This document shows, one piece after another, positions 1 to 64,000 of a DNA stretch of 64,000 nt; position 1 is the stretch's first letter, and every line of letters begins with the position of its first letter. The stretch is from Spirochaetaceae bacterium. Lineage in GTDB: Bacteria; Spirochaetota; Spirochaetia; DSM-2461. A model generated the notes under the pieces. The model made no database searches. It saw only the letters and a program-made list of their open reading frames with translations, and had not been told where the DNA came from. Position numbers and translations under genes: made by a program. The stretch covers positions 512,001-576,000 of the forward strand of contig OZ245056.1 of assembly GCA_965224705.1 (NCBI GenBank). The letters run 5' to 3'.

Positions 1-101
1 AGCCCAATAACGCGTTAAACGCAGGAATGCAGAAAATCGCGGCCGGTCAGGCTACCGCCGAAGAAATTGCCGAAGAAGTGGAAAATCTGCTTCGAAACTA
101 G
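1..101 (+). CDS. 3' end of probable ABC sugar-binding protein (partial)
   Basis: Frame ...PNNALNAGMQKIAAGQATAEEIAEEVENLLRN* ends at TAG 99-101, directly upstream of two sugar permeases. Confidence 0.6.
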   Translation, partial: PNNALNAGMQKIAAGQATAEEIAEEVENLLRN

Positions 102-262
102 GGGCCTGTCGGATTTACGTCTCACGGATCGATTTTTGCCCTTTTTCCCTGTTGCTGCGTTGCCAAAATACTCACGTAGCCCAGCTACGCTCCGTTTTTG
201 TCGCCTTGCATCAGGAAAAAATCATCAAAAATCGCCTCGAAGCCTTAAAATCCGACAGACTC
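102..262 (+). mobile_element. MITE family A, copy 1
   Basis: Ends GGGCCTGTCGGATTT...AAATCCGACAGACTC, flanked by CTAG/CCAG; near-identical copies at 21066, 38027 and 62269, shorter ones at 27294 and 59900. Confidence 0.85.
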
Positions 263-336
263 CCAGGCATTTCCGATCTTAATGAAGGGGGATTTTGGTT
301 CCCCTTCATTTTATTTACCTTCTCCAGGAGTTTTAT

Positions 337-1251
337 TTGACCACTAGACGACGAAAAGACTTGCTTATATTTTTCGGATTCGTGACGCCCGGCCTTCTGG
401 TGTACCTGTTTATCGTTGCCTATCCGGTAGTCTATTCTCTGGGATTGAGTTTTACCGATTACAATCCCAACAAGGGTGGGCAGTGGGAATTCGTGGGGAT
501 GCTTCATTACAAAACGATGATCACCAACCCGATGTTCTGGCACTCACTTAAAAATAACATGATTGTTGTCGCCGTCTCGGTATTCGGCCAGATTCCCATC
601 GGACTTATTCTTGCCTACATCCTGTTCAGGAAGATGGTCGGCTGCAGGGGAATTCTTCAGGCAATGGTGTTCCTCCCTCATTTTCTCTCGACAATTGTTA
701 TCGGTACGATGTGGAAGCGAATATTTCAGGCGGACGGCCCGGTGTCCAGATTGATACAGATGATTTCAGGCGACCCCGGTGCTCAATTCGACCTCATGCT
801 GAAAGCCAACACGGTGATGATTCCCATCGCCTTTGCCCTTATATGGATGTATACGGGATTGTACATGATAATCTTTCTTGCCAACATGCAGAAAATAAAC
901 AACAGTATGATCGAATCGGCGAAAATTGATGGCGCATCTGAATCGCAGATCTTTTTCAGGATAATCGGGCCCCTCTTATCCGGAACAATTCTTGTTTCGA
1001 CGGTTCTGGCCATTGCCGGTTCACTCCGCGGATTTGATCTGATATTCGCCCTCACCACGGAGGGGCTGCAGCGGAACAACGCAATGGTTCTTCCTATTTT
1101 TATGTACCAGACCGCATTTCAGGATTACAGTAATTCCATGCGCTTTGCCTTTGGGTCGGCCATCTCCAATGCAATTGTATTCATAAGCATAGGACTTATT
1201 TTGTTTTCCAATTTTATCGGCAAACGGCTAAAAGCCGGAGAGGTGAGCTGA
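337..1251 (+). CDS. Carbohydrate ABC transporter permease
   Basis: Hydrophobic, EAA loop ESAKIDGASESQIF; TTG at 337 follows AGGAG. Confidence 0.9.
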   Translation: MTTRRRKDLLIFFGFVTPGLLVYLFIVAYPVVYSLGLSFTDYNPNKGGQWEFVGMLHYKTMITNPMFWHSLKNNMIVVAVSVFGQIPIGLILAYILFRKMVGCRGILQAMVFLPHFLSTIVIGTMWKRIFQADGPVSRLIQMISGDPGAQFDLMLKANTVMIPIAFALIWMYTGLYMIIFLANMQKINNSMIESAKIDGASESQIFFRIIGPLLSGTILVSTVLAIAGSLRGFDLIFALTTEGLQRNNAMVLPIFMYQTAFQDYSNSMRFAFGSAISNAIVFISIGLILFSNFIGKRLKAGEVS

Positions 1252-1252
1252 C

Positions 1253-2365
1253 ATGGGAACAGCGAAAACAATGAAACCGATCAACCTTTCACCGGTTCTA
1301 GGGAGAACTCTTTCATACATCATCTTCATCACCTGGGCGCTGATAACAATTCTCCCCCTTTTCTGGATGCTTTATTCTTCTTTTAAGTCGAACGAAGAGA
1401 TGACGAAGAATATCTATGCTTTTCCCCGGGCCCTCTTCGATAATCATGATGATGAATACGTTGTCATCAAACCCGACCTCAACACCATATTTCCCTATGA
1501 CCCCGATGCTGATACCCGGGAACGGCTAATTATCGAGTCGACAACCATCGCCCCGAGAAGAAGGCTGATGGTTCATTTTCTCCTAAAAGAAAAACTCCCC
1601 CAGGAAATTGCTCAGCTGGAAGTTGGCGGCAAGGTGGTCGTCTCTCAACTGCCGCCGGAGATGCGGCGAAGTATAAAATGGAAAACGGTTTGGTACAACT
1701 ATACATCCGCCTTTGTCAGAGGCGGATTATTGATGAAATTCGTCAATAGTCTTATCTACACAATTACATCAACCTTCCTGATCATACTCCTGAGCATGAT
1801 GATCAGCTTTGCCTTGAGTAAGATGAAGTTTCCCCTCATGTCAAAAATAATTACAGGGATTATCGGCTTAGGCTATCTCATCAGCATTCAGTCCCTGATA
1901 ATTCCCCTGTTTCTGCTGCTCTCCTCGGCGGGGCTTACCGACACCCACCCCGGCATTATTCTCGTGTATACGGCATTTGGAATGCCCCTGGCGGTATTAT
2001 TGACAACACAGTTTATGCGGGGATTGCCGGACAGCCTCATTGAATCGGCCTATATTGATGGGGCCTCACCCTTCCGGGCTTTTTTAAGCATCATTACGCC
2101 CATGTCTATTCCGGTGATTATTACCGTCTCCATTATTAGTGCCCTTGGCACCTGGAATGAATTCCTCCTGGTTCTTGTCCTTGCCAGTTCTGAAGCGACG
2201 AAATCGCTTCCCGTGGGTGTGTTTTCCTTTGCGAGCCTGACCAGCATTGAACGGGGCTGGCAAATGGCCGCGCTGGTGATCGCGACATTGCCCGCGATGC
2301 TTGTTTATTTCATCTTCAACAAGCAGTTGACCAGGGGAGTTGTCGCCGGGGCGGTAAAGGGATAG
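1253..2365 (+). CDS. Carbohydrate ABC transporter permease with extracytoplasmic insert
   Basis: EAA motif ESAYIDGAS; C-terminus GVVAGAVKG. Confidence 0.9.
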   Translation: MGTAKTMKPINLSPVLGRTLSYIIFITWALITILPLFWMLYSSFKSNEEMTKNIYAFPRALFDNHDDEYVVIKPDLNTIFPYDPDADTRERLIIESTTIAPRRRLMVHFLLKEKLPQEIAQLEVGGKVVVSQLPPEMRRSIKWKTVWYNYTSAFVRGGLLMKFVNSLIYTITSTFLIILLSMMISFALSKMKFPLMSKIITGIIGLGYLISIQSLIIPLFLLLSSAGLTDTHPGIILVYTAFGMPLAVLLTTQFMRGLPDSLIESAYIDGASPFRAFLSIITPMSIPVIITVSIISALGTWNEFLLVLVLASSEATKSLPVGVFSFASLTSIERGWQMAALVIATLPAMLVYFIFNKQLTRGVVAGAVKG

Positions 2366-2371
2366 ATAAAA

Positions 2372-4162
2372 ATGAAAAACCTCCTTCTTGTTCCCCATCC
2401 CAGGCGGCTGGAACGAACCGGCGGCAGATGCGCAATCGGAGGGAGAATGAAAGATGAAATAGATGCTTATATTTTGACCTCTCCCCTGCCGATGGGAATA
2501 AGAAATCTTTCCTCTCCGAGGCCGAGGCATGAGCAATGGCACCGGCTGACTCTTTCCGCTGCCGGTATTGAAATCGAATCAAACAACCAGCGGGGCACAT
2601 TCTATGCCATTCAGACGATAAAGCAGCTTCTCAGACAGGCAGAAGCAGGTAAAGATGGATCATTTATTCTTCCCTGTCTTATCATAGAAGACTGGCCGGA
2701 GTATTCCGTTCGGGGCGTGTCTCTGGACATCGCCCGCGACCGGGTGCCCACCATGGAAACACTTCACAGCCTCATCGATTTCTGGGCCGGGCTTAAGTAT
2801 AATCAATTGCAGTTGTATTCAGAACATGTCTTCGCATATAAGAATCATCCCACGGTATGGAAGGAGGCCTCACCGCTCAGGGCCGCTGAAATAAAAGAGC
2901 TGGATGCATACTGCCTGGTCCGGGGGATTGAACTGGTGCCGAATCAGAACTCGGTGGGCCACATGGAGCGGTGGCTGAAGCATCCTGAGTATTTTCATCT
3001 GGCCGAAACCCCCGAAGGATTTACCGATGAGCATGGTGTTTTTTACTCCGCCTCATCTTCATTGTCTCCGGCGGTTCCCGAAAGCCTCGACTTCCTGGGT
3101 GATCTCTATGACGAGCTCCTGCCCAATTTTACCAGCCTGCAATTCAACATCGGGGGAGATGAGCCCTGGGAACTCGGGCAGGGCAGGGCTGCCGATCTAT
3201 GCGCAAAATATGGGAAGGGGCGGGTTTATTTTGAGTTCCTTAAAAAAATCCATACCCTCGTCCGGGAGAGGGGAAGAAAAATGCAGTTATACGGGGACAT
3301 CGTTCTTCGCTATCCTGATTTGATAAGAGAACTTCCAGAAGATATCACCATTGTAAACTGGGGCTATGAGGCGGACCATCCCTTTGAAAAAGAATGCAAG
3401 CAGATCGGCAGAACGGGATTACCCTTCTATGTTTGTGCCGGTGCTTCCTCCTGGAACTCCATCGGGGGACGCTGGAGAAACGCTGAAACCAATATCATTA
3501 CCGCGGCGGCGGAGGGGAAGAAGAATAATGCCGAAGGTTTCCTTATTTCCGAGTGGGGCGATAACGGGCACTGGCAGCAGTATTCCGTGGCGGTTCCGGC
3601 ATACCTGGCTGCCGCAAGCATATCCTGGAATCCTAAGGGCTACCGCTCCGAGGATCTGGAGGCAAATCTTGGCCTCCACTATTTCGGAAATACCGAAGCC
3701 TCCCGTGCCTTGATGATTCTTCAGGATGTTTGGGATAATCCGGTGAAACTCCTGCATAATGCCTCAATTCAAGGGGCGGCCCTTCTGGATCCTGTATTCC
3801 CCTATCATCAGAAGGATTTCACCGCTTTTCAAAACTATGATTTTGAACGTGAGTTTGGGCTTATTGAAGAGGCTCAAACCGCCTTACGAGGGGGAGGCGG
3901 CAGTGCTGTTTTAGAAGATGAGATTGCCTTCACCGCCCGGCTGTACTACCACGGCACCAAGCTGTGTAAAAACCGTTTCGCGGCTCAGGGATTATCGGTT
4001 CATGAAATCCCAGGGGAAATACGCAAAGAGCTTTCGGCCGACCTGGCCGGGATTATCGAGTGGTATGAATCTCTATGGCTGCATCGGAGCCGTCCCGGAG
4101 GATTGGAAGACAGCGTGAAGAGGATGAAGAAATTACAGAACCAATACGGGATTGCGGAATGA
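2372..4162 (+). CDS. GH20-family beta-N-acetylhexosaminidase
   Basis: DWPEYSVRGVSLDIARDR, catalytic NIGGDE, WGDNGH. Confidence 0.85.
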   Translation: MKNLLLVPHPRRLERTGGRCAIGGRMKDEIDAYILTSPLPMGIRNLSSPRPRHEQWHRLTLSAAGIEIESNNQRGTFYAIQTIKQLLRQAEAGKDGSFILPCLIIEDWPEYSVRGVSLDIARDRVPTMETLHSLIDFWAGLKYNQLQLYSEHVFAYKNHPTVWKEASPLRAAEIKELDAYCLVRGIELVPNQNSVGHMERWLKHPEYFHLAETPEGFTDEHGVFYSASSSLSPAVPESLDFLGDLYDELLPNFTSLQFNIGGDEPWELGQGRAADLCAKYGKGRVYFEFLKKIHTLVRERGRKMQLYGDIVLRYPDLIRELPEDITIVNWGYEADHPFEKECKQIGRTGLPFYVCAGASSWNSIGGRWRNAETNIITAAAEGKKNNAEGFLISEWGDNGHWQQYSVAVPAYLAAASISWNPKGYRSEDLEANLGLHYFGNTEASRALMILQDVWDNPVKLLHNASIQGAALLDPVFPYHQKDFTAFQNYDFEREFGLIEEAQTALRGGGGSAVLEDEIAFTARLYYHGTKLCKNRFAAQGLSVHEIPGEIRKELSADLAGIIEWYESLWLHRSRPGGLEDSVKRMKKLQNQYGIAE

Positions 4163-6663
4163 ATCGCGTCGATCTTTCCGGCTCCTGGGAACTCATCGGT
4201 GACGAACGCAGTATCCGAGTGCCCATTGAGCTTCCCGGCGACAATTACACAGCTTTGGCCAATGCCGGAATAATTCCCGATCCGTATTTCGGACAAAATG
4301 AGCTATCCTGCCAATGGGTTGGACAAAGCGACTGGATTTTCAGGCGCTCCTTTTCATTAGATGCTGATTTTATTGACTCGGGGAATGTCTATCTTCACTG
4401 CGATTCCCTTGATACCTTCGGTACAGTCAAAATCAACGGGAAAACAGCGGGGGAGTCCTGGAACGCGTTCACCCCATTTCGGAAAACGGTTACGGAATTG
4501 CTCTTGCCTGGAGAGAATACGATCGAGGTTTTGATTCGTTCGGCCGAGAATGAGGCCGCCCTCAGAGAAAAACGTCTGGATTATCCCGTGCCTCATAGTC
4601 ATTATCCTGTTCAGTCCCCCCACCGCAACCTTGTGCGAAAAACCCAGTGTCACAGCGGCTGGGATTGGGGCCCCTGCCTGATGGCAAGCGGGCTGTATGG
4701 GGATATTTATCTGCAATCCGTCCCCGGGGTCCGTGTCGATTATTTTCACGGGGAAACTCTAAACCGGGAGGGAAGGTGGTTGGTCAATTCAACTCTGGAA
4801 GTTTTTTGTTATGACCCCGGTGAGAGGCTCCTCGATATTTCCCTATCGGAAGAACCGGACAGGGGGGATGAATTGGGGAAGAACCCTGACCTGAATTTTG
4901 GAATTCCGAAGGTTAGTGAAAAGGTCAATCTAAAAAAAGGTATAAATACACTTTCCTATTCCTTTCCGGTGGAAGATCCCCGGCTGTGGTGGCCGAATGG
5001 TTTTGGCGGGCAGCCTCTGTATGCCCTGAAGATGGAACTGCAGGGTGAAACTTTAATACAGCGAATTGGTTTTCGAACGATTGAAATAAAAGCCGAGTCT
5101 GATGACTCTGGCAAGAGTATGGTGTTTTCTGTAAACCGCCGGGAGATATTCTGCAAGGGGGCGAACTGGATTCCTCTGGATGCCCTGCCCGGCAGGAAAA
5201 ATGATGACCGCCTTGAGGCTCTTCTTTCTGATGCGGTTTCGGCCAACATGAACATGCTCAGGGTATGGGGAGGGGGAAGTTATGAATCCGAGCGGTTTTA
5301 CCAGGCCTGTGATGAAAAGGGGATACTCCTATGGCAGGATTTTATGTTTTCCTGTTCATGTTATCCCGGGCATACTGATTTTTTGACTGAGGTTGAAGAA
5401 GAAGTCCGGCACCAGGTGAAGAGGCTGAAATTCCATCCCTCCCTGGCTCTCTGGTGCGGCAACAACGAATGCCTTGGAGCCCTGACCTGGTTCAAGGAAA
5501 GTCAGCAGAACCGGGATAAGTATCTTGTGGATTATGACCGGCTTTACGAGGGCGTTATCGGGAAGGCTGTGAGGGAAATTGACCCAAACAGGAAATGGTG
5601 GTCCAGTTCACCATCGGGAGGCCCCGCGGATTATTCCGACTGCTGGCACAATGATACCAGGGGGGATATGCATTATTGGAGTGTATGGCACGAAGGAAGG
5701 CCTTTTGAAGCGTACTACGATGTGACACCGCGATTTTGCTCCGAATTCGGCTTTCAGTCATTTCCTTCCATGGACACCCTGTCCTCATTTGTGCCGGCGG
5801 GTCAATACAATCTCACCTCACCGGTGATGGAACACCATCAGCGGCACCCCCGGGGGAACGCGGTGATCATTGAAACTCTTTGCCGCTATTTCCGGTTCCC
5901 GGAAAAGTTTGAACATTTTCTGTATTTAAGCCAGGTTCAGCAGGCATTGGCGATGCAGACCGCAATCGATTACTGGCGCAGCAGCCGTCCAGTCTGTATG
6001 GGAACCCTTTATTGGCAGCTGAATGATGTCTGGCCGGCGGCTTCCTGGTCGTCGGTGGAGTATTCCGGCAGATGGAAGCTGCTCCATTACGTTATAAGGC
6101 GTGCGTATGATCCGGCTGCCATAGCCGTGTTTATAAAGGACGATTTTCTTCAAGTATGGGGATTAAACGATTTGGCCGGATCGATTGGAGGCGAACTGGA
6201 GTTGTCATACATCGATTTCCAGGGACGGCCTGTTTCGGTGGTACAGAAAAATGTTACGCTGAATGCCGAGTCGGCCGTCAGAATGTACACTGCTGAACTG
6301 AGTGGTCTGCCTGTTCAAAAAGATCGGGGATTTTTCCGGGCACGATTTCGCGGCGGTGATATAAAGCGGGAGAGCAGTATTTTTTTGACTCTTCCCAAAG
6401 AATGTTCTATTGAGTTGCCCAATATAAAATTCACGGCGGATGAAGAAAAAGACGGCAGAATAAGAATATCTTTATCGACGGACAAACCCGCATTTTTTGT
6501 GTCCCTTGATTCGGGAAGTATCCGGGGGGTATTTTCGGACAACTGCTTTCCTATGTTTCCGGGAGAGGAAAAAACCGTGGTGTTTACTCCAGGGCAGGGG
6601 GGGTCAATTGAAGAATTTAAATCGGAACTGACGCTGAATCATCTTCGAAAAACGTATAGCTGA
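4159..6663 (+). CDS. GH2 beta-mannosidase
   Basis: WDWGP, KGANWIP, NMLRVWGGG, WCGNNE, SEFGFQS, YWQLND; ATG at 4159 overlaps the upstream stop. Confidence 0.9.
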   Translation: MNRVDLSGSWELIGDERSIRVPIELPGDNYTALANAGIIPDPYFGQNELSCQWVGQSDWIFRRSFSLDADFIDSGNVYLHCDSLDTFGTVKINGKTAGESWNAFTPFRKTVTELLLPGENTIEVLIRSAENEAALREKRLDYPVPHSHYPVQSPHRNLVRKTQCHSGWDWGPCLMASGLYGDIYLQSVPGVRVDYFHGETLNREGRWLVNSTLEVFCYDPGERLLDISLSEEPDRGDELGKNPDLNFGIPKVSEKVNLKKGINTLSYSFPVEDPRLWWPNGFGGQPLYALKMELQGETLIQRIGFRTIEIKAESDDSGKSMVFSVNRREIFCKGANWIPLDALPGRKNDDRLEALLSDAVSANMNMLRVWGGGSYESERFYQACDEKGILLWQDFMFSCSCYPGHTDFLTEVEEEVRHQVKRLKFHPSLALWCGNNECLGALTWFKESQQNRDKYLVDYDRLYEGVIGKAVREIDPNRKWWSSSPSGGPADYSDCWHNDTRGDMHYWSVWHEGRPFEAYYDVTPRFCSEFGFQSFPSMDTLSSFVPAGQYNLTSPVMEHHQRHPRGNAVIIETLCRYFRFPEKFEHFLYLSQVQQALAMQTAIDYWRSSRPVCMGTLYWQLNDVWPAASWSSVEYSGRWKLLHYVIRRAYDPAAIAVFIKDDFLQVWGLNDLAGSIGGELELSYIDFQGRPVSVVQKNVTLNAESAVRMYTAELSGLPVQKDRGFFRARFRGGDIKRESSIFLTLPKECSIELPNIKFTADEEKDGRIRISLSTDKPAFFVSLDSGSIRGVFSDNCFPMFPGEEKTVVFTPGQGGSIEEFKSELTLNHLRKTYS

Positions 6664-6840
6664 ATCGCTATTGAGTTAGCCGAAAGAATACATGCATGGG
6701 GGTAGGTGTAGAGGGCAATCGCACCTAAAAAGACATCAAGCAGGTGAATTGCCAGGTAACAATCCGTTTTTTATGGAACGCATGATTTCAAGAACCCTAC
6801 AGACCGGTAGAATATGTCAACTGGAACTTCTTCCCAGTGC

Positions 6841-6926
6841 GCTTGTGGATTGCCTTTCACAGCCACTACAATCCGGGCTATAGCGATCGCTATTGGAGCC
6901 TTCGCTTCGTGTTGAGGACCAATTAG
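6841..6926 (+). pseudogene. Orphan DGR variable-region (VR) remnant
   Basis: Aligns codon-for-codon with the 3' end of 7026..7982 and shares the ending TTGAGGACCAATTAG. Confidence 0.75.
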
Positions 6927-7025
6927 TTTTATGGTATCTTGAAGAACGAGAAGGCCCTCACTCCGATTTGACATTCTCCCCTTAAGGACGCTAAAGTCAG
7001 TAATCCAGACAAACAGGAGAAAAAA

Positions 7026-7982
7026 ACGAAAAAACTGAAAAGCCGCCCCAAAAAATACATTCCCATAGCCATCCTGCTATTCCTGCCCCTGCTCAGTGCC
7101 GCCAGCAGCCGCCCGCTTAGCGCGCATGCCCGCCTCCGCCAGGCCCCGCCCGCCGTACCTGCCCACAGTCCGGCGGAAAACGCTGACATAACACTGACCT
7201 CGTGGGATGACTGGGATGACTGGGATGACTATGACTGGGAAGCAGTGGGAATGGTCTATGTGGAAGGCGGCAGTTTCCAGATGGGCAGTACCGACAGTGA
7301 TGCTGATTCGGATGAAAGCCCGGTGCACAGCGTAAGGGTGGATTCGTTTTACATGGCTGAAACGGAAGTGACATTTGATCAGTATGACGCATACTGCGAT
7401 GACCAGAGAATCAGTAAGCCCGACGATGAGGGCTGGGGCCGGGGAAGCCGTCCGGTGATCTATGTGAGTTGGTATGACGCAGTGAAGTACTGCAACTGGC
7501 TGAGTGAGCAAGCTGGCCTACCGAAGGCGTATAGCATAAGCGGCACAAGTGTAAACTGGAATCAGAATGCCGAAGGCTATCGTTTGCCAACGGAAGCCGA
7601 GTGGGAGTACGCGGCGCGGGGGGGAAAGCATTCCCGGGGATATAAATATGCCGGGAGTAACAATGTTGGCGAAGTTGGGTGGTATTCTGGAAATTCCGGA
7701 GGGAAAACCCATCCGGTTAAGGGTAAGAAGGCCAATGAGCTGGGGCTGTATGACATGAGCGGGAATGTGTGGGAATGGTGCTGGGATTGGTATGATTCGG
7801 ATTACTATTCCATTTCACCTGGAGGCAATCTCACAGGGCCGTCAAGCGGGTCCTACCGCGTGATTCGCGGCGGCAGTTGGGGCCTCAATCCGGAGGGCTT
7901 GCGGGTTGCCGCTCGCGGCGGCAACAGTCCGGGCTACAGCAACCTCCTTTTGTGCTTTCGCCCCGTTTTGAGGACCAATTAG
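7026..7982 (+). CDS. FGE-sulfatase/CLec-domain protein, DGR target 1 (start ACG where the paralog has ATG; alternative start 7245)
   Basis: RLPTEAEWEYAARGG, GLYDMSGNVWEW, RVIRGGSW; N-terminus near-identical to 12920; TGGGATGAC x3 insert. Confidence 0.85.
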   Translation, partial: TKKLKSRPKKYIPIAILLFLPLLSAASSRPLSAHARLRQAPPAVPAHSPAENADITLTSWDDWDDWDDYDWEAVGMVYVEGGSFQMGSTDSDADSDESPVHSVRVDSFYMAETEVTFDQYDAYCDDQRISKPDDEGWGRGSRPVIYVSWYDAVKYCNWLSEQAGLPKAYSISGTSVNWNQNAEGYRLPTEAEWEYAARGGKHSRGYKYAGSNNVGEVGWYSGNSGGKTHPVKGKKANELGLYDMSGNVWEWCWDWYDSDYYSISPGGNLTGPSSGSYRVIRGGSWGLNPEGLRVAARGGNSPGYSNLLLCFRPVLRTN

Positions 7983-8140
7983 TTTTTGGTTTTTTACCTT
8001 TTTACCTTATTCGCATCCTGTCCCCATAACAGGGGCAAACAGATTTGTTCCGCTTTGTTTTGGTAGTATTGCGTCGTCAATGTGAAGAATTGGAGCGGAA
8101 CTTTTTTTTCAAATACCCGAAAGTAAAGAACAAGATATCT

Positions 8141-8275
8141 ATGCCATTTGAAATAATAACGATACATTACAATCCTGTTACAGACTCTTTTCATTCGGAT
8201 GAATTGAACAAATTCTGTCTGAATAAAAGGATTATACACAGGGAAACGGCGTTTTTTACAACGGAAAGTCAGTCT
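8141..8275 (+). pseudogene. Truncated N-terminus of DGR-associated HRDC accessory protein
   Basis: MPFEIITIHYNPVTDSFHSDELNKFCLNKRII resembles the ELNKFL..HRI motif of the 14185 gene and sits in the same position after a VR gene. Confidence 0.55.
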
Positions 8276-8347
8276 CTTGCCGCTGTCTATGGCCTTAGAG
8301 CCGGTTTCGGCATCAAAGGAAGTGGTCTTTTCGCCTAAAAGCAGCAT

Positions 8348-8615
8348 TAAACCGCAGAGATCACAGAGCTGCGCAGAGAGATATGAAATAAAAAGATTGA
8401 TCAATAATTACCTTGAACACTCTGCGCTCTCTGCGTCCTCTGCGGTTAAAAAACAAGGAATAAGGTATAAACCGCAGAGATCGCGGAGCGGCGCAGAGAA
8501 ATATGGCATAAGTAAAGATTAGTGAATAATTACCTTGAACTCTCTGCGTCCTCTGCGGTTAAAAACCATGAATAAGGCCTTGAATAATCTCCGTGAACTC
8601 CGTGCCTCCGTGAGA
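8348..8615. repeat. Tandem palindromic AACCGCAGAG...CTCTGCGGTT units
   Basis: Two ~100-bp hairpin units (about 8348-8449 and 8468-8562) with 9-bp periodic arms, plus CTCCGTGAACTCCGTGCCTCCGTG; related copies at 12710-12860, 15539 and 16250. Confidence 0.8.
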
Positions 8616-8639
8616 GAATTTCTGTAAAGTCCAGTCGGA

Positions 8640-10382
8640 TTATTCCTCACAATACAGGGACAAGTCCTTCCCCCTAAACCCAATGCCCAGAACCAACAAT
8701 TCCTTCGGATGCCATTTCTCCCTGACCCCCTCAAGGTATCCCTCCACCGCCTGGGCATAAGCGGCCTGGGCTAAGGTTTCCAATGCGGTATCAGCGGCAC
8801 TGTTTCCCTGCTTGAACTCGAACACAAAAGCCTTCTCGGCCTGAGCGGGATCGCTTCCCTTCCTGACCACCACAATGTCCGAACGGCCTCTCCCGTACTC
8901 CCGGTTACTGTCCACGGCATAGGCCGGACCAAGATAGGCCAGAAGCCCCAGTACAAGACCATGGTAGAAGTTTTCCCGTCTCTCCTCCTCGTCCCATGCG
9001 CTATCGTAATAACTGGCGAGGCCGAAGAGGATTCGCTTCAGGCTGCGTTCAATCAGTTGGGGATTGGCTTCTCTGATGCCGCTGATAAAGTCCGTAAAAT
9101 CCTCGTTGACGGACAGATCCTCCTTCAGCCAGCTCCGCACCACGGTTTCCCAGGCCGTCTCCACTTCTTTGTTGGGTATGGAGAGCCGCCAGCTGGTCCC
9201 CAGTTCTTCCTGCTGCATTTCGGAGGCCTTGAGGTAGCCGCTATGGAGGAGAAAACTCCATACCACATCCGGATCATTTTCTATCTGGGTGTAGGGAATG
9301 TTGGTTAAGAGCGGCTTGCGCACTTCCTCTTTCCGCAAAAGTTTTTCTGTTGTCATTTTAGCATCCCGGCGCTTTAGTTTGATGACGTCCTTGACGAGTC
9401 TGTTGTCGCTGGTGCTTATCCAATGCGGTTTCAGTCCTTCCTCGTGGGAGCTTAAGTAATTGACGATGCTCCAGGGATTGTAGATGACGGTGTCCCCGCC
9501 GAAGATGTATCCGTTGTACCATTCCTTGATTCCGTCCATTTTGTCTTCCAGACCGAAGTATGAGGTCATTTTTTCAAGTTCCAGCTCGGTAAATCCGAAG
9601 CAGTCCTTCATGGCCGGGGAAAGGATGGTGGAGACTCTGGGATTGTTGAAGTCGCTGAAGATGCTCTCCTGGGCGATTTTCAGTATGCCGATAAGCACAG
9701 CCTGTTTCAGGTGGGGGTTGTCCTTGAAGGTTTGCACCATGAAGCTGCGGATGAAGGCAATCATCTGATCGTAGTATTTGTCCACATGGGCCGAGTGCAG
9801 GGGCGTGTCGTACTCGTCCAGAAGGATGTAGGGCGGTTTGCCGTAGGCGCGATGGAGCCAGGCGGAGAGGGATTCAATGGATTGGGCACAGTCCTGATCC
9901 GTGCCGTTTCTGTTCAATATTCTGGAAAATAACTTTTCATCGGCTTCGTGCAGCATTCCGCAGCCATGCAGATATTCATGCCGCTGGTATTCTGCGGAAA
10001 GCATTTTCCTGATAATTTCCATGCACTCATTGAATGAAGCACCCTTGGCATCCTTAAAGCTCAAATGAATAACCGGATACTGCCCCATGAACTCGGCACA
10101 GCGCGGATGGGAGGCGATTGCAAGATCCTCAAAAAGGTAGGCGTTGGGAATGGTGAGTGATGAGTGGGAATCCTGGTGTTGGTGGGGTAGCGGGAGAACT
10201 TCCAGGAAGTAGCGGATCATGCTCAGGTTCAAGGTTTTGCCGAAGCGGCGGGGGCGGGTGATCAGATGGACTTCGTCGGAGTTTTCAATAAGATAACTGA
10301 CAAGATGGGTTTTATCGACAAAATAACAGTTTTCGTCGATGAATTTCTTAAAATCCGATATGCCCAGCCGCAACGTTTTCAT
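8640..10382 (-). CDS. AAA-ATPase-like + PD-(D/E)XK nuclease (PDDEXK_9-type) protein
   Basis: YFVDKT, TRPRRFGKT, LLDEYDTP, YNPWS, SNREYGRGRSD, FEFK. Confidence 0.9.
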   Translation of the reverse strand: MKTLRLGISDFKKFIDENCYFVDKTHLVSYLIENSDEVHLITRPRRFGKTLNLSMIRYFLEVLPLPHQHQDSHSSLTIPNAYLFEDLAIASHPRCAEFMGQYPVIHLSFKDAKGASFNECMEIIRKMLSAEYQRHEYLHGCGMLHEADEKLFSRILNRNGTDQDCAQSIESLSAWLHRAYGKPPYILLDEYDTPLHSAHVDKYYDQMIAFIRSFMVQTFKDNPHLKQAVLIGILKIAQESIFSDFNNPRVSTILSPAMKDCFGFTELELEKMTSYFGLEDKMDGIKEWYNGYIFGGDTVIYNPWSIVNYLSSHEEGLKPHWISTSDNRLVKDVIKLKRRDAKMTTEKLLRKEEVRKPLLTNIPYTQIENDPDVVWSFLLHSGYLKASEMQQEELGTSWRLSIPNKEVETAWETVVRSWLKEDLSVNEDFTDFISGIREANPQLIERSLKRILFGLASYYDSAWDEEERRENFYHGLVLGLLAYLGPAYAVDSNREYGRGRSDIVVVRKGSDPAQAEKAFVFEFKQGNSAADTALETLAQAAYAQAVEGYLEGVREKWHPKELLVLGIGFRGKDLSLYCEE

Positions 10383-10557
10383 GATTTTGAATTATAGCGG
10401 AATGCTATGGGGAATGGAAGCAATAACGGAAATTCGACATAAAAATGATCAATAACCCCTGCTCACTGAAAAAGGGGTGGAACGTCATGACTTAGTATGC
10501 ATTTGTTTTTACTGACTTAAACCCCGAAAGATTCACAATCATCAATCAGCAATCAAA

Positions 10558-12300
10558 TTATTCCTCACAATACAGGGACAAGTCCTTCCCCCTAAACCCA
10601 ATCCCCAGAACCAACAATTCCTTCGGATGCCATTTCTCCCTGACCCCGTCAAGGTATCCCTCCACCGCCTGGGCATAAGCGGTCTGGGCCAAGGCTTCCA
10701 GCGAGGTATCAGCAGAGGTGTTTCCCTGCTTAAACTCGAACACAAAAGCCTCTTCGGCCTGAGCGGGATCGCTTCCCTTCCTGACCACCACAATGTCCGA
10801 ACGGCCTCTCCCATACTCCCGGTTACTGTCCACGGCATAGGCCGGACCAAGATAGGCCAGAAGACCAAGTACAAGACCATGGTAGAAGTTTTCCCGTCTC
10901 TCCTCCTCGTCCCATGCGCTATCGTAATAACTGGCCAGGCCGAACAGAATTCGCTTCAGGCCGCGTTCAATCAGCCTGGGATTGGCTTCTCTGATGCCGC
11001 TGACAAAGTCCGTAAAATCCTCGTTGACGGAGAGATCCTCCTTCAGCCAACTTCGCACCACGGTCTCCCAGGCCGTCTCCACTTCTTTGTTGGGTATGGA
11101 GAGTCTCCAGCTAGTTCCCAGTTCTTCCTGGTGCATTTCGGAGGCCTTGAGGTAGCCGCTGTGGAGAAGAAAACTCCATACCACATCTGGGTCATCTTCT
11201 ATCTGGGTATAGGGAATGTTGGTTAAGAGGGACTTGCGTACTTCCTCTTTCCGCAGGAGTTTTTCTGTTGTCATCTTCGCATCTCGGCGCTTTAATTTGA
11301 TGACTTCCTTGACGAGTCTGTTGTCGCTGGTGCTTATCCAATGCGGTTTCAGTCCTTCCTCGTGGGAGCTTAAGTAATTGACGATGCTCCAGGGATTGTA
11401 GATGACGGTGTCCCCGCCGAAGATGTATCCGTTATACCATTCCTTGATTCCGTCCATTTTGTCTTCCAGACCGAAGTATGCGGCCATTTTTTCAACTTCC
11501 TCCTCGGTAAATCCGAAGCAGTCCTTCATGGCCGGGGAAAGGATGGTGGAGACTCTGGGATTGTTGAAGTCGCTGAAGATGCTCTCCTGGGCGATTTTCA
11601 GTATGCCGATGAGCACAGCCTGCTTCAGGTGGGGATTGTCCTTGAAGGTTTGCACCATGAAGCTGCGAATGAAGGCGATCATCTGATCGTAATACCTGTC
11701 AACATGGGCCGAATGCAGGGGTGTGTCGTACTCGTCCAGAAGGATGTATGGAGGTTTGCCGTAGGCGCGATGGAGCCAGGCGGAGAGGTATTCAATGGAT
11801 TGGGCACAGTCCTGATCCGTGCCGTTTCTGTTCAATATTCTGGAAAATAACTTTTCATCGGCTTCGTGCAGCATTCCGCAGCCATGCAGATACCCATGCC
11901 GCTGGTATTCCGCGGAAAGCATTTTCCTGATAATTTCCATGCACTCATTGAATGAAGCACCCTTGGCATCCTTAAAGCTCAAATGAATAACCGGATACTG
12001 CCCCATGAACTCGGCACAGCGCGGATGGGAGGCGATTGCAAGATCCTCAAAAAGGTAGGCGTTGGGAATGGTGAGTGATGAGTGGGAATCCTGGTGTTGG
12101 CGGGGTGGCGGGAGAGCTTCCAGGAAGCAGCGGATCATGCTTAAGTTTAAGGTTTTGCCGAAGCGGCGGGGGCGGGTGATAAGGTGCACCTTGCTTGGGT
12201 GGTCGATGAGATAGCCGATAAGAGAGGTTTTATCAACGAAATAGCAGTTCTCGTCGATGAATTCCTTGAAATCGGAGATTCCCAGTTCCAGATTTTTCAT
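10558..12300 (-). CDS. AAA-ATPase-like + PD-(D/E)XK nuclease protein, tandem paralog
   Basis: Same motifs; near-identical to 8640..10382 except the N-terminal ~40 aa. Confidence 0.9.
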   Translation of the reverse strand: MKNLELGISDFKEFIDENCYFVDKTSLIGYLIDHPSKVHLITRPRRFGKTLNLSMIRCFLEALPPPRQHQDSHSSLTIPNAYLFEDLAIASHPRCAEFMGQYPVIHLSFKDAKGASFNECMEIIRKMLSAEYQRHGYLHGCGMLHEADEKLFSRILNRNGTDQDCAQSIEYLSAWLHRAYGKPPYILLDEYDTPLHSAHVDRYYDQMIAFIRSFMVQTFKDNPHLKQAVLIGILKIAQESIFSDFNNPRVSTILSPAMKDCFGFTEEEVEKMAAYFGLEDKMDGIKEWYNGYIFGGDTVIYNPWSIVNYLSSHEEGLKPHWISTSDNRLVKEVIKLKRRDAKMTTEKLLRKEEVRKSLLTNIPYTQIEDDPDVVWSFLLHSGYLKASEMHQEELGTSWRLSIPNKEVETAWETVVRSWLKEDLSVNEDFTDFVSGIREANPRLIERGLKRILFGLASYYDSAWDEEERRENFYHGLVLGLLAYLGPAYAVDSNREYGRGRSDIVVVRKGSDPAQAEEAFVFEFKQGNTSADTSLEALAQTAYAQAVEGYLDGVREKWHPKELLVLGIGFRGKDLSLYCEE

Positions 12301-12364
12301 GACGCTTTTCAATATAGCATGGTTTGGCCGCTTTATCTATACGGGTTTAGAACCGCCGGTTCCT

Positions 12365-12600
12365 TCGCCTGGGTATAAGCGGACTGGGCCAACGTTTCCA
12401 ATGTGGTATCAGCGGCACTGTTTCCCTGCTTGAACTCGAACACAAAAGCCTCTTCGGCCTGAGCGGGATCGCTTCCCTTCCTAACCACCACAATGTCCGA
12501 GCGGCCTCTCCCGTATTCCCGGTTGCTGTCCACGGCATAGACCGAAGAGGATTCGCTTCAGGCCGCGTTCAATCAGCTCAGCACCACGTTTTTCCAGGCC
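12365..12600 (-). pseudogene. Patchwork of AAA/PD-(D/E)XK C-terminal fragments
   Basis: DSNREYGRGRSD...FEFKQG segment plus short deleted pieces of the same gene. Confidence 0.8.
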
Positions 12601-12660
12601 GTCGAGCGGATCCTACCACGTGTTACGCGGCGGCAGTTGGTTCGACAATCCGGAGGGCTT
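12597..12660 (+). pseudogene. Orphan DGR VR 5' fragment
   Basis: GGCCGTCGAGCGGATCCTACCACGTGTTACGCGGCGGCAGTTGGTTCGACAATCCGGAGGGCTT aligns with 7837-7900. Confidence 0.75.
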
Positions 12661-12741
12661 AGCTTATTGTAGAAAAACTAATGGGTTTGTCAATAGGAGA
12701 TTCTACGTTTTTAACCGCAGAGGACGCAGAGGGTTCAAGGT
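12657..12741 (-). repeat. Left copy of ~85-bp inverted repeat carrying a sigma70-like promoter; partner at 16241-16335
   Basis: Reverse complement of the 16241-16335 segment; TTGACA-N16-TACAAT on the minus strand. Confidence 0.8.
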
Positions 12742-12919
12742 AATTATTGACCAATCTTTTTATTCCATATTTCTCTGCGTATCTCTGCGATCTCTGCGGT
12801 TTATACCTTAATTTATGGTTTTTTAACCGCAGAGGACGCTAAAGAGCGCAGAGTGTTCAATTTGACATTCTCCCCTTAAGGACGCTAAAGTCAGTCATCC
12901 AGACAAACAGGAGAAAAAA

Positions 12920-13927
12920 ATGAAAAAACTGAAAAGCCACCCAAAAAAATACATTCCCATAGCCATCCTGCTATTCCTGCCCCTGCTCAGTGCCGCCGAC
13001 AGCCGCCCGCTTAGCGCGAATGCCCGCCTCCGCCAGGCCCCGCCCGCTGTACCTGCCCGCAGTCCGGCGGAAAACGCTGACATAACACTGACCTCGTGGG
13101 AGGAATGGGAAGCGGAGGGAATGGTCTATGTGGAAGGCGGCAGCTTCCAGATGGGTAGTGATGCTGATTCGGATGAAAGCCCGGTGCACAGCGTAAGGGT
13201 GGAGTCGTTTTACATGAGCGAAACGGAAGTGACCCATCGCCAGTACCTGGAGTTTTTGAACGATGCCGGAGTGTCTGCCGCGGGCCGATTGAATGGCAGC
13301 GAGGTGATAGACATGGATGATGAAGATGTGGCCTTTAGCCATAACGGCAAGGAGTTTAGCTTTGCCGCATCGGAGTATGCGGATGACATTGACTGTCCGG
13401 TGATAGAGGTGACGTGGTACGGAGCCGTGGAATACAGCAACTGGCTGAGTGAGCAAGCTGGTCTACCGAAGGCCTATAGCATAAGCGGCACAAGTGTAAA
13501 CTGGAATCAGAATGCCGAAGGCTACCGTTTGCCGACGGAGGCCGAGTGGGAGTACGCGGCGCGTGGAGGGACCCAGTCGAATGGGTATAAGTATGCCGGG
13601 AGTAACAACGTAGACGAAGTAGGATGGTATTGGGATAATTCCGGGTCTAAGACCCATCCGGTTAAGGGTAAGAAGGCCAATGAGCTGGGATTGTATGACA
13701 TGAGCGGGAATGTGTGGGAATGGTGCTGGGACTGGTATGATTCGAATTACTATTCCAGTTCACCTGGGGCCAATCCCACAGGGCCGTCTTCGGGCTCGAC
13801 CCGGGTCCTTCGGGGCGGCAGCTGGTTCAACGGCCCGGGGGGCTTGCGGGTTGCCAGTCGCGGCAACGGCGGCCCTGGCGTCAGCGACATCGATAGCGGG
13901 TTCCGGCTGGCCTTGCCTGCAGATTGA
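12920..13927 (+). CDS. Secreted FGE-sulfatase/CLec-domain protein, DGR target 2
   Basis: Signal-peptide-like N-terminus; FGE motifs; C-terminal RVLRGGSW...GFRLA region rich in NNC/NNT codons; followed by hairpin, HRDC gene and RT. Confidence 0.9.
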   Translation: MKKLKSHPKKYIPIAILLFLPLLSAADSRPLSANARLRQAPPAVPARSPAENADITLTSWEEWEAEGMVYVEGGSFQMGSDADSDESPVHSVRVESFYMSETEVTHRQYLEFLNDAGVSAAGRLNGSEVIDMDDEDVAFSHNGKEFSFAASEYADDIDCPVIEVTWYGAVEYSNWLSEQAGLPKAYSISGTSVNWNQNAEGYRLPTEAEWEYAARGGTQSNGYKYAGSNNVDEVGWYWDNSGSKTHPVKGKKANELGLYDMSGNVWEWCWDWYDSNYYSSSPGANPTGPSSGSTRVLRGGSWFNGPGGLRVASRGNGGPGVSDIDSGFRLALPAD

Positions 13928-13947
13928 AATCGTCCTCCAGCAGGGTA

Positions 13948-13968
13948 CTTGGGGCCGGAGGCCCCAAG
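13948..13968 (+). promoter_or_regulatory. Candidate DGR target-recognition hairpin
   Basis: CTTGGGGCC-GGA-GGCCCCAAG: perfect 9-bp stem with GGA loop, 20 bp after the VR stop. Confidence 0.7.
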
Positions 13969-14099
13969 GTCCAGGGGTTGAGTTTCGGCTGCCGTCCGCT
14001 AAGGAGGGCTGAGGGACGAAGCCCGGAAGGCGGACTGCTGACGAAACGGCAGGGTTAAGGGGAAGTGTTTTCAGAGAAGTTTGGAAGGTTCCGTTAGGG

Positions 14100-14123
14100 T
14101 TTTTTGCCGCTTGCGGCAAAAAA
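14100..14123. terminator. Bidirectional intrinsic terminator-like hairpin
   Basis: TTTTTTGCCG-CTTG-CGGCAAAAAA. Confidence 0.6.
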
Positions 14124-14184
14124 TATTTTTGGATATTCGGGATAATACTTACAGGATTAGCTCCTTTTAAGAAGAGGCGGAGAA

Positions 14185-14644
14185 ATGCTGCATTACAGAC
14201 TATTCAGTGTGCCCGTTAACGCACCTCAGGACGAAATGCGGGAGTTGAATAAATTTCTAAAGCGGCCACCGCATCATGCAGGTGGATAAAACTCTGGCAA
14301 CAGATGGCGGATCCAGCTTCTATGTGTTCTGCATCGCTTACGATGAAAAAAATCCCCAGCATAGTGCGAGTACCAGGAATGCTGTGGATTATAAGGAAGT
14401 TTTGAACGATGAAGATTTTGCTGTGTTCAGCAAGCTGCGGGAGCTGCGGAAGGAATGCGCCGAGCAATTCGGCAGGCCTGTGTATGCTGTGTTCACCAAT
14501 GAACAACTGGCTAAAATGGTCACTGGAAAGGTGTATAAGCCTGCGGATATGCGAAAAATCGACGGCATAGGAGATTCCAAAATGGCCGACTATTCAAAGC
14601 GATTCCTGGATTTTCTCCAGTCCGTATACAGCCTGGAATCATGA
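14185..14644 (+). pseudogene. DGR accessory HRDC-domain protein, +1 frameshift near 14258
   Basis: MLHYRLFSVPV..ELNKFL then frame change to (S)GHRIMQVDK; HRDC motif LRELRKECA..PVYAVFTNEQL..IDGIG; stop overlaps the RT ATG. Confidence 0.8.
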
Positions 14645-15537
14645 AGCGGGCGGGAAATCTCTATTCCCGGATATACTCCTGGGACAATCTCCTTTTGGCC
14701 TTCTACAAGGCCCAGAGAGGCAAAAAAAGAAGGCCGGATATATAGGGCACCTCTAAAAAACACCCATTCCGTTTCTGGCTTGATCTTTACCACTGCTACT
14801 GCGTTGCCAAAATGCTCACGTAGCTTAGGCTACGCTCCGCTTTTGTCGCCTTGTATCAGTGAAAAATCTCTGCGCCAGATTCCGAAAGCGGGTTTTTTAG
14901 AGGTGCCTTACAGTTATATAGAATGCGTCTTACCGAGAACTTGAAGAAACTGCAGGAAGGTCTTATTGGGGAATGTGTGGATGTCGGTCACTACCGCTAT
15001 TTTTTAATCCAGGATCCGAAAGAGCGCACAATCTGCGCGGCACTCTTTCCCGAGCGGGTGCTGCATCATGCCGTAATGAATGTAACCGAGCCGTATTTCG
15101 AAAGGAAAATGATTTTCGATACCTATGCTTGCCGAAGGGACAAAGGAACAGACAAAGCTGTTGAACGAGCCTTTGACTTTACCCGAAAGTCTTTTTGGTT
15201 TCTGAAACTTGATATTCGCAAGTACTTCGATTCCATCAGTCATTCTGTTCTGCTTGAAATCCTGCGCACTGTGTTCAAAGATGGCCAGCTGCTTGACTTG
15301 TTCCAGCAGATAATTGAAACTTACCAGAAGACTCCCGGGAAGGGAGTCCCCATCGGTAATCTTACCAGCCAGTACTTTGCCAATCTGTATCTGTCGGGCT
15401 TTGACCACTTCATAAAGGATACTCTGGGAATCAAGCGCTATGTTCGCTATATGGACGACATGTGCTTGTGGGGAAACAATAAATTGGTCTATGCTATGAT
15501 TCCTGTGAAAGCAGCGATACCTGGAAGCCTTGAATAA
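14641..15537 (+). pseudogene. DGR reverse transcriptase, split by a MITE and truncated after YMDD
   Basis: N-terminus MKRAGNLYSRI..WDNLLLAFYKAQRGK; DPKER; LKLDIRKYFDSI; DGR signature GVPIGNLTSQ; YVRYMDD; sequence diverges ~10 codons later. Confidence 0.9.
14743..14910. mobile_element. 168-bp MITE (family B ends) inside the RT gene
   Basis: TIR TAGGGCACCTCTAAAAAAC / GTTTTTTAGAGGTGCCTTA; removal restores the frame ...RPDIQLYRMRL. Confidence 0.85.
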
Positions 15538-15589
15538 TCTCCGTGAACTCCGTGCCTCTATGAGAGATTTTCTGAAAACTCCAGCCGGA

Positions 15590-16173
15590 TTATGCCTCGC
15601 AATACAGAGACAATTCCTTCCCCCGGAAACCAATCCCCAGAACCAACAATTCCTTCGGATGCCATTTCTCCCTGACTCCCTCAAGGTATCCCCCCACCGC
15701 CTGGGCATAAGCGGCCTGGGCCAGCACTTCCAGTGAAGTATCAGCGGCACTGTTGCCCTGCTTGAACTCGAACACAAAAGCCTCCTCGTCCTGCGCGCTA
15801 TCGTAATAACTGGCCAGGCCGAAGAGGATTCGCTTCAGGCCGCGTTCAATCAGCCTGGGGTTGGCTTCTCTGATGCCACTGACAAAGTCCGTAAAATCCT
15901 TGTTTACTGACAGATCCTCCTTCAGCCAGCTCAGCACCACAGTCTCCCAGGCCGTCTCCACTTCCAGGTTGGGAATGGAGAGCCGCCATGTTATATGCGT
16001 GTGTTCCTGCTGCCTCTCGGAGGCCTTGAGATAACCGCTGTGGAGAAGGAAGCTCCATACCACATCCGGATCATTTTCTATCTGGGTGTAGGGAATGTTG
16101 GTTAAGAGCGGCTTGCGCACTTTCTCTCTTCGCAGGAGTTTTTCCGTTGTGATTTTTGCATCCCGGCGCTTTA
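15590..16173 (-). pseudogene. AAA/PD-(D/E)XK C-terminal fragment with internal deletion
   Basis: Homologous to 8640..9380 but lacks the segment between YYDSA and AFVFEFK. Confidence 0.85.
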
Positions 16174-16350
16174 AAGGGCAATCGCATCTCATTCTATCCC
16201 CAAAAAATAAAAAAGCACTGATTCTGGGGGAGCAATACCCACCTTGAACCCTCTGTGCTCTTTAGCGTCCTCTGCGGTTAAAAACGTAGAATCTCCTATT
16301 GACAAACCCATTAGTTTTTCTACAGTAAGGTAAGCACTTCGGAGGTAGAT

Positions 16351-19113
16351 ATGAAACACTGTCCAACCATAGTCATCATTGCATTGACGGCCCTGCTGAC
16401 CATCTCCTGCACAAGCACTTCAAATGACAGTGCGGCTCAGGCGGATCCCCTGCCAAACATGAACGGCAAGGAAACGTCTTTTGTCAAGGCCATGGGCTTC
16501 TACATGTCCCCAATGGAACACAGCGCTAATATCTGGCCGATGGCATACAGCCCCGATGGAACACAACTGGCCAGCGGCAGTTCCGATGGACTGCTGCGCG
16601 TGTGGTCCGCCCGGTTCGGCCAGCAGGAAATGCAGTTTCAGGGCCATGAAGGCCGGGTTATGGGCCTGGGCTGGAGTCCGGATGGAACCCGGATAGCCTC
16701 CAGCGGTGAGGATGGGCTTGTTATTATATGGCATCTGCAATCGCAGACAAAACTCAAGGAACTTAAGGGCCATAAAGACTGGGCCGCGTCCGCAGCCTGG
16801 AGTCCCGACGCGGCAAAAATCGCCAGCGGGGGCAGGGATGGAAGCGTCCGAATATGGAACGCCGAATCCGGTCAACTGCTTCACACACTTAAGGGCCATG
16901 ACGAATATGTGTGGCCCGTCGCCTGGAACCCCGAGAGCACAGTTCTGGCCAGCGGCGGTAACGATGGTGCCATAAAAATATGGAACGCCGAAACCGGGAG
17001 TCTGGAACGGACACTGGTCCACAAAGCCGCTGCCTGGGTGAACAGCCTGGCCTGGAGTCCCGACGGCAACAGTCTGGCCAGCGGCGGGGACGACAACAAT
17101 GCTGTAATCTGGAACCCGGAAACAGGGGAGAAACGGCAAACTTTGAGCGGCCATAACAAATATGTCCAGTCTGTAGCATACAGCCCCGACGGCAATAGAT
17201 TAGCCACCGGCAGTGCCGATGGCACCCTGCGTATATGGGATGCCGATACCGGCGCAAAGATCCGGGAAATGCAGGCCTCCTCCGATTGGATAAATGCCGT
17301 GGACTGGAAGCCCAGCGGCAGGCAGCTGGCCAGCGCGGGAAAGGACGATGCCATCCATATCTGGGACACCGTCACCGGCAGGCTTGTCAACACCGGAGAA
17401 TACCAGCTTCCCGACGGCACCACGCTGCGTTCGGGCCGTTTTGCGAAAGATCTGAAAGAGACCCCCTACGCCCAGCTCTGGGACATCTATGTCAAACAGG
17501 ACATCCTGCTTGTACCCGAAGGATTTATTGGAGCCGAGGCCGCACTGCTGGCCGCCGGAGACGGCTGGCCCGATGCTCTGAACACCCAGGTACAGGACTA
17601 CTTTGCCCAATGGCTCAAACTGGCCGATCAGACCATGCCCGGCATAGTGCCCCAGCCCGCACTTCCGGAACCCATACTGCTTACCCAGGAGGAATGGGAA
17701 ATCAACAGCGAATTTGAGGACCGTGTCAATGAGGCACAAAGTGCCCGGCAGGCCGAAGTGGACCGTATTCAGGAACAGTACAGACAGGATGTGGAGGCAC
17801 GTAACGCCCAGGTACTGGCACTGCAGCAATTGCAGGGGCGGCGCAGAGCAGTGCTGCCGCAGATGCGGGCGGCCTACATACAAACAGTCATGGATGAATT
17901 TTTAACCCAGGCCACTGCCGCGGACGCCAAGCTGGATCAGACCAGCAATGAACTCTTTATTACCATGCAGGCCCCCGGCAATACCGTACAGGCATTGGGT
18001 ACCTATGTCCTGCAGGGAGCCAGTGCCGCTCTGCGCAAACAGGCCCTTAGCAACCCCTCCAGTCTGGCCGTGGAGATTGAACCCTTTGCCAGAGAAGATG
18101 GAAACTACGGTCTGGACAGTGCCAGTCTTCACTACGAAGGCCAGGAGTACGCCATGACGCTCACCGCTGAGAGTGTCCAAAACTCCGGTTCCCGCACAAT
18201 CACCATAGGTGCCGACGACAGCATAGCCGATTTGGCCCAGACCGCCCTGCAGGATGCCGTTCTGGTGGACCGCAATGCGATGGGCAGTATAACCTACAAG
18301 GACGGCACACAGGCATTCATCGATTTTGATGATGATCTGGGAAGCATAATCCGTCAGATTGCCAAGGTTCCCCAGGACAACAGCAAATGGGCCCTGGTAA
18401 TCGGCGCCGAAACATACAGGAATACCGACAACATCCTCTACGCCCGCCGCAGTGCGGAAGTATTTGCCCAGGCCATACAGGCCTCCCAGGGCATACCCAA
18501 GGGCCATGTCTACACAATCTACGACGAAGAAGCCACCAGCGGGAACCTGAAAACCCAAATACAGACCCTTCTTGAAAAAGGCATAAGCCAGGGTGATACC
18601 GTCTATTTTTACTACAACGGACACGGCATTCCCGCTGCCAATCAGGGCAATGCCCCCTACCTGCTGCCCACCGATATGAGCCCCGATTTTGTAACCAATG
18701 AACCATTCTTCCAGATGCAGAACATCCTGGAACAGTTCCAGAACTCCAAAGCAGGTAAGGTACTGGTCTTTATGGATAGCTGCTTCACCGGCAAGGTGGA
18801 CGGGCTCTCCGTGTTCAAAAATGTCGCCGCCGCCAGCCTGGCACCCCGCAAGGTAAACCTGTCCGAACAGGGCAAGGTGGCCGTAATAGCCGCCGGTACC
18901 AACACCCAGTATTCCAACGCCTACAGCGAAAAGGGCCACCGTCTGTTCACCTATTACCTTGTCCGTGCCATAGCCTCGCCCGATGCGCCCATACGCAGTA
19001 CCAACCAGCTGCACATCGCCGTAAAAAAGGAAGTCAGTGCCGTTTCCCGCCTTATGGGGCCCCTGAAGTATCAGGACCCAACCATACAGGGCAATGGGGA
19101 CTTAAGCCTGTAA
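16351..19113 (+). CDS. Lipoprotein with 7 WD40 repeats and C-terminal caspase (peptidase C14)-like domain
   Basis: Lipobox-like LTISC; GH..WSPDG..LASG..WN repeats; YYNGHG and FMDSCF His/Cys dyad. Confidence 0.85.
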   Translation: MKHCPTIVIIALTALLTISCTSTSNDSAAQADPLPNMNGKETSFVKAMGFYMSPMEHSANIWPMAYSPDGTQLASGSSDGLLRVWSARFGQQEMQFQGHEGRVMGLGWSPDGTRIASSGEDGLVIIWHLQSQTKLKELKGHKDWAASAAWSPDAAKIASGGRDGSVRIWNAESGQLLHTLKGHDEYVWPVAWNPESTVLASGGNDGAIKIWNAETGSLERTLVHKAAAWVNSLAWSPDGNSLASGGDDNNAVIWNPETGEKRQTLSGHNKYVQSVAYSPDGNRLATGSADGTLRIWDADTGAKIREMQASSDWINAVDWKPSGRQLASAGKDDAIHIWDTVTGRLVNTGEYQLPDGTTLRSGRFAKDLKETPYAQLWDIYVKQDILLVPEGFIGAEAALLAAGDGWPDALNTQVQDYFAQWLKLADQTMPGIVPQPALPEPILLTQEEWEINSEFEDRVNEAQSARQAEVDRIQEQYRQDVEARNAQVLALQQLQGRRRAVLPQMRAAYIQTVMDEFLTQATAADAKLDQTSNELFITMQAPGNTVQALGTYVLQGASAALRKQALSNPSSLAVEIEPFAREDGNYGLDSASLHYEGQEYAMTLTAESVQNSGSRTITIGADDSIADLAQTALQDAVLVDRNAMGSITYKDGTQAFIDFDDDLGSIIRQIAKVPQDNSKWALVIGAETYRNTDNILYARRSAEVFAQAIQASQGIPKGHVYTIYDEEATSGNLKTQIQTLLEKGISQGDTVYFYYNGHGIPAANQGNAPYLLPTDMSPDFVTNEPFFQMQNILEQFQNSKAGKVLVFMDSCFTGKVDGLSVFKNVAAASLAPRKVNLSEQGKVAVIAAGTNTQYSNAYSEKGHRLFTYYLVRAIASPDAPIRSTNQLHIAVKKEVSAVSRLMGPLKYQDPTIQGNGDLSL

Positions 19114-19124
19114 GGGGAATATAA

Positions 19125-19636
19125 CCCCTATTTCTCACCAACATAAAACTGCATAAAAAATCCTGAAAAATTTCTGTTCTCTCCGCTAATATATCAAACA
19201 AAAAGTCTCCAGTTAACTGATCCTTGTTATTTTCGTGTTATTTTCGTGTTATTTCCGTCCAATTTAAGTCGATTTCTTCTGGTTTTCTTCCGTTTTTTCA
19301 ACCCTCGGGGTACAACTTTCCCAGAGAATCCAGATGAGAACTCTCAACTATTTTTATTACCCCTCAGATGACCCGGGATATTCGTATCCAGATGTCCCAC
19401 CAGGGAAAACTCTCCGGCAGACTGATCCAGATTCGGCGAACCGTAATCTTTACAGCGGCCGAAACTTTAAGCATCCTTAATCGGATCGTAGAGGACAGGC
19501 TTCGGGTTTCATCACCGCTGACCTGCAGAATTGTTCTTCGAAGATGGACAAAGTGTCCGAAGACGGAACTGTGGGAAGTAATACTGAGTGTCAGAAAGCC
19601 TGTAGATGTCTGTTTGCGCTGTACCTGGGTAAGGTA
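19125..19636 (-). mobile_element. IS1380-family remnant (3' end)
   Basis: Minus strand STIRLRMLKVSAAVKITVRRIWISLPESFPW resembles IS1380 transposase C-termini; end GGTGAGAAATAGGGG; a ~50-bp piece recurs at 59750-59798. Confidence 0.6.
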
Positions 19637-19667
19637 ATATTATACAAATTAAGGAGTTATTTCTGGC

Positions 19668-20729
19668 TTAGTTACCCTTAAGCAGGGCTATTATCTCCTG
19701 GTCACTGTTTTTTATAGCTACCTCTAAAGCAGTTCCAAAGTCAGTTTTATACTGGGTGTCGGCACCGTTGTCAATTAAGAATTCAACCATTTTAGGGTTA
19801 CTTGTATAGACCGCATAATATAGAGCTGATGCTTTCATTTTATCGTCGTCTATTACTATGTAGTTAATATCCGCACCATTATCTAATAAATCTCTTGCAA
19901 AGCTTATATACTCTTCACCCTTAACTACAGAACATGCAACAAGGGGAGGTAGAGGTGTAACCTCTTTATTAAGTTCAGGTGCATATTTAGGATTTACTTC
20001 TGCACCTAACTCTAATAGAAGTTTAGCAGCTTCAAGATTATTAGATATAATTGCAGCGGATATAGGTGTAACTCCATCATTGGGAATATTATTCATATTA
20101 GCACCACTGTCTATTAAGAATTTGGTAGTCTCCAAGTCTTCCAGTGCGTAACGTAAAGAACTACGGCCTTTACCTTCAAGTTCCTTTACATCTCCACCCT
20201 TCTCTACAATTAGAGGAATTAGATCCCACATCTGATTCATGGAAGCAGTTATAACCGGGTACTTCTCCTTGGAAAGATCAACAACATTCCTCTCTTCTAG
20301 CAGGTATTTTACAGCATCACTGTTTTTAGAAGATAGGGCACCAAAAAATACTGAATAGGTTCCAACAGGTCTAAGGCTAGCTCCATTATCAAGTAGAAGA
20401 TTAGAGCACTCTTTCTGGTTATTTAATACTGCGTAGTGAAGCGGGGTTAACTTATTAAGATCAATGCTACTGATGTTATCAGAACCGTAGGATAAGATAA
20501 GATCTATCATCTCTATATTACCCGCTTTAGATGCTATATGGAGTATTGATGAACCATAACTGTCTACACTGTATGGATCAACTCCTTCGTTTAAGTAGTT
20601 TTGTACTGCGAGAGTATCACCAGCCACAACAGCTTTAATTAATGCATCCTCTTTTGATCTTCCTGCTGTTAAACAGCTACTAAGCAACAGTAGGGCTACA
20701 ACCAGGTTTTTTGTTTTCATCAATTTCAT
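19668..20729 (-). CDS. Ankyrin-repeat lipoprotein
   Basis: LLSSC lipobox; repeats TPLHYAV, TPISAAI, SALYYAV; markedly AT-rich. Confidence 0.85.
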   Translation of the reverse strand: MKLMKTKNLVVALLLLSSCLTAGRSKEDALIKAVVAGDTLAVQNYLNEGVDPYSVDSYGSSILHIASKAGNIEMIDLILSYGSDNISSIDLNKLTPLHYAVLNNQKECSNLLLDNGASLRPVGTYSVFFGALSSKNSDAVKYLLEERNVVDLSKEKYPVITASMNQMWDLIPLIVEKGGDVKELEGKGRSSLRYALEDLETTKFLIDSGANMNNIPNDGVTPISAAIISNNLEAAKLLLELGAEVNPKYAPELNKEVTPLPPLVACSVVKGEEYISFARDLLDNGADINYIVIDDDKMKASALYYAVYTSNPKMVEFLIDNGADTQYKTDFGTALEVAIKNSDQEIIALLKGN

Positions 20730-20957
20730 ATATAATCTCCTTCTATTTAAAAAGTGCCTGAACCCGTATAAAAATAAAGGCTAAATCTTATGATGTCCGT
20801 GAATGTATAAACGCACCCATATTTTTGGGGCGAAATGCCTCGAAAATGCAGAAAAAGCCGGATTCATTCTGGGTTTTTCTTCTCTAAAAAATCCACGGAT
20901 GGATTTTTTAGAGGTACCCATTATATTAAAACCCACTTAATCCAGCAAGTGAGCCTT

Positions 20958-21690
20958 ATGAAAATAGATACTACTACTGAAACCTGAACCCGTACAGGGG
21001 GAATCGCACTGACAGAAAAACATTTAAAGAAATTGGCTTGGATTTCACATCCGACACCATACAAGGAGTCTGTCGGATTTTAAGGCTTCGAGGTGATTTT
21101 TGATGATTTTTTCCTGATGCAAGGCGACAAAAACGGAGCGTAGCTGGGCTACGTGAGTATTTTGGCAACGCAGCAGCAGGGTATGCGAGTCTATGGACTC
21201 GCATCCTGAGAAAGTGCCGAGCGATAGCGAGGAAAAGCCGCCACGGATGGCGGCGAAAACGAACGAAGGCGGCTCTCCAGAAGCAAGCAGGAGGCTTGCT
21301 TCTGGAGAGAAGGGCAAAAATCGAGCCGTGAGACGTAAATCCGACAGGCTCCAAGCATAAAGGTACCCGAAAGCGACCTAAGGAAAGTGATAGATGATCT
21401 CATTTGCATTCCGGGTAAATTTGTCTGCCATGCAAACCAATGGATTCTTCGCTTATGAGAACATGATCCCTGGTATCCGATATTCAAGGAAATCTTTCAG
21501 TCGTCGTAGAGCACAACTAAAACAACAGCTCTCAATCTATTTCAGGGAAGAGTTCTGTCCGGGGAATCTCGCAAACCCACAAATAGGAGGTAAATCTCCA
21601 GCGATTTTGCCCGCATTCGTCATGTTTTGATGTCTTCATGACAATGTTGGGGCTATACCCACGAAATTTTTGAATAGAAATCAGGTGGCT
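20958..21690 (+). pseudogene. Heavily deleted IS1380-like transposase remnant interrupted by MITE A
   Basis: MKIDTTTET*..GGIAL before the MITE and LRKVIDDLICIPGKFVCHANQWILRL after it. Confidence 0.4.
21066..21351 (-). mobile_element. MITE family A, long copy
   Basis: TIRs GAGTCTGTCGGATTT / AAATCCGACAGGCTC with CAAG on both sides. Confidence 0.85.
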
Positions 21691-21704
21691 TGACTTTTTA
21701 GGGA

Positions 21705-21750
21705 GTAAAGATCAAGCCAGAAACGGGATGGGTGTTTTTTAGAGGTGCCC
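21705..21750 (-). mobile_element. Solo end of MITE family B
   Basis: Reverse complement of 14745-14790; a similar end TTTTTTAGAGGTACCC at ~20904-20919. Confidence 0.7.
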
Positions 21751-21906
21751 TCTGCATTTCAAAAAAAGCTCACTCTCATTAAGCTGCATAGCAAGGGCCT
21801 TCTCATACACCGACTCAAGTACCCCCTACTCCGTGCTTTCCGTGAGAAATTCCCCCAAAAAAACTCATTGACAACACTCCCTGCCACTGATATACTTACT
21901 CTGGTC

Positions 21907-22794
21907 ATGAGCAAGTATATCAATCCAATGAACGACTTTTTCATGCGCTATCTGCTGGGAAGCAAGGGCAGCGAAAACAATTGCCGCGGCTTCGTCAACG
22001 CCGTTCTTAAGGACATTGATTTCCCGGCGGTGAGCAGCCTGGTCATTCTCAATCCTTTCAACCTGAAGGATTATCACGGATACAAGGAAAGTGTTATAGA
22101 CTGCCGGGCGCAATCCGACGACGGCAGGGTGTTCAACATAGAGATTCAGACGAGCCAGTTAAGAGATTTCGATAAAAAAACACTGTTTTACTGGGCCAAG
22201 GCCTACACCTCCCCTCTGGAGGAGGGCCATGGATACGGTGAACTTTCGCCGGTGATTAGTATTAACCTGTTGGACTTTGTTTTGTGGCCAGAGTTGGAGC
22301 AGGTGCACAGTTGTTTCATGCTCAAGGATCTGAGAAACCCGGACTGTGTTTTTTCAAATGACATCATTGTTCATTGTCTGGAAGCTCCCAAGTTGGAAGG
22401 CCACCTGCAGGGTTTAGGCGCGAGTCTGCGTGGATGGCTGGCCTACTTGAAATCGGAAGGCAAAGTGCCGGAGACGGAACTGTGGGAAATAATAAAGGAG
22501 GATCCCGTGTTACAGGAAGCCCATAAAAAATACAATAAATTCTTAAGCGATCCTGAATTGATGGAGGCCTACGAGGGCAGGCAGAAATGGCTGCATGATC
22601 AGGCGACAATCAGGGACGAAGGCTTTGAAGACGGCAGAGAAGAAGGCAAAAAAGAAGGCAAAAAAGAAGGCAAAAAAGAAGGCAAAAAAGAAGGCATAGC
22701 ACAAACAGTCAAAGGCTTCAAGGCCGCCGGAGTCGGCATAGAACTCATCATCAAGGCCACAGGACTGAGCGAAGAAGAGATCCGGAAGCTCTAA
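21907..22794 (+). CDS. Rpn-family (PD-(D/E)XK nuclease family transposase) protein
   Basis: INPMNDF, KESVID, NIEIQ, FYWAKAY; C-terminal EGKK repeats and TGLSEEEI; upstream TTGACA-N17-TATACT. Confidence 0.9.
   Translation: MSKYINPMNDFFMRYLLGSKGSENNCRGFVNAVLKDIDFPAVSSLVILNPFNLKDYHGYKESVIDCRAQSDDGRVFNIEIQTSQLRDFDKKTLFYWAKAYTSPLEEGHGYGELSPVISINLLDFVLWPELEQVHSCFMLKDLRNPDCVFSNDIIVHCLEAPKLEGHLQGLGASLRGWLAYLKSEGKVPETELWEIIKEDPVLQEAHKKYNKFLSDPELMEAYEGRQKWLHDQATIRDEGFEDGREEGKKEGKKEGKKEGKKEGIAQTVKGFKAAGVGIELIIKATGLSEEEIRKL
22642..22695 (+). repeat. 12-bp tandem repeat GAAGGCAAAAAA x4.5
   Basis: Read directly; encodes EGKK repeats. Confidence 0.9.
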
Positions 22795-22975
22795 CAGAAG
22801 CAAGCATCCCTTAAACCCCCTGTGCGAAAGCTCTCCTGTATTTGAGTTCCCCCCTCAGCCCCCATACGAAGGGTAGTTCAACTGGATTCTATTTTAAGGA
22901 AACCACCATGGTTCAAGTCGATTGATTATGAGGCAACTCGTATTGATACTTCAAACAAAGCTGGTATAATTGGGT

Positions 22976-23113
22976 ATGGATTGGTACATGAATCTCCCTC
23001 AGGAGGAAGGCTACGGCTACGGCAGCGGTCAGAGCCAGAAAGAAGCTGCCACCCGTGCACTGAAAGACATGGCTATCCAGAACAGCATAAAATCCCGCTT
23101 GCCCCTGTCGGTC
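22976..23113 (+). pseudogene. Deleted remnant of the 26172 lipoprotein gene
   Basis: DWYMNLPQEEGY..ALKDMAIQ fused to SIKSRLPLSV. Confidence 0.85.
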
Positions 23114-23291
23114 TTGCGATGCCCTACGGAAAAGAGTAATTTCCCCACCGTGCGAACCTAAGAATATGTTTTCACATCGTTGTTTTTGATTGACCTTTTT
23201 TCTCGCGGCCGGGAAATTAAAATTCTCGCTACCCGAATGAATCGTTACAGAGCCAAATCTTTCTCGGCCAGGCCCTCTATGAGATAAGCTC

Positions 23292-24383
23292 TCAATCGCC
23301 CCCGAATTCATCTATCATCGCCCCTCCCAGGCACAGTTCGTCATCGTAAAAAACGGCAAACTGTCCCGGCGCGATTCCCCGGTCGCTTTCATCCATCTGA
23401 ACGCGAAGCCGCGTCTTGCCGTCCGCCGCCGGAGAGAGGGGAGCGATGCGTCCGCTAATGAGCCTGGGGCCGTGACGAAGCTTCATTGTCACCTCAGCGG
23501 GAAGATCCGGCTCACCGGAAATCCAGTTTGGGTTAACCACGATGAACTGATTAACCGCCGCTTCAATCGCGCCCAGAGTATGAGCAACGGTCACAACGTT
23601 ATCCTCCCTGTTTCGACTGACCACGTACCAGGGCCCCCCGGAGAGGCCCAGGCCGGTTCGCTGACCCGTGGTGTAAAACCAGGTGCCCCGATGGGAGCCA
23701 AGAACACGACCCGTCCGGGCCTCGACGATGGGTCCTTTTTTTTCGCCGAGATAGTGCCTGATAAATTCCGTGTACTTGATTTTTCCCAGAAAACAGATGC
23801 CTTGACTGTCTTTTCGGGACTTGTTGGGCAAGTTCCATTCCTCGGCAAGCGCCCGAACCTCCACCTTGGTCATTTGGCCAATGGGAAAAAGGGCGATAGC
23901 GGCCTGGGCCTGGGTGAGGTGAGAGAGGAAATAGGTTTGATCTTTGACCGGGTCGGGTGAGCGCCTAATCCAATACAGACCGCCGGGATCCTGACCACCG
24001 AGGGCATAGTGTCCGGAGGCCACCTTGTCCAGCGAATCCCCTACCCTGTAGAGAAAGGCCCCGAACTTGATCCGCCGGTTACAGTATATATCAGGACTGG
24101 GGGTTCGTCCGGCTTTCAGCTCCGACACGGTCAGGGCCGCCACCTGGTCCCAGTACTCCCGCTGAAGGCTGATGATTTTCAGTGGAACCTGGGCGAGCGC
24201 GCACACCTTTTCGGCATACCGCAAATCCTCGTCCCAGGGGCAGGAACTCAAGGCCGCCAATTCATCTTCCAACCAGATTTTCAGATAGTACGCGGTAATG
24301 TCCGCATCCGGATGCTCGGTTTTCAGCGACACGAGAGCCGCCGAACTATCAACTCCCCCAGACAAAAGAACCCCAATTTTCAC
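23292..24383 (-). CDS. mnmA: tRNA 2-thiouridine(34) synthase
   Basis: SGGVDS, TPSPDIYCN, SGHYA, KDQTYFL, DSQGICF, PGQFAVFY. Confidence 0.95.
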   Translation of the reverse strand: MKIGVLLSGGVDSSAALVSLKTEHPDADITAYYLKIWLEDELAALSSCPWDEDLRYAEKVCALAQVPLKIISLQREYWDQVAALTVSELKAGRTPSPDIYCNRRIKFGAFLYRVGDSLDKVASGHYALGGQDPGGLYWIRRSPDPVKDQTYFLSHLTQAQAAIALFPIGQMTKVEVRALAEEWNLPNKSRKDSQGICFLGKIKYTEFIRHYLGEKKGPIVEARTGRVLGSHRGTWFYTTGQRTGLGLSGGPWYVVSRNREDNVVTVAHTLGAIEAAVNQFIVVNPNWISGEPDLPAEVTMKLRHGPRLISGRIAPLSPAADGKTRLRVQMDESDRGIAPGQFAVFYDDELCLGGAMIDEFGGD

Positions 24384-24449
24384 AAAGACATCATCACGCC
24401 GGAAAAAAAGATTTGCAAGCCCCGGTCAATTGTGTGATGATGCAAAAAC

Positions 24450-24827
24450 ATGGCTGGAGCAAGTGAACGAATTGACCGCTTTTCCACCGCCGCCGAAAGC
24501 TGGCGCATTATTGCCGGAGATCCCGACCCTCGGGTGAGTGCCAGAGAGCTATGCCGCTTGTTCGCCAGGGTTCTTGACGACCCAAAAGAAAGCGGAACCC
24601 AGGTAGCGGAAGAATCTTTCGCAAAACGTTTGATTATGCTGGAGGAAGAACTCCGGCGGCAAAACGGCAATATCACGCACGGCCCGGGCCATGGGTCTTA
24701 CACCCCGGCAGGTATCATGGCGTCTGAAGAAATACGGTATCAACTCACGGGAGTTCAAGCCCAGGAAACCGGCAGGGTGTTCATTGAAGAGAATTACCCC
24801 TATCGATACCCCTTAGGATATCCGTAG
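24450..24827 (+). CDS. Hypothetical protein
   Basis: 125-aa ORF divergent from mnmA; no motif recognised. Confidence 0.35.
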   Translation: MAGASERIDRFSTAAESWRIIAGDPDPRVSARELCRLFARVLDDPKESGTQVAEESFAKRLIMLEEELRRQNGNITHGPGHGSYTPAGIMASEEIRYQLTGVQAQETGRVFIEENYPYRYPLGYP

Positions 24828-25285
24828 AAGTCCAGCTTACCTGTACCCTGACCGCTCAATTCCCCCTCAAGGAGTATGGAAATAACCGCCATGGTGGGGA
24901 CATCATGCGTTAATTCCAGGCAAAGCCAGGAAGCCAGTTTTCCGATTCCTGGCTGATGGGCGCAAATCATTATATGCGTTTCCCCCTCTCCATGATCCTG
25001 GACACATTGGCACAATTCGTCCCGCCCCGCGAGATAGAGTCCTTCGTCGTGAATGATGGAAGGTTTCGCCGATGGCCAATGATTCAAGAAGATATCCACC
25101 GTTTGCAAAGCTCTATCAGCCATCGAAACGAGCAGAATTTCCGGCGGCGGGATATTCTCGGAACACACCGTTCCCATGAGGGCCGCATCCTGCCGTCCTT
25201 GATCGTTTAACGGGCGCTGCATGTCCAAACCTGAATCACTAACTGGTGAGCTTTTAGCGTGTCTAAGAAGTGTGAGACGAAGCAT
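24800..25285 (-). CDS. sixA: SixA-like histidine phosphatase
   Basis: LLRHAKS, RPLN..G, RALQT, LYLA, AHQP. Confidence 0.85.
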   Translation of the reverse strand: MLRLTLLRHAKSSPVSDSGLDMQRPLNDQGRQDAALMGTVCSENIPPPEILLVSMADRALQTVDIFLNHWPSAKPSIIHDEGLYLAGRDELCQCVQDHGEGETHIMICAHQPGIGKLASWLCLELTHDVPTMAVISILLEGELSGQGTGKLDFYGYPKGYR

Positions 25286-25304
25286 AATAGATTGTAAGGT
25301 TTGC

Positions 25305-25580
25305 TTAAAAGACTTTCAAGCCGCCGGCTAGCCCTCCAGGTTGCCTTTTGGGTGGTTTCGCAGGTACTGTGCCCTGCTGTTCGACCGGAGCTGTGCCTTC
25401 ATCCATATTCAGAATTTTCGTGCTGATCAAAATCTTTGTGACCGCAGGGATCACCCGGTAACCTTCTGGCGAATGGATGAACCACTTGTTCACGGTGCAG
25501 ATCGGATGGCCGGTGGCTTCTGAAACCACGCAAAGAGCGTCTTGCTTATACATGACCCCTGGAGCCTGCAATACCTCCAC
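25305..25580 (-). CDS. Small hypothetical protein, possibly HTH
   Basis: ORF only; VSEATGHPICTVNKW is HTH-like. Confidence 0.3.
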   Translation of the reverse strand: MEVLQAPGVMYKQDALCVVSEATGHPICTVNKWFIHSPEGYRVIPAVTKILISTKILNMDEGTAPVEQQGTVPAKPPKRQPGGLAGGLKVF

Positions 25581-25717
25581 AGGTTACCATACCAGGCTAA
25601 AAACCTATGTCTTGACCCTTCCTCTCTCATATACCGACTCACCCCCCCCCCACTCCTTGCCTCCGTGAGAGACACTCATTGACAACACTCCCCGTCAATG
25701 ATATCCTTACTCTGGTC

Positions 25718-25960
25718 ATGAGCAAGTATATCAATCCAATGAAAGACTTTAAATTCTTAAGCGATCCTGAATTGATGGAGGCCTACGAGGGCAGGCAGAA
25801 GTGGCTCCATGATCAGGCGACAATCAGGGACGAAGGCTTTGAAGAAGGCAAAAAAGAAGGCATAACGCAAACAGTCAAAGACTTCAAGGCCGCCGGAGCC
25901 GACATGGAACTCATCATCAAGGCCACCGGCTTGAGCGAAGAAGAAATCCGAAAGCTCTAA
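25718..25960 (+). CDS. Mini-Rpn: first 11 codons fused in frame to the C-terminal domain (RpnS-like)
   Basis: MSKYINPMKDF-KFLSDPELMEAYEG...TGLSEEEIRKL; paralog of 21907..22794 with a similar promoter. Confidence 0.7.
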   Translation: MSKYINPMKDFKFLSDPELMEAYEGRQKWLHDQATIRDEGFEEGKKEGITQTVKDFKAAGADMELIIKATGLSEEEIRKL

Positions 25961-26171
25961 CAGAAACAAATCTCCCTTACCCCCCCTGTGCGAAAGTTCC
26001 CTGTATTTGAGTTCTCCCCTCCTGCCGAAGCCTCGGCCTGGTGCCTCCGTGAGGGACATCCCCCCATGCGAAAGGTAGTTCAACTGGATTTTATTCTGAG
26101 GAAACCGCCATGGTTCAAGTCGATTGATTATGAGGCAATTCGTATTGATACTCCAAACAAAGCTGGTATAA

Positions 26172-27293
26172 TTGGGTATGGATTGGAAGGCATGTGAAAT
26201 ACGACACGCTTATTGGTCAATAAAGCATAGCCTGTTTCTGCTTACGATCATTGTATTCACATCCTGTGCTTCTACCCCAGAATCGGAGAGCAGCGGCAGC
26301 ACGGGAGCACCCGATTGGTACATGAATCTCCCCCAGGAGGAAGGCTATACCTACGGCTACGGCAGCGGTCAGAGTCAGAAAGAAGCTGCCGCCCGTGCAC
26401 TGGAAGACATGGCCATACAGATGCAAACCCGTATTCAGTCCAAACTGGAAAGCCAGATCAGCATAACTGGTGCCGAACAGGAATTCAGCCTGAACAATCA
26501 GCTCAGCCAGAGCACCGACGTGGAAATTCTGGGTGCGGAGCCGCTGCGCTCTGCTCAACAGGGCAATCAGCACTTTGCCGCCTGGCGTTACAACAACAAG
26601 CCGCTGCGCGTGCGTACCCTGGATGCGGCTTCATCGAAATCTATCCGGGATGCAGCCGGTAGTCCCGAAGTCAGTCAGAGCAGCATAAAATCCCGCTTGC
26701 CCCTGTCGGTCTTTTTGAGTAACAAGGGCAAATCCGCCGACTTCATACTGGACTACCGGAACGGTATGTACCGGCTGAGCATAAATGGACAGAACATACC
26801 GGTAAGCCGTAGTGAATTTGCCGAGAACTTCATGGTCAATCTGGAGCCCGAACGGTTCATCATTGTTCCCGGTCTTAAAAATGGATTGAGCCTCCCCAAT
26901 CTGCCGCCGGACACCCTTAAAGACGGCCAACATTATCTTGTGCAGTACACTCCCCTCGCCAACGGCTACCTGAGTACTGTTACTATGGATGCCGCCGGAA
27001 TCGTTCTGGCCCTGCTTAAAAATCATCCTGTCCAGGCCGGGGAAACTGTGGAATATCCAGACACAAGTCTTTACGATGGACTGATTGCCTCCAGAATCGG
27101 AAAGGGGATATCATCTACCGACATGATTCTGGCCATTGAATCCGCCAAGCCGCTGGACTTTATCAACGCAGTACAAAATGTCACCGAATCGACCGTCAAT
27201 CCCGACGATGCTGCCAACTACACTTATGGTGAACTACTGGAACTCCTGTCGGGCCATAGCTACAGTGCAAAAATACTGCGGATTACGGACTAA
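26172..27293 (+). CDS. LPP20-like lipoprotein (true start uncertain)
   Basis: FTSC lipobox, APDWY, YGYGSG..A..RALED. Confidence 0.65.
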   Translation: MGMDWKACEIRHAYWSIKHSLFLLTIIVFTSCASTPESESSGSTGAPDWYMNLPQEEGYTYGYGSGQSQKEAAARALEDMAIQMQTRIQSKLESQISITGAEQEFSLNNQLSQSTDVEILGAEPLRSAQQGNQHFAAWRYNNKPLRVRTLDAASSKSIRDAAGSPEVSQSSIKSRLPLSVFLSNKGKSADFILDYRNGMYRLSINGQNIPVSRSEFAENFMVNLEPERFIIVPGLKNGLSLPNLPPDTLKDGQHYLVQYTPLANGYLSTVTMDAAGIVLALLKNHPVQAGETVEYPDTSLYDGLIASRIGKGISSTDMILAIESAKPLDFINAVQNVTESTVNPDDAANYTYGELLELLSGHSYSAKILRITD

Positions 27294-27352
27294 GAGTCTG
27301 TCAGACTTTAAGACTTCGAGGCGATTTTTGATGATTTTTTTCGATACAAGGC
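27294..27352 (-). mobile_element. MITE family A end fragment
   Basis: GAGTCTGTCAGACTTTAAGACTTCGAGGCGATTTTTGATG immediately after the stop codon. Confidence 0.75.
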
Positions 27353-27494
27353 GTCTACAGGTTCAGAGCTCGCCAGTATTTCCATTTTGACGAGAAAAAC
27401 ATTATATCAGAACTTGAGTTTCCGTAAGAAAATTCATGGTTACCCAATCAGTGGATTCCAGCCCTTTATCAATGAGTTTCTGGAAGGTATTAGT

Positions 27495-28910
27495 TGCGTC
27501 AATATAAAATCTACTCGAACAGGAATAGTTGCCTCATAATTAAATTCTACTCCTGGCAGAGGCCATCATCATTGGACTCTCTCCTTCACTTTAGGGTATG
27601 GCTGATCCAGTCTGTCAGCATTTTTTATTAGCTTCTTCTGAAGATTTGCCACTTCCAGAGCCAGAGCAACCGGGTCGATTCTTTCACGCTGCTCCCTGAT
27701 GGCCGCTTTTATACTCTCTCCAACAGCGGGACTCTCCAGCAGCCGCACAGCGGCACACTTCGGCTGATCATACTTCTTGCTGCACCTTGCCCCCCGCCGT
27801 TTCTTCTCCACCAGCTTATAGGTCGGGTAAATGTAATTCTGAAGCAGTCCTTGAATCCGATAGATTTCATTGAGCAGGAAGAGGGCTTCAGGAGTTGTAT
27901 AGCGGGCATAGCCGATGAGTTTACGCACCGCGTCAAAATTCTTCTGCTCCACATAGCAGTTATCATTCTTCTTTCCCGGTCGACCGCGCGTAAAGTCTAA
28001 ATGACTGTTTCCACAATAGGCGATAAGAGCATGGTTAATGAATTCAGAACCATTATCAGGATGAATCTGAGTGAAGGGTAGAGGACACTCCTCTCTCATC
28101 TCTTTAAGAGCTTCAATCACCCATTTATGAGCTCTATTGAGCAGAGCCCTACGCTCACACCAACTAAGAGTATACATCGGTGGCGGTCAGCGTAAAGCAG
28201 CATTGCCCTCTCACAAGACCTCCATCGTGACCGACGCAATCCAGCTGAAATTCTCCGGGAAGAACATTTTGCCACTCCCCAAAGGTTCTGATGGGAATCT
28301 GACTGATCAGCGATGAGTTGGAACGGGTATAGCTTGTCCCCTTGATTTGCTGTTTATCGGGATGCCCTTGGAGCATCCGATCCACCGTTGCCGGACTGAT
28401 TTGGCGCAATAAGCGGCATTCTTCCCCGCTGAGTTTACTAATCGGAAGTCTGTTTTCCAGACTCTTGAAGTTCTCTCTGATGAGGGGAACCAGCAGTTTG
28501 CCGCATTTATGCCCGAATAGACTCCATAGCCACTCGACAGTTTCTTTAATAACCAAAGGGTACTTTGGAGGGCGTCCGCCGCCTTTACGCCTCTTTTTGG
28601 CTGTTGTGTACTGCTTCGGCTGGTTAGGACTGTCATCCCTTACTCTCGTGCCATACCAGCGAAGAAGAGTCGCGGCATAAGAGCGATTATAGCTGGTTAT
28701 CCGTACAAAATGAGTCAGAATCACACTTTTCTCCTTCCGTGAGGCTTTTCTATACCGTACAGCCTCATCTCTTGCTAATTCCCGTCTGGTTTTCATTGTC
28801 AACCTCATAACTCGACCTCTTACCTCAAAGGTCGTTCAAGTAGATTTTAGTTATGAGGCAACCACGTGCTTTCGAGTAGATTAATTATGAGGCAATTCGA
28901 GCTATTGACT
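27495..28910 (-). mobile_element. IS with integrase-core (rve/DDE) transposase, frameshifted at ~28168 (ORFs 28164..28808 and 27569..28177)
   Basis: QLDCVGH, TATD, DNGSEF, NDNCYVEQKN; repeated GTAGA..TTATGAGGCAA sites inverted at both ends. Confidence 0.85.
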
Positions 28911-28915
28911 ACCTG

Positions 28916-30954
28916 GTTTCAGTAATCATGTAATTGGTGTATGATGCTGTAAGTTTCATCGCCAAAGAAGTCAAAAAATCTAAATGTGTTTCAGTAATCA
29001 TGTAATTGGTGTATGATGCTGTAAGCTTGATCACGGCGGCAAAAAGAAAGCTGATGGCAACGTTTCAGTAATCATGTAATTGGTGTATGATGCTGTAAGT
29101 CTGAATTCTTTTGCGTAGTACCGGGGTAACCTGTCAAGTTAACTGTCCACTTTTTTCATGAAACTCATGATGGCCTGTCTTTCAAGCCGTCAAATGAATC
29201 CCTATGGCCTCATTGGCCGATCGTCCACCCAGTATCCGCCGTGGGTAGTTGTTGACCCAATCCTGTATCTCCCTGATCTCCTTCTTGCTGTAGCACCCTA
29301 TATCACTACCTTTAGGTATGAATCGCCGTACCACGCCATTGGCATTTTCATTGCTTCCCCGCTCCCACGATGAGTATGGGTGCGCGTCGTAAATAGTTGA
29401 TCTCTTGCCCCGGGTTAGGCAGGAGCGTTCCATCTTCTGGCTGTCCATAAATTCACTGCCGTTGTCGCATGTGATTGACTTAAACACCTTCCGAAACTGC
29501 CGACTGCCCAGTTTTTTCTCTAACTTATCCAACGTTTTTACCAGGCTATTTTATGTTCCGTATCGCTCAAGGAGAGTCATCAGAGTTTGTTTGCCCTTGC
29601 CTTCAGCTCCGACAATGCTATCTATTTCCCAATGACCAAATTCTTCCCGTTTTTCAATATAATCCGGTCGGGTTGAAATACTCTTCATGGCTGACTTTGC
29701 TCTGTTGTGCCTCTTATAGCCTTTTGAGCCCTTCTTATGCCTTCTTTTGCCCCGGAGCAGGTACTTCCTGGCATCCCCCAGCAGACCTTCATGAATATAC
29801 CGGTAGAGGGTTCTTGTGCTGATTCTTGTGTCCGTTGGCCATGAGAGCTTCTTATAGTGCATGATGACCGCGTCAGGGCTGTATTTCTTTGCAAGGAGCT
29901 TTCTGATTTCCTTGACAAGTTTGTAATCGGCTCCAGGCTTCAATTCGGGCCCCTTTGCTTCAAGCTCCCTACGAGCCTTCCCCTGGGCAATATCTGCGCT
30001 ATAGGTCTGATATTCAGATAAGTCACTATTGCGAAGCCTGACGGCCCCTCGGTTGAGTTCTCTTCGTATGCTTCTTTCACAGCGATCCAGGATGCTCGCC
30101 ATCTGTTTGATTCTTATCCTGTTTTTCCCTTTTTTGCGAATCATTCTTTCCAGAATAAGCCGTTCTTCCCAGTTGAAGTGTTTCCCCCTTCTACTGCTCG
30201 TGTTATTGTACTCTTGCCCCATATTAACTCCTGTTTTGTTTGTTTTAAGTAGTATACATGAGTTTCATGGGGCTTTTTTACCCTCCTTATTGCGGACAGT
30301 TAATGTTACAATTCACCCTACACACGTTTCAGTAATCATGTAATTGGTGTATGATGCTGTAAGTTGATGGCGGCGGCAAAAAGAAAGCCGACGGCAATGT
30401 TTCAGTAATCATGTAATTGGTGTATGATGCTGTAAGGCAGACCCCCAGGACCAGAACCCCGCCTGGAAATACGTTTCAGTAATCATGTAATTGGTGTATG
30501 ATGCTGTAAGTCAAGAAGGAAATAATGAAGGGGTTCTATTATCAGTTTCAGTAATCATGTAATTGGTGTATGATGCTGTAAGCTCAATGCTCTATGAGAT
30601 TATTGCTCACACGGTCTAGTTTCAGTAATCATGTAATTGGTGTATGATGCTGTAAGTTCAGACAATCTTCAAATTACGTTGAAGGGGATATCGTTTCAGT
30701 AATCATGTAATTGGTGTATGATGCTGTAAGCTTTAAAGGGGGGACATTGACTTAATTTGCCATTTTTGCGTTTCAGTAATCATGTAATTGGTGTATGATG
30801 CTGTAAGGATACCGGAGGGGGATAATGAAGTGCTGGTCAGTAGTTTCAGTAATCATGTAATTGGTGTATGATGCTGTAAGAGATATGCGGGGCAGGTCAG
30901 TTCCAGGAAAGTTTACGTTTCAGTAATCATGTAATTGGTGTATGATGCTGTAAG
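28916..30954 (+). CRISPR. Type II-B CRISPR array: 12 identical 38-bp repeats GTTTCAGTAATCATGTAATTGGTGTATGATGCTGTAAG, 11 spacers (34-39 bp; third split by IS30)
   Basis: Repeats start at 28916, 28988, 29062, 30326, 30399, 30473, 30545, 30619, 30693, 30770, 30843, 30917. Confidence 0.98.
29125..30317 (-). mobile_element. IS30-family element with interrupted transposase, inserted in spacer 3
   Basis: GHWEIDSIVG, ITCDNGSEF, PYSSWERGSNENANG; imperfect TIR GGTAACCTGTCAAGTTAACTGTCC / GGTGAATTGTAACATTAACTGTCC; stop at 29551. Confidence 0.9.
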
Positions 30955-30994
30955 CCCGCCGCAACTCTTTTTACAGAAAAAGGTTGCGGCGGGA
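30955..30994 (+). terminator. Hairpin after the last repeat, probable pre-crRNA terminator
   Basis: CCCGCCGCAAC...GTTGCGGCGGG stem. Confidence 0.65.
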
Positions 30995-31073
30995 CTTGCC
31001 TCTGATTTTATCGAAAAGCTGATATTTACGTAAAATAGTTGACTTTTTGCGAAAAAAAGATTATTTTTGAGAA

Positions 31074-31156
31074 ACCAATTACGTGATTCTGTAATCACCC
31101 AAAAGTATTTTGATCGGCACCTCTGCCAGGCTCTGCCTGGCACGTCTGTGTTTTAT
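31074..31156 (+). ncRNA. tracrRNA (type II-B)
   Basis: Anti-repeat ACCAATTACGTGATTCTGTAA versus repeat reverse complement ACCAATTACATGATTACTGAAAC; upstream TTGACT-N17-TATTTT; tail AAAAGTATTTTGA..CGG..ACCTCTG..CACGTCTG resembles Francisella novicida tracrRNA as recalled. Confidence 0.85.
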
Positions 31157-31728
31157 TCCCTGTCATTACAGCGGTTAAGGTATTCACAATTCGTACACTG
31201 ATTGATTGAAGCGGGAGAATCCGGTTTAATTCCTTTTCTTACCATGGTTTGAATCTCTCTAATACTGCTAAGTACATCATTTTTCATACTCTGTGTAAAC
31301 ACTATTTTATGTAATGATTTTTTGCCCTCCGCCAGAAAACCATAGGGACAATTCTTGCGGAAAACCTCTTCCGCCATCAAACCATAGGCGGCCAGCTGCA
31401 GAATTCCTCCCTTTTTTCGGTAAGTTGAAGCCAGCTTGAACTCCACAGGATACACCTGCTCCTCTGTTTCCACAAGCATATCGGCAATGCCGTGGAGATT
31501 GAATCTTTTGGAAGTCAGATGGTAATCAAAGTAAACCTTCCCCTGCTCCAGGCCAAAGCGGGATAGATTTCTGCGCTGCCATAGTTTTATTTCATCCTGA
31601 TGAAACCTCTCTCCCTGATTCACCCATATCGGATAGACCGGAGTAAAGGATGTCAGCTCCATGTAGTAGACAATTCTGGGGCAGTAATGCCATTGGCGGA
31701 TATAATTGGCGGGAATGCTAGATAACAC
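31153..31728 (-). CDS. cas4: CRISPR-associated Cas4
   Basis: QWHYCPR, GIAD, VEFK, QLAAY, C-terminal CxxCxYxxxC. Confidence 0.92.
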   Translation of the reverse strand: MLSSIPANYIRQWHYCPRIVYYMELTSFTPVYPIWVNQGERFHQDEIKLWQRRNLSRFGLEQGKVYFDYHLTSKRFNLHGIADMLVETEEQVYPVEFKLASTYRKKGGILQLAAYGLMAEEVFRKNCPYGFLAEGKKSLHKIVFTQSMKNDVLSSIREIQTMVRKGIKPDSPASINQCTNCEYLNRCNDRE

Positions 31729-32017
31729 AGTTCTCCTTCCAGTCCTCGAAATCCTTCTTCTTATGCCCAATCAAATAGCTGAAGCCGCGGCCGTTAAAAT
31801 TCGTCCGGGTAATCAGGGTTTTATCCTCTTTTTTGACCAGGTGACTGATGAAACGGCGTATTCCATTGAGTTCCGCCTGTGTCAGATATCCCCAGAACAC
31901 CGATTTCTGCATGGGTTTAAGCCCATTTTTCGCCAGTTCATTGTAAACCTTCTTCCGTATCTTGTTATCTTCTATATCGTAGCAGACAAGGTATTCCTGT
32001 CTGAGAATCAATCCCAT
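31718..32017 (-). CDS. cas2: CRISPR-associated Cas2
   Basis: LVCYDIED..R, QKSVF. Confidence 0.95.
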   Translation of the reverse strand: MGLILRQEYLVCYDIEDNKIRKKVYNELAKNGLKPMQKSVFWGYLTQAELNGIRRFISHLVKKEDKTLITRTNFNGRGFSYLIGHKKKDFEDWKENCVI

Positions 32018-32021
32018 ACCA

Positions 32022-32981
32022 TCACCATTTGAACAGATAGGGCCGGTATTTTTTGTCCCCGCAGAAATGGCCGCTTAGACGGTAAACCTGCCGCTGGATA
32101 ATGTGCTCCAGCTTTACCTGTTTTTTTCTGTAGGGATATTTCTTGCTGCAGGTACGCTGTATCTCCTGAATAAGAGTCTGCTTCAGCCTGGGGGTCAAAC
32201 TCCCAGCCCCTTCGCTTTGAGAACGCAGCTTTATCACCGCCCGATCCACCACCCAGGCCCGGTATTCCTCCATAATATCCAGCACCAAAGACATTTTTCC
32301 GGGCCGGACCGCATGGAGTATGCCCAGATAGGGTTCCAGGCCGGCGTTTTCAACCGCCCCCAGAATAGTACTGCTTAAAACAGCGTACCCCAGATTGAGC
32401 ATACTGTTGTTGATTTCCTGACTGCCCCGCCCCTCCCGGCAGCGAAATGACGATGAAAACAACCCGGCTTTGTTCAAGGCTTCAAAATAGCTTCGGGCAC
32501 TGCTTCCCTCCAGGCCAAGAAGGGCTTCGGGAGTTGGACAATTTCCGGCTTTCAGGATGCACTCCTTCAAGCCCTCCGAGGCGTTGAGCAGTTCGGGGTT
32601 TTTGTGGTACTTGGACAGATAGTTCAACACCGCCCGCTGGTTTTTGATTTTGGCCGTTATGATAGTTCGGGCAAGGGGCAGCCTGTCACCATCGCAGTAT
32701 CTGTACTGGTGAAGACGGGCGGCCGCAACGCCATGACGGTTATTTCCAATCAGTACCGCCTGGGATGTTCCCTTAAAATCCAGGAAAAAAAGCTTAATCC
32801 CTCGGGCGCTAAAGACCTCTATCAGATCGGATGAAAAGCTTATTCCCCGGCGGGCGATGCTTAGGGTGCTCAGCCGATTGAGGGGATAGTGTTTTTCCTG
32901 CCTGTCCGCGTTCCGTACCGAGAGCAGCCCGTTTCTTACGCCGACGAAGGAGCCGTATTCACTGATCACCAGATGTTTCAT
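32022..32981 (-). CDS. cas1: CRISPR-associated Cas1
   Basis: GLEG..ARSYF, NSMLNLGY, GLEPYLGILH, LVLDIMEEYR..VD. Confidence 0.95.
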   Translation of the reverse strand: MKHLVISEYGSFVGVRNGLLSVRNADRQEKHYPLNRLSTLSIARRGISFSSDLIEVFSARGIKLFFLDFKGTSQAVLIGNNRHGVAAARLHQYRYCDGDRLPLARTIITAKIKNQRAVLNYLSKYHKNPELLNASEGLKECILKAGNCPTPEALLGLEGSSARSYFEALNKAGLFSSSFRCREGRGSQEINNSMLNLGYAVLSSTILGAVENAGLEPYLGILHAVRPGKMSLVLDIMEEYRAWVVDRAVIKLRSQSEGAGSLTPRLKQTLIQEIQRTCSKKYPYRKKQVKLEHIIQRQVYRLSGHFCGDKKYRPYLFKW

Positions 32982-35900
32982 CGGGCATAATCCGGTTGTG
33001 AAAGAGTTCCTTCAATTGACTTCCACCAGCCCCTTTGTAGGGAGGCAGGGTTTGTCCGGCCAGATATTCTTTGGTTTCCTTTTGCCAGGCATCCTCATTT
33101 TTCTTTTTATCCCCGTCAAACCGTCTCTTACACAAGGGGTCTTCCCTGAAAAGTTTGATCAAATCAAATTCCGTGTTATCTTTGGCAAGTTCGAGTTTTA
33201 TCATCGGACGGGTATTGTTGGGAATTAGAAAAAAGATTCTCGCTATGCCCTCGGGAAGTGGTTTTTTGGCGGCATCAAGTTCATACCATTTTTCAGGGTC
33301 AATAGCTTCCCCTGCCTGAAATTTATCATCGGAAAGTTTGACAAAACTACCGGATATGCCCCAGGAAGACATTTGCGTACCCAATTTACCATCGGCAGTG
33401 AAGACGGGTATTCCAATCTTGTTATCAACAGAACGGGAGTCCGAATCGTTGACAATCTGAAAGATGGTTTTTCCCTCCCAGGTCTGCCGTCGAAGCATGT
33501 ACTTACCTTCGGATGTCAAAATCGGCAGGGAAAACACCTTGCGGACCTTCTGATGGGGGTGTTTTTTACTATTTACGCGGAAGTAGCTTCGCAGAAAGGT
33601 GCCAAAGTCTTTATCGTCACGATGTTTTTCCCATTCTTTTTTAAGATTTATCCAGCTTTGACGCTGGGGGATGGTGATGGCTGTTCCATTGGATGGAAAT
33701 TTAGTCTGGAAGTTTTTTTTATTGGCTATTGTAGCAAAGAGGTTTTTTTTCTTTTCCTTTTTTTCTTCTTGCAGAGTAAGTTTACGCTTCTCTGTGCGAT
33801 AACCCAGGCCGGAATAGCAGAATTTAGCAAAGCCATCAAAGGGGACTCCCGTTTTTGTATTGTGTTTTTCCATCCAGTACTTATGCAGCTTCAGTTTATC
33901 GATGGTCAGGGTTATACAGCCGCCGGTTTTGATTTTGGGGATATTGACCAGCCAGTCATATAGCTCACCCAGCGACTTGAATGGAGGGGGTGTTTCCGGA
34001 TAGTGTACGCGCTGTTTCAAAAGGGGCAGCAGCCGGTTGAGGAAATCTATCTTGGGAGATTTCCACTGACCGGAATTTGTCCAGTCGAAACCGGCCTTGA
34101 CGCTAATCTTTCCATCTTTTTCCTTTTTCATCAGAACAGGCAGGTAATGGTCGCCGTACATGGTGTCTCTGGTGTAGGCCCTGTGTCGGGTGAACTCTTC
34201 CCTCGGCTTTCTTCGACTTAGAGCGATGACTGAAAAATCAGCAGAATCCGCACGAACCAGAGTATCGGTAAACAGGTTTTCGCGGGAGACTTCGCCGGTT
34301 TTCCTGTTGACGGGAAAAAGGCCTCTGTCTTCAGAAAAAACAAGTTGAAGACTGCCCTCCCTCTTGTGGCGGTCCGCTGTCAGCAGAAAGGCCATCTGGG
34401 CATCCAGAAGATGGGAGTAGGATTCTTGTTTCTGCTCCGGTGCCTTGGCATACTTCTCTATTTCATCGTCCATGAATTCATATAGTTTTCTAAGGTCCTT
34501 TATGCCGTCTCCCTTGGAGTTGCTCACCGCCTCCACGCCAAAGTAGTCAAAATCAATCAGTTCTTGCCTGCCCAGGGAAAGGGCTTTTTTATAAAACGCA
34601 TTGGCCAAAATCTCGGCGAAGTAGCGCTGGGTGCCGTTTACCAATGCCCGGCTTCTGTTGTCTATGGCCTGGAGTACCGCCTTCTTGAGAGGATGCTCAT
34701 TGCCCAGAAACAGGGCATGGCGAAAGGCCTTTTGCTGCTCCTCCTCCAAATTGACAAAGTTCTTATATCGTCCAAACTTAAACTGCCCTCTGTCCGCATC
34801 CCAGATTGTTTCGACAATCTTTTTTTCTATCACCCCATCGTCGGCGGTGTCAAAGATTTTCTGCTTGTAATGAGTATGAAGGTTTGAAAGGGTGTAGAAT
34901 CGCTCCAGCTTGTCGTTGTTTCCCTTCTTGCTGGCATAGATGAGATTGGCCTCATCATTGAGGGTGCCGTATCTGGATGATCGGGGAATAATGTGGTCCA
35001 GTTCGCCATCGTTTCCAGCGAGGCTCCCCGTGTAGGGGCATATTCCCCCTCCCGCAGCCTGGATTCTTTTTTCCTTGTCTTCTATCGTGGGTGCTTTTCC
35101 TGCGTCTTTTTTGCTAGATTTTTTTTTGGCTTTATCCCCCTTAATCGTTCGCAGGGATGGTTCAAATTCAAAGCGGTTGGATTCGGTGATAATGGGAACC
35201 CGAACACGGGTTCCCTGTGCCAGAGACTTTTGGATGCGGGGCCATTGATCTTCGGCTATCTGTTTGGTCAGGATTCTGGTCATCCGCATAACGCCCCCAT
35301 CTATCAAGCGGGTGGGAATGGCCGGAAGACGCTGAGCTTTGGCTCCCATGTCGTCCTGCTGCTCGATGCTCTCCATTCTATAGCTGTTATCCATGCTGCA
35401 AACCGGGCAGGTATTGGAGTTTCCCGTTCGGCCCGTAAAAACAATGTTGTATATCTGGGCAAAGGAAAAAACCGATTCAAACTTTTTTACTCTGGCTTCG
35501 GTTTCTTCCGACTTTCCAAACAGTTTTTCTCCAATTTTTTTACTGAATTTGATTGAGTTATCGCGGAGGGCCGTTAGCTTCTTATCCTTACCCATGGCAA
35601 TACGAACTCCCAGATACCCCTTGTGATCCTTTTGAGCCTCGGCGCATTTTTTGCAATGGTCTTTCATTTTGAAATCCTTGATCCACTCCAGCAGCTCATC
35701 ATCGCTGCTGGATCCGATTTTATCTTTCAGGAAATCCGGGTTCACCTGCAGAACACCGGCCAAGTCATGAAACATCTGGTAGCGTTTTTGCCGGGGTTTG
35801 TGGTTGCAGTAGATCAGCAGTTTGCCAGTGTTATCGAAGCGGGTGGTTCTTTCATAACCCCTTTTACCGTTGTGTTTGTATTCGGGATGGATAAAAATCC

Positions 35901-37788
35901 GCCCATCCCTGGCCCGCTGCCGCATTTTGTAATACCGGCAGACAAAGTGGAGAAATTCGCCGTTGGGAAAAATATCATCGCGGTTAAAGTCAGGCTTGGT
36001 TTTCAGTAAATCCGGGAGGCGGCTTTCTTCTATGGCTTCGGCCAGTTCTTTCCGTACATCTTTAGCTGATTTTTCCTGGCGTATTTTCTTTGTGCGGCTG
36101 TAGATTTCATTGAGCTTCAGGGGGTCGGAGGCCTTGCTCCGATCCAATATAAAGTGTAGCACTCTGGCATCCAGGTCAGCCATATTTCTTTTCTGGGAGT
36201 CCGTGCGCAACTCGCCGGAAAATTCTCCGGTATAATATGGCTTGCCCTTGCTGCTTTGCAGCTTTTCCAGTCTATCCCGGAAGTTTCCCAGATACTCCAC
36301 TGCCGCCTCTTCCAAAAGGGAGAGCCACTCTTTCCACCGGGGGTATTTTTGGTCAAGAAACCCGGAATGGAGTATCAGGCTTTGACAGCGCGGCGGGCGG
36401 CGGTTGTTGTTATCCTGATAGGGGGGAATTGTGCTGATGGGCGCTTCGGTCATCCAGAAATCGACAATCCCGCCGCTGTGCTTCGTCCAGCGTTCTTTGA
36501 GGGCCTTGTAATCCTGCGGCTTTCCGGGCTGTTTTTCCCGGTCGGTATCCGGATTAACCCTCCATTCCCGCAGCAGCCACTTGTCAAAGCAGTTTGTCAG
36601 TCTGGCTTCATCCCAGAAATCACCGCCTCGGTGTGCTTTGTTATCGAAATACTTCCTCAGCGGCTTTAGTTCCAAATTGCTTATGTGGCCAATCAAGTTG
36701 GTCAGTTTTTCCGGGCTTGTTCCCGAGTACTTTCCCCCTTGCAGGCTGCTGCAAAACCGCTTGAGATACCCATGGGTATGATCCTTGCGGCTAAGAACTT
36801 CCAGCACCTCATCAAAGTACTTTTTGCGGTGCCGTCCGCCCGATACCAGCTCACCATGAACCTTATAGAGTGCGTAGGTCAGGTGGTGGATGTGCGACTT
36901 GTCGTACTCCTTTTCGTCGGGGTCGCTCAGATTGAGTTTGTCCATATCGCACGAAGATTCATCGAAATCCCACATTGAATCCTTGCGGGACTTTGTTTTG
37001 GCCGTGTAGTCCGGCACTGTGTCCCGTATCCGCTGTATCCGGTCCTGGTTTTCGGCTGCGTACTCGGTCATATTCATTGATTTGGCATCATTCGGTACTC
37101 CCTCCAGTCCCTGAACACCGGATTCAATCCACCTGTCGATAATCCAGCGGGAAAGCTGCTGCAGAGTTTTGCCTTTTTTATTCAGATCAACTCCGGAGGC
37201 ATTATCCAATACCAGTTGGCAATACTCTTTAAGGAGCTTTGTTCTGCCGTAATACTGCAAGTCATCTTTACCCTCTTTGGCCTTTTTGACCTCTTTGCAT
37301 AGTGCTTCCAGGGCTTCGCCGCATTTTTCCTGGTTGCCCGCAAGTTCTTGCAATACCCGGTCCAAATCTATGCGTCCCCCTTCTTCGGCATCCACCATGT
37401 TCTTGAAGTCACTGGGGAGTTTCGACCACACTTCCGCAGGAAAGCAGGAGAGCACGGACTTGTCGTATTCCTCGGTAAGAACACTGAATCCCCGGCGGTT
37501 CAGCAGAAATCCGATGCTTTGGGAAACATCCGCATTCCAGGGAAGGCAAAGGTGCTTCTCCCAGATAAGCCGGAAGAGCCGTTTGGCCATTTGCCGCCGG
37601 TCCATTCCCCGGCGCTGATGCCGTGTGGCGGTACGGCCCACCATAAGCAGGGTGTAAGCATTTTTTTCCAGATTGTACACGGTTCCTGATCTTTCAATAT
37701 TCCTGGCATCACTTCCGGCGGGGTAGTGCGCACTGTACACGCCGGTATGGGCGGCACCTAAGTCAATGGCTATGGGATTTATATTCAT
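32959..37788 (-). CDS. cas9: Type II-B Cas9 (Csx12-like), 1609 aa
   Basis: RuvC-I IAIDLG, bridge helix RTATRHQRR, NNNRRPPRCQSL, IITESNRFEFE, HNH ELDHIIPRS..TLNDEANLI, RuvC-III SHLLDA; cas4 present. Confidence 0.97.
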   Translation of the reverse strand: MNINPIAIDLGAAHTGVYSAHYPAGSDARNIERSGTVYNLEKNAYTLLMVGRTATRHQRRGMDRRQMAKRLFRLIWEKHLCLPWNADVSQSIGFLLNRRGFSVLTEEYDKSVLSCFPAEVWSKLPSDFKNMVDAEEGGRIDLDRVLQELAGNQEKCGEALEALCKEVKKAKEGKDDLQYYGRTKLLKEYCQLVLDNASGVDLNKKGKTLQQLSRWIIDRWIESGVQGLEGVPNDAKSMNMTEYAAENQDRIQRIRDTVPDYTAKTKSRKDSMWDFDESSCDMDKLNLSDPDEKEYDKSHIHHLTYALYKVHGELVSGGRHRKKYFDEVLEVLSRKDHTHGYLKRFCSSLQGGKYSGTSPEKLTNLIGHISNLELKPLRKYFDNKAHRGGDFWDEARLTNCFDKWLLREWRVNPDTDREKQPGKPQDYKALKERWTKHSGGIVDFWMTEAPISTIPPYQDNNNRRPPRCQSLILHSGFLDQKYPRWKEWLSLLEEAAVEYLGNFRDRLEKLQSSKGKPYYTGEFSGELRTDSQKRNMADLDARVLHFILDRSKASDPLKLNEIYSRTKKIRQEKSAKDVRKELAEAIEESRLPDLLKTKPDFNRDDIFPNGEFLHFVCRYYKMRQRARDGRIFIHPEYKHNGKRGYERTTRFDNTGKLLIYCNHKPRQKRYQMFHDLAGVLQVNPDFLKDKIGSSSDDELLEWIKDFKMKDHCKKCAEAQKDHKGYLGVRIAMGKDKKLTALRDNSIKFSKKIGEKLFGKSEETEARVKKFESVFSFAQIYNIVFTGRTGNSNTCPVCSMDNSYRMESIEQQDDMGAKAQRLPAIPTRLIDGGVMRMTRILTKQIAEDQWPRIQKSLAQGTRVRVPIITESNRFEFEPSLRTIKGDKAKKKSSKKDAGKAPTIEDKEKRIQAAGGGICPYTGSLAGNDGELDHIIPRSSRYGTLNDEANLIYASKKGNNDKLERFYTLSNLHTHYKQKIFDTADDGVIEKKIVETIWDADRGQFKFGRYKNFVNLEEEQQKAFRHALFLGNEHPLKKAVLQAIDNRSRALVNGTQRYFAEILANAFYKKALSLGRQELIDFDYFGVEAVSNSKGDGIKDLRKLYEFMDDEIEKYAKAPEQKQESYSHLLDAQMAFLLTADRHKREGSLQLVFSEDRGLFPVNRKTGEVSRENLFTDTLVRADSADFSVIALSRRKPREEFTRHRAYTRDTMYGDHYLPVLMKKEKDGKISVKAGFDWTNSGQWKSPKIDFLNRLLPLLKQRVHYPETPPPFKSLGELYDWLVNIPKIKTGGCITLTIDKLKLHKYWMEKHNTKTGVPFDGFAKFCYSGLGYRTEKRKLTLQEEKKEKKKNLFATIANKKNFQTKFPSNGTAITIPQRQSWINLKKEWEKHRDDKDFGTFLRSYFRVNSKKHPHQKVRKVFSLPILTSEGKYMLRRQTWEGKTIFQIVNDSDSRSVDNKIGIPVFTADGKLGTQMSSWGISGSFVKLSDDKFQAGEAIDPEKWYELDAAKKPLPEGIARIFFLIPNNTRPMIKLELAKDNTEFDLIKLFREDPLCKRRFDGDKKKNEDAWQKETKEYLAGQTLPPYKGAGGSQLKELFHNRIMPDETSGDQ

Positions 37789-37936
37789 GGACTGAATATA
37801 CTAAACGAAAAATACTATATCAAGGAATTCGATTTTCCCCAAACCACCATGGCTGCCCAATCAGCCAATTCCAGCCTTTTATCAACTAGTTTCCAGAAGG
37901 TATTGCAAGTATTCGGAGTATAAGCTAATATGGGGC

Positions 37937-38516
37937 GTGGCTAGGATTACCATTCAGACTAAAGTCAGAGCACCTGTTGAAAAAGGTGTGGGACTTTTAC
38001 ACCGAGCCGAAGCATGTCAAGCACTGGGAGCCTGTCGAACTTACGTCTCACGGCTCGATTTTTGCCCTTTTTTCCCGCTACCGCGTTGCCAAAATGCTCA
38101 CGTAGCCCAGCTACGCTCCGCTTTTGCCGCCTTGTATCGGAAAAAAATCATCAAAAATCGCCTCGAAGCCTTAAAGTCCGACAGACTCCTGGAACAATGC
38201 AAGCGAAGACTGGCACACGCCGCAGGCCGAAAACGAGCTTGGACCCGGCGGAACATTTTCATACCGGATGGAAGCAAAGGACGAGAGCAGGGGCTTTGAT
38301 TATACCGGGACCTTTGAAGATGTCGTCGCCTGCAAGTCGCTCAAATCAAGCCTCGCAGACGGGCGAAAGGTGGAGGCTTCTTTCTCCGGCGTTGGAGCCG
38401 AAACAACAGTCGTCGTCAGATTTGATCCCGACAAACAGGTATCGGAAGACATGCAAAAAGCTGGCTGGCAGGCGATCCTGGACAACTTCAAAAAATATAC
38501 GGAACAAGGAGTCTGA
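37937..38516 (+). pseudogene. SRPBCC/AHA1-like protein, frameshifted and MITE-interrupted
   Basis: Reconstructs to MARITIQTKVRAPVEKVWDFYTEPKHVKHW|NNASEDWH..FSYRMEAKD..GWQAILDNFKKY. Confidence 0.85.
38027..38188 (+). mobile_element. MITE family A with CTGG target duplication
   Basis: CTGG-GAGCCTGTCG...CGACAGACTC-CTGG. Confidence 0.9.
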
Positions 38517-38519
38517 TTT

Positions 38520-38945
38520 ATGAAGGTTAATCCCTATCTCAATTTCCCCGGCAGCGCCGAAGAGGCTTTTACTTTTTATAAGTCCATCTTTGGGGGCGAG
38601 CCATCTGTGTTAAAGTTTAAGGATATGCCGCCCATGGAAGGTGTTGAGATATCGAAGGAAGATGCGGAAAAAGTCATGCATATTTCCCTGCCATTGGGCA
38701 AGGACATTCTGCTGATGGCCTCCGACGTCCTGGAATCGCTGGGACAGAGCTACAAAGAGGGCAATAATATCTCTGTTTCTTTGCACCCGGATTCAAAGGA
38801 AGAGGCCGACCGAATCTTTCAGAAGCTCTCTGAAGGAGCCGAGATTGAGATGCCTATAGAGGACCAGTTCTGGGGCGATTACTTCGGCTCCCTGAAGGAC
38901 AAATTCGGTGTTCAATGGATGGTCAATTATAACGCCGAGTTTTAG
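38520..38945 (+). CDS. VOC/PhnB-family protein
   Basis: PYLNF.G.AEEAF.FY, MH..L, FWG.YFG.L.DKFGVQWMVN. Confidence 0.9.
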   Translation: MKVNPYLNFPGSAEEAFTFYKSIFGGEPSVLKFKDMPPMEGVEISKEDAEKVMHISLPLGKDILLMASDVLESLGQSYKEGNNISVSLHPDSKEEADRIFQKLSEGAEIEMPIEDQFWGDYFGSLKDKFGVQWMVNYNAEF

Positions 38946-39126
38946 GGAACAAAAAGAATAAACTTGTAGATATTCTGTTATTGCGTCAGTAATAGCCGGA
39001 GCTGCTGAAAGCATACCTTTTTTATATACCATCTCTTCGCCCGCCATTCGGAGGTCTGGACATTTTCCTTACCATTCAGAGAATTGCGGAACGGGTAGAT
39101 AGTCTTACCCTGATGATGCTTCCTTT

Positions 39127-42100
39127 TTAACTGAACCCGTTATTTCCAGTTCCCCCCGTCAGGCAATGCCGTGACGGTACAAACTGGAACCCTTTAACGG
39201 CATCCAGGGAAGCGGCACCGTCTTTATGCCGCAGCCACACCCGCTGCCAGGCCAGTTCGGTACCCCGTAACCGGGTGTAACGGCCGTTTTCATCTATTTC
39301 CAGCGACCACCACTGCCCGTCAGGATTTGTGCTCATAATACAGGAGGGAAGGGACCGGTCCAGGGCCCAGATAATCTGCGTACCATCATCGGAGCCGGAG
39401 GCCAGGAGGCGGCCATCAGGGCTGAATGCCACACTCCCAACCCAGTCGGCATACCCTTCCAGGACGCCTTCGCATTCACCTCTCGCACTCCACAGTCTCA
39501 CCGTTCCGTCAGCGGAGCCGGAAGCCAGTCGACGGCCATCAGGGCTGAATGCCACACTCCAAACCCAACTGGCATGCCCTTCCAGGACGGCTTCGCAATC
39601 TCCTTCCGCGCTCCACAGTCTCAGCGTTTTGTCAGAGGAGCCCGAGGCCAGGCGGCGGCCATCAGGGCTGAATGCCACACTCAAAACACTAGAGGCATGC
39701 CCTTCCAGGACGGCCAGGCAATCTCCTTCCGCGCTCCACAGTCTCAGCGTTTTGTCAGAGGAGCCGGAGGCCAGGCGGCGGCCATCGGGGCTGAATGCCA
39801 CACTAAAAACCAAAACAGAATGTCCTTCCAGGACGGCTTCGCATTCTCCTTCTACGCTCCATAGTCTCAGCGTACCGTCAAAGGAGCCGGAGACCAGGCG
39901 GCGACCATCAGGGCTGAATGCCACACTATTGACTTTATTGGAATGTCCTTCCAGGACGGCTTTGCATTCACCTTCTGCGCTCCACAGTCTCAGTGTACAG
40001 TCATTGGAACCGGAGGCCAGGAGGCGGCCATCGGGACTGAATCCCACACTCAAAACCCTGGCGGAATGCCCTTCCAGGACGGTTTTGCATTCGCCTTCTG
40101 AGTTCCACAGTCTCACCGTTCCATCATCGGAGCCGGAAGCCAGGCGTCCATCGGGGCTGAATCCCACACTCCAAACACTAGCGGAAGTCCCTTCCAGGAC
40201 GGCTTTGCATTCTCCTTCCACGCTCCACAGTCTCACCGTTCCATCATCGGAGCCGGAGGCCAGACGGCGGCCATCGGGGCTGAATCCCACACTAGAGACT
40301 CCACCTCTATGCCCTTCCAGGACACCTTCGCATTCTCCTTCCGCGCTCCACAGTCTCACCGAAGCGTCATCGGAGCCGGAGACCATGAGGCGTCCATCGG
40401 GGCTGAATCCCACACTAGAGACTCCACCTCTATGCCCTTCCAGGACACCTTCGCATTCTCCTTCCGCGCTCCACAGTCTCACCGTTCCGTCAGAGGTACC
40501 GGAGGCCAGGAGGCGGCCATCGGGGCTGAATGCCACACTCATAACCCAGTCGGAATGCCCTTCCAGGACGGCTTCGCATTCTCCTTCCGCGCTCCACAGT
40601 CTCACCGTTCCGTCAGAGGAGCCGGAGGCTAGGCGGTGGCCATCAGGGCTGAATCCCACACTCCATACCCAATTGGAATGCCCTTCCAGGACGACTTCGC
40701 ATTCGCCTTCCGCACTCCACAGTCGCAGCGTACCGTCAAAGGAGCCGGAGGCCAGGCGGCGGCCATCGGGGCTGAATGCCACATTACAAACCCTATCGGA
40801 ATGCCCTTTCAGGACGGCTTCGCATTCTCCTTGCGCGCTCCACAGTCTCAGCGTTTTGTCATCGGAGCCGGAGGCCAGGCGGTGTCCATCTGGGCTGAAT
40901 GCCACACTTCTAACCCTATCGGAATGCCCTTTCAGGACGGCTTCGCATTCTCCTTGCGCGCTCCACAGTCTCAGCGTTTTGTCATCGGAGCCGGAGGCCA
41001 GGCGGCGGCCATCGGGGCTGAATGCTATACTATAAATTCTACCTCTATGGCCCCATGTTATATGATTCTTCGCGTAGGGCAGGGGCGAGACAGGTGCCAT
41101 AGGGCGACCCGGATATATCCGGCTTCCCCTTTTTGCAAAAAGTCCGGGAATCGGCCCCTTCGCATTGACACAGGTCAGCCTTTGAGCATCCTGCTTCCCT
41201 TCTGTTCTCGTAACCCGGCATTCTTCCCATACCGATTGATTGATGTTCGTTTCGTTCAACTCCAGCTCATCAATGCGGCATTCCTGCCAGCGGCAGAGAA
41301 GCATTTGACAGCGGGTTAGTACCAGTTTCCGGGCACCGATGCCCCGAAGCTTTTCGCCGGACATATCGGCACCGAAGACATGAACCTTTTCAAATGCTTC
41401 AAAAGGCTGGCCCTCCTCCGCCGCGGATCGGATAATTCGGAGCAGCAGGGCATCCTGATGCGGTGAATGGGCACTCTTTTCCGGCCGGGCGGCATAGGCC
41501 GCAAGCTGTGCATGCAGTTTTTTCCGCTCGCCGTCCTTCAGTAGAACAAGGGCCTCTCCAATGAACTTTTCCGTCAGGCGGGAAACGGGTTTGGCCAGGG
41601 AATAACCATCCTGTATCCACTGTGAGAGCAGTTTCCGGGCCAGGAAATACTCCTGCATGGAGCTGTGGGTAAAACCGAATTCATCCTCGCCGAATCGGAG
41701 CAGCAGGGTGGAATTGCGCAGATCCTTTTCGAGCTGTTCGCTGCCCTCCGTCTCATACTGGGCAAACATATTCCTGTCTCTGCGCAGCCATGTCTGGTAC
41801 CAGTCGTTCAAATTGTCTATGTTCATGCGCTGTTCACTGTTCTTCCAAAAATACAGGGCCATATCCTGGAGCAAACGGTGCTTATGGCGGGGCTTAAGAA
41901 CATGTTTACGATCGCGATCCATTACATCAGCGATAAGGGCTTCATAGAACACGGCGGCATTGACGGGAATACCCTCCGACTGTATGGACTGGATGGACGG
42001 AAGCAAATCGGGCAGTTTACTCAGCAGGAGGGGACGGCGTCCCAGGGCGGCCAGGTATTCCTCGCCGTCTATGTAATTCCACACCCGTAATGCCCCCTCC

Positions 42101-43878
42101 TTCCCCAGTTTCTTCTCCAGGAGCTGCCGCATCTTTCCATCCGAAAGGAGCAGTATTTCCATGGCCCGGTAGTCCCCCTGTTCAGCATCGGAGCGATAAA
42201 GGCCTCGCAGGAAACCGGCCTGCTTGTAAATCGTTTCAAAGTGATGACTCCGGCAGGAAATTACCGTCTTTACCTTTGACTCATCCCGCGTTTTCTCGGA
42301 CGGAAACACCTTCATCAGTTCGCCTAGAAAACGGTCCTGCCTGTCGTCGGTATAGTAGACTAGCTTTTCATCCAGGCCGTCAAATATGGGAAGAACCCGT
42401 CCCTGTCTGACATCTTCAATAACCTTTTTCGGCACGGCCCGAACCTCATGCTTTCGCAGCACCATTGCAATCATTTCGTTTAGAAGGGGAAGGCGTTTCG
42501 TGACTATGCCGTCTTTTATCTCTTCAACAAAGGTCTGTACCTCGCGTAAATCCATGTACAGGGGAATCGGCAGGGAAGAATCGTTTTTGCGTGCTTCCAC
42601 CAGATGCTGGGCAAAAATACGGCAATTGAAGGTTTTGCCCATGCCGTAGTCGCCCAGTATTGTGTAAACGGGTTCCTTGCCATCTTTTGCCCAGCTCAGC
42701 ATGTCGGGAACCAGTTCCCTGGATGGCCTTGACTGCCTTTCCTCATTGCCATCCTCTCTGTGGCGTCGTTTTTGTTCTGCCAGAAAGACTTTTTCCGTTG
42801 GGCTTAACATCAAAGTGCGTTGTGCCTCGGAACTTACAAATTTTTCGGGAGAGTAATCTGGGTTGTTCTTATCTTTGCATTTTTCTAATTCTTTGTTCCG
42901 GGTTTTTTCACGCTCTTCTCTCTGTACCATGACTTCCTGAATATTCTTAATCAAACCATCGACAAATCGTTCCTGGAAATTGTCGGATTCGCATTTTCCC
43001 CAAAAAGCATCGGGATCAAGTCCCTGCTGATAGTACGTGTGGATCGTCACTATTTTTCTGGTATTTTTTTTCCAGCCGGGAATCTTTCCTTTGAACCCCC
43101 TTTTCATAAGAGCAAAAAATTCTGAAGGTGTTTTTACGCGACCATCCCACTTGGAATCCAGTCCGGCCACAAGGAGCTTGTCGTTCTGAAGCAGATAAGG
43201 GAATTCCTCTTCTGCAATGAATCGGCTGTCGAGGAAGGCCTGGGATAGGCAGGCCAGGCCAAAATCGGCTTCAGCCATCTTCTCCCTAATCTGTACCGCA
43301 AAATCCCGGCCCGGCAGCAGATGAGGCATTCGCCAAATACGGATGGGCCTTTTGGTACCCTTGCTTCGCTCCTCCAGTATCCGAGTAAGATCCCTGACTA
43401 ATCTGTTGTCCTCATAGGCATAGCTGAGAAACAATTTCAAGTCATTCTTGCCCAGGGGTTTGTCGTCCACATTCGAAACGTCATTGAAAACGAATTGTTC
43501 GCTGTTATACTGCCGGTTGGCATCCAGTAAGTTGCCAATCGGTTCGGAAGGGGCCTCAATGCTTATGCATCCGGGATTGGAAGCGGTTTTCTGATGGGTG
43601 ATTATCTTTAGGGATTCCAGCACATCCTTCAAACCTCTGTCTTCCTGATTACCGGCGGCCGTTTTAATGGCTTCTCTAACCCGCCTGAGAAAGTTCCGGA
43701 AACTGCCGCCGGGGTTCTTCGCGTTGGCATAGATTTCCTGCACAGCCCGTTCGGTTTCCACCTTTCCGTCTTCAAGCAGGCGGACCAGCTTGTTCAGATT
43801 TTTAGAATCGGTCTTTCCCAACTCGTTAAGGCTAAGGAATTCGTCTATCACTTTTTCTATGGAAGTCATAAAAACCAT
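39127..43878 (-). CDS. NLR-like TIR-NACHT-WD40 protein
   Basis: TIR-like LFLSYAYED..SRFIAEEE; Walker A GDYGMGKT; Walker B IFDGLDE; FTHSSMQEYF; 14 WD40 repeats. Confidence 0.88.
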   Translation of the reverse strand: MVFMTSIEKVIDEFLSLNELGKTDSKNLNKLVRLLEDGKVETERAVQEIYANAKNPGGSFRNFLRRVREAIKTAAGNQEDRGLKDVLESLKIITHQKTASNPGCISIEAPSEPIGNLLDANRQYNSEQFVFNDVSNVDDKPLGKNDLKLFLSYAYEDNRLVRDLTRILEERSKGTKRPIRIWRMPHLLPGRDFAVQIREKMAEADFGLACLSQAFLDSRFIAEEEFPYLLQNDKLLVAGLDSKWDGRVKTPSEFFALMKRGFKGKIPGWKKNTRKIVTIHTYYQQGLDPDAFWGKCESDNFQERFVDGLIKNIQEVMVQREEREKTRNKELEKCKDKNNPDYSPEKFVSSEAQRTLMLSPTEKVFLAEQKRRHREDGNEERQSRPSRELVPDMLSWAKDGKEPVYTILGDYGMGKTFNCRIFAQHLVEARKNDSSLPIPLYMDLREVQTFVEEIKDGIVTKRLPLLNEMIAMVLRKHEVRAVPKKVIEDVRQGRVLPIFDGLDEKLVYYTDDRQDRFLGELMKVFPSEKTRDESKVKTVISCRSHHFETIYKQAGFLRGLYRSDAEQGDYRAMEILLLSDGKMRQLLEKKLGKEGALRVWNYIDGEEYLAALGRRPLLLSKLPDLLPSIQSIQSEGIPVNAAVFYEALIADVMDRDRKHVLKPRHKHRLLQDMALYFWKNSEQRMNIDNLNDWYQTWLRRDRNMFAQYETEGSEQLEKDLRNSTLLLRFGEDEFGFTHSSMQEYFLARKLLSQWIQDGYSLAKPVSRLTEKFIGEALVLLKDGERKKLHAQLAAYAARPEKSAHSPHQDALLLRIIRSAAEEGQPFEAFEKVHVFGADMSGEKLRGIGARKLVLTRCQMLLCRWQECRIDELELNETNINQSVWEECRVTRTEGKQDAQRLTCVNAKGPIPGLFAKRGSRIYPGRPMAPVSPLPYAKNHITWGHRGRIYSIAFSPDGRRLASGSDDKTLRLWSAQGECEAVLKGHSDRVRSVAFSPDGHRLASGSDDKTLRLWSAQGECEAVLKGHSDRVCNVAFSPDGRRLASGSFDGTLRLWSAEGECEVVLEGHSNWVWSVGFSPDGHRLASGSSDGTVRLWSAEGECEAVLEGHSDWVMSVAFSPDGRLLASGTSDGTVRLWSAEGECEGVLEGHRGGVSSVGFSPDGRLMVSGSDDASVRLWSAEGECEGVLEGHRGGVSSVGFSPDGRRLASGSDDGTVRLWSVEGECKAVLEGTSASVWSVGFSPDGRLASGSDDGTVRLWNSEGECKTVLEGHSARVLSVGFSPDGRLLASGSNDCTLRLWSAEGECKAVLEGHSNKVNSVAFSPDGRRLVSGSFDGTLRLWSVEGECEAVLEGHSVLVFSVAFSPDGRRLASGSSDKTLRLWSAEGDCLAVLEGHASSVLSVAFSPDGRRLASGSSDKTLRLWSAEGDCEAVLEGHASWVWSVAFSPDGRRLASGSADGTVRLWSARGECEGVLEGYADWVGSVAFSPDGRLLASGSDDGTQIIWALDRSLPSCIMSTNPDGQWWSLEIDENGRYTRLRGTELAWQRVWLRHKDGAASLDAVKGFQFVPSRHCLTGGTGNNGFS
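39365..41055 (-). repeat. 14 tandem ~123-bp WD40 units
   Basis: GH..V.SV.FSPDGR.LASGS.D.T.RLWSAEGECEAVLE repeated with high DNA identity. Confidence 0.95.
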
Positions 43879-44173
43879 CCTCGTAAGTCTAATCTAACCA
43901 GGGAGACAAGAAAACGTCAAGGAAATTTTTACAAATATTTCTAAATTTTTACATTTCTGCCCTTCGGATGGAGCGGTATCCAATGAGGTGGGATATGTAT
44001 AGCCGATTTTCCTTCCGATTTATCAAATGAGCGGCGAATCAATCTCTCAAAACGACTGTTTTTCATTCTTGTTGGAATAGAATTAGATACGATTGTCCGA
44101 CCCTATCTCCCCAATTTATGAAAGACGACACGCATTTTGTGGCAAGATAAGAGGACAGCCTGATAGGGATAAG

Positions 44174-44212
44174 CTAAGCTGTCAAGTTAATTGTCCATTT
44201 TTCTTATGAAAT
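44174..44212. mobile_element. Solo IS30 end
   Basis: GCTAAGCTGTCAAGTTAATTGTCCATTTTTCTTATGAAA matches 29125-29163. Confidence 0.55.
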
Positions 44213-44488
44213 CTTGATCTTTTTATTTCATCTATGTAGCTTTAACCATGTTTAACCTAATGTAGCTGGATTTGTTTAAATTATGAATGATGAAGTATAA
44301 CTGAAAATACGGACGAAAGTATTTGCTTTGGGCATGGTCAGAATGTTTGCCTAATTATATACAACTATTGAATCACAGGTGAGTGAAATTGTATCATTGC
44401 ATGATATGACCAAATTGCTGGATGAAACCAAGCAGCTTCCGGCAATTTTTACAAGAGTTTCCAAGCACCCAAAAAAGAGATTGAAACA

Positions 44489-44740
44489 ATGACAGATAAG
44501 AACACCAAAGACTCAAGCTTCATCCCTCAGACTTCATCCTTTACTGATCGCTGGTTGTCTGTAGATGAAATTGGAGACTATCTCGGGATCAAGAGGGATA
44601 CCGTTTATAAGTGGATAAACGAAAAAGATATGCCCGCTCATAAGATTGGCCGTCTTTGGAAATGCAAAAAAGACGCAGTTGATCAATGGGTGCGCAATGG
44701 CGGCGCTGATTCTTCAGATGAATCCGGCAAGGGAAAGTAA
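44489..44740 (+). CDS. Excisionase-like HTH protein
   Basis: WLSVDEIGDYLGIKRDTVYKWI..MPAHKIGRLW. Confidence 0.85.
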   Translation: MTDKNTKDSSFIPQTSSFTDRWLSVDEIGDYLGIKRDTVYKWINEKDMPAHKIGRLWKCKKDAVDQWVRNGGADSSDESGKGK

Positions 44741-44773
44741 AGCGATATGATGGAAGGATAAACGGGCGACAAG

Positions 44774-47700
44774 ATGAAAATCCTGGACAATATAAATAAC
44801 CTTTGGGGAAATGACCTGAAGGAGACTCTTAAGCCAGGTGCAAAACTGAAAATTGCAGCCTCATGCTTTTCTATCTATGCATTTGAAGCCCTTAAAAAAG
44901 AGCTCGAAAAAATTGATTCGCTTGAGTTTATCTTTACGGCTCCGACGTTTGTTCCTAATGAAGTGACCGACAAGGTATCCAAAGAGCGTCGGGAATTTCA
45001 TATTCCGAAGCAGCAGCGTGAGCGAAATCTCTATGGCAGCGAGTTTGAAATACAGCTTAAAAACAAACTGACGCAACGTGCCATTGCCAAAGAATGCGCT
45101 GGCTGGATTAGACGCAAAGCCTGCTTTCGATCAAATTCCATAAAAGCACCGATGCAGCAATTTGCATGTTTAAATAAAGGCGATGCTGCTGCTGTATATA
45201 TGCCGCTTCATGGCTTTACAGCAGTCGATCTTGGCTACCAGCAAGGTAATGCCGTCTCGAATTTTATAAGCAAATTTGACGATGCTCCTTCAACGCAGAC
45301 ATGGCTGAATCTTTTTAATCAGATATGGAAAGATTCTTCAAAACTAAAAGATGTGACAGATGCCATTTGCACACATATCGAATCCGTTTATCAGGAGAAT
45401 CCTCCCGAAAAAATCTATTTTCTAATGCTCTATAACATCTTCAACGAGTTCCTTGAGGACCTGAATGAAGATCTCCTTCCAAATGATTTGACTGGATACA
45501 AAAACAGTGTTGTCTGGAATAAGCTGTTTAACTTCCAAAAGGATGCAGTAACCGGGATTATAAATAAGCTTGAGAACTTTAACGGATGCATTCTTGCAGA
45601 CAGTGTCGGGCTCGGTAAAACCTTTACTGCACTTGCAGTGATTAAATACTACGAACTACGCAATCGCTCAGTACTGGTTTTATCCCCGAAAAAACTTGCT
45701 GACAACTGGTTGAACTATAACCAAAACCTAAAAACAAATATTCTGGTTAAAGACCGTTTGAATTATGAGGTTCTTTGCCACACGGATTTACAGCGCACAA
45801 GTGGGGAATCTTTTGGAACACCGCTGGACAGAATTAACTGGGGCAATTATGATCTCGTGGTCATTGATGAGTCACACAATTTCAGAAACAACGATGCTTA
45901 CAAGGATAAGGAAACCCGATACCAAAAACTGATGAATTCTGTCATTAGAGATGGGGTTAAAACAAAAGTCTTAATGCTTTCTGCAACACCGGTCAATAAC
46001 AGATTCAATGACCTTAGAAACCAATTGGCATTGACATACGAGGGCGAGTCAGAAAAACTGAGTAGTAAATTAAGGACCGGAAAAAAAGTTGAAGAAATTT
46101 TCCGGCACGCACAGACTGTATTTAATTCATGGGCAAAGCTGCCAGCAGATAAACGCACAGCCAGAGCAATACTGGATGCTCTTGATTTTGATTTTTTTGA
46201 GCTGCTTGATAGCGTAACCATTGCCCGGTCCAGAAAACACATAGAAACTTTCTATGATACTGCGTATATCGGCAAGTTTCCTGTAAGACGCAAACCCATA
46301 TCTTTCCGCTGCCCACTGACTTCCCGTAAGGACGTCATGAGTTTTAATGAAATTTATGAACATCTAATGGAAATAAAGCAATCTGTTTATATTCCTATGT
46401 TATATGTTTTTGAAAGTAGAAAATCAAAATATGAAAACCTTAACGAAGGTAAAAAATATGATAGTCAGTTTTTGCAAGCTCAAGCAAACGGTATAAAAAA
46501 ACTCATGGCTACTAATCTACTCAAAAGATTAGAAAGCTCAGTAAATTCTTTCCGTATAACACTTAATACAATGAAAGAAAAAATTAAAGAAAAACTATCT
46601 GAAATTGATGAACTCAATAAGATTCAATTATCTTCTGTGATTAGTGACGATTGGGAAGATGAAGACACGGATGGTGTTTTGGAAACACAAGCAAATTCTA
46701 AAATCGAAATAGACCTTGCTGACATTGATTTAGAATCATGGAAAAGAGACTTAGAAGAAGACCAGACTCTGGTTGAATTACTCCATGAGGAAATGGAAAA
46801 AATATCTCCTGAAGATGACACCAAGCTCCAACACCTTAAATCTCACATTAAAAACAAAATCAAACAACCCATAAACTCTGGAAATAAAAAGATCATTATC
46901 TTTACGGCTTTCGCAGATACTGCGAGCTACCTTTACGACAACCTCTGTGATGAACTATTAAAAATTGGAATACACGCTGGAAAAATTACCGGAAAAGATA
47001 TTCCTAAAACCACACTGAGCCAATTGAACAAAAAACGGGGATATGGCTTTCAGTCTATCCTCACCCTTTTCTCCCCGATATCGAAAGAAAAAGCACTGAC
47101 TCTTCCTGAAGAGCACAGTGAAATTGACTTACTTATAGGTACGGACTGTATTTCTGAAGGGCAGAATCTACAGGATTGCGATTATCTAATCAACTACGAC
47201 ATTCACTGGAACCCTGTCCGTATTATTCAACGATTTGGGCGTATCGACCGTATCGGCTCCCCAAACGAATCCATCCAACTGGTTAACTACTGGCCTGATA
47301 TTTCTCTGGATGAATACATCAATCTGAAAGAGCGGGTGGAGAACAGGATGGTCATTGACGATGTTACGGCCACCGGAGACGACAATGTACTTTCGGGCCA
47401 GTCCAATGATGTCAGCTATCGAAAAGAACAGCTCCGCCGTCTTCAGGATGAAGTGATCGATCTTGAAGACCTGAAAACTGGTGTAAACATAACTGACCTC
47501 GGACTCAATGACTTCCGCATGGACCTAATCAACTATATCAAGAGCAACAGTGACTTAGATCATTTACCTAATGGACTCCACGCTATCGTCGCAGCCAATG
47601 AGAATATAGGGTTACAACCGGGAGTGATATTTACACTCCGGAATAGAAATTCGGGCGTCAACATCAATCAGCATAACCGGCTGCATCCGTATTATCTCAT

Positions 47701-48028
47701 CTACATCAACGACGATGGTCAGGTCATTACTGACCACACACAGGTCAAACAACTTTTGGACTTGGTACGAACAAGCTGCAAGGGGAAGGAAGTGCCTTTT
47801 ACTGATTTATGCTCTACCTTTAATCGTGAGACCAACGACGGAAGAAATATGCTGAAATATTCAGAACTTCTCGGCCAGGCAATCCGAACGATGATTGAGA
47901 TCAAAGAAGACAAGGATATCGACAGTCTGTTTTTAGGAACGAATACAACGGCATTGGTAGACACTATTCATGGACTGGATGATTTTGAACTGATTTCCTT
48001 CTTGGTCGTCAAGGAGGATACAACATGA
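44774..48028 (+). CDS. SNF2-like helicase associated with type III R-M
   Basis: LADSVGLGKT, IDESHNFRN, LSATP, SEGQNLQD, QRFGRIDR. Confidence 0.9.
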   Translation: MKILDNINNLWGNDLKETLKPGAKLKIAASCFSIYAFEALKKELEKIDSLEFIFTAPTFVPNEVTDKVSKERREFHIPKQQRERNLYGSEFEIQLKNKLTQRAIAKECAGWIRRKACFRSNSIKAPMQQFACLNKGDAAAVYMPLHGFTAVDLGYQQGNAVSNFISKFDDAPSTQTWLNLFNQIWKDSSKLKDVTDAICTHIESVYQENPPEKIYFLMLYNIFNEFLEDLNEDLLPNDLTGYKNSVVWNKLFNFQKDAVTGIINKLENFNGCILADSVGLGKTFTALAVIKYYELRNRSVLVLSPKKLADNWLNYNQNLKTNILVKDRLNYEVLCHTDLQRTSGESFGTPLDRINWGNYDLVVIDESHNFRNNDAYKDKETRYQKLMNSVIRDGVKTKVLMLSATPVNNRFNDLRNQLALTYEGESEKLSSKLRTGKKVEEIFRHAQTVFNSWAKLPADKRTARAILDALDFDFFELLDSVTIARSRKHIETFYDTAYIGKFPVRRKPISFRCPLTSRKDVMSFNEIYEHLMEIKQSVYIPMLYVFESRKSKYENLNEGKKYDSQFLQAQANGIKKLMATNLLKRLESSVNSFRITLNTMKEKIKEKLSEIDELNKIQLSSVISDDWEDEDTDGVLETQANSKIEIDLADIDLESWKRDLEEDQTLVELLHEEMEKISPEDDTKLQHLKSHIKNKIKQPINSGNKKIIIFTAFADTASYLYDNLCDELLKIGIHAGKITGKDIPKTTLSQLNKKRGYGFQSILTLFSPISKEKALTLPEEHSEIDLLIGTDCISEGQNLQDCDYLINYDIHWNPVRIIQRFGRIDRIGSPNESIQLVNYWPDISLDEYINLKERVENRMVIDDVTATGDDNVLSGQSNDVSYRKEQLRRLQDEVIDLEDLKTGVNITDLGLNDFRMDLINYIKSNSDLDHLPNGLHAIVAANENIGLQPGVIFTLRNRNSGVNINQHNRLHPYYLIYINDDGQVITDHTQVKQLLDLVRTSCKGKEVPFTDLCSTFNRETNDGRNMLKYSELLGQAIRTMIEIKEDKDIDSLFLGTNTTALVDTIHGLDDFELISFLVVKEDTT

Positions 48029-48687
48029 GTTCGCTATACAACTTCCCAAAGGCAGCTGCATTGGGAAGGATGCTTGCCAAAAGTAAAATCTACGATCACG
48101 CCGCGCCGAGCAGCAAGGTAAAGGAGCTGTTCGTCAAGGAGGTTGAAAAGATCATCTGGTCACACAAACTCTCTCCGACAACGATTAACCTTCCAGCCAG
48201 TGATGGCGTCCAGGAGATTCAGGTTTTCTCCATACTATTAAGGACCGGGGAACTGTCGCAGGAAGTTCTGCACACAATAGACAAGGCAATACCTTCTCCC
48301 ATTCTGTTTGAATTGAAATATGGCGGTAAAACCAAATATGCCGCCAGTTACAAACGGCCCAGCGAGGTTGACAAAAAAAAGCGGGTGGTCAGCAGTTATT
48401 TCCTCTCCGACTGGATGAAGGAAGATGGTCCGGCATCCGAACTTCCGGTGCTGCTCAATATGGGCGCTCTTTATCAGTCGTTTTTGACAAGTCTCAGTCC
48501 TCTTTCTTTCCGGCAAGGGGAGAAGCTGGGCGACTTGGCCGCAAGAGTTGACCTGCTGCGTATCAAAGAACGCGAAGCTGAAAAGGTGGAGAGCCGGATA
48601 AAGAGGGAGAAGCAGTTTAATCGACGAGTGGAACTGAACCGCACATTGAATGTGTTGAAGGCTGAGATAGAAGAAATGAGAAGATGA
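48025..48687 (+). CDS. DUF4391-like protein
   Basis: EIQVF..IDKAIP..EKQFNRRVELN; position between helicase and mod. Confidence 0.8.
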   Translation: MSSLYNFPKAAALGRMLAKSKIYDHAAPSSKVKELFVKEVEKIIWSHKLSPTTINLPASDGVQEIQVFSILLRTGELSQEVLHTIDKAIPSPILFELKYGGKTKYAASYKRPSEVDKKKRVVSSYFLSDWMKEDGPASELPVLLNMGALYQSFLTSLSPLSFRQGEKLGDLAARVDLLRIKEREAEKVESRIKREKQFNRRVELNRTLNVLKAEIEEMRR

Positions 48688-49050
48688 ACCGCGAAAAGCG
48701 CGAAATACGCGAAAAGGTTTTGTTTTTTGATGAATGCTGTGTTATTCAGGGGGATGTTTTTTTTGTATAAAGAGATGGGGTGTGGCTTCCTGATAGAAGG
48801 ATTGAGAAGATGAACCGCGAAAAGCGCGAAATACGCGAAAAGGTTTTGTTTTTTGATGAATGCTGTGTTATTCAGGGGGATGTCTTTGATGTGTATAAAG
48901 AGAGATGGGGTGTGGCTTCCTGATAGAAGGAATGAGAAGATGAACCGCGAAAAGCGCGAAACACACGGAAAGGTTTTGTTTCCTGAGGAATCCTATGCCA
49001 TTCAGGGAGCTATCTTTGATGTGTATAAAGAGATGGGTTGTGGCTTCCTG
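48678..49050 (+). repeat. Three tandem ~128-bp copies of the GxxExxY 5' end (two degenerate)
   Basis: GAGAAGATGAACCGCGAAAAGCGCGAAA recurs at 48678, 48804 and 48934. Confidence 0.9.
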
Positions 49051-49374
49051 GAGGCTGTCTATCAAGAATGTCTGGATAAGGAGTTGTCTAAACGAGACAT
49101 TCCGTTTCAACCGCAAGTAGAGCTTCAGCTTAATTATAAAGGTGAAAAGCTGAATCAGACCTATAAACCGGATTTTATCTGCTACGACAAAATCGTTGTT
49201 GAGATAAAAGCAGTAAAAGAACTGACATCTGAACATAAGGCGCAACTCTTAAACTACCTCAAAGCCACCGGGCTTGAATTAGGACTGCTCGTCAACTTTG
49301 GCAGCCACCCAAAAATTGAAATTATACGAATTGCTAATACAAACTTTCGCGATTTTCGCGCATTTCGCGGTTAA
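48940..49374 (+). CDS. GxxExxY protein (PD-(D/E)XK-like) bounded by inverted repeats
   Basis: GFLEAVYQE, PDFI, VEIKA, AQLLNYLKATG..LGLLVNFG. Confidence 0.92.
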   Translation: MNREKRETHGKVLFPEESYAIQGAIFDVYKEMGCGFLEAVYQECLDKELSKRDIPFQPQVELQLNYKGEKLNQTYKPDFICYDKIVVEIKAVKELTSEHKAQLLNYLKATGLELGLLVNFGSHPKIEIIRIANTNFRDFRAFRG

Positions 49375-49386
49375 GGAGACACAAAA

Positions 49387-51423
49387 ATGGAAAAATTAAA
49401 AATGCACAGCCCTAACTTTGCAGAAGAAAATATCGCAAAGCTGGCGGAGCTGTTCCCAAACTGCGTTACTGAAAAAGAAGAAACCGCGAAAGACGCGAAT
49501 GAACGCGAAAAGATGGTTTTGAAAAGAACCATTGATTGGGATTTGCTCAAACAAGAGTTGTCCAACGACATTGTTGAAGGGCCACAGGAGCGCTACCACC
49601 TGAACTGGCCCGGCAAACGGAAAGCACTGCTTACGGCCAATGCGCCCATTGCCAAGACGCTCCGCCCTTGCCGCGAAAAGAGTGTGGATTTCGACACCAC
49701 CGAAAACCTCTTTATTGAAGGGGATAATCTCGATGCCCTGAAACTTCTACAGGAAACCTATCTCGGCAAAGTAAAGATGATCTATATCGATCCGCCGTAT
49801 AACACTGGTAAGGATTTTATCTACGCTGACAACTTTGCAAAATCCACGGAAGAATACTTGCTGGATTCCAGGCAAAAAGATGAAGAAGGTAACCGTCTCA
49901 TTGCCAATACTGACTCCAATGGCCGCTTCCATTCAGACTGGCTGAGCATGATGTATCCACGGCTTAAATTGGCCAGAAACCTGCTCAAAGATGATGGAGT
50001 GATTTTTATTAGTATTGATGAAAATGAAATTGGGAATATTGAAAAAGTTGTCACAGAAATCTTTGGCTCCGAAAATTTTCTTGGAAGTTTTCCTGTAGTA
50101 ATGAACTTAAAAGGAAACCAAGATTCCTTTGGTTTCGCTGAGACTCATGAATATGTTGTTATCGCCTCAAAAAACAAAATACTCTGTAGTTTTAATCATT
50201 TTCCGATTGATGATGAGGAATTTAACAAAGCATGGTTTTCTGATGAATATGGGCCTTATAAAGAAGCGGATAATTTAAGGGCTACCGGTGTAAATGCACC
50301 GAGAGAAAAGAGACCAAACTTATGGTACCCAATTTTCTTAGATGAGAGTAAATTGGAATACTATGCAACAGATGACGATAAGCCTAAAGATAGTGCTCAT
50401 ACAAAAGTTTTGCCAATCAGCCCCAATGGTGAGGAACTAAGTTGGTACTGGAGTAAAAACAATTTGAATCAAAACAAACACAATCTTATCTTAAAGAAGA
50501 CATCAAACGGTTGGCAGTTTTACAAAAAACAACGACCTCAAATTGGTGATTTACCAAGCAAAAAACCAAAATCATTTTTTTACAAACCTGAGTATAGTAC
50601 AAGTACGGCAACAACCCACCTTAAAGTATTGCTTGAGTGCAAATTGTTTAATGGCCCTAAACCAGTACCATTCCTTAAAGACTTGGCTATTATTGGAACA
50701 AATGATAAAGACATCATCCTAGACTTCTTCGCTGGCTCCGCCACAACCACCCATGCAGTGATGCAGCTCAATGCCGAAGACGGAGGCAAGCGTAAGTTCA
50801 TCATGGTTCAGCTCGCCGAAGCCTGTGATGAAAAATCCGAGGCATTCAAAGCAGGCTATAAAACCATCGCCGAAATCAGCAAGGAACGTATCCGCCGTGC
50901 CGGGAAACAATTGACAATGAAAGGTGAAAACCATTCTCAATTATCAACTGTCAATTCTCCATTGGATATTGGTTTCCGCATCCTCAAGGTCGACTCCTCC
51001 AATATGGCCGATGTGTACTATACACCGGATGCCGTTGAACAAAAAGAACTCCCATTTTCTACCGATAACATCAAAGACGACCGCAGTTCCGAAGACCTGC
51101 TCTTCCAGGTATTATTGGACTGGGGAGTTGATTTAACTTTGCCGATTTCTCGCGAAATCATCAAAGTTAAGAAGGATGAAAAAGACGAAAGCAAAGATTC
51201 ATCCTTTCAAAAATACGAAGTATTCTTCGTGGATGGCAATGCACTGGCGGCCTGTTTCGAAAAAAGCGGCAGGATCACCGAGAATTTTTGCAAAGAACTC
51301 GCCGGGCGGCAGCCGTTGCGTGTTGTCTTCCGGGACTCCGGCTTTAAGGACGACAGTGCCAAAATAAATGTAGAGCAGATATTCAAACTAATGAGTCCGC
51401 ATACGGATGTGAAAACAATTTGA
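49387..51423 (+). CDS. mod: Type III R-M methyltransferase Mod
   Basis: IEGDNL, IYIDPPYNTG, HSDWLSMMYPRL, LDFFAGSATT. Confidence 0.93.
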   Translation: MEKLKMHSPNFAEENIAKLAELFPNCVTEKEETAKDANEREKMVLKRTIDWDLLKQELSNDIVEGPQERYHLNWPGKRKALLTANAPIAKTLRPCREKSVDFDTTENLFIEGDNLDALKLLQETYLGKVKMIYIDPPYNTGKDFIYADNFAKSTEEYLLDSRQKDEEGNRLIANTDSNGRFHSDWLSMMYPRLKLARNLLKDDGVIFISIDENEIGNIEKVVTEIFGSENFLGSFPVVMNLKGNQDSFGFAETHEYVVIASKNKILCSFNHFPIDDEEFNKAWFSDEYGPYKEADNLRATGVNAPREKRPNLWYPIFLDESKLEYYATDDDKPKDSAHTKVLPISPNGEELSWYWSKNNLNQNKHNLILKKTSNGWQFYKKQRPQIGDLPSKKPKSFFYKPEYSTSTATTHLKVLLECKLFNGPKPVPFLKDLAIIGTNDKDIILDFFAGSATTTHAVMQLNAEDGGKRKFIMVQLAEACDEKSEAFKAGYKTIAEISKERIRRAGKQLTMKGENHSQLSTVNSPLDIGFRILKVDSSNMADVYYTPDAVEQKELPFSTDNIKDDRSSEDLLFQVLLDWGVDLTLPISREIIKVKKDEKDESKDSSFQKYEVFFVDGNALAACFEKSGRITENFCKELAGRQPLRVVFRDSGFKDDSAKINVEQIFKLMSPHTDVKTI

Positions 51424-51437
51424 GGAAAGCTTTTAAA

Positions 51438-52898
51438 ATGAAGGATAAAAACACCCTAATCGATTTACTAAAAGAGTTGCGCAGTTTGCCGAATGAGTGC
51501 GAATGGGCTGAGTTCAAACAGAATAATGCCAAACCTGAACAAATTGGTGAATATATTTCAGCTTTGGCAAATGGTGCGGCGCTTAACGGCAAAGCCAATG
51601 CCTATATGCTTTGGGGTGTAGAAGACAGCAATCACGATGTGGTTGGGACTACATTTTCTCCAGCATCAGAAGAAATTGGCGGTGAGGAGTTGGAAAGCTG
51701 GTTACTGCGCCTCTTAACTCCAAAAATCAATTTCAGATTTTACACAATTCCTTTCGATGATAATGTCGTAGTTTTACTAGAGATCGGAGCAGCTTTTCAA
51801 CACCCTGTTCAATTCAAGAATATCGAATATCTTCGTATAGGGTCCTATAAGAAAAAGTTAAAAGACTACCCAGAAAAAGAGCGGGAACTTTGGCGGATAT
51901 TTGATCGTGTTCCTTTCGAAAAAGAGATCGCTTTAGAAAATATTTCTTCGGAACAGGTTCTGAAGTTATTAGATTATCCCGCCTATTTTGACTTGCTTTC
52001 ACTTCCTTTGCCCGAAAAGCATCAGGGTATTTTGGATGCTCTTGAGTCTGAAGCGATGATTTGTAAAGGATTGGCTGGTAAATGGAACATCAATAATCTG
52101 GGAGCCGTTCTTTTTGCACGCAAACTCAGTGATTTCAATAGTCTTCGTCGTAAAGCCATTCGTGTTATCCTATATAAAGGTGAAACTCGAGTTGAAACGA
52201 TTCGAGAACAAGAAGGTGTTAAAGGGTTAGCTGTTGGTTTTGAAGGTTTGATTGAATATATACAGAATCTGCTTCCAAGTAACGAAGTAATCGGCCAATC
52301 GCTGCGCAAAGAAGTTTCCATGTTTCCTGAACTGGCAATCCGTGAGTTGCTTGCCAATGCTATTATTCACCAAGACTTCCACATCACAGGCACTGCCCCT
52401 ATGGTGGAAATATTTTCAAGCCGAATGGAAATTACCAATCCTGGGTTGCCCTTGGTTAACACAGAACGATTCCTGGATAGTCCACCGAGATCCCGCAATG
52501 AAGCCATAGCCTCTTTTATGCGACGTGTCGGTGTGTGTGAAGAACGTGGCAGTGGTATCGATAAAGTTGTTTCCGAAACAGAACGCTACCAATTGCCAGC
52601 ACCTATTTTTGAACAGACACAAGAACATATACGCGTTGTGTTATTTGCTCATAGAGAATTCAGAAATATGGACAAGCAGGATAGAATTCGAGCCTGCTAC
52701 CTTCATGCTTGTTTGCGATATGTACAACGAGATTACATGACGAATAGTACACTGCGTGAGCGTTTTGGCATTGAAGAAAAAAACAGCTCAATGGCTTCCA
52801 GGGTTATTAAAGATGCAATAGATGCTAATGCTATCGTGCCCTATGGCAGCCAAGCTTCGCGGAAATTTATGAAATACGTACCATGGTGGACTCAATGA
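51438..52898 (+). CDS. AlbA_2 (Schlafen-like) + RecG-C/HATPase domain protein
   Basis: EWAEFK, ISALAN, WGVED, RELLANAIIH, EITNPG, ERGSG. Confidence 0.85.
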   Translation: MKDKNTLIDLLKELRSLPNECEWAEFKQNNAKPEQIGEYISALANGAALNGKANAYMLWGVEDSNHDVVGTTFSPASEEIGGEELESWLLRLLTPKINFRFYTIPFDDNVVVLLEIGAAFQHPVQFKNIEYLRIGSYKKKLKDYPEKERELWRIFDRVPFEKEIALENISSEQVLKLLDYPAYFDLLSLPLPEKHQGILDALESEAMICKGLAGKWNINNLGAVLFARKLSDFNSLRRKAIRVILYKGETRVETIREQEGVKGLAVGFEGLIEYIQNLLPSNEVIGQSLRKEVSMFPELAIRELLANAIIHQDFHITGTAPMVEIFSSRMEITNPGLPLVNTERFLDSPPRSRNEAIASFMRRVGVCEERGSGIDKVVSETERYQLPAPIFEQTQEHIRVVLFAHREFRNMDKQDRIRACYLHACLRYVQRDYMTNSTLRERFGIEEKNSSMASRVIKDAIDANAIVPYGSQASRKFMKYVPWWTQ

Positions 52899-53226
52899 TA
52901 CTTTTATTTGACGGCTATTTGACTGAGAATGAGTACTCAAGGACCTCATCTCCATGTAAAGCATTGTTTATGAGATATTTAAGTATTGTGGCTTTCTTTG
53001 ACTGTTGTTTGACTGAAGCAACGAAACTCCTCCTGTTATTAAAATTTAACTCTTTGAATAGTAGATATTTATCCTTTGATTTTTTATTTGACCGTTGTTT
53101 GACTGGAATCAGTTTAATTCAAAGGCGACCTTCGTTGATTTCGGCCAAGACACGCTCATGTTTTTCGTACCTTCCGTGGTTAAAAAATCATTCTGTTTGT
53201 TCAGTGGTTATAAATGGTGGCATTGT

Positions 53227-56200
53227 ATGAAGTTAAAATTTAAAAAACAGCCCTACCAGACACGAGCCGTTGAATCGGTAGTCGATTGCTTTAAGGGCCA
53301 GCCAAATACACCCGATATCAGTTATCGGATTGACCCGGGTGTATCAAAGACGGAGAAAACTTATTTGGCTGAAGATCAACTGAGTATGGGATATGATTTT
53401 CATGAATCCGGCTTTAGAAATGGCGATATTTTTCTCACCGAACAGCAACTTCTTGAAAATATTCAGAAAGCCCAGCGTCTTCAGAATCTGCCGCAATCAG
53501 CCAGCCTTATCAAAACCAAGGTGTCATCGTTAAACCTTGACGTGGAGATGGAGACCGGAACCGGAAAGACTTACTGCTACATAAAAACCATCTTTGAGAT
53601 GAACAAGCGCTTCGGCTGGACAAAGTTTATTATCGTGGTGCCCAGTATCGCCATCCGGGAAGGTGTTTATAAATCATTGGAGATTACAGCAGAACACTTT
53701 CAGGAAACTTACGCCAAGAAAGCCAGGTTTTTCATCTATAACTCCAAACAGCTTCACAACCTTGAGAGCTTTTCTTCAGATGCCGGAATCAACGTTATGG
53801 TTATCAACGTTCAGGCGTTTAATGCCCGGGGCAAAGATAACCGTCGAATCTATGAAGAGTTGGATGACTTCCAAAGCCGCCGCCCCATTGATGTGATTAA
53901 GGCGAATCGCCCGATTCTGATTCTCGACGAACCGCAGAAGATGGAAGGCGCAAAGACGCTGGACTCACTCAAGGAATTTAATCCGCTATTTATCCTGCGT
54001 TATTCGGCTACACATAAAACCCAGCATAACAAGGTTCACAGGCTGGATGCACTGGATGCCTACAATCAGAAGCTGGTTAAAAAGATAGCTGTCCGGGGTA
54101 TCTCCGTAAAAGGGCTCTCCGGCACCAACGCCTATCTCTATCTTGAATCCATTGAAGTGTCGAAGCAGATGCCGGTGGCCCGAATAGAAATTGAGGTCAA
54201 GCAGAACAGCGGAATCAAGAGAATAATCCGCAAGCTGAAAAAAGGCGACAATCTCTACGACCTATCCGACGATCTGGATCAATACAAGGGCTTTGTGATT
54301 GCGGATATCAATGCCATTACTGATACCGTTGAATTCACCAATGGCCTCGGGCTGCAGGCCGGAGAAGCAACCGGTGATGTGAATGAAACAGCTCTCCGGC
54401 GCATCCAGATACGCGAAGCCATAAAAGCCCATTTTGAAAAGGAACAGGTCCTCTATTATCAGGGCATTAAAGTACTGACTCTTTTCTTTATCGATGAAGT
54501 CGCCAGGTATCGGATTTATACCGATGCCGGAGAAGAAGGCGGCGAATATGCCCAAATATTTGAAGAGGAATACAAGGATGCCTGGAATGAGCTGAAGCAG
54601 GATATGTTTATGCACGAAGGCTACAAAAAGCATCTGGACAGCATTCCTGTAGATCAAACTCACAACGGTTATTTTTCCATAGACAAGAAAAGCAAACGCA
54701 TGGTCGATCCGGCCACCGGCAAAAAATCGACTGAAGCGGATGATGCCGATGCCTACGACCTGATTCTTAAAGACAAAGAGCGTCTTCTCTCATTCGATGA
54801 ACCAACCCGCTTTATCTTCTCCCACTCTGCTCTCCGTGAAGGTTGGGACAACCCGAATGTGTTCGTTATCTGCACCTTGAAACACAGTGATAGTACCATT
54901 TCACGCCGACAGGAAGTCGGTCGTGGGTTGCGTATCGCCGTTAATCAGTTTGGGGATCGTCAGGATGATCCGGCAACTGTTCATCAGACAAATGTACTGA
55001 CAGTCGTGGCCAGTGAAAGCTACAAGGACTTTGTGACCGCTTTGCAACGCGATATCAGTGAATCACTCTCTGAGCGTCCACGAGTTGCGGATGTAAAATA
55101 CTTCACGGGAAAGGTTCTGCAGACAGCCGACGGCACAATTGAAGTGACGGAGGACATGGCAGAAGGAATTGAATTCTATCTGATACAAAATGGTTATGTT
55201 GATCGTGAGAGAAACATTGTTCAGAAGTACCATGATGAGCTTAAAAATGGAGAACTTTCTGATTTGCCGGAAGATTTATTACCGTTCAAGGAACAGGTCT
55301 TCCAACTGATTGATAGCGTCTACAGTGATGCCAAGCTACCGGAGGTTGAAAATGATCGCGGAGCAAAGACAAATCCTCTAAACGTCAATTTTGAAAAGAA
55401 AGAGTTCAAAGAACTCTGGAATCGGATCAATCGAAAAGCGGCTTACAGTGTGCATTTTGATAGTACTGAGCTGGTAGGGAAATGCATTCAGACGTTCAAT
55501 AAGGAACTGCGGGTTATGCCGCTTCAATACACCGTGCAGCGAGGTGAGCAAGCTGATGGCATTAGCTATGATCTGATGAAGTCAGGGGATAGTTTTGATA
55601 TAAAGGAAACCTCTACCGAATACACTGCCCACTCAATTCACTCAGCAGTGAAATACGACCTGATCGGCAAGATAGCTGAAAACGTGCAGTTAACCAGACG
55701 AACTGTTACTGAGATTTTATTAGGACTGGGAAAGCCGGTATTTGCCCAGTTTAATACCAACCCGGAGAGCTTCATCTCTGAAGCCGCGCGCCTAATTCAG
55801 GAACAGAAAGCCGCATGTATCACCGAGCACCTGAGTTACGATGCTGTATCCGAAACTCATGACATTGATATCTTCACCAACGGGCAAAGCAAACAGGATT
55901 TCAGCAAAGCCGGAGACCCGCTTAAACGTCACATTTATGATTACGTCGTAACCGATTCAGATACTGAACGCACCTTTGTTCAGGAGCTTGATACCAGTTC
56001 GGAAGTGGTTGTGTACGCCAAGTTACCTAAAGGATTTTCCATACCCACGCCGGTTGGAAACTACAATCCCGACTGGGCTATCTCCTTTAAAGAAGCTTCC
56101 ATTAAGCATGTTTACTTTGTTGCCGAAACCAAAGGTTCCATGTCCAGCTTGGAATTCCGGGAAATCGAAAAAACAAAGATTGAATGCGCCCGCAAGTTCT

Positions 56201-56319
56201 TTGATGAAATCAACCGCAAGATAAATCCGGACAATGTGAGATACGATGTGGTGAGCAGCTTTGGAAAACTCATGGAGATTGTCGGACCCGGAACATCCGC
56301 ATTTCATTGGGGTGGATGA
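53227..56319 (+). CDS. res: Type III restriction endonuclease Res
   Basis: [45 protein letters not shown]. Confidence 0.93.
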
Positions 56320-56447
56320 TTTTTTAGCTTGGAGAATTTCTAAAAATTTCCATTGACTCTATCTGTTTCATGAGACACAGTATAATCGTGGCATTGTTTT
56401 TGTAAGAAGCTGCGATGATTATGAAATTTTAAAATGAGGAGTGTTCT

Positions 56448-57398
56448 ATGAATATCAAAGGAAGTATTGATAAGATTCCTGGTGGCATGATGGTTGTTCC
56501 TCTTCTAATTGGGGCGTTAATTAATACGTTTTTCCCTGAAGCACTGGAAATTGGAGGCTTTACAACCGCACTTTTTAAAAAGGGTGCAGGAGCTTTAATA
56601 GGAGCCTTCCTGCTCTGTATGGGTGCAGGACTAAGCTTCAGGGCTGCACCAAAGGCTTTAGTGCGCGGCGGAGCCATTACCTTCACCAAGTTTTTAATAG
56701 GTTTTCTTATCGGCATATTGATAGCCAAAGTTACAAAAAATGGGCTGTTCGGTTTATCAGCTCTTGCTATTATCGCTGCAATGACCAATACCAACGGCGG
56801 ACTATATGCTGCTCTGGTTGGAGAATTTGGTGATGAAACAGATATCGGAGCAATCTCAGTTATTTCGATTAATGACGGTCCTTTCTTAACAATGATAGCC
56901 CTGGGATCGGCAGGTCTGGCATCAATCCCCTTTATGACTCTTGTTGCTGTAATCGTTCCTATTCTGGTGGGGATGCTGCTTGGTAATCTTGATGACAAAA
57001 TGAAAGATTTCCTGACAAAAGGTGGTCCGGTACTGATTCCTTTTTTTGCCTTTGCTCTTGGAGCCGGTCTTGATTTTGCAACTATATTAAAAGCTGGTGT
57101 TCCAGGGATTATCCTGGGCTTAATGACTACCTTTATTGGAGGTTTCTTTAACGTCCTGGCAGATAAGGTAACAGGAGGAACAGGTGTTGCCGGAGCTTCA
57201 GCGTCCAGTACTGCCGGTAATGCGGTGGGGACACCTGCGGCAGTCGCATTGGCAGATCCAACCATGTCGGCAATTGCTTCTGTTGCAACAGCTCAAGTTG
57301 CAGCTGCAACCATTACAACAGCAATCTGTACTCCAATTTTGACAACGATTGTCCGAAAACGGCAGGCCAAAAAATCTTTAAACGGCATAGCTGAATGA
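56448..57398 (+). CDS. kdgT: 2-keto-3-deoxygluconate permease family
   Basis: [31 protein letters not shown]. Confidence 0.9.
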
Positions 57399-58675
57399 AG
57401 CTTGCTCTGGTTGCTGATGATTTTACTGGCGCAAATGATACAGGTGCCAAGTTAGGAAAATTGGGAATTAAAACACTGGTTACTACTAACTTGCATCTTG
57501 CTGACGAATTGATTGACTATCAGGCACTGGTGTTTGATTCAGAAAGCCGCTTTATCGCTCAAAATGAAGCATATGACAGGGTATATAAACTGTGCAGGAG
57601 CATCAGACAGAAATCTGATACTCCTGTCTATAAAAAGGTGGACTCAACTTTCAGGGGAAATCCGGGCCCGGAAATTCTGGGATGCCTGGATGGCCTGAAT
57701 CTAAAAACAGCCATTGTTGCAGCAGCTCTGCCCTCACAGGGCAGGGTTACCAGACAGGGTACGGTCTATGTTAATGGAGTAAGGCTGGAAGAGACGGAGG
57801 TCAGAAATGACCCTGTGACTCCAGTAAAGGATTCCCATATCCCAAAAATTCTGAATAAAGACAATACAAAAACAAGCTGTGTTATTGATAAATCATCACA
57901 TGAAGAAAGCTTCAGGGATCCGCACAAATTAAAAAAGATACTTGAGCAGGAAGTTCAGAAAGAAACAACCTTTGTGGTTGTTGACGGAGAGTCAGAGGAA
58001 GACTTGATCGTAACGGCCAAAGCCATAGAACTGCTGGATTCACCCGTCATGGCAGCAGGAACTGCTGGATTAGCGGAGTACTTCAGCCTGCTTTACGGTT
58101 GGTTTGAAAAAAAACAGCATATATCTATTATTGCAAGTGCCAGCCAGGTAACCAGGAAACAGGTGGAATATGCAAAAAACACTATGTCTCTGGTAGACGC
58201 AGCCGTTTATATTCCAGATTTACTATCTGATGATGGTTTAAAAATGTGTTTCTCACATGTAGAAGAAGCAAAAAAGTTGAATCAGCCTGTCATAATCAGA
58301 ACCATGAGTAATCATGATGAAAGGGGATCTGCAGATGATTATGGCAGGAAAATAGGTCTAAGCTCACTTGAACTGAGCAATGCGATAACGAGACGGCTTG
58401 GAGAATTTTTCGTCGCTTATCTGGAGAAGCATATTACTGACATCGGTAGTCTTCTCTTATCCGGCGGTGATACGGTAATCAAAATGGTAGAAGCAATTTC
58501 AGCAAGCGGAATGGAACTAAAAGGGGAAGTATTACCCGGGATCCCATATGGTTTTTTCCATCACAAAAAGTATGATGGTTTCCCGGTAATTACGAAAGCC
58601 GGTGGGTTTGGATCAGAAAAAGATGTTGCGACTGTTCTAAAACTATTGAATATGGGTCTGCTTCAAAAAGTATGA
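57395..58675 (+). CDS. Four-carbon acid sugar kinase (DUF1537, DtnK-like)
   Basis: [32 protein letters not shown]. Confidence 0.9.
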
Positions 58676-59658
58676 ATTTAATCGCCGTTACTCAAGGGGA
58701 TCCTTCCGGTGTTGGCCCGGAAGTCATCTTAAAAAGCTTCCTGAAAGATAGTATTCGCTCATTACCGTTGATTGTTATTGGCGATCTGACCGTAATGGAG
58801 TATTACAAAAAACTCACAAAAATATCGGGTTTCAATATAAAAGGAATATCTTTTCCTGATGAGTATAAGTTTGACAAAGAGACATTGACAGTGTTAGACT
58901 TGGGAATTGTATCCAGGGATAGTATTAAACCTGGTAAGGGCAGCGGAGAGTCAGGAAAATCAGCTTTTCAATATATCAGCAAGGCAATTGATTCAGCTGC
59001 GCAAAAAAAGATATCTGCAATTGTTACTGCACCCATAAACAAAGAGGCTTTACAGGATGCTGGTTATAAATACTCCGGCCACACAGAGATATTTGCCCAT
59101 AAAACCAGTTCTTCAAATTATGCCATGCTTCTCTATTCGCCAGATCTTTCGGTCATTCATGCAACCACTCATGTTTCACTATCACAGGCCGTTAAGAACA
59201 TCAGCAAGGAAAGGATTGAGTGTTGCATTCAACTGGCTCATGACAGTATGGCAAAAATATCCGGGAAAGAAAATCCTCGTATAGCCGTAGCAGGCTTAAA
59301 TCCTCATGCAGGAGAGAATGGACTGTTTGGTGACGAAGAGGTTCGTATAATAAAACCTGCTGTACTGAATTTTCAGGATAAAGGTATTAATGTGTCTGGA
59401 CCGATTCCACCAGATACGGTGTTCCTTAAGGCATTGAACGGAGATTATGATATTGTTGTGGCCATGTATCATGACCAGGGACATATCCCGTTTAAAATGG
59501 TTGCCTTTGATAATGGAGTGAATATTACTGTTGGGATGCCGGTAATTAGAACATCTGTTGATCATGGAACAGCTTTTGATATCGCAGGAAAAGGAATCGC
59601 TAAGGAGCAAAGTATGGTAGAGGCCATACTTCTTGCTTCCAGATTGAGTCAGTCATAA
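58672..59658 (+). CDS. pdxA: PdxA-family dehydrogenase (PdxA2-like by context)
   Basis: GDPSGVGPE, TAPINKE, GHTE, LNPHAGE, MYHDQG, RTSVDHGTAFDIAG. Confidence 0.92.
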   Translation: MNLIAVTQGDPSGVGPEVILKSFLKDSIRSLPLIVIGDLTVMEYYKKLTKISGFNIKGISFPDEYKFDKETLTVLDLGIVSRDSIKPGKGSGESGKSAFQYISKAIDSAAQKKISAIVTAPINKEALQDAGYKYSGHTEIFAHKTSSSNYAMLLYSPDLSVIHATTHVSLSQAVKNISKERIECCIQLAHDSMAKISGKENPRIAVAGLNPHAGENGLFGDEEVRIIKPAVLNFQDKGINVSGPIPPDTVFLKALNGDYDIVVAMYHDQGHIPFKMVAFDNGVNITVGMPVIRTSVDHGTAFDIAGKGIAKEQSMVEAILLASRLSQS

Positions 59659-59899
59659 TGCTGTTTTCTACCTGAAAAAATCCTGAGTGACTTTTATCAA
59701 ATCATAACTGCGAACAGTATAAGAACAACTATACCAGATGGAAGACTTCACCTTACCCAGGTACAATGCAAGCAGACATCTACAAGCTTTCTGACACTGC
59801 ATGAACCATAACGAATGTCTGAAATTTTTGCTTCCTGCACAGATATTCAATCCATTCATTTCACTTGATGAAGTTCAGCAATAAATGATCTAATACCAG

Positions 59900-59952
59900 G
59901 AGCCTGTCGGATTCACGCCTCACGCCTCAAAGCCTTAAAATCCGACAGACTC
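59900..59952 (+). mobile_element. Minimal MITE family A (ends only)
   Basis: GAGCCTGTCGGATT...AATCCGACAGACTC. Confidence 0.8.
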
Positions 59953-59975
59953 CTGGACTGAAAAAGGAATACCGA

Positions 59976-60944
59976 ATGTTTACTGATATTGAAGAGCTGA
60001 AAGCCATTCAGAGACGACTTGCACCCTTTGTCCACAACACGCCTGTTCTCACCTCTTCATCTTTTGATGAAGCGGCAGGCTGCAGGGCCTATTTCAAGTG
60101 TGAGAACTTCCAGCGAATGGGCGCTTTTAAGATGAGGGGGGCCATGAATGCTGTTCTTTCTCTCACAGATGACGAAAAAAGAAGAGGCGTCATTACCCAT
60201 TCTTCCGGAAACTTTGCCCAGGCCGTTGCTCTGTCTTCCCGGAATATGGGAATTCCTGCCACTGTGGTAATGCCAGGCAATGCCCCGGCCACAAAGAAAT
60301 CTGCTGTAGTCAGTTACGGAGCCACAATCATTAAGTGTGAACCAACGATGGAGTCTCGAATTTCAACTACAGAAAAGGAACAGAAAGAAACAGGAATGGT
60401 ATTCCTTCATCCTTCAGATCAAAAAGATGTAATTGATGGAAACAGTACCGCCTGCCTGGAACTGCTTCAGGAGAATCCAGCACTGGAAGCTGTCATAGCT
60501 CCTGTGGGCGGTGGAGGTTTACTGGCCGGAACAGCCCTGGCAGCCAGAGGTATAAATCCTCAAATTACTGTATTCGCCGGGGAACCATCCGGAGCCGACG
60601 ATGCTTTCAGGTCATTGAAGGCTGGCAGAATTCTCCCATCAATCAACCCTGTGACTATTGCTGATGGACTTAAAACCCAGCTTGGCAAATCAAATTTCCC
60701 AATTATTCAAAACCTGGTGGAAGAGATCATTCTTGTTGAAGAAGAGGAAATAATTGCTGCCATGAGATTTATCTGGGAAAGGATGAAAATTGTTGTTGAA
60801 CCTTCTTCGGCTGTAGCTCCGGCAGCAGTATTAAAAAGTCCACAACTTTTTCATGGTAAAAAGGTTGGAATAATCATCTCCGGTGGTAATGTTGATCTGG
60901 AGAATCTCCCCTTTCAGGGATCTGACCCGGCCCGCTCTGCGTGA
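59976..60944 (+). CDS. PLP-dependent serine/threonine dehydratase or racemase
   Basis: KCENFQRMGAFKMRGA, SSGN, PVGGGGL, SGGNVD. Confidence 0.9.
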   Translation: MFTDIEELKAIQRRLAPFVHNTPVLTSSSFDEAAGCRAYFKCENFQRMGAFKMRGAMNAVLSLTDDEKRRGVITHSSGNFAQAVALSSRNMGIPATVVMPGNAPATKKSAVVSYGATIIKCEPTMESRISTTEKEQKETGMVFLHPSDQKDVIDGNSTACLELLQENPALEAVIAPVGGGGLLAGTALAARGINPQITVFAGEPSGADDAFRSLKAGRILPSINPVTIADGLKTQLGKSNFPIIQNLVEEIILVEEEEIIAAMRFIWERMKIVVEPSSAVAPAAVLKSPQLFHGKKVGIIISGGNVDLENLPFQGSDPARSA

Positions 60945-61049
60945 GTTTTCTTATTACCTCTCCTTCCTATTCAACCCGTCGAGTATTCAAATAATTGTGC
61001 TGTGAGTCATCTTCAAGCTTCCTGACACCGCAATGCCGTAATCTAAACA

Positions 61050-61604
61050 TCACATGCGGGTCCATTTTTCCATCATTTGCAGTATTTCATTTGAACTCCA
61101 TTCCAGCGCACCAACAACAGATGCAATGCCCTGACCATTTCGGTCAATAAGTACTGTAGTCGGCAGATTTACAACACCCATCGTCTGAGCGATCTCACTA
61201 CTTTCGTCCAGAAAAACAGGGAATTCTACATCATATAATTTCATAAAGGATGTAACAGTCTGAGAATCTTCACCGACATTGACTGCTATCATGGAGAATT
61301 CATTCCCCTGCAACTTGCCTGCCAGAATATTGAAGTCGGGAATTTCTGCACGACAGGGTGGACACCAACTCGCCCAGAAATTGAGAAGGATGACTCGACC
61401 CTGATGTTCACTCATTAATTGGGTATTACCACCAATATCCGTCAGTAGAATATCCGGAACCTGAGAGTTGTTCTCAATGGGACGAAAGCCCAGATCTATC
61501 AGTTCCTCCTCTCCGGGGACAACTGAGCCCTTAGTAAAGCAGGCAGCAAGCAAGAGAACAGATATGAACCCTTTCAATTGATTTTTCACAGCTCTAACCA
61601 TCAC
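61050..61604 (-). CDS. TlpA-family thiol-disulfide oxidoreductase
   Basis: LNFWASWCPPCRAE. Confidence 0.9.
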   Translation of the reverse strand: MMVRAVKNQLKGFISVLLLAACFTKGSVVPGEEELIDLGFRPIENNSQVPDILLTDIGGNTQLMSEHQGRVILLNFWASWCPPCRAEIPDFNILAGKLQGNEFSMIAVNVGEDSQTVTSFMKLYDVEFPVFLDESSEIAQTMGVVNLPTTVLIDRNGQGIASVVGALEWSSNEILQMMEKWTRM

Positions 61605-62203
61605 ATGATATACCAGACAAGTATTAATGAAAGAGTATTATGCATCACATGAGACATTATCACTGTTGCAATACAACGTCTATGATAGAAGTAAAAAGAA
61701 TAAAGAGCACCTGCAATACAGGCGAATAACACAGACCACCATCCCTGCCACAAATGGAAAGAAGCAAATAGAAGAACTGAAAAAACACCCGAATATACTT
61801 TGTTCAATCCAGACTCAATAAGTGTTGCAATGAGCCATGAACGAAAATAGAGTTCCTCAATCACAGCAGAAAGGATGGAGAGAAGTATCATCAGCACAAA
61901 GCTGTTCGAGATGAAATCTGATGGATCACTACTTTCCAGCCCGGGGAATAGAGCTCCAAGAGACAGTGTCAGCAAGGTGAACACTGGTATAGCAATAACA
62001 TCCTGCAATTCTGGGACTCGCCAGCCCATATTCCGGCGGCTGCTCCGATCTCCGGTCAAAGTCATCCAGACAAGAAGTCCAAGAGCAGGCAATAAGATGA
62101 GTATTCTTGTGTTAATTATAGTGAGTTGCCACAGGCTGAAATTTGGTGAAGCCAGAATCAGTGGAATAAACAATCCGGGAAGTAACAGTTTTCGCTCAGC
62201 CAT
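61601..62203 (-). CDS. CPBP (CAAX/Abi) intramembrane protease
   Basis: EELYFR, FASFH, H..HN. Confidence 0.85.
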   Translation of the reverse strand: MAERKLLLPGLFIPLILASPNFSLWQLTIINTRILILLPALGLLVWMTLTGDRSSRRNMGWRVPELQDVIAIPVFTLLTLSLGALFPGLESSDPSDFISNSFVLMILLSILSAVIEELYFRSWLIATLIESGLNKVYSGVFSVLLFASFHLWQGWWSVLFACIAGALYSFYFYHRRCIATVIMSHVMHNTLSLILVWYIM

Positions 62204-62268
62204 TCAATACCCTGTGTCAGAAAGCTTGTCAATGCAGCAACAATCCGTATTAAGCTCACCATAGTAAA

Positions 62269-62525
62269 ATTTTTGTCCTTTCTCTCCAGGAGCAAGCCTC
62301 CTGCTTGCTCCTGGAGAGCCGCCTTCGTTCGCTTTCGCCGCCCTCCATGGCGGCTTTTCTTCGCTATCGCTCAGCGCTCTCTTCGGGAGCCGAGTCTACG
62401 ACTCGCCTCCCCTGCGGCTGCGTTGCCAAAATACTCACGTAGCCCAGCTACGCTCCGTTTTCGTCGCCTTGCATCAGGAAAAAATCATCAAAAATCGCCT
62501 CGAAGCCTTAAAGTCCGACAGACTC
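62269..62525 (+). mobile_element. MITE family A long copy, left end missing
   Basis: Matches the reverse complement of 21066-21320; overlaps the alr stop. Confidence 0.85.
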
Positions 62526-63632
62526 CTGGACGCTCATTGTTGGTAAACGGGGCAGAAAATCACAGAGAATTTCGTAAGAAATAGTTCCTGCTGCATCAGC
62601 ATAATCATCCGCCGTTATTTGCAGATTGCGGTCTGAGTTTAGAACTAAAACCCTATCACCTGCCCTGACAGTATCCTCCAGACTGAAAACCATCAACTGA
62701 TCCATGCAAACCCTCCCACATATCGGGTAACTTCGCCCTCCAATAATCATTTTTCCACCGCCATTAGACAGCAGGCGTGGATAACCATCTCCATACCCTA
62801 TGGGTATAACGATTACATAACCATCCTCCGGGGCATTCCACGTCGAGCCATAGCTCACCCCCTCACCTTTTTTAACAGGTTTGACAAGACTTACCTTTCC
62901 GTCGATTTCCATAACAGGTTTGAATCGGCTGTCAAATTCTGTATCCGAACCGGGAGTGTATCCGTAGAGAGAAATTCCAATCCGTACCATGTTGTAATGA
63001 GCCTCAGGAAAATTCAGAACACCGGCTGAATTGCACATGTGCTGGTATTTGAATGTGATTCCATTCTGCTTGAATACGTCAAGACATTTCTTGAAACGCT
63101 GAATCTGCAAAGCATTAAGAGGATGCTCTGGAGAATCTGCACAGGCAAAATGAGTCATGATACCTTCAAACTGAACCTGCTGCACACGGAGACATTTTTC
63201 AGCTATTTCCTGACAAAGCTCATACCGAAATCCAAGGCGAATCATTCCTGTATCGATTTTCAAATGGATCTTTGGACTCATGTTGAGTTGTCTGGACATT
63301 TCAACTATCAATTCCAATGTTTGCCAGTCGCTCACAGCCATTGTTATTCCGGCCTGAATTAATTTCTTGATGTGAAATATCTCAGGGATTCCCATCATCA
63401 GTATTCGAATGTGCGGAAACTCCTCTCCAAGCATGAGAGCTTCACCTGAATAAGCGACTGCAAAGTAATCAACACCTTCATCCACCAGTGCCTGTACCAC
63501 AATTGTTGTGGAATGACCATAGGCATCGGCTTTCACAACCGGTACGGTCAGGACTCCACCAGCCTTTTCTTTCAATAGGTTGTAATTATGAACAAGATTC
63601 CGGGTAATAATGCGTTTTGTGAATGATCGCAT
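62508..63632 (-). CDS. alr: Alanine racemase
   Basis: VVKADAYGH, HLKIDTGM.RLG, THFACAD, GYGDG, GRVCMDQ, TISYE. Confidence 0.95.
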   Translation of the reverse strand: MRSFTKRIITRNLVHNYNLLKEKAGGVLTVPVVKADAYGHSTTIVVQALVDEGVDYFAVAYSGEALMLGEEFPHIRILMMGIPEIFHIKKLIQAGITMAVSDWQTLELIVEMSRQLNMSPKIHLKIDTGMIRLGFRYELCQEIAEKCLRVQQVQFEGIMTHFACADSPEHPLNALQIQRFKKCLDVFKQNGITFKYQHMCNSAGVLNFPEAHYNMVRIGISLYGYTPGSDTEFDSRFKPVMEIDGKVSLVKPVKKGEGVSYGSTWNAPEDGYVIVIPIGYGDGYPRLLSNGGGKMIIGGRSYPICGRVCMDQLMVFSLEDTVRAGDRVLVLNSDRNLQITADDYADAAGTISYEILCDFLPRLPTMSVQESVGL

Positions 63633-63652
63633 GATTTTTCCTGAATTGTGTG

Positions 63653-63688
63653 GAAGAAGAAGCCCCTGTATCAGGGCTTCTTCTTTTT
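63653..63688. terminator. Hairpin between symporter and alr
   Basis: GAAGAAGCCC-CTGTATCA-GGGCTTCTTC followed by a T run. Confidence 0.6.
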
Positions 63689-63734
63689 CAAGTAGTTATA
63701 ATACCGGTACTATAACTATTTGTATCCTGTTGAA

Positions 63735-64000
63735 TTAAAGTTCATTCTGGTTGTCCAGATATACTTTCGTTTCCTTGACAATAACTGGCGTCAGAAAAAT
63801 CAGAGCTATGAGATTTGGAACTGCCATCAACCCGTTGAGAGTATCAGAAATACTCCATACAAAGCTGAGTTTTGCGACAGCACCAATACCAACGAAGAGG
63901 ATGAAAACGACTCTGTAGGGTACAACAGCTTTGATGCCAAAGAGATAGCCTATTGATTTCTCACCATAATAGCACCAGCCGATTAAAGTGGAAGAGGCAA
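63735..64000 (-). CDS. Alanine/glycine:cation symporter (AGCS), 3' part
   Basis: Minus strand STLIGWCYYGEK..YLFG..PYR..VW..SD..NGLMAVPNLIAL. Confidence 0.88.
   Translation of the reverse strand, partial: ASSTLIGWCYYGEKSIGYLFGIKAVVPYRVVFILFVGIGAVAKLSFVWSISDTLNGLMAVPNLIALIFLTPVIVKETKVYLDNQNEL

Follow-up and report, generated by a model that had tools for sequence, protein, structure and literature searches.

Remnants of two HRDC-class diversity-generating retroelements with probably frozen C-type-lectin targets in a spirochaete genome

Introduction

Diversity-generating retroelements (DGRs) copy a template RNA into cDNA, misincorporating at adenines, and this cDNA replaces a variable repeat (VR). 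In the DGR of Bordetella phage BPP-1, as at the locus described here, the VR lies at the 3′ end of the target gene, and the reverse transcriptases (RTs) belong to one family (the best PDB match here is 8ub7); the BPP-1 VR is followed by a GC-rich hairpin, such as is predicted here behind one of the VRs; unlike this locus, the BPP-1 element is phage-borne and active, with an Avd accessory protein and a single target. HRDC-containing DGRs make up the “architecture C” class as outlined by Wu et al. 2018 (PMC5758913). The Treponema denticola DGR with its target TvpA is reported, like ours, to be a chromosomal spirochaete system with FGE-type C-type-lectin (CLec) targets (PMC5758913; Nimkulrat et al. 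2016, PMC4891356), and the same accounts give, again as here, an HRDC gene overlapping the RT start, remote targets, and target genes left over after partial loss of the DGR core, the T. denticola leftovers including targets from a different DGR type (PMC4891356). In T. denticola the accessory gene is described as lying between template repeat (TR) and RT, whereas the second cassette here probably ran target-HRDC-RT-TR. Our locus also differs in having two different HRDC lineages in tandem, in both cassettes being non-functional, and in a second target that, judged by eye, has no lipobox cysteine.

DGRs broken by MITEs have been described in Thiohalocapsa sp. PB-PSB1 (Dore et al. 2024, PMC10907252). 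As that account presents them, they resemble the present case in the several DGR classes per genome, the domain shuffling among targets, the MITE-like repeats that replace or interrupt RT and TR, and the coexistence of intact and broken alleles in the population. Each Thiohalocapsa class is reported to keep one complete locus, with some targets served in trans, whereas we found no complete locus; its targets are given as conflict-system sensors, whereas those here are short and likely exported proteins.

Here we analyse a window of 64,000 nucleotides (contig OZ245056.1, positions 512,001 to 576,000) from a spirochaete of a likely mollusc habitat, whose genome is one contig of 3,005,944 nt, 95% complete by markers. 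The window holds two HRDC-class DGR remnants with templates missing and enzymes broken or absent, so that the CLec targets are probably frozen at the last written variant. Both cassettes are relics of a known system, real but ordinary.

Results

Two decayed cassettes and their target genes

The initial annotation proposed two decayed HRDC-type DGR cassettes, and we recovered all the parts at or near the positions proposed, with no local template and with the RT in the DGR clade. Its division into two DGR lineages is supported but too tidy, as the genome holds at least four DGR cassette remnants with shuffled modules; for instance, a paralog at C1:220423-222646 combines a VR1-type 3′ end with a cassette-2-type HRDC gene. 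An Rfam scan of positions 6500-16500 gave three chance miRNA matches and no intron or retron RNA match. Between the cassettes lies debris (8331..12603, −) in which the repeat map shows repeats that recur across the genome. It also contains two genes of the AAA-ATPase/PD-(D/E)XK kind (8640-10382 and 10558-12312; PF09820 and PF08011), which have dozens of genomic paralogs, and fragments of a third.

Both proposed FGE/CLec genes match the FGE-sulfatase family PF03781, target gene 1 (7026..7982, +) with E 8e-59 and target gene 2 (12920..13927, +; intact, 335 aa) with E 2e-60. The codon at 7026-7028 is ACG rather than ATG, the frame being otherwise open, and target 1 is likely a pseudogene. The best solved relative of target 2 is TvpA (2y3c, E 6e-36), and the homology reaches the C-terminus, which together with the PF03781 match points to a CLec-family target with a C-terminal VR; its hydrophobic N-terminus looks by eye like a putative signal peptide. 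The two genes had been thought to share a near-identical scaffold. This is true only of the 5′ end (96% over 251 nt); in the middle the genes diverge and align with gaps, and their proteins share 70% identity.

VR-like sequences had been placed at 6841, ~7850, 12597 and ~13795, and all four are there, as are the three codon strings quoted for them. VR1 (7843..7982, +) and VR2 (13788..13927, +) end targets 1 and 2, and for neither was a cognate template found in the genome. VR0 (6819..6926, +) is an isolated 3′ target-gene fragment that shares 74% identity with VR1 across 97 nt and agrees with it in the final 15 nt; it has no gene body upstream and, on folding, no stable hairpin downstream. VRf (12597..12660, +) is a 64-nt 5′ fragment of a VR1-type repeat, 86% identical to VR1 and fused to AAA-ATPase debris. 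Behind VR2, a GC-rich 9-bp hairpin with a GGA loop (13948..13968, +) is predicted in both the MFE and the centroid structure (z −1.76). Folding places the same loop behind the targets of TR-A, a template elsewhere in the genome, and the predicted hairpin is likely a target-recognition element. Folding showed no such GC-rich hairpin downstream of VR1.

Accessory genes and a broken reverse transcriptase

An HRDC-type accessory gene had been proposed after each target, which is correct for the second. Accessory gene 2 (14185..14644, +) matches PF00570 and overlaps the RT start, but carries a +1 frameshift near 14260, found by comparing its frames with the intact gene of G012, a relative of the same genus; the downstream 122-aa frame (14276-14644) retains the HRDC domain, contigs spanning the gene show no gap, and a paralog at C1:222167 has the same frameshift. 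Accessory gene 1 (8141..8338, +) is a stub with no Pfam match, its HRDC domain gone, and by homology corresponds to the start (~42 codons) of an HRDC protein 149 aa long and of the HRDC+Avd type. The homology ends near 8266; it matches P0121 (74%) and P0122, both with PF00570, and its relatives sit in target-(TR)-HRDC-avd-RT cassettes.

The RT announced after the second target, with its GNLTSQ and YMDD motifs, is present (14641..15487, +; PF00078) as a pseudogene. It is interrupted at codon 33-34 and ends just after YMDD, with ~110 C-terminal residues missing by comparison with the 336-aa G012 RT, to which it is 67-68% identical. In a tree it falls in the DGR clade with TR-linked RTs (100/100), as sister to the G012 RT (99/98) and apart from eight group II-type RTs; the tree held no retron RTs, which were compared by score only. 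Its best PDB match, 8ub7 (E 3e-28, the next at 2e-11), we take to be the RT of the Bordetella phage BPP-1 DGR. The best NCBIfam match is a group II intron RT model, at 81.6 bits where the cut-off is 300, and in a group II intron/retron family test the RT reached 48 bits against a cut-off of 235.

The interruption is a MITE-like repeat with terminal inverted repeats (14743..14908, unstranded), which adds a net 168 nt with stop codons and has nine near-full copies in the genome. With this insertion and the 3′ truncation no intact RT frame remains. By the repeat map, the expected place of the RT 3′ end and of template 2 is taken by repeat and AAA-ATPase debris (15488..16174, −). A contig of another sequencing run, X5, spans 14878-15551 with 0 differences, so the 3′ junction is not an assembly artefact.

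Sibling populations and relatives

Contigs of three other runs (X1, X2 and X7) carry the empty-site joint 14739>14909, that is, an RT without the insertion, and the decay by RT insertion is therefore recent and strain-specific. One could go further and suppose that only the assembled strain has a dead system, an intact population allele (RT without insertion, then TR) still diversifying targets in cis, so that the locus would be a live/dead polymorphism and not an old relic. We regard this as possible but doubtful. It agrees with several observations: the X1 and X7 contigs end exactly at 15483, the end of RT homology; other sequence stands upstream of 8009 in X1 and X7 and downstream of 8268 in X7 and X2; three of four VR-internal changes (7912, 7935 and 13863), among the 40 of 1204 difference rows listed, fall on template-A columns; sibling assemblies encode HRDC proteins of the type seen in the TR-A cassette, at the full 149 aa; and the same situation is described for Thiohalocapsa (PMC10907252, in the account cited above). 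Against it, no near-identical full-length RT was found among proteins of 103-2000 aa, where the next best is 66% identical and the 90% cluster of the RT has a single member. Moreover, six of the ten members of the accessory gene 2 cluster have 114 aa or more and all of these begin at an internal methionine, so the frameshift looks shared, and one member, P0140, continues into the repeat by which the paralog is also truncated. The run comparison is of contigs rather than raw reads, so that variants may come from paralogs; at this level X5 has one unbroken VR2 with 0 differences, and the contigs of other runs differ, possibly as paralogs.

In G012 the cassette is intact, the TR overlaps the RT stop codon and VRs differ from it at A only. 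Its single template fits at least 14 dispersed targets, which is more striking than the locus in our window; the 2018 survey put the highest number of remote targets at seven, half as many. Three of the four target-rich genomes of the genus have only broken RTs.

Search for a template

The initial annotation found no AAC-rich template repeat here, and neither BLAST nor an A-wildcard scan found a template in the window. Its suggestion to compare the VRs with the whole genome for a TR differing only at A was followed with BLAST, A-wildcard, pattern and AAY-rich frame searches (the last giving 20 candidates, three of them templates), which together yielded three templates, none cognate to VR1 or VR2. 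When all 3,005,944 nt were scanned on both strands, without gaps and with A as a wildcard, the best sites left 28/140 (VR1) and 30/140 (VR2) non-A mismatches. A cognate TR differing from its VRs essentially only at adenines is seen in the intact G012 ortholog; none was found in this genome.

The targets had been left as either frozen or served in trans. Remote service is common in the HRDC class as surveyed (PMC5758913) and present in G012, the genome does hold three templates, and VR2 retains its hairpin, so that the DGR at C1:2.21 Mb or another template of the genome might be thought to serve the window. The templates do not fit, however: of the 82 non-A sites, VR1 mismatches TR-A at 18 and TR-B at 21, and VR2 mismatches them at 21 and 23, as against 2/82 and 5/82 between TR-A and its own neighbours, while TR-C is of another class and matched only its own target by BLAST. 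VR1 lacks the hairpin, a repeat cuts off the 3′ end of TR-A, and the second intact DGR RT that the initial annotation had suggested looking for was not found. The only other DGR RT found (C1:2211596) is interrupted by a 163-nt repeat with an in-frame stop, the HRDC gene at 2.21 Mb is also interrupted, and the remaining three genomic RTs fall with group II intron-type RTs (two of the three in the tree). As no template fits and the other DGR RT is interrupted, we reject service in trans, already contradicted for the assembled genome and very improbable in our estimate, and consider the targets likely frozen.

A putative spacer remnant

The stretch 8009..8105 (+) is likely what is left, on the 3′ side, of the spacer that in DGR RNAs usually comes after the template, and we infer that the 8008/8009 junction is where the hairpin and template 1 were lost. 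The match at 8061 is to a descriptor (stem, YGGTA, loop, GAAG, stem) written after the window sequence had been seen, which matches twice in the window and 23 times across the genome. It recovered 4/5 training loci and 2/15 others: L049, where the match lies between HRDC and a repeat at the TR position that is not AAY-rich, and L017, where it lies on the strand opposite the RT. A covariance model of five post-TR spacers had no match at 8009-8105, in the window (three chance matches) or in the genome, and a DNA search with 8005-8145 against 38 family genomes gave two weak short matches. MAFFT misaligned the sequence from the window. We also considered loss of template 1 by recombination between identical VR/TR ends, and dropped it because the contigs of X1 and X7 match from exactly 8009, with different sequence upstream, and do not extend through the shared end.

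Adenine bias of the variable repeats

For VR comparisons we used as a mask the adenine columns of TR-A, an independent and non-cognate template. Differences fall preferentially at these columns in four of the six VR pairs: VR1/VR2 (22/32 against 19/85 elsewhere, p 5e-6), VR1/VR0 (16/28 against 15/60, p 0.004), VR0/VR2 (p 0.0015) and VR1/VRf (5/14 against 3/41, p 0.02); VR0/VRf (p 0.06) and VRf/VR2 (p 0.27) are not significant. In these four pairs the VR differences are thus enriched at template adenines, those of a non-cognate TR, and point to adenine-directed variation. The bias towards codon positions 1 and 2 noted earlier is clear for VR1/VR0 (15/11/5 differences at positions 1/2/3) and weaker for VR1/VR2 (15/12/14); non-VR coding sequence (333 nt) gives 7/8/31. 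Counting against our reading, VR0 and VR1 differ at 15/60 non-A columns, more than one template explains. That the VRs are simply where ordinary paralogs have diverged at their ends, with the RT that of a group II intron or retron, as the best NCBIfam model and the two non-significant pairs might suggest, is refuted to the point of deserving almost no credence by the ortholog with its verified TR/VR system, the adenine pattern of the VRs beside third-position-biased divergence in the upstream coding sequence, the sub-threshold score and the separation in the RT tree.

Discussion

In the history that we propose, mutagenic cDNA would have rewritten the ligand-binding tip of a likely secreted target protein. 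Cassette 2 would have had the G012 order, and since the G012 TR overlaps the RT stop codon, the deletion of the RT 3′ end likely removed template 2 with it. Cassette 1 would have run target-hairpin-TR-spacer-HRDC-avd-RT, losing hairpin and TR at 8008/8009 and everything beyond HRDC codon 42. Likely agents of the damage are the many MITE-like repeats of the genome, together with deletions among its AAA-ATPase gene copies. Some of the damage, at least, is recent, because in sibling populations the RT occurs with no insertion. Target 1 is likely dead. Target 2, intact and with its hairpin kept, could be rewritten again were a cognate RT and TR to come back.

By itself the locus contributes little, since orphaned targets and MITE-broken DGRs have been published before; it is useful as a dated example. 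Speculatively, and with low confidence, the genus, likely mollusc-associated, may build unusually large repertoires of DGR-written exported binders and then repeatedly shut the machinery off. DGRs would be gained, diversify targets in a burst and then be frozen by MITEs, in a recurring host-adaptation cycle that fixes selected binders; were this so, the window would be a snapshot of the freezing step. With broken and unbroken RT alleles in the same species, an intact cassette in a sister species and at least four decayed DGR cassettes in one genome, the genus forms a natural series in which to ask whether selection favours shutting a DGR off after a good binder has arisen, or whether the loss is simply drift in a repeat-ridden, host-associated genome.

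Reverse transcriptase and target genes

As the initial annotation had described, the window encodes two FGE-sulfatase/CLec target genes (7026-7982 and 12920-13927), an HRDC gene and a reverse transcriptase (RT) with the motifs GNLTSQ and YMDD. Target 2 is intact (335 aa), its closest solved relative being TvpA of T. denticola (E 6e-36), and target 1 has its start codon replaced by ACG. The near-identical scaffold claimed for the pair is confined to the 5′ ends, which are 96% identical over 251 nt; over the whole length amino-acid identity is 70%, with a gapped middle. Four VR-like stretches, VR0 (6819-6926), VR1 (7843-7982), VRf (12597-12660) and VR2 (13788-13927), were compared using the adenine columns of an independent template as the mask, and differences were enriched at these columns in four of the six pairs: VR1/VR2 (22/32 against 19/85 elsewhere, p 5e-6), VR1/VR0 (16/28 against 15/60), VR0/VR2 (19/28 against 19/60) and VR1/VRf (5/14 against 3/41). 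For VR0/VRf and VRf/VR2 the enrichment was not significant. Coding sequence outside the VRs differs chiefly at third positions (7, 8 and 31 differences over the three codon positions).

The best PDB match of the window RT is 8ub7 (E 3e-28; next match 2e-11), which we take to be the RT of a Bordetella phage DGR. Within an 18-row tree, where it fills 42% of the columns and no retron RT is among the rows, it and nine further DGR-type RTs, most of which adjoin a template, form a clade (100/100); its sister (99/98) is an RT of G012, a genome of the same genus. A grouping with group II RTs, named at the outset as what would refute the assignment, did not appear: eight group II-type RTs fall separately in the tree. 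By score, the basis on which retron RTs were compared, the window RT is far under cut-off in both the group II and the retron models of NCBIfam. Judged by its sequence, the window RT is a DGR RT.

Decay of the two cassettes

An intact ortholog of cassette 2 is found in G012, with the order target, HRDC, 336-aa RT (67-68% identical to the window RT) and TR, where the TR overlaps the RT stop codon and the VRs differ from it almost exclusively at adenines. The HRDC gene of the window carries a +1 frameshift that also occurs in a paralog at C1:222167. After codon 33 the RT is interrupted by a repeat whose ends are inverted arms and which has 9 near-full copies genome-wide. The RT then stops a few codons past YMDD, about 110 residues short, continuing into repeats and AAA-ATPase debris. 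Judging from the G012 arrangement, the TR would be missing because the RT 3′ end was lost. VR2 is still followed by a GC-rich hairpin, whose loop is GGA. Elsewhere, a mosaic paralog (L083, C1:220423-222646) has a VR1-type 3′ end, behind which come the cassette-2 HRDC gene, in a copy of 96% identity, and the RT as far as its eighth codon, where a repeat cuts in. More ends of VR2 type are found at C1:244283, 1268081-1268185 and 1687029-1687982.

Cassette 1 retains target 1 and, at 8141, an HRDC stub: a 65-codon frame that matches 149-aa HRDC proteins over their first 42 residues. Among 19 loci with this family, several have the order target-HRDC-avd-RT-TR and three target-TR-spacer-HRDC-avd-RT. 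The 100 nt upstream of the stub are similar to the 3′ ends of post-TR spacers, and a spacer descriptor, composed after the window sequence had been viewed, matches there (the window has 2 such matches, this one included, and the genome 23); a covariance model built from five spacers gave no match at this region. Contigs of two public sequencing runs, X1 and X7, match the window from 8009 on, with 139 and 87 letters of unlike sequence upstream, and contigs of X7 and a third run, X2, depart from it after 8268. We infer that the hairpin and TR of cassette 1 were likely deleted at 8008/8009.

Strain variation

The source genome (3.0 Mb, single contig, 95% complete), in which the window lies at C1:512001-576000, encodes three proteins of the FlaA family, a spirochaete marker absent from 14/14 control genomes. 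Part of the window is present in seven public runs from two studies, four of them labelled mollusc metagenome; the source sample may be among the seven. In X1, X2 and X7, which come from both studies, contigs join 14739 to 14909, giving an RT without the insertion; in X5, a further run, the allele is that of the window, without a single difference over 14878-15551 and 13733-13944. Assembly error therefore does not account for the junctions, and the insertion is strain-specific. The X1 and X7 contigs end at 15483, which hints weakly at a different continuation there. Two results speak against a live allele in sibling strains: a near-identical full-length RT was looked for in the protein collection and not found, and the cassette-2 HRDC frameshift appears common to sibling proteins.

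Templates elsewhere in the genome

The targets had been proposed to be either frozen or served in trans, and a template was sought genome-wide. Three exist, none of which fits VR1 or VR2. TR-A (C1:2210367) has 2/82 and 5/82 non-adenine mismatches to its own neighbouring targets, and 18/82 to VR1 and 21/82 to VR2; for TR-B (C1:1539362) the latter figures are 21/82 and 23/82. TR-C (C1:1005800) is of another class, its own target being the sole match. An A-wildcard scan of the whole genome gave no template closer to VR1 or VR2 than TR-A and TR-B. Five RT loci were found, three group II-like, the window RT and that of the TR-A cassette; the last, the only DGR RT found besides that of the window, is broken by a repeat of 163 nt that brings in an in-frame stop. 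In that cassette 395 nt are inserted in the HRDC gene and TR-A is truncated at its 3′ end; in the TR-C cassette an IS interrupts avd, and no match to an RT was found. Since no complete DGR was found among these five RT loci and three templates, and the templates misfit VR1 and VR2 (18-23/82 for TR-A and TR-B), service in trans is rejected within the assembled genome.

The TR-A cassette (L080, C1:2202573-2212760), the third DGR cassette of the genome, also holds two CLec targets with what by eye is a caspase-like domain, and an intact avd (PF22296), and its HRDC lacks the N-terminus; sibling assemblies contain HRDC and Avd proteins of the same type at full length. At the TR-B locus (L081, C1:1539230-1539362, minus strand) the AAC-rich template is unmutated, and a target-type end with a hairpin comes after it; no RT lies in the vicinity, and the arrangement resembles a TR/VR recombinant. 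TR-C lies in a fourth remnant (C1:1005660-1009400, minus strand) and differs from its VR by 24 A and 7 other mismatches; the N-terminal part of its target is shared with the CLec target at C1:220423.

Neighbouring loci

AAA-ATPase/PD-(D/E)XK genes (PF09820 and PF08011; window 8640-12312 and 15527-16174) number about 45 near-full copies genome-wide, frequently tandem and adjoining DGR remnants, and MITE-like repeats reach about 100. A type II-B-like CRISPR-Cas locus (28916-37788, minus strand) encodes a 1609-aa Cas9 (Csx12 domain), Cas1 and Cas4. A 1.26-kb stretch, in which a 223-aa ORF belongs to no Pfam family, divides its array of 12 repeats of 38 nt and is flanked by two near-duplicate spacers, one per side; the spacers have no match elsewhere in the genome. 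Consecutive genes at 44774-56319 (SNF2 helicase, DUF4391, N6/N4 methyltransferase, Schlafen/AlbA-HATPase, ResIII endonuclease) form a defence cluster resembling type III restriction-modification. The window also encodes a WD40-repeat protein whose start is lipoprotein-like (16351-19113) and a 1583-aa protein whose gene contains thirteen repeats of 123 nt (39127-43878).

Related genomes and known systems

PF03781 matches number 11 in the source genome and 29, 20, 17 and 4 in G012, G001, G009 and G007, few genomes and all kin, so that the counts are descriptive. G012 (L016:9169-10740, L085-L106) has one intact HRDC-RT-TR cassette with a single template, which 14 of 22 VR stretches match with <=4 non-adenine mismatches in 96, four with 0 (24 matches less the TR itself and one short match); three further stretches have short indels near AAC codons. 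G001 and G009 hold RT fragments only, and a pattern search gave no template in either. Of eight VR stretches in G009, a species distinct from G012 (L107-L109), two fit the G012 TR with 0 non-adenine mismatches and one with 3, and neither a TR nor an intact RT was found there. On these sequences, G009 appears to have recently shared the DGR with G012 and then lost it.

Wu et al. 2018 (PMC5758913) report HRDC in 14/372 DGRs, about half of those with avd, and up to seven remote targets per DGR, which the 14 stretches of G012 exceed, although later surveys may report more; remote targets appear to lie outside the scope of the survey by Roux et al. 2021 (PMC8144416). A literature search, supplements aside, found no publication on DGRs of the source organism. 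Comparable remnants are described in two papers: isolates of T. denticola that lack RT or TR and retain leftover targets, as well as one isolate with a target from a lost DGR type (Nimkulrat et al. 2016, PMC4891356), and degenerate loci with MITE-like repeats in place of RT or TR, a single population carrying both intact and broken alleles (Dore et al. 2024, PMC10907252). Because neither a cognate template nor an intact RT was found, the locus is classed as a DGR remnant and not an active DGR: the two HRDC-class DGR cassettes are genuine but dead, and their target genes are likely frozen.
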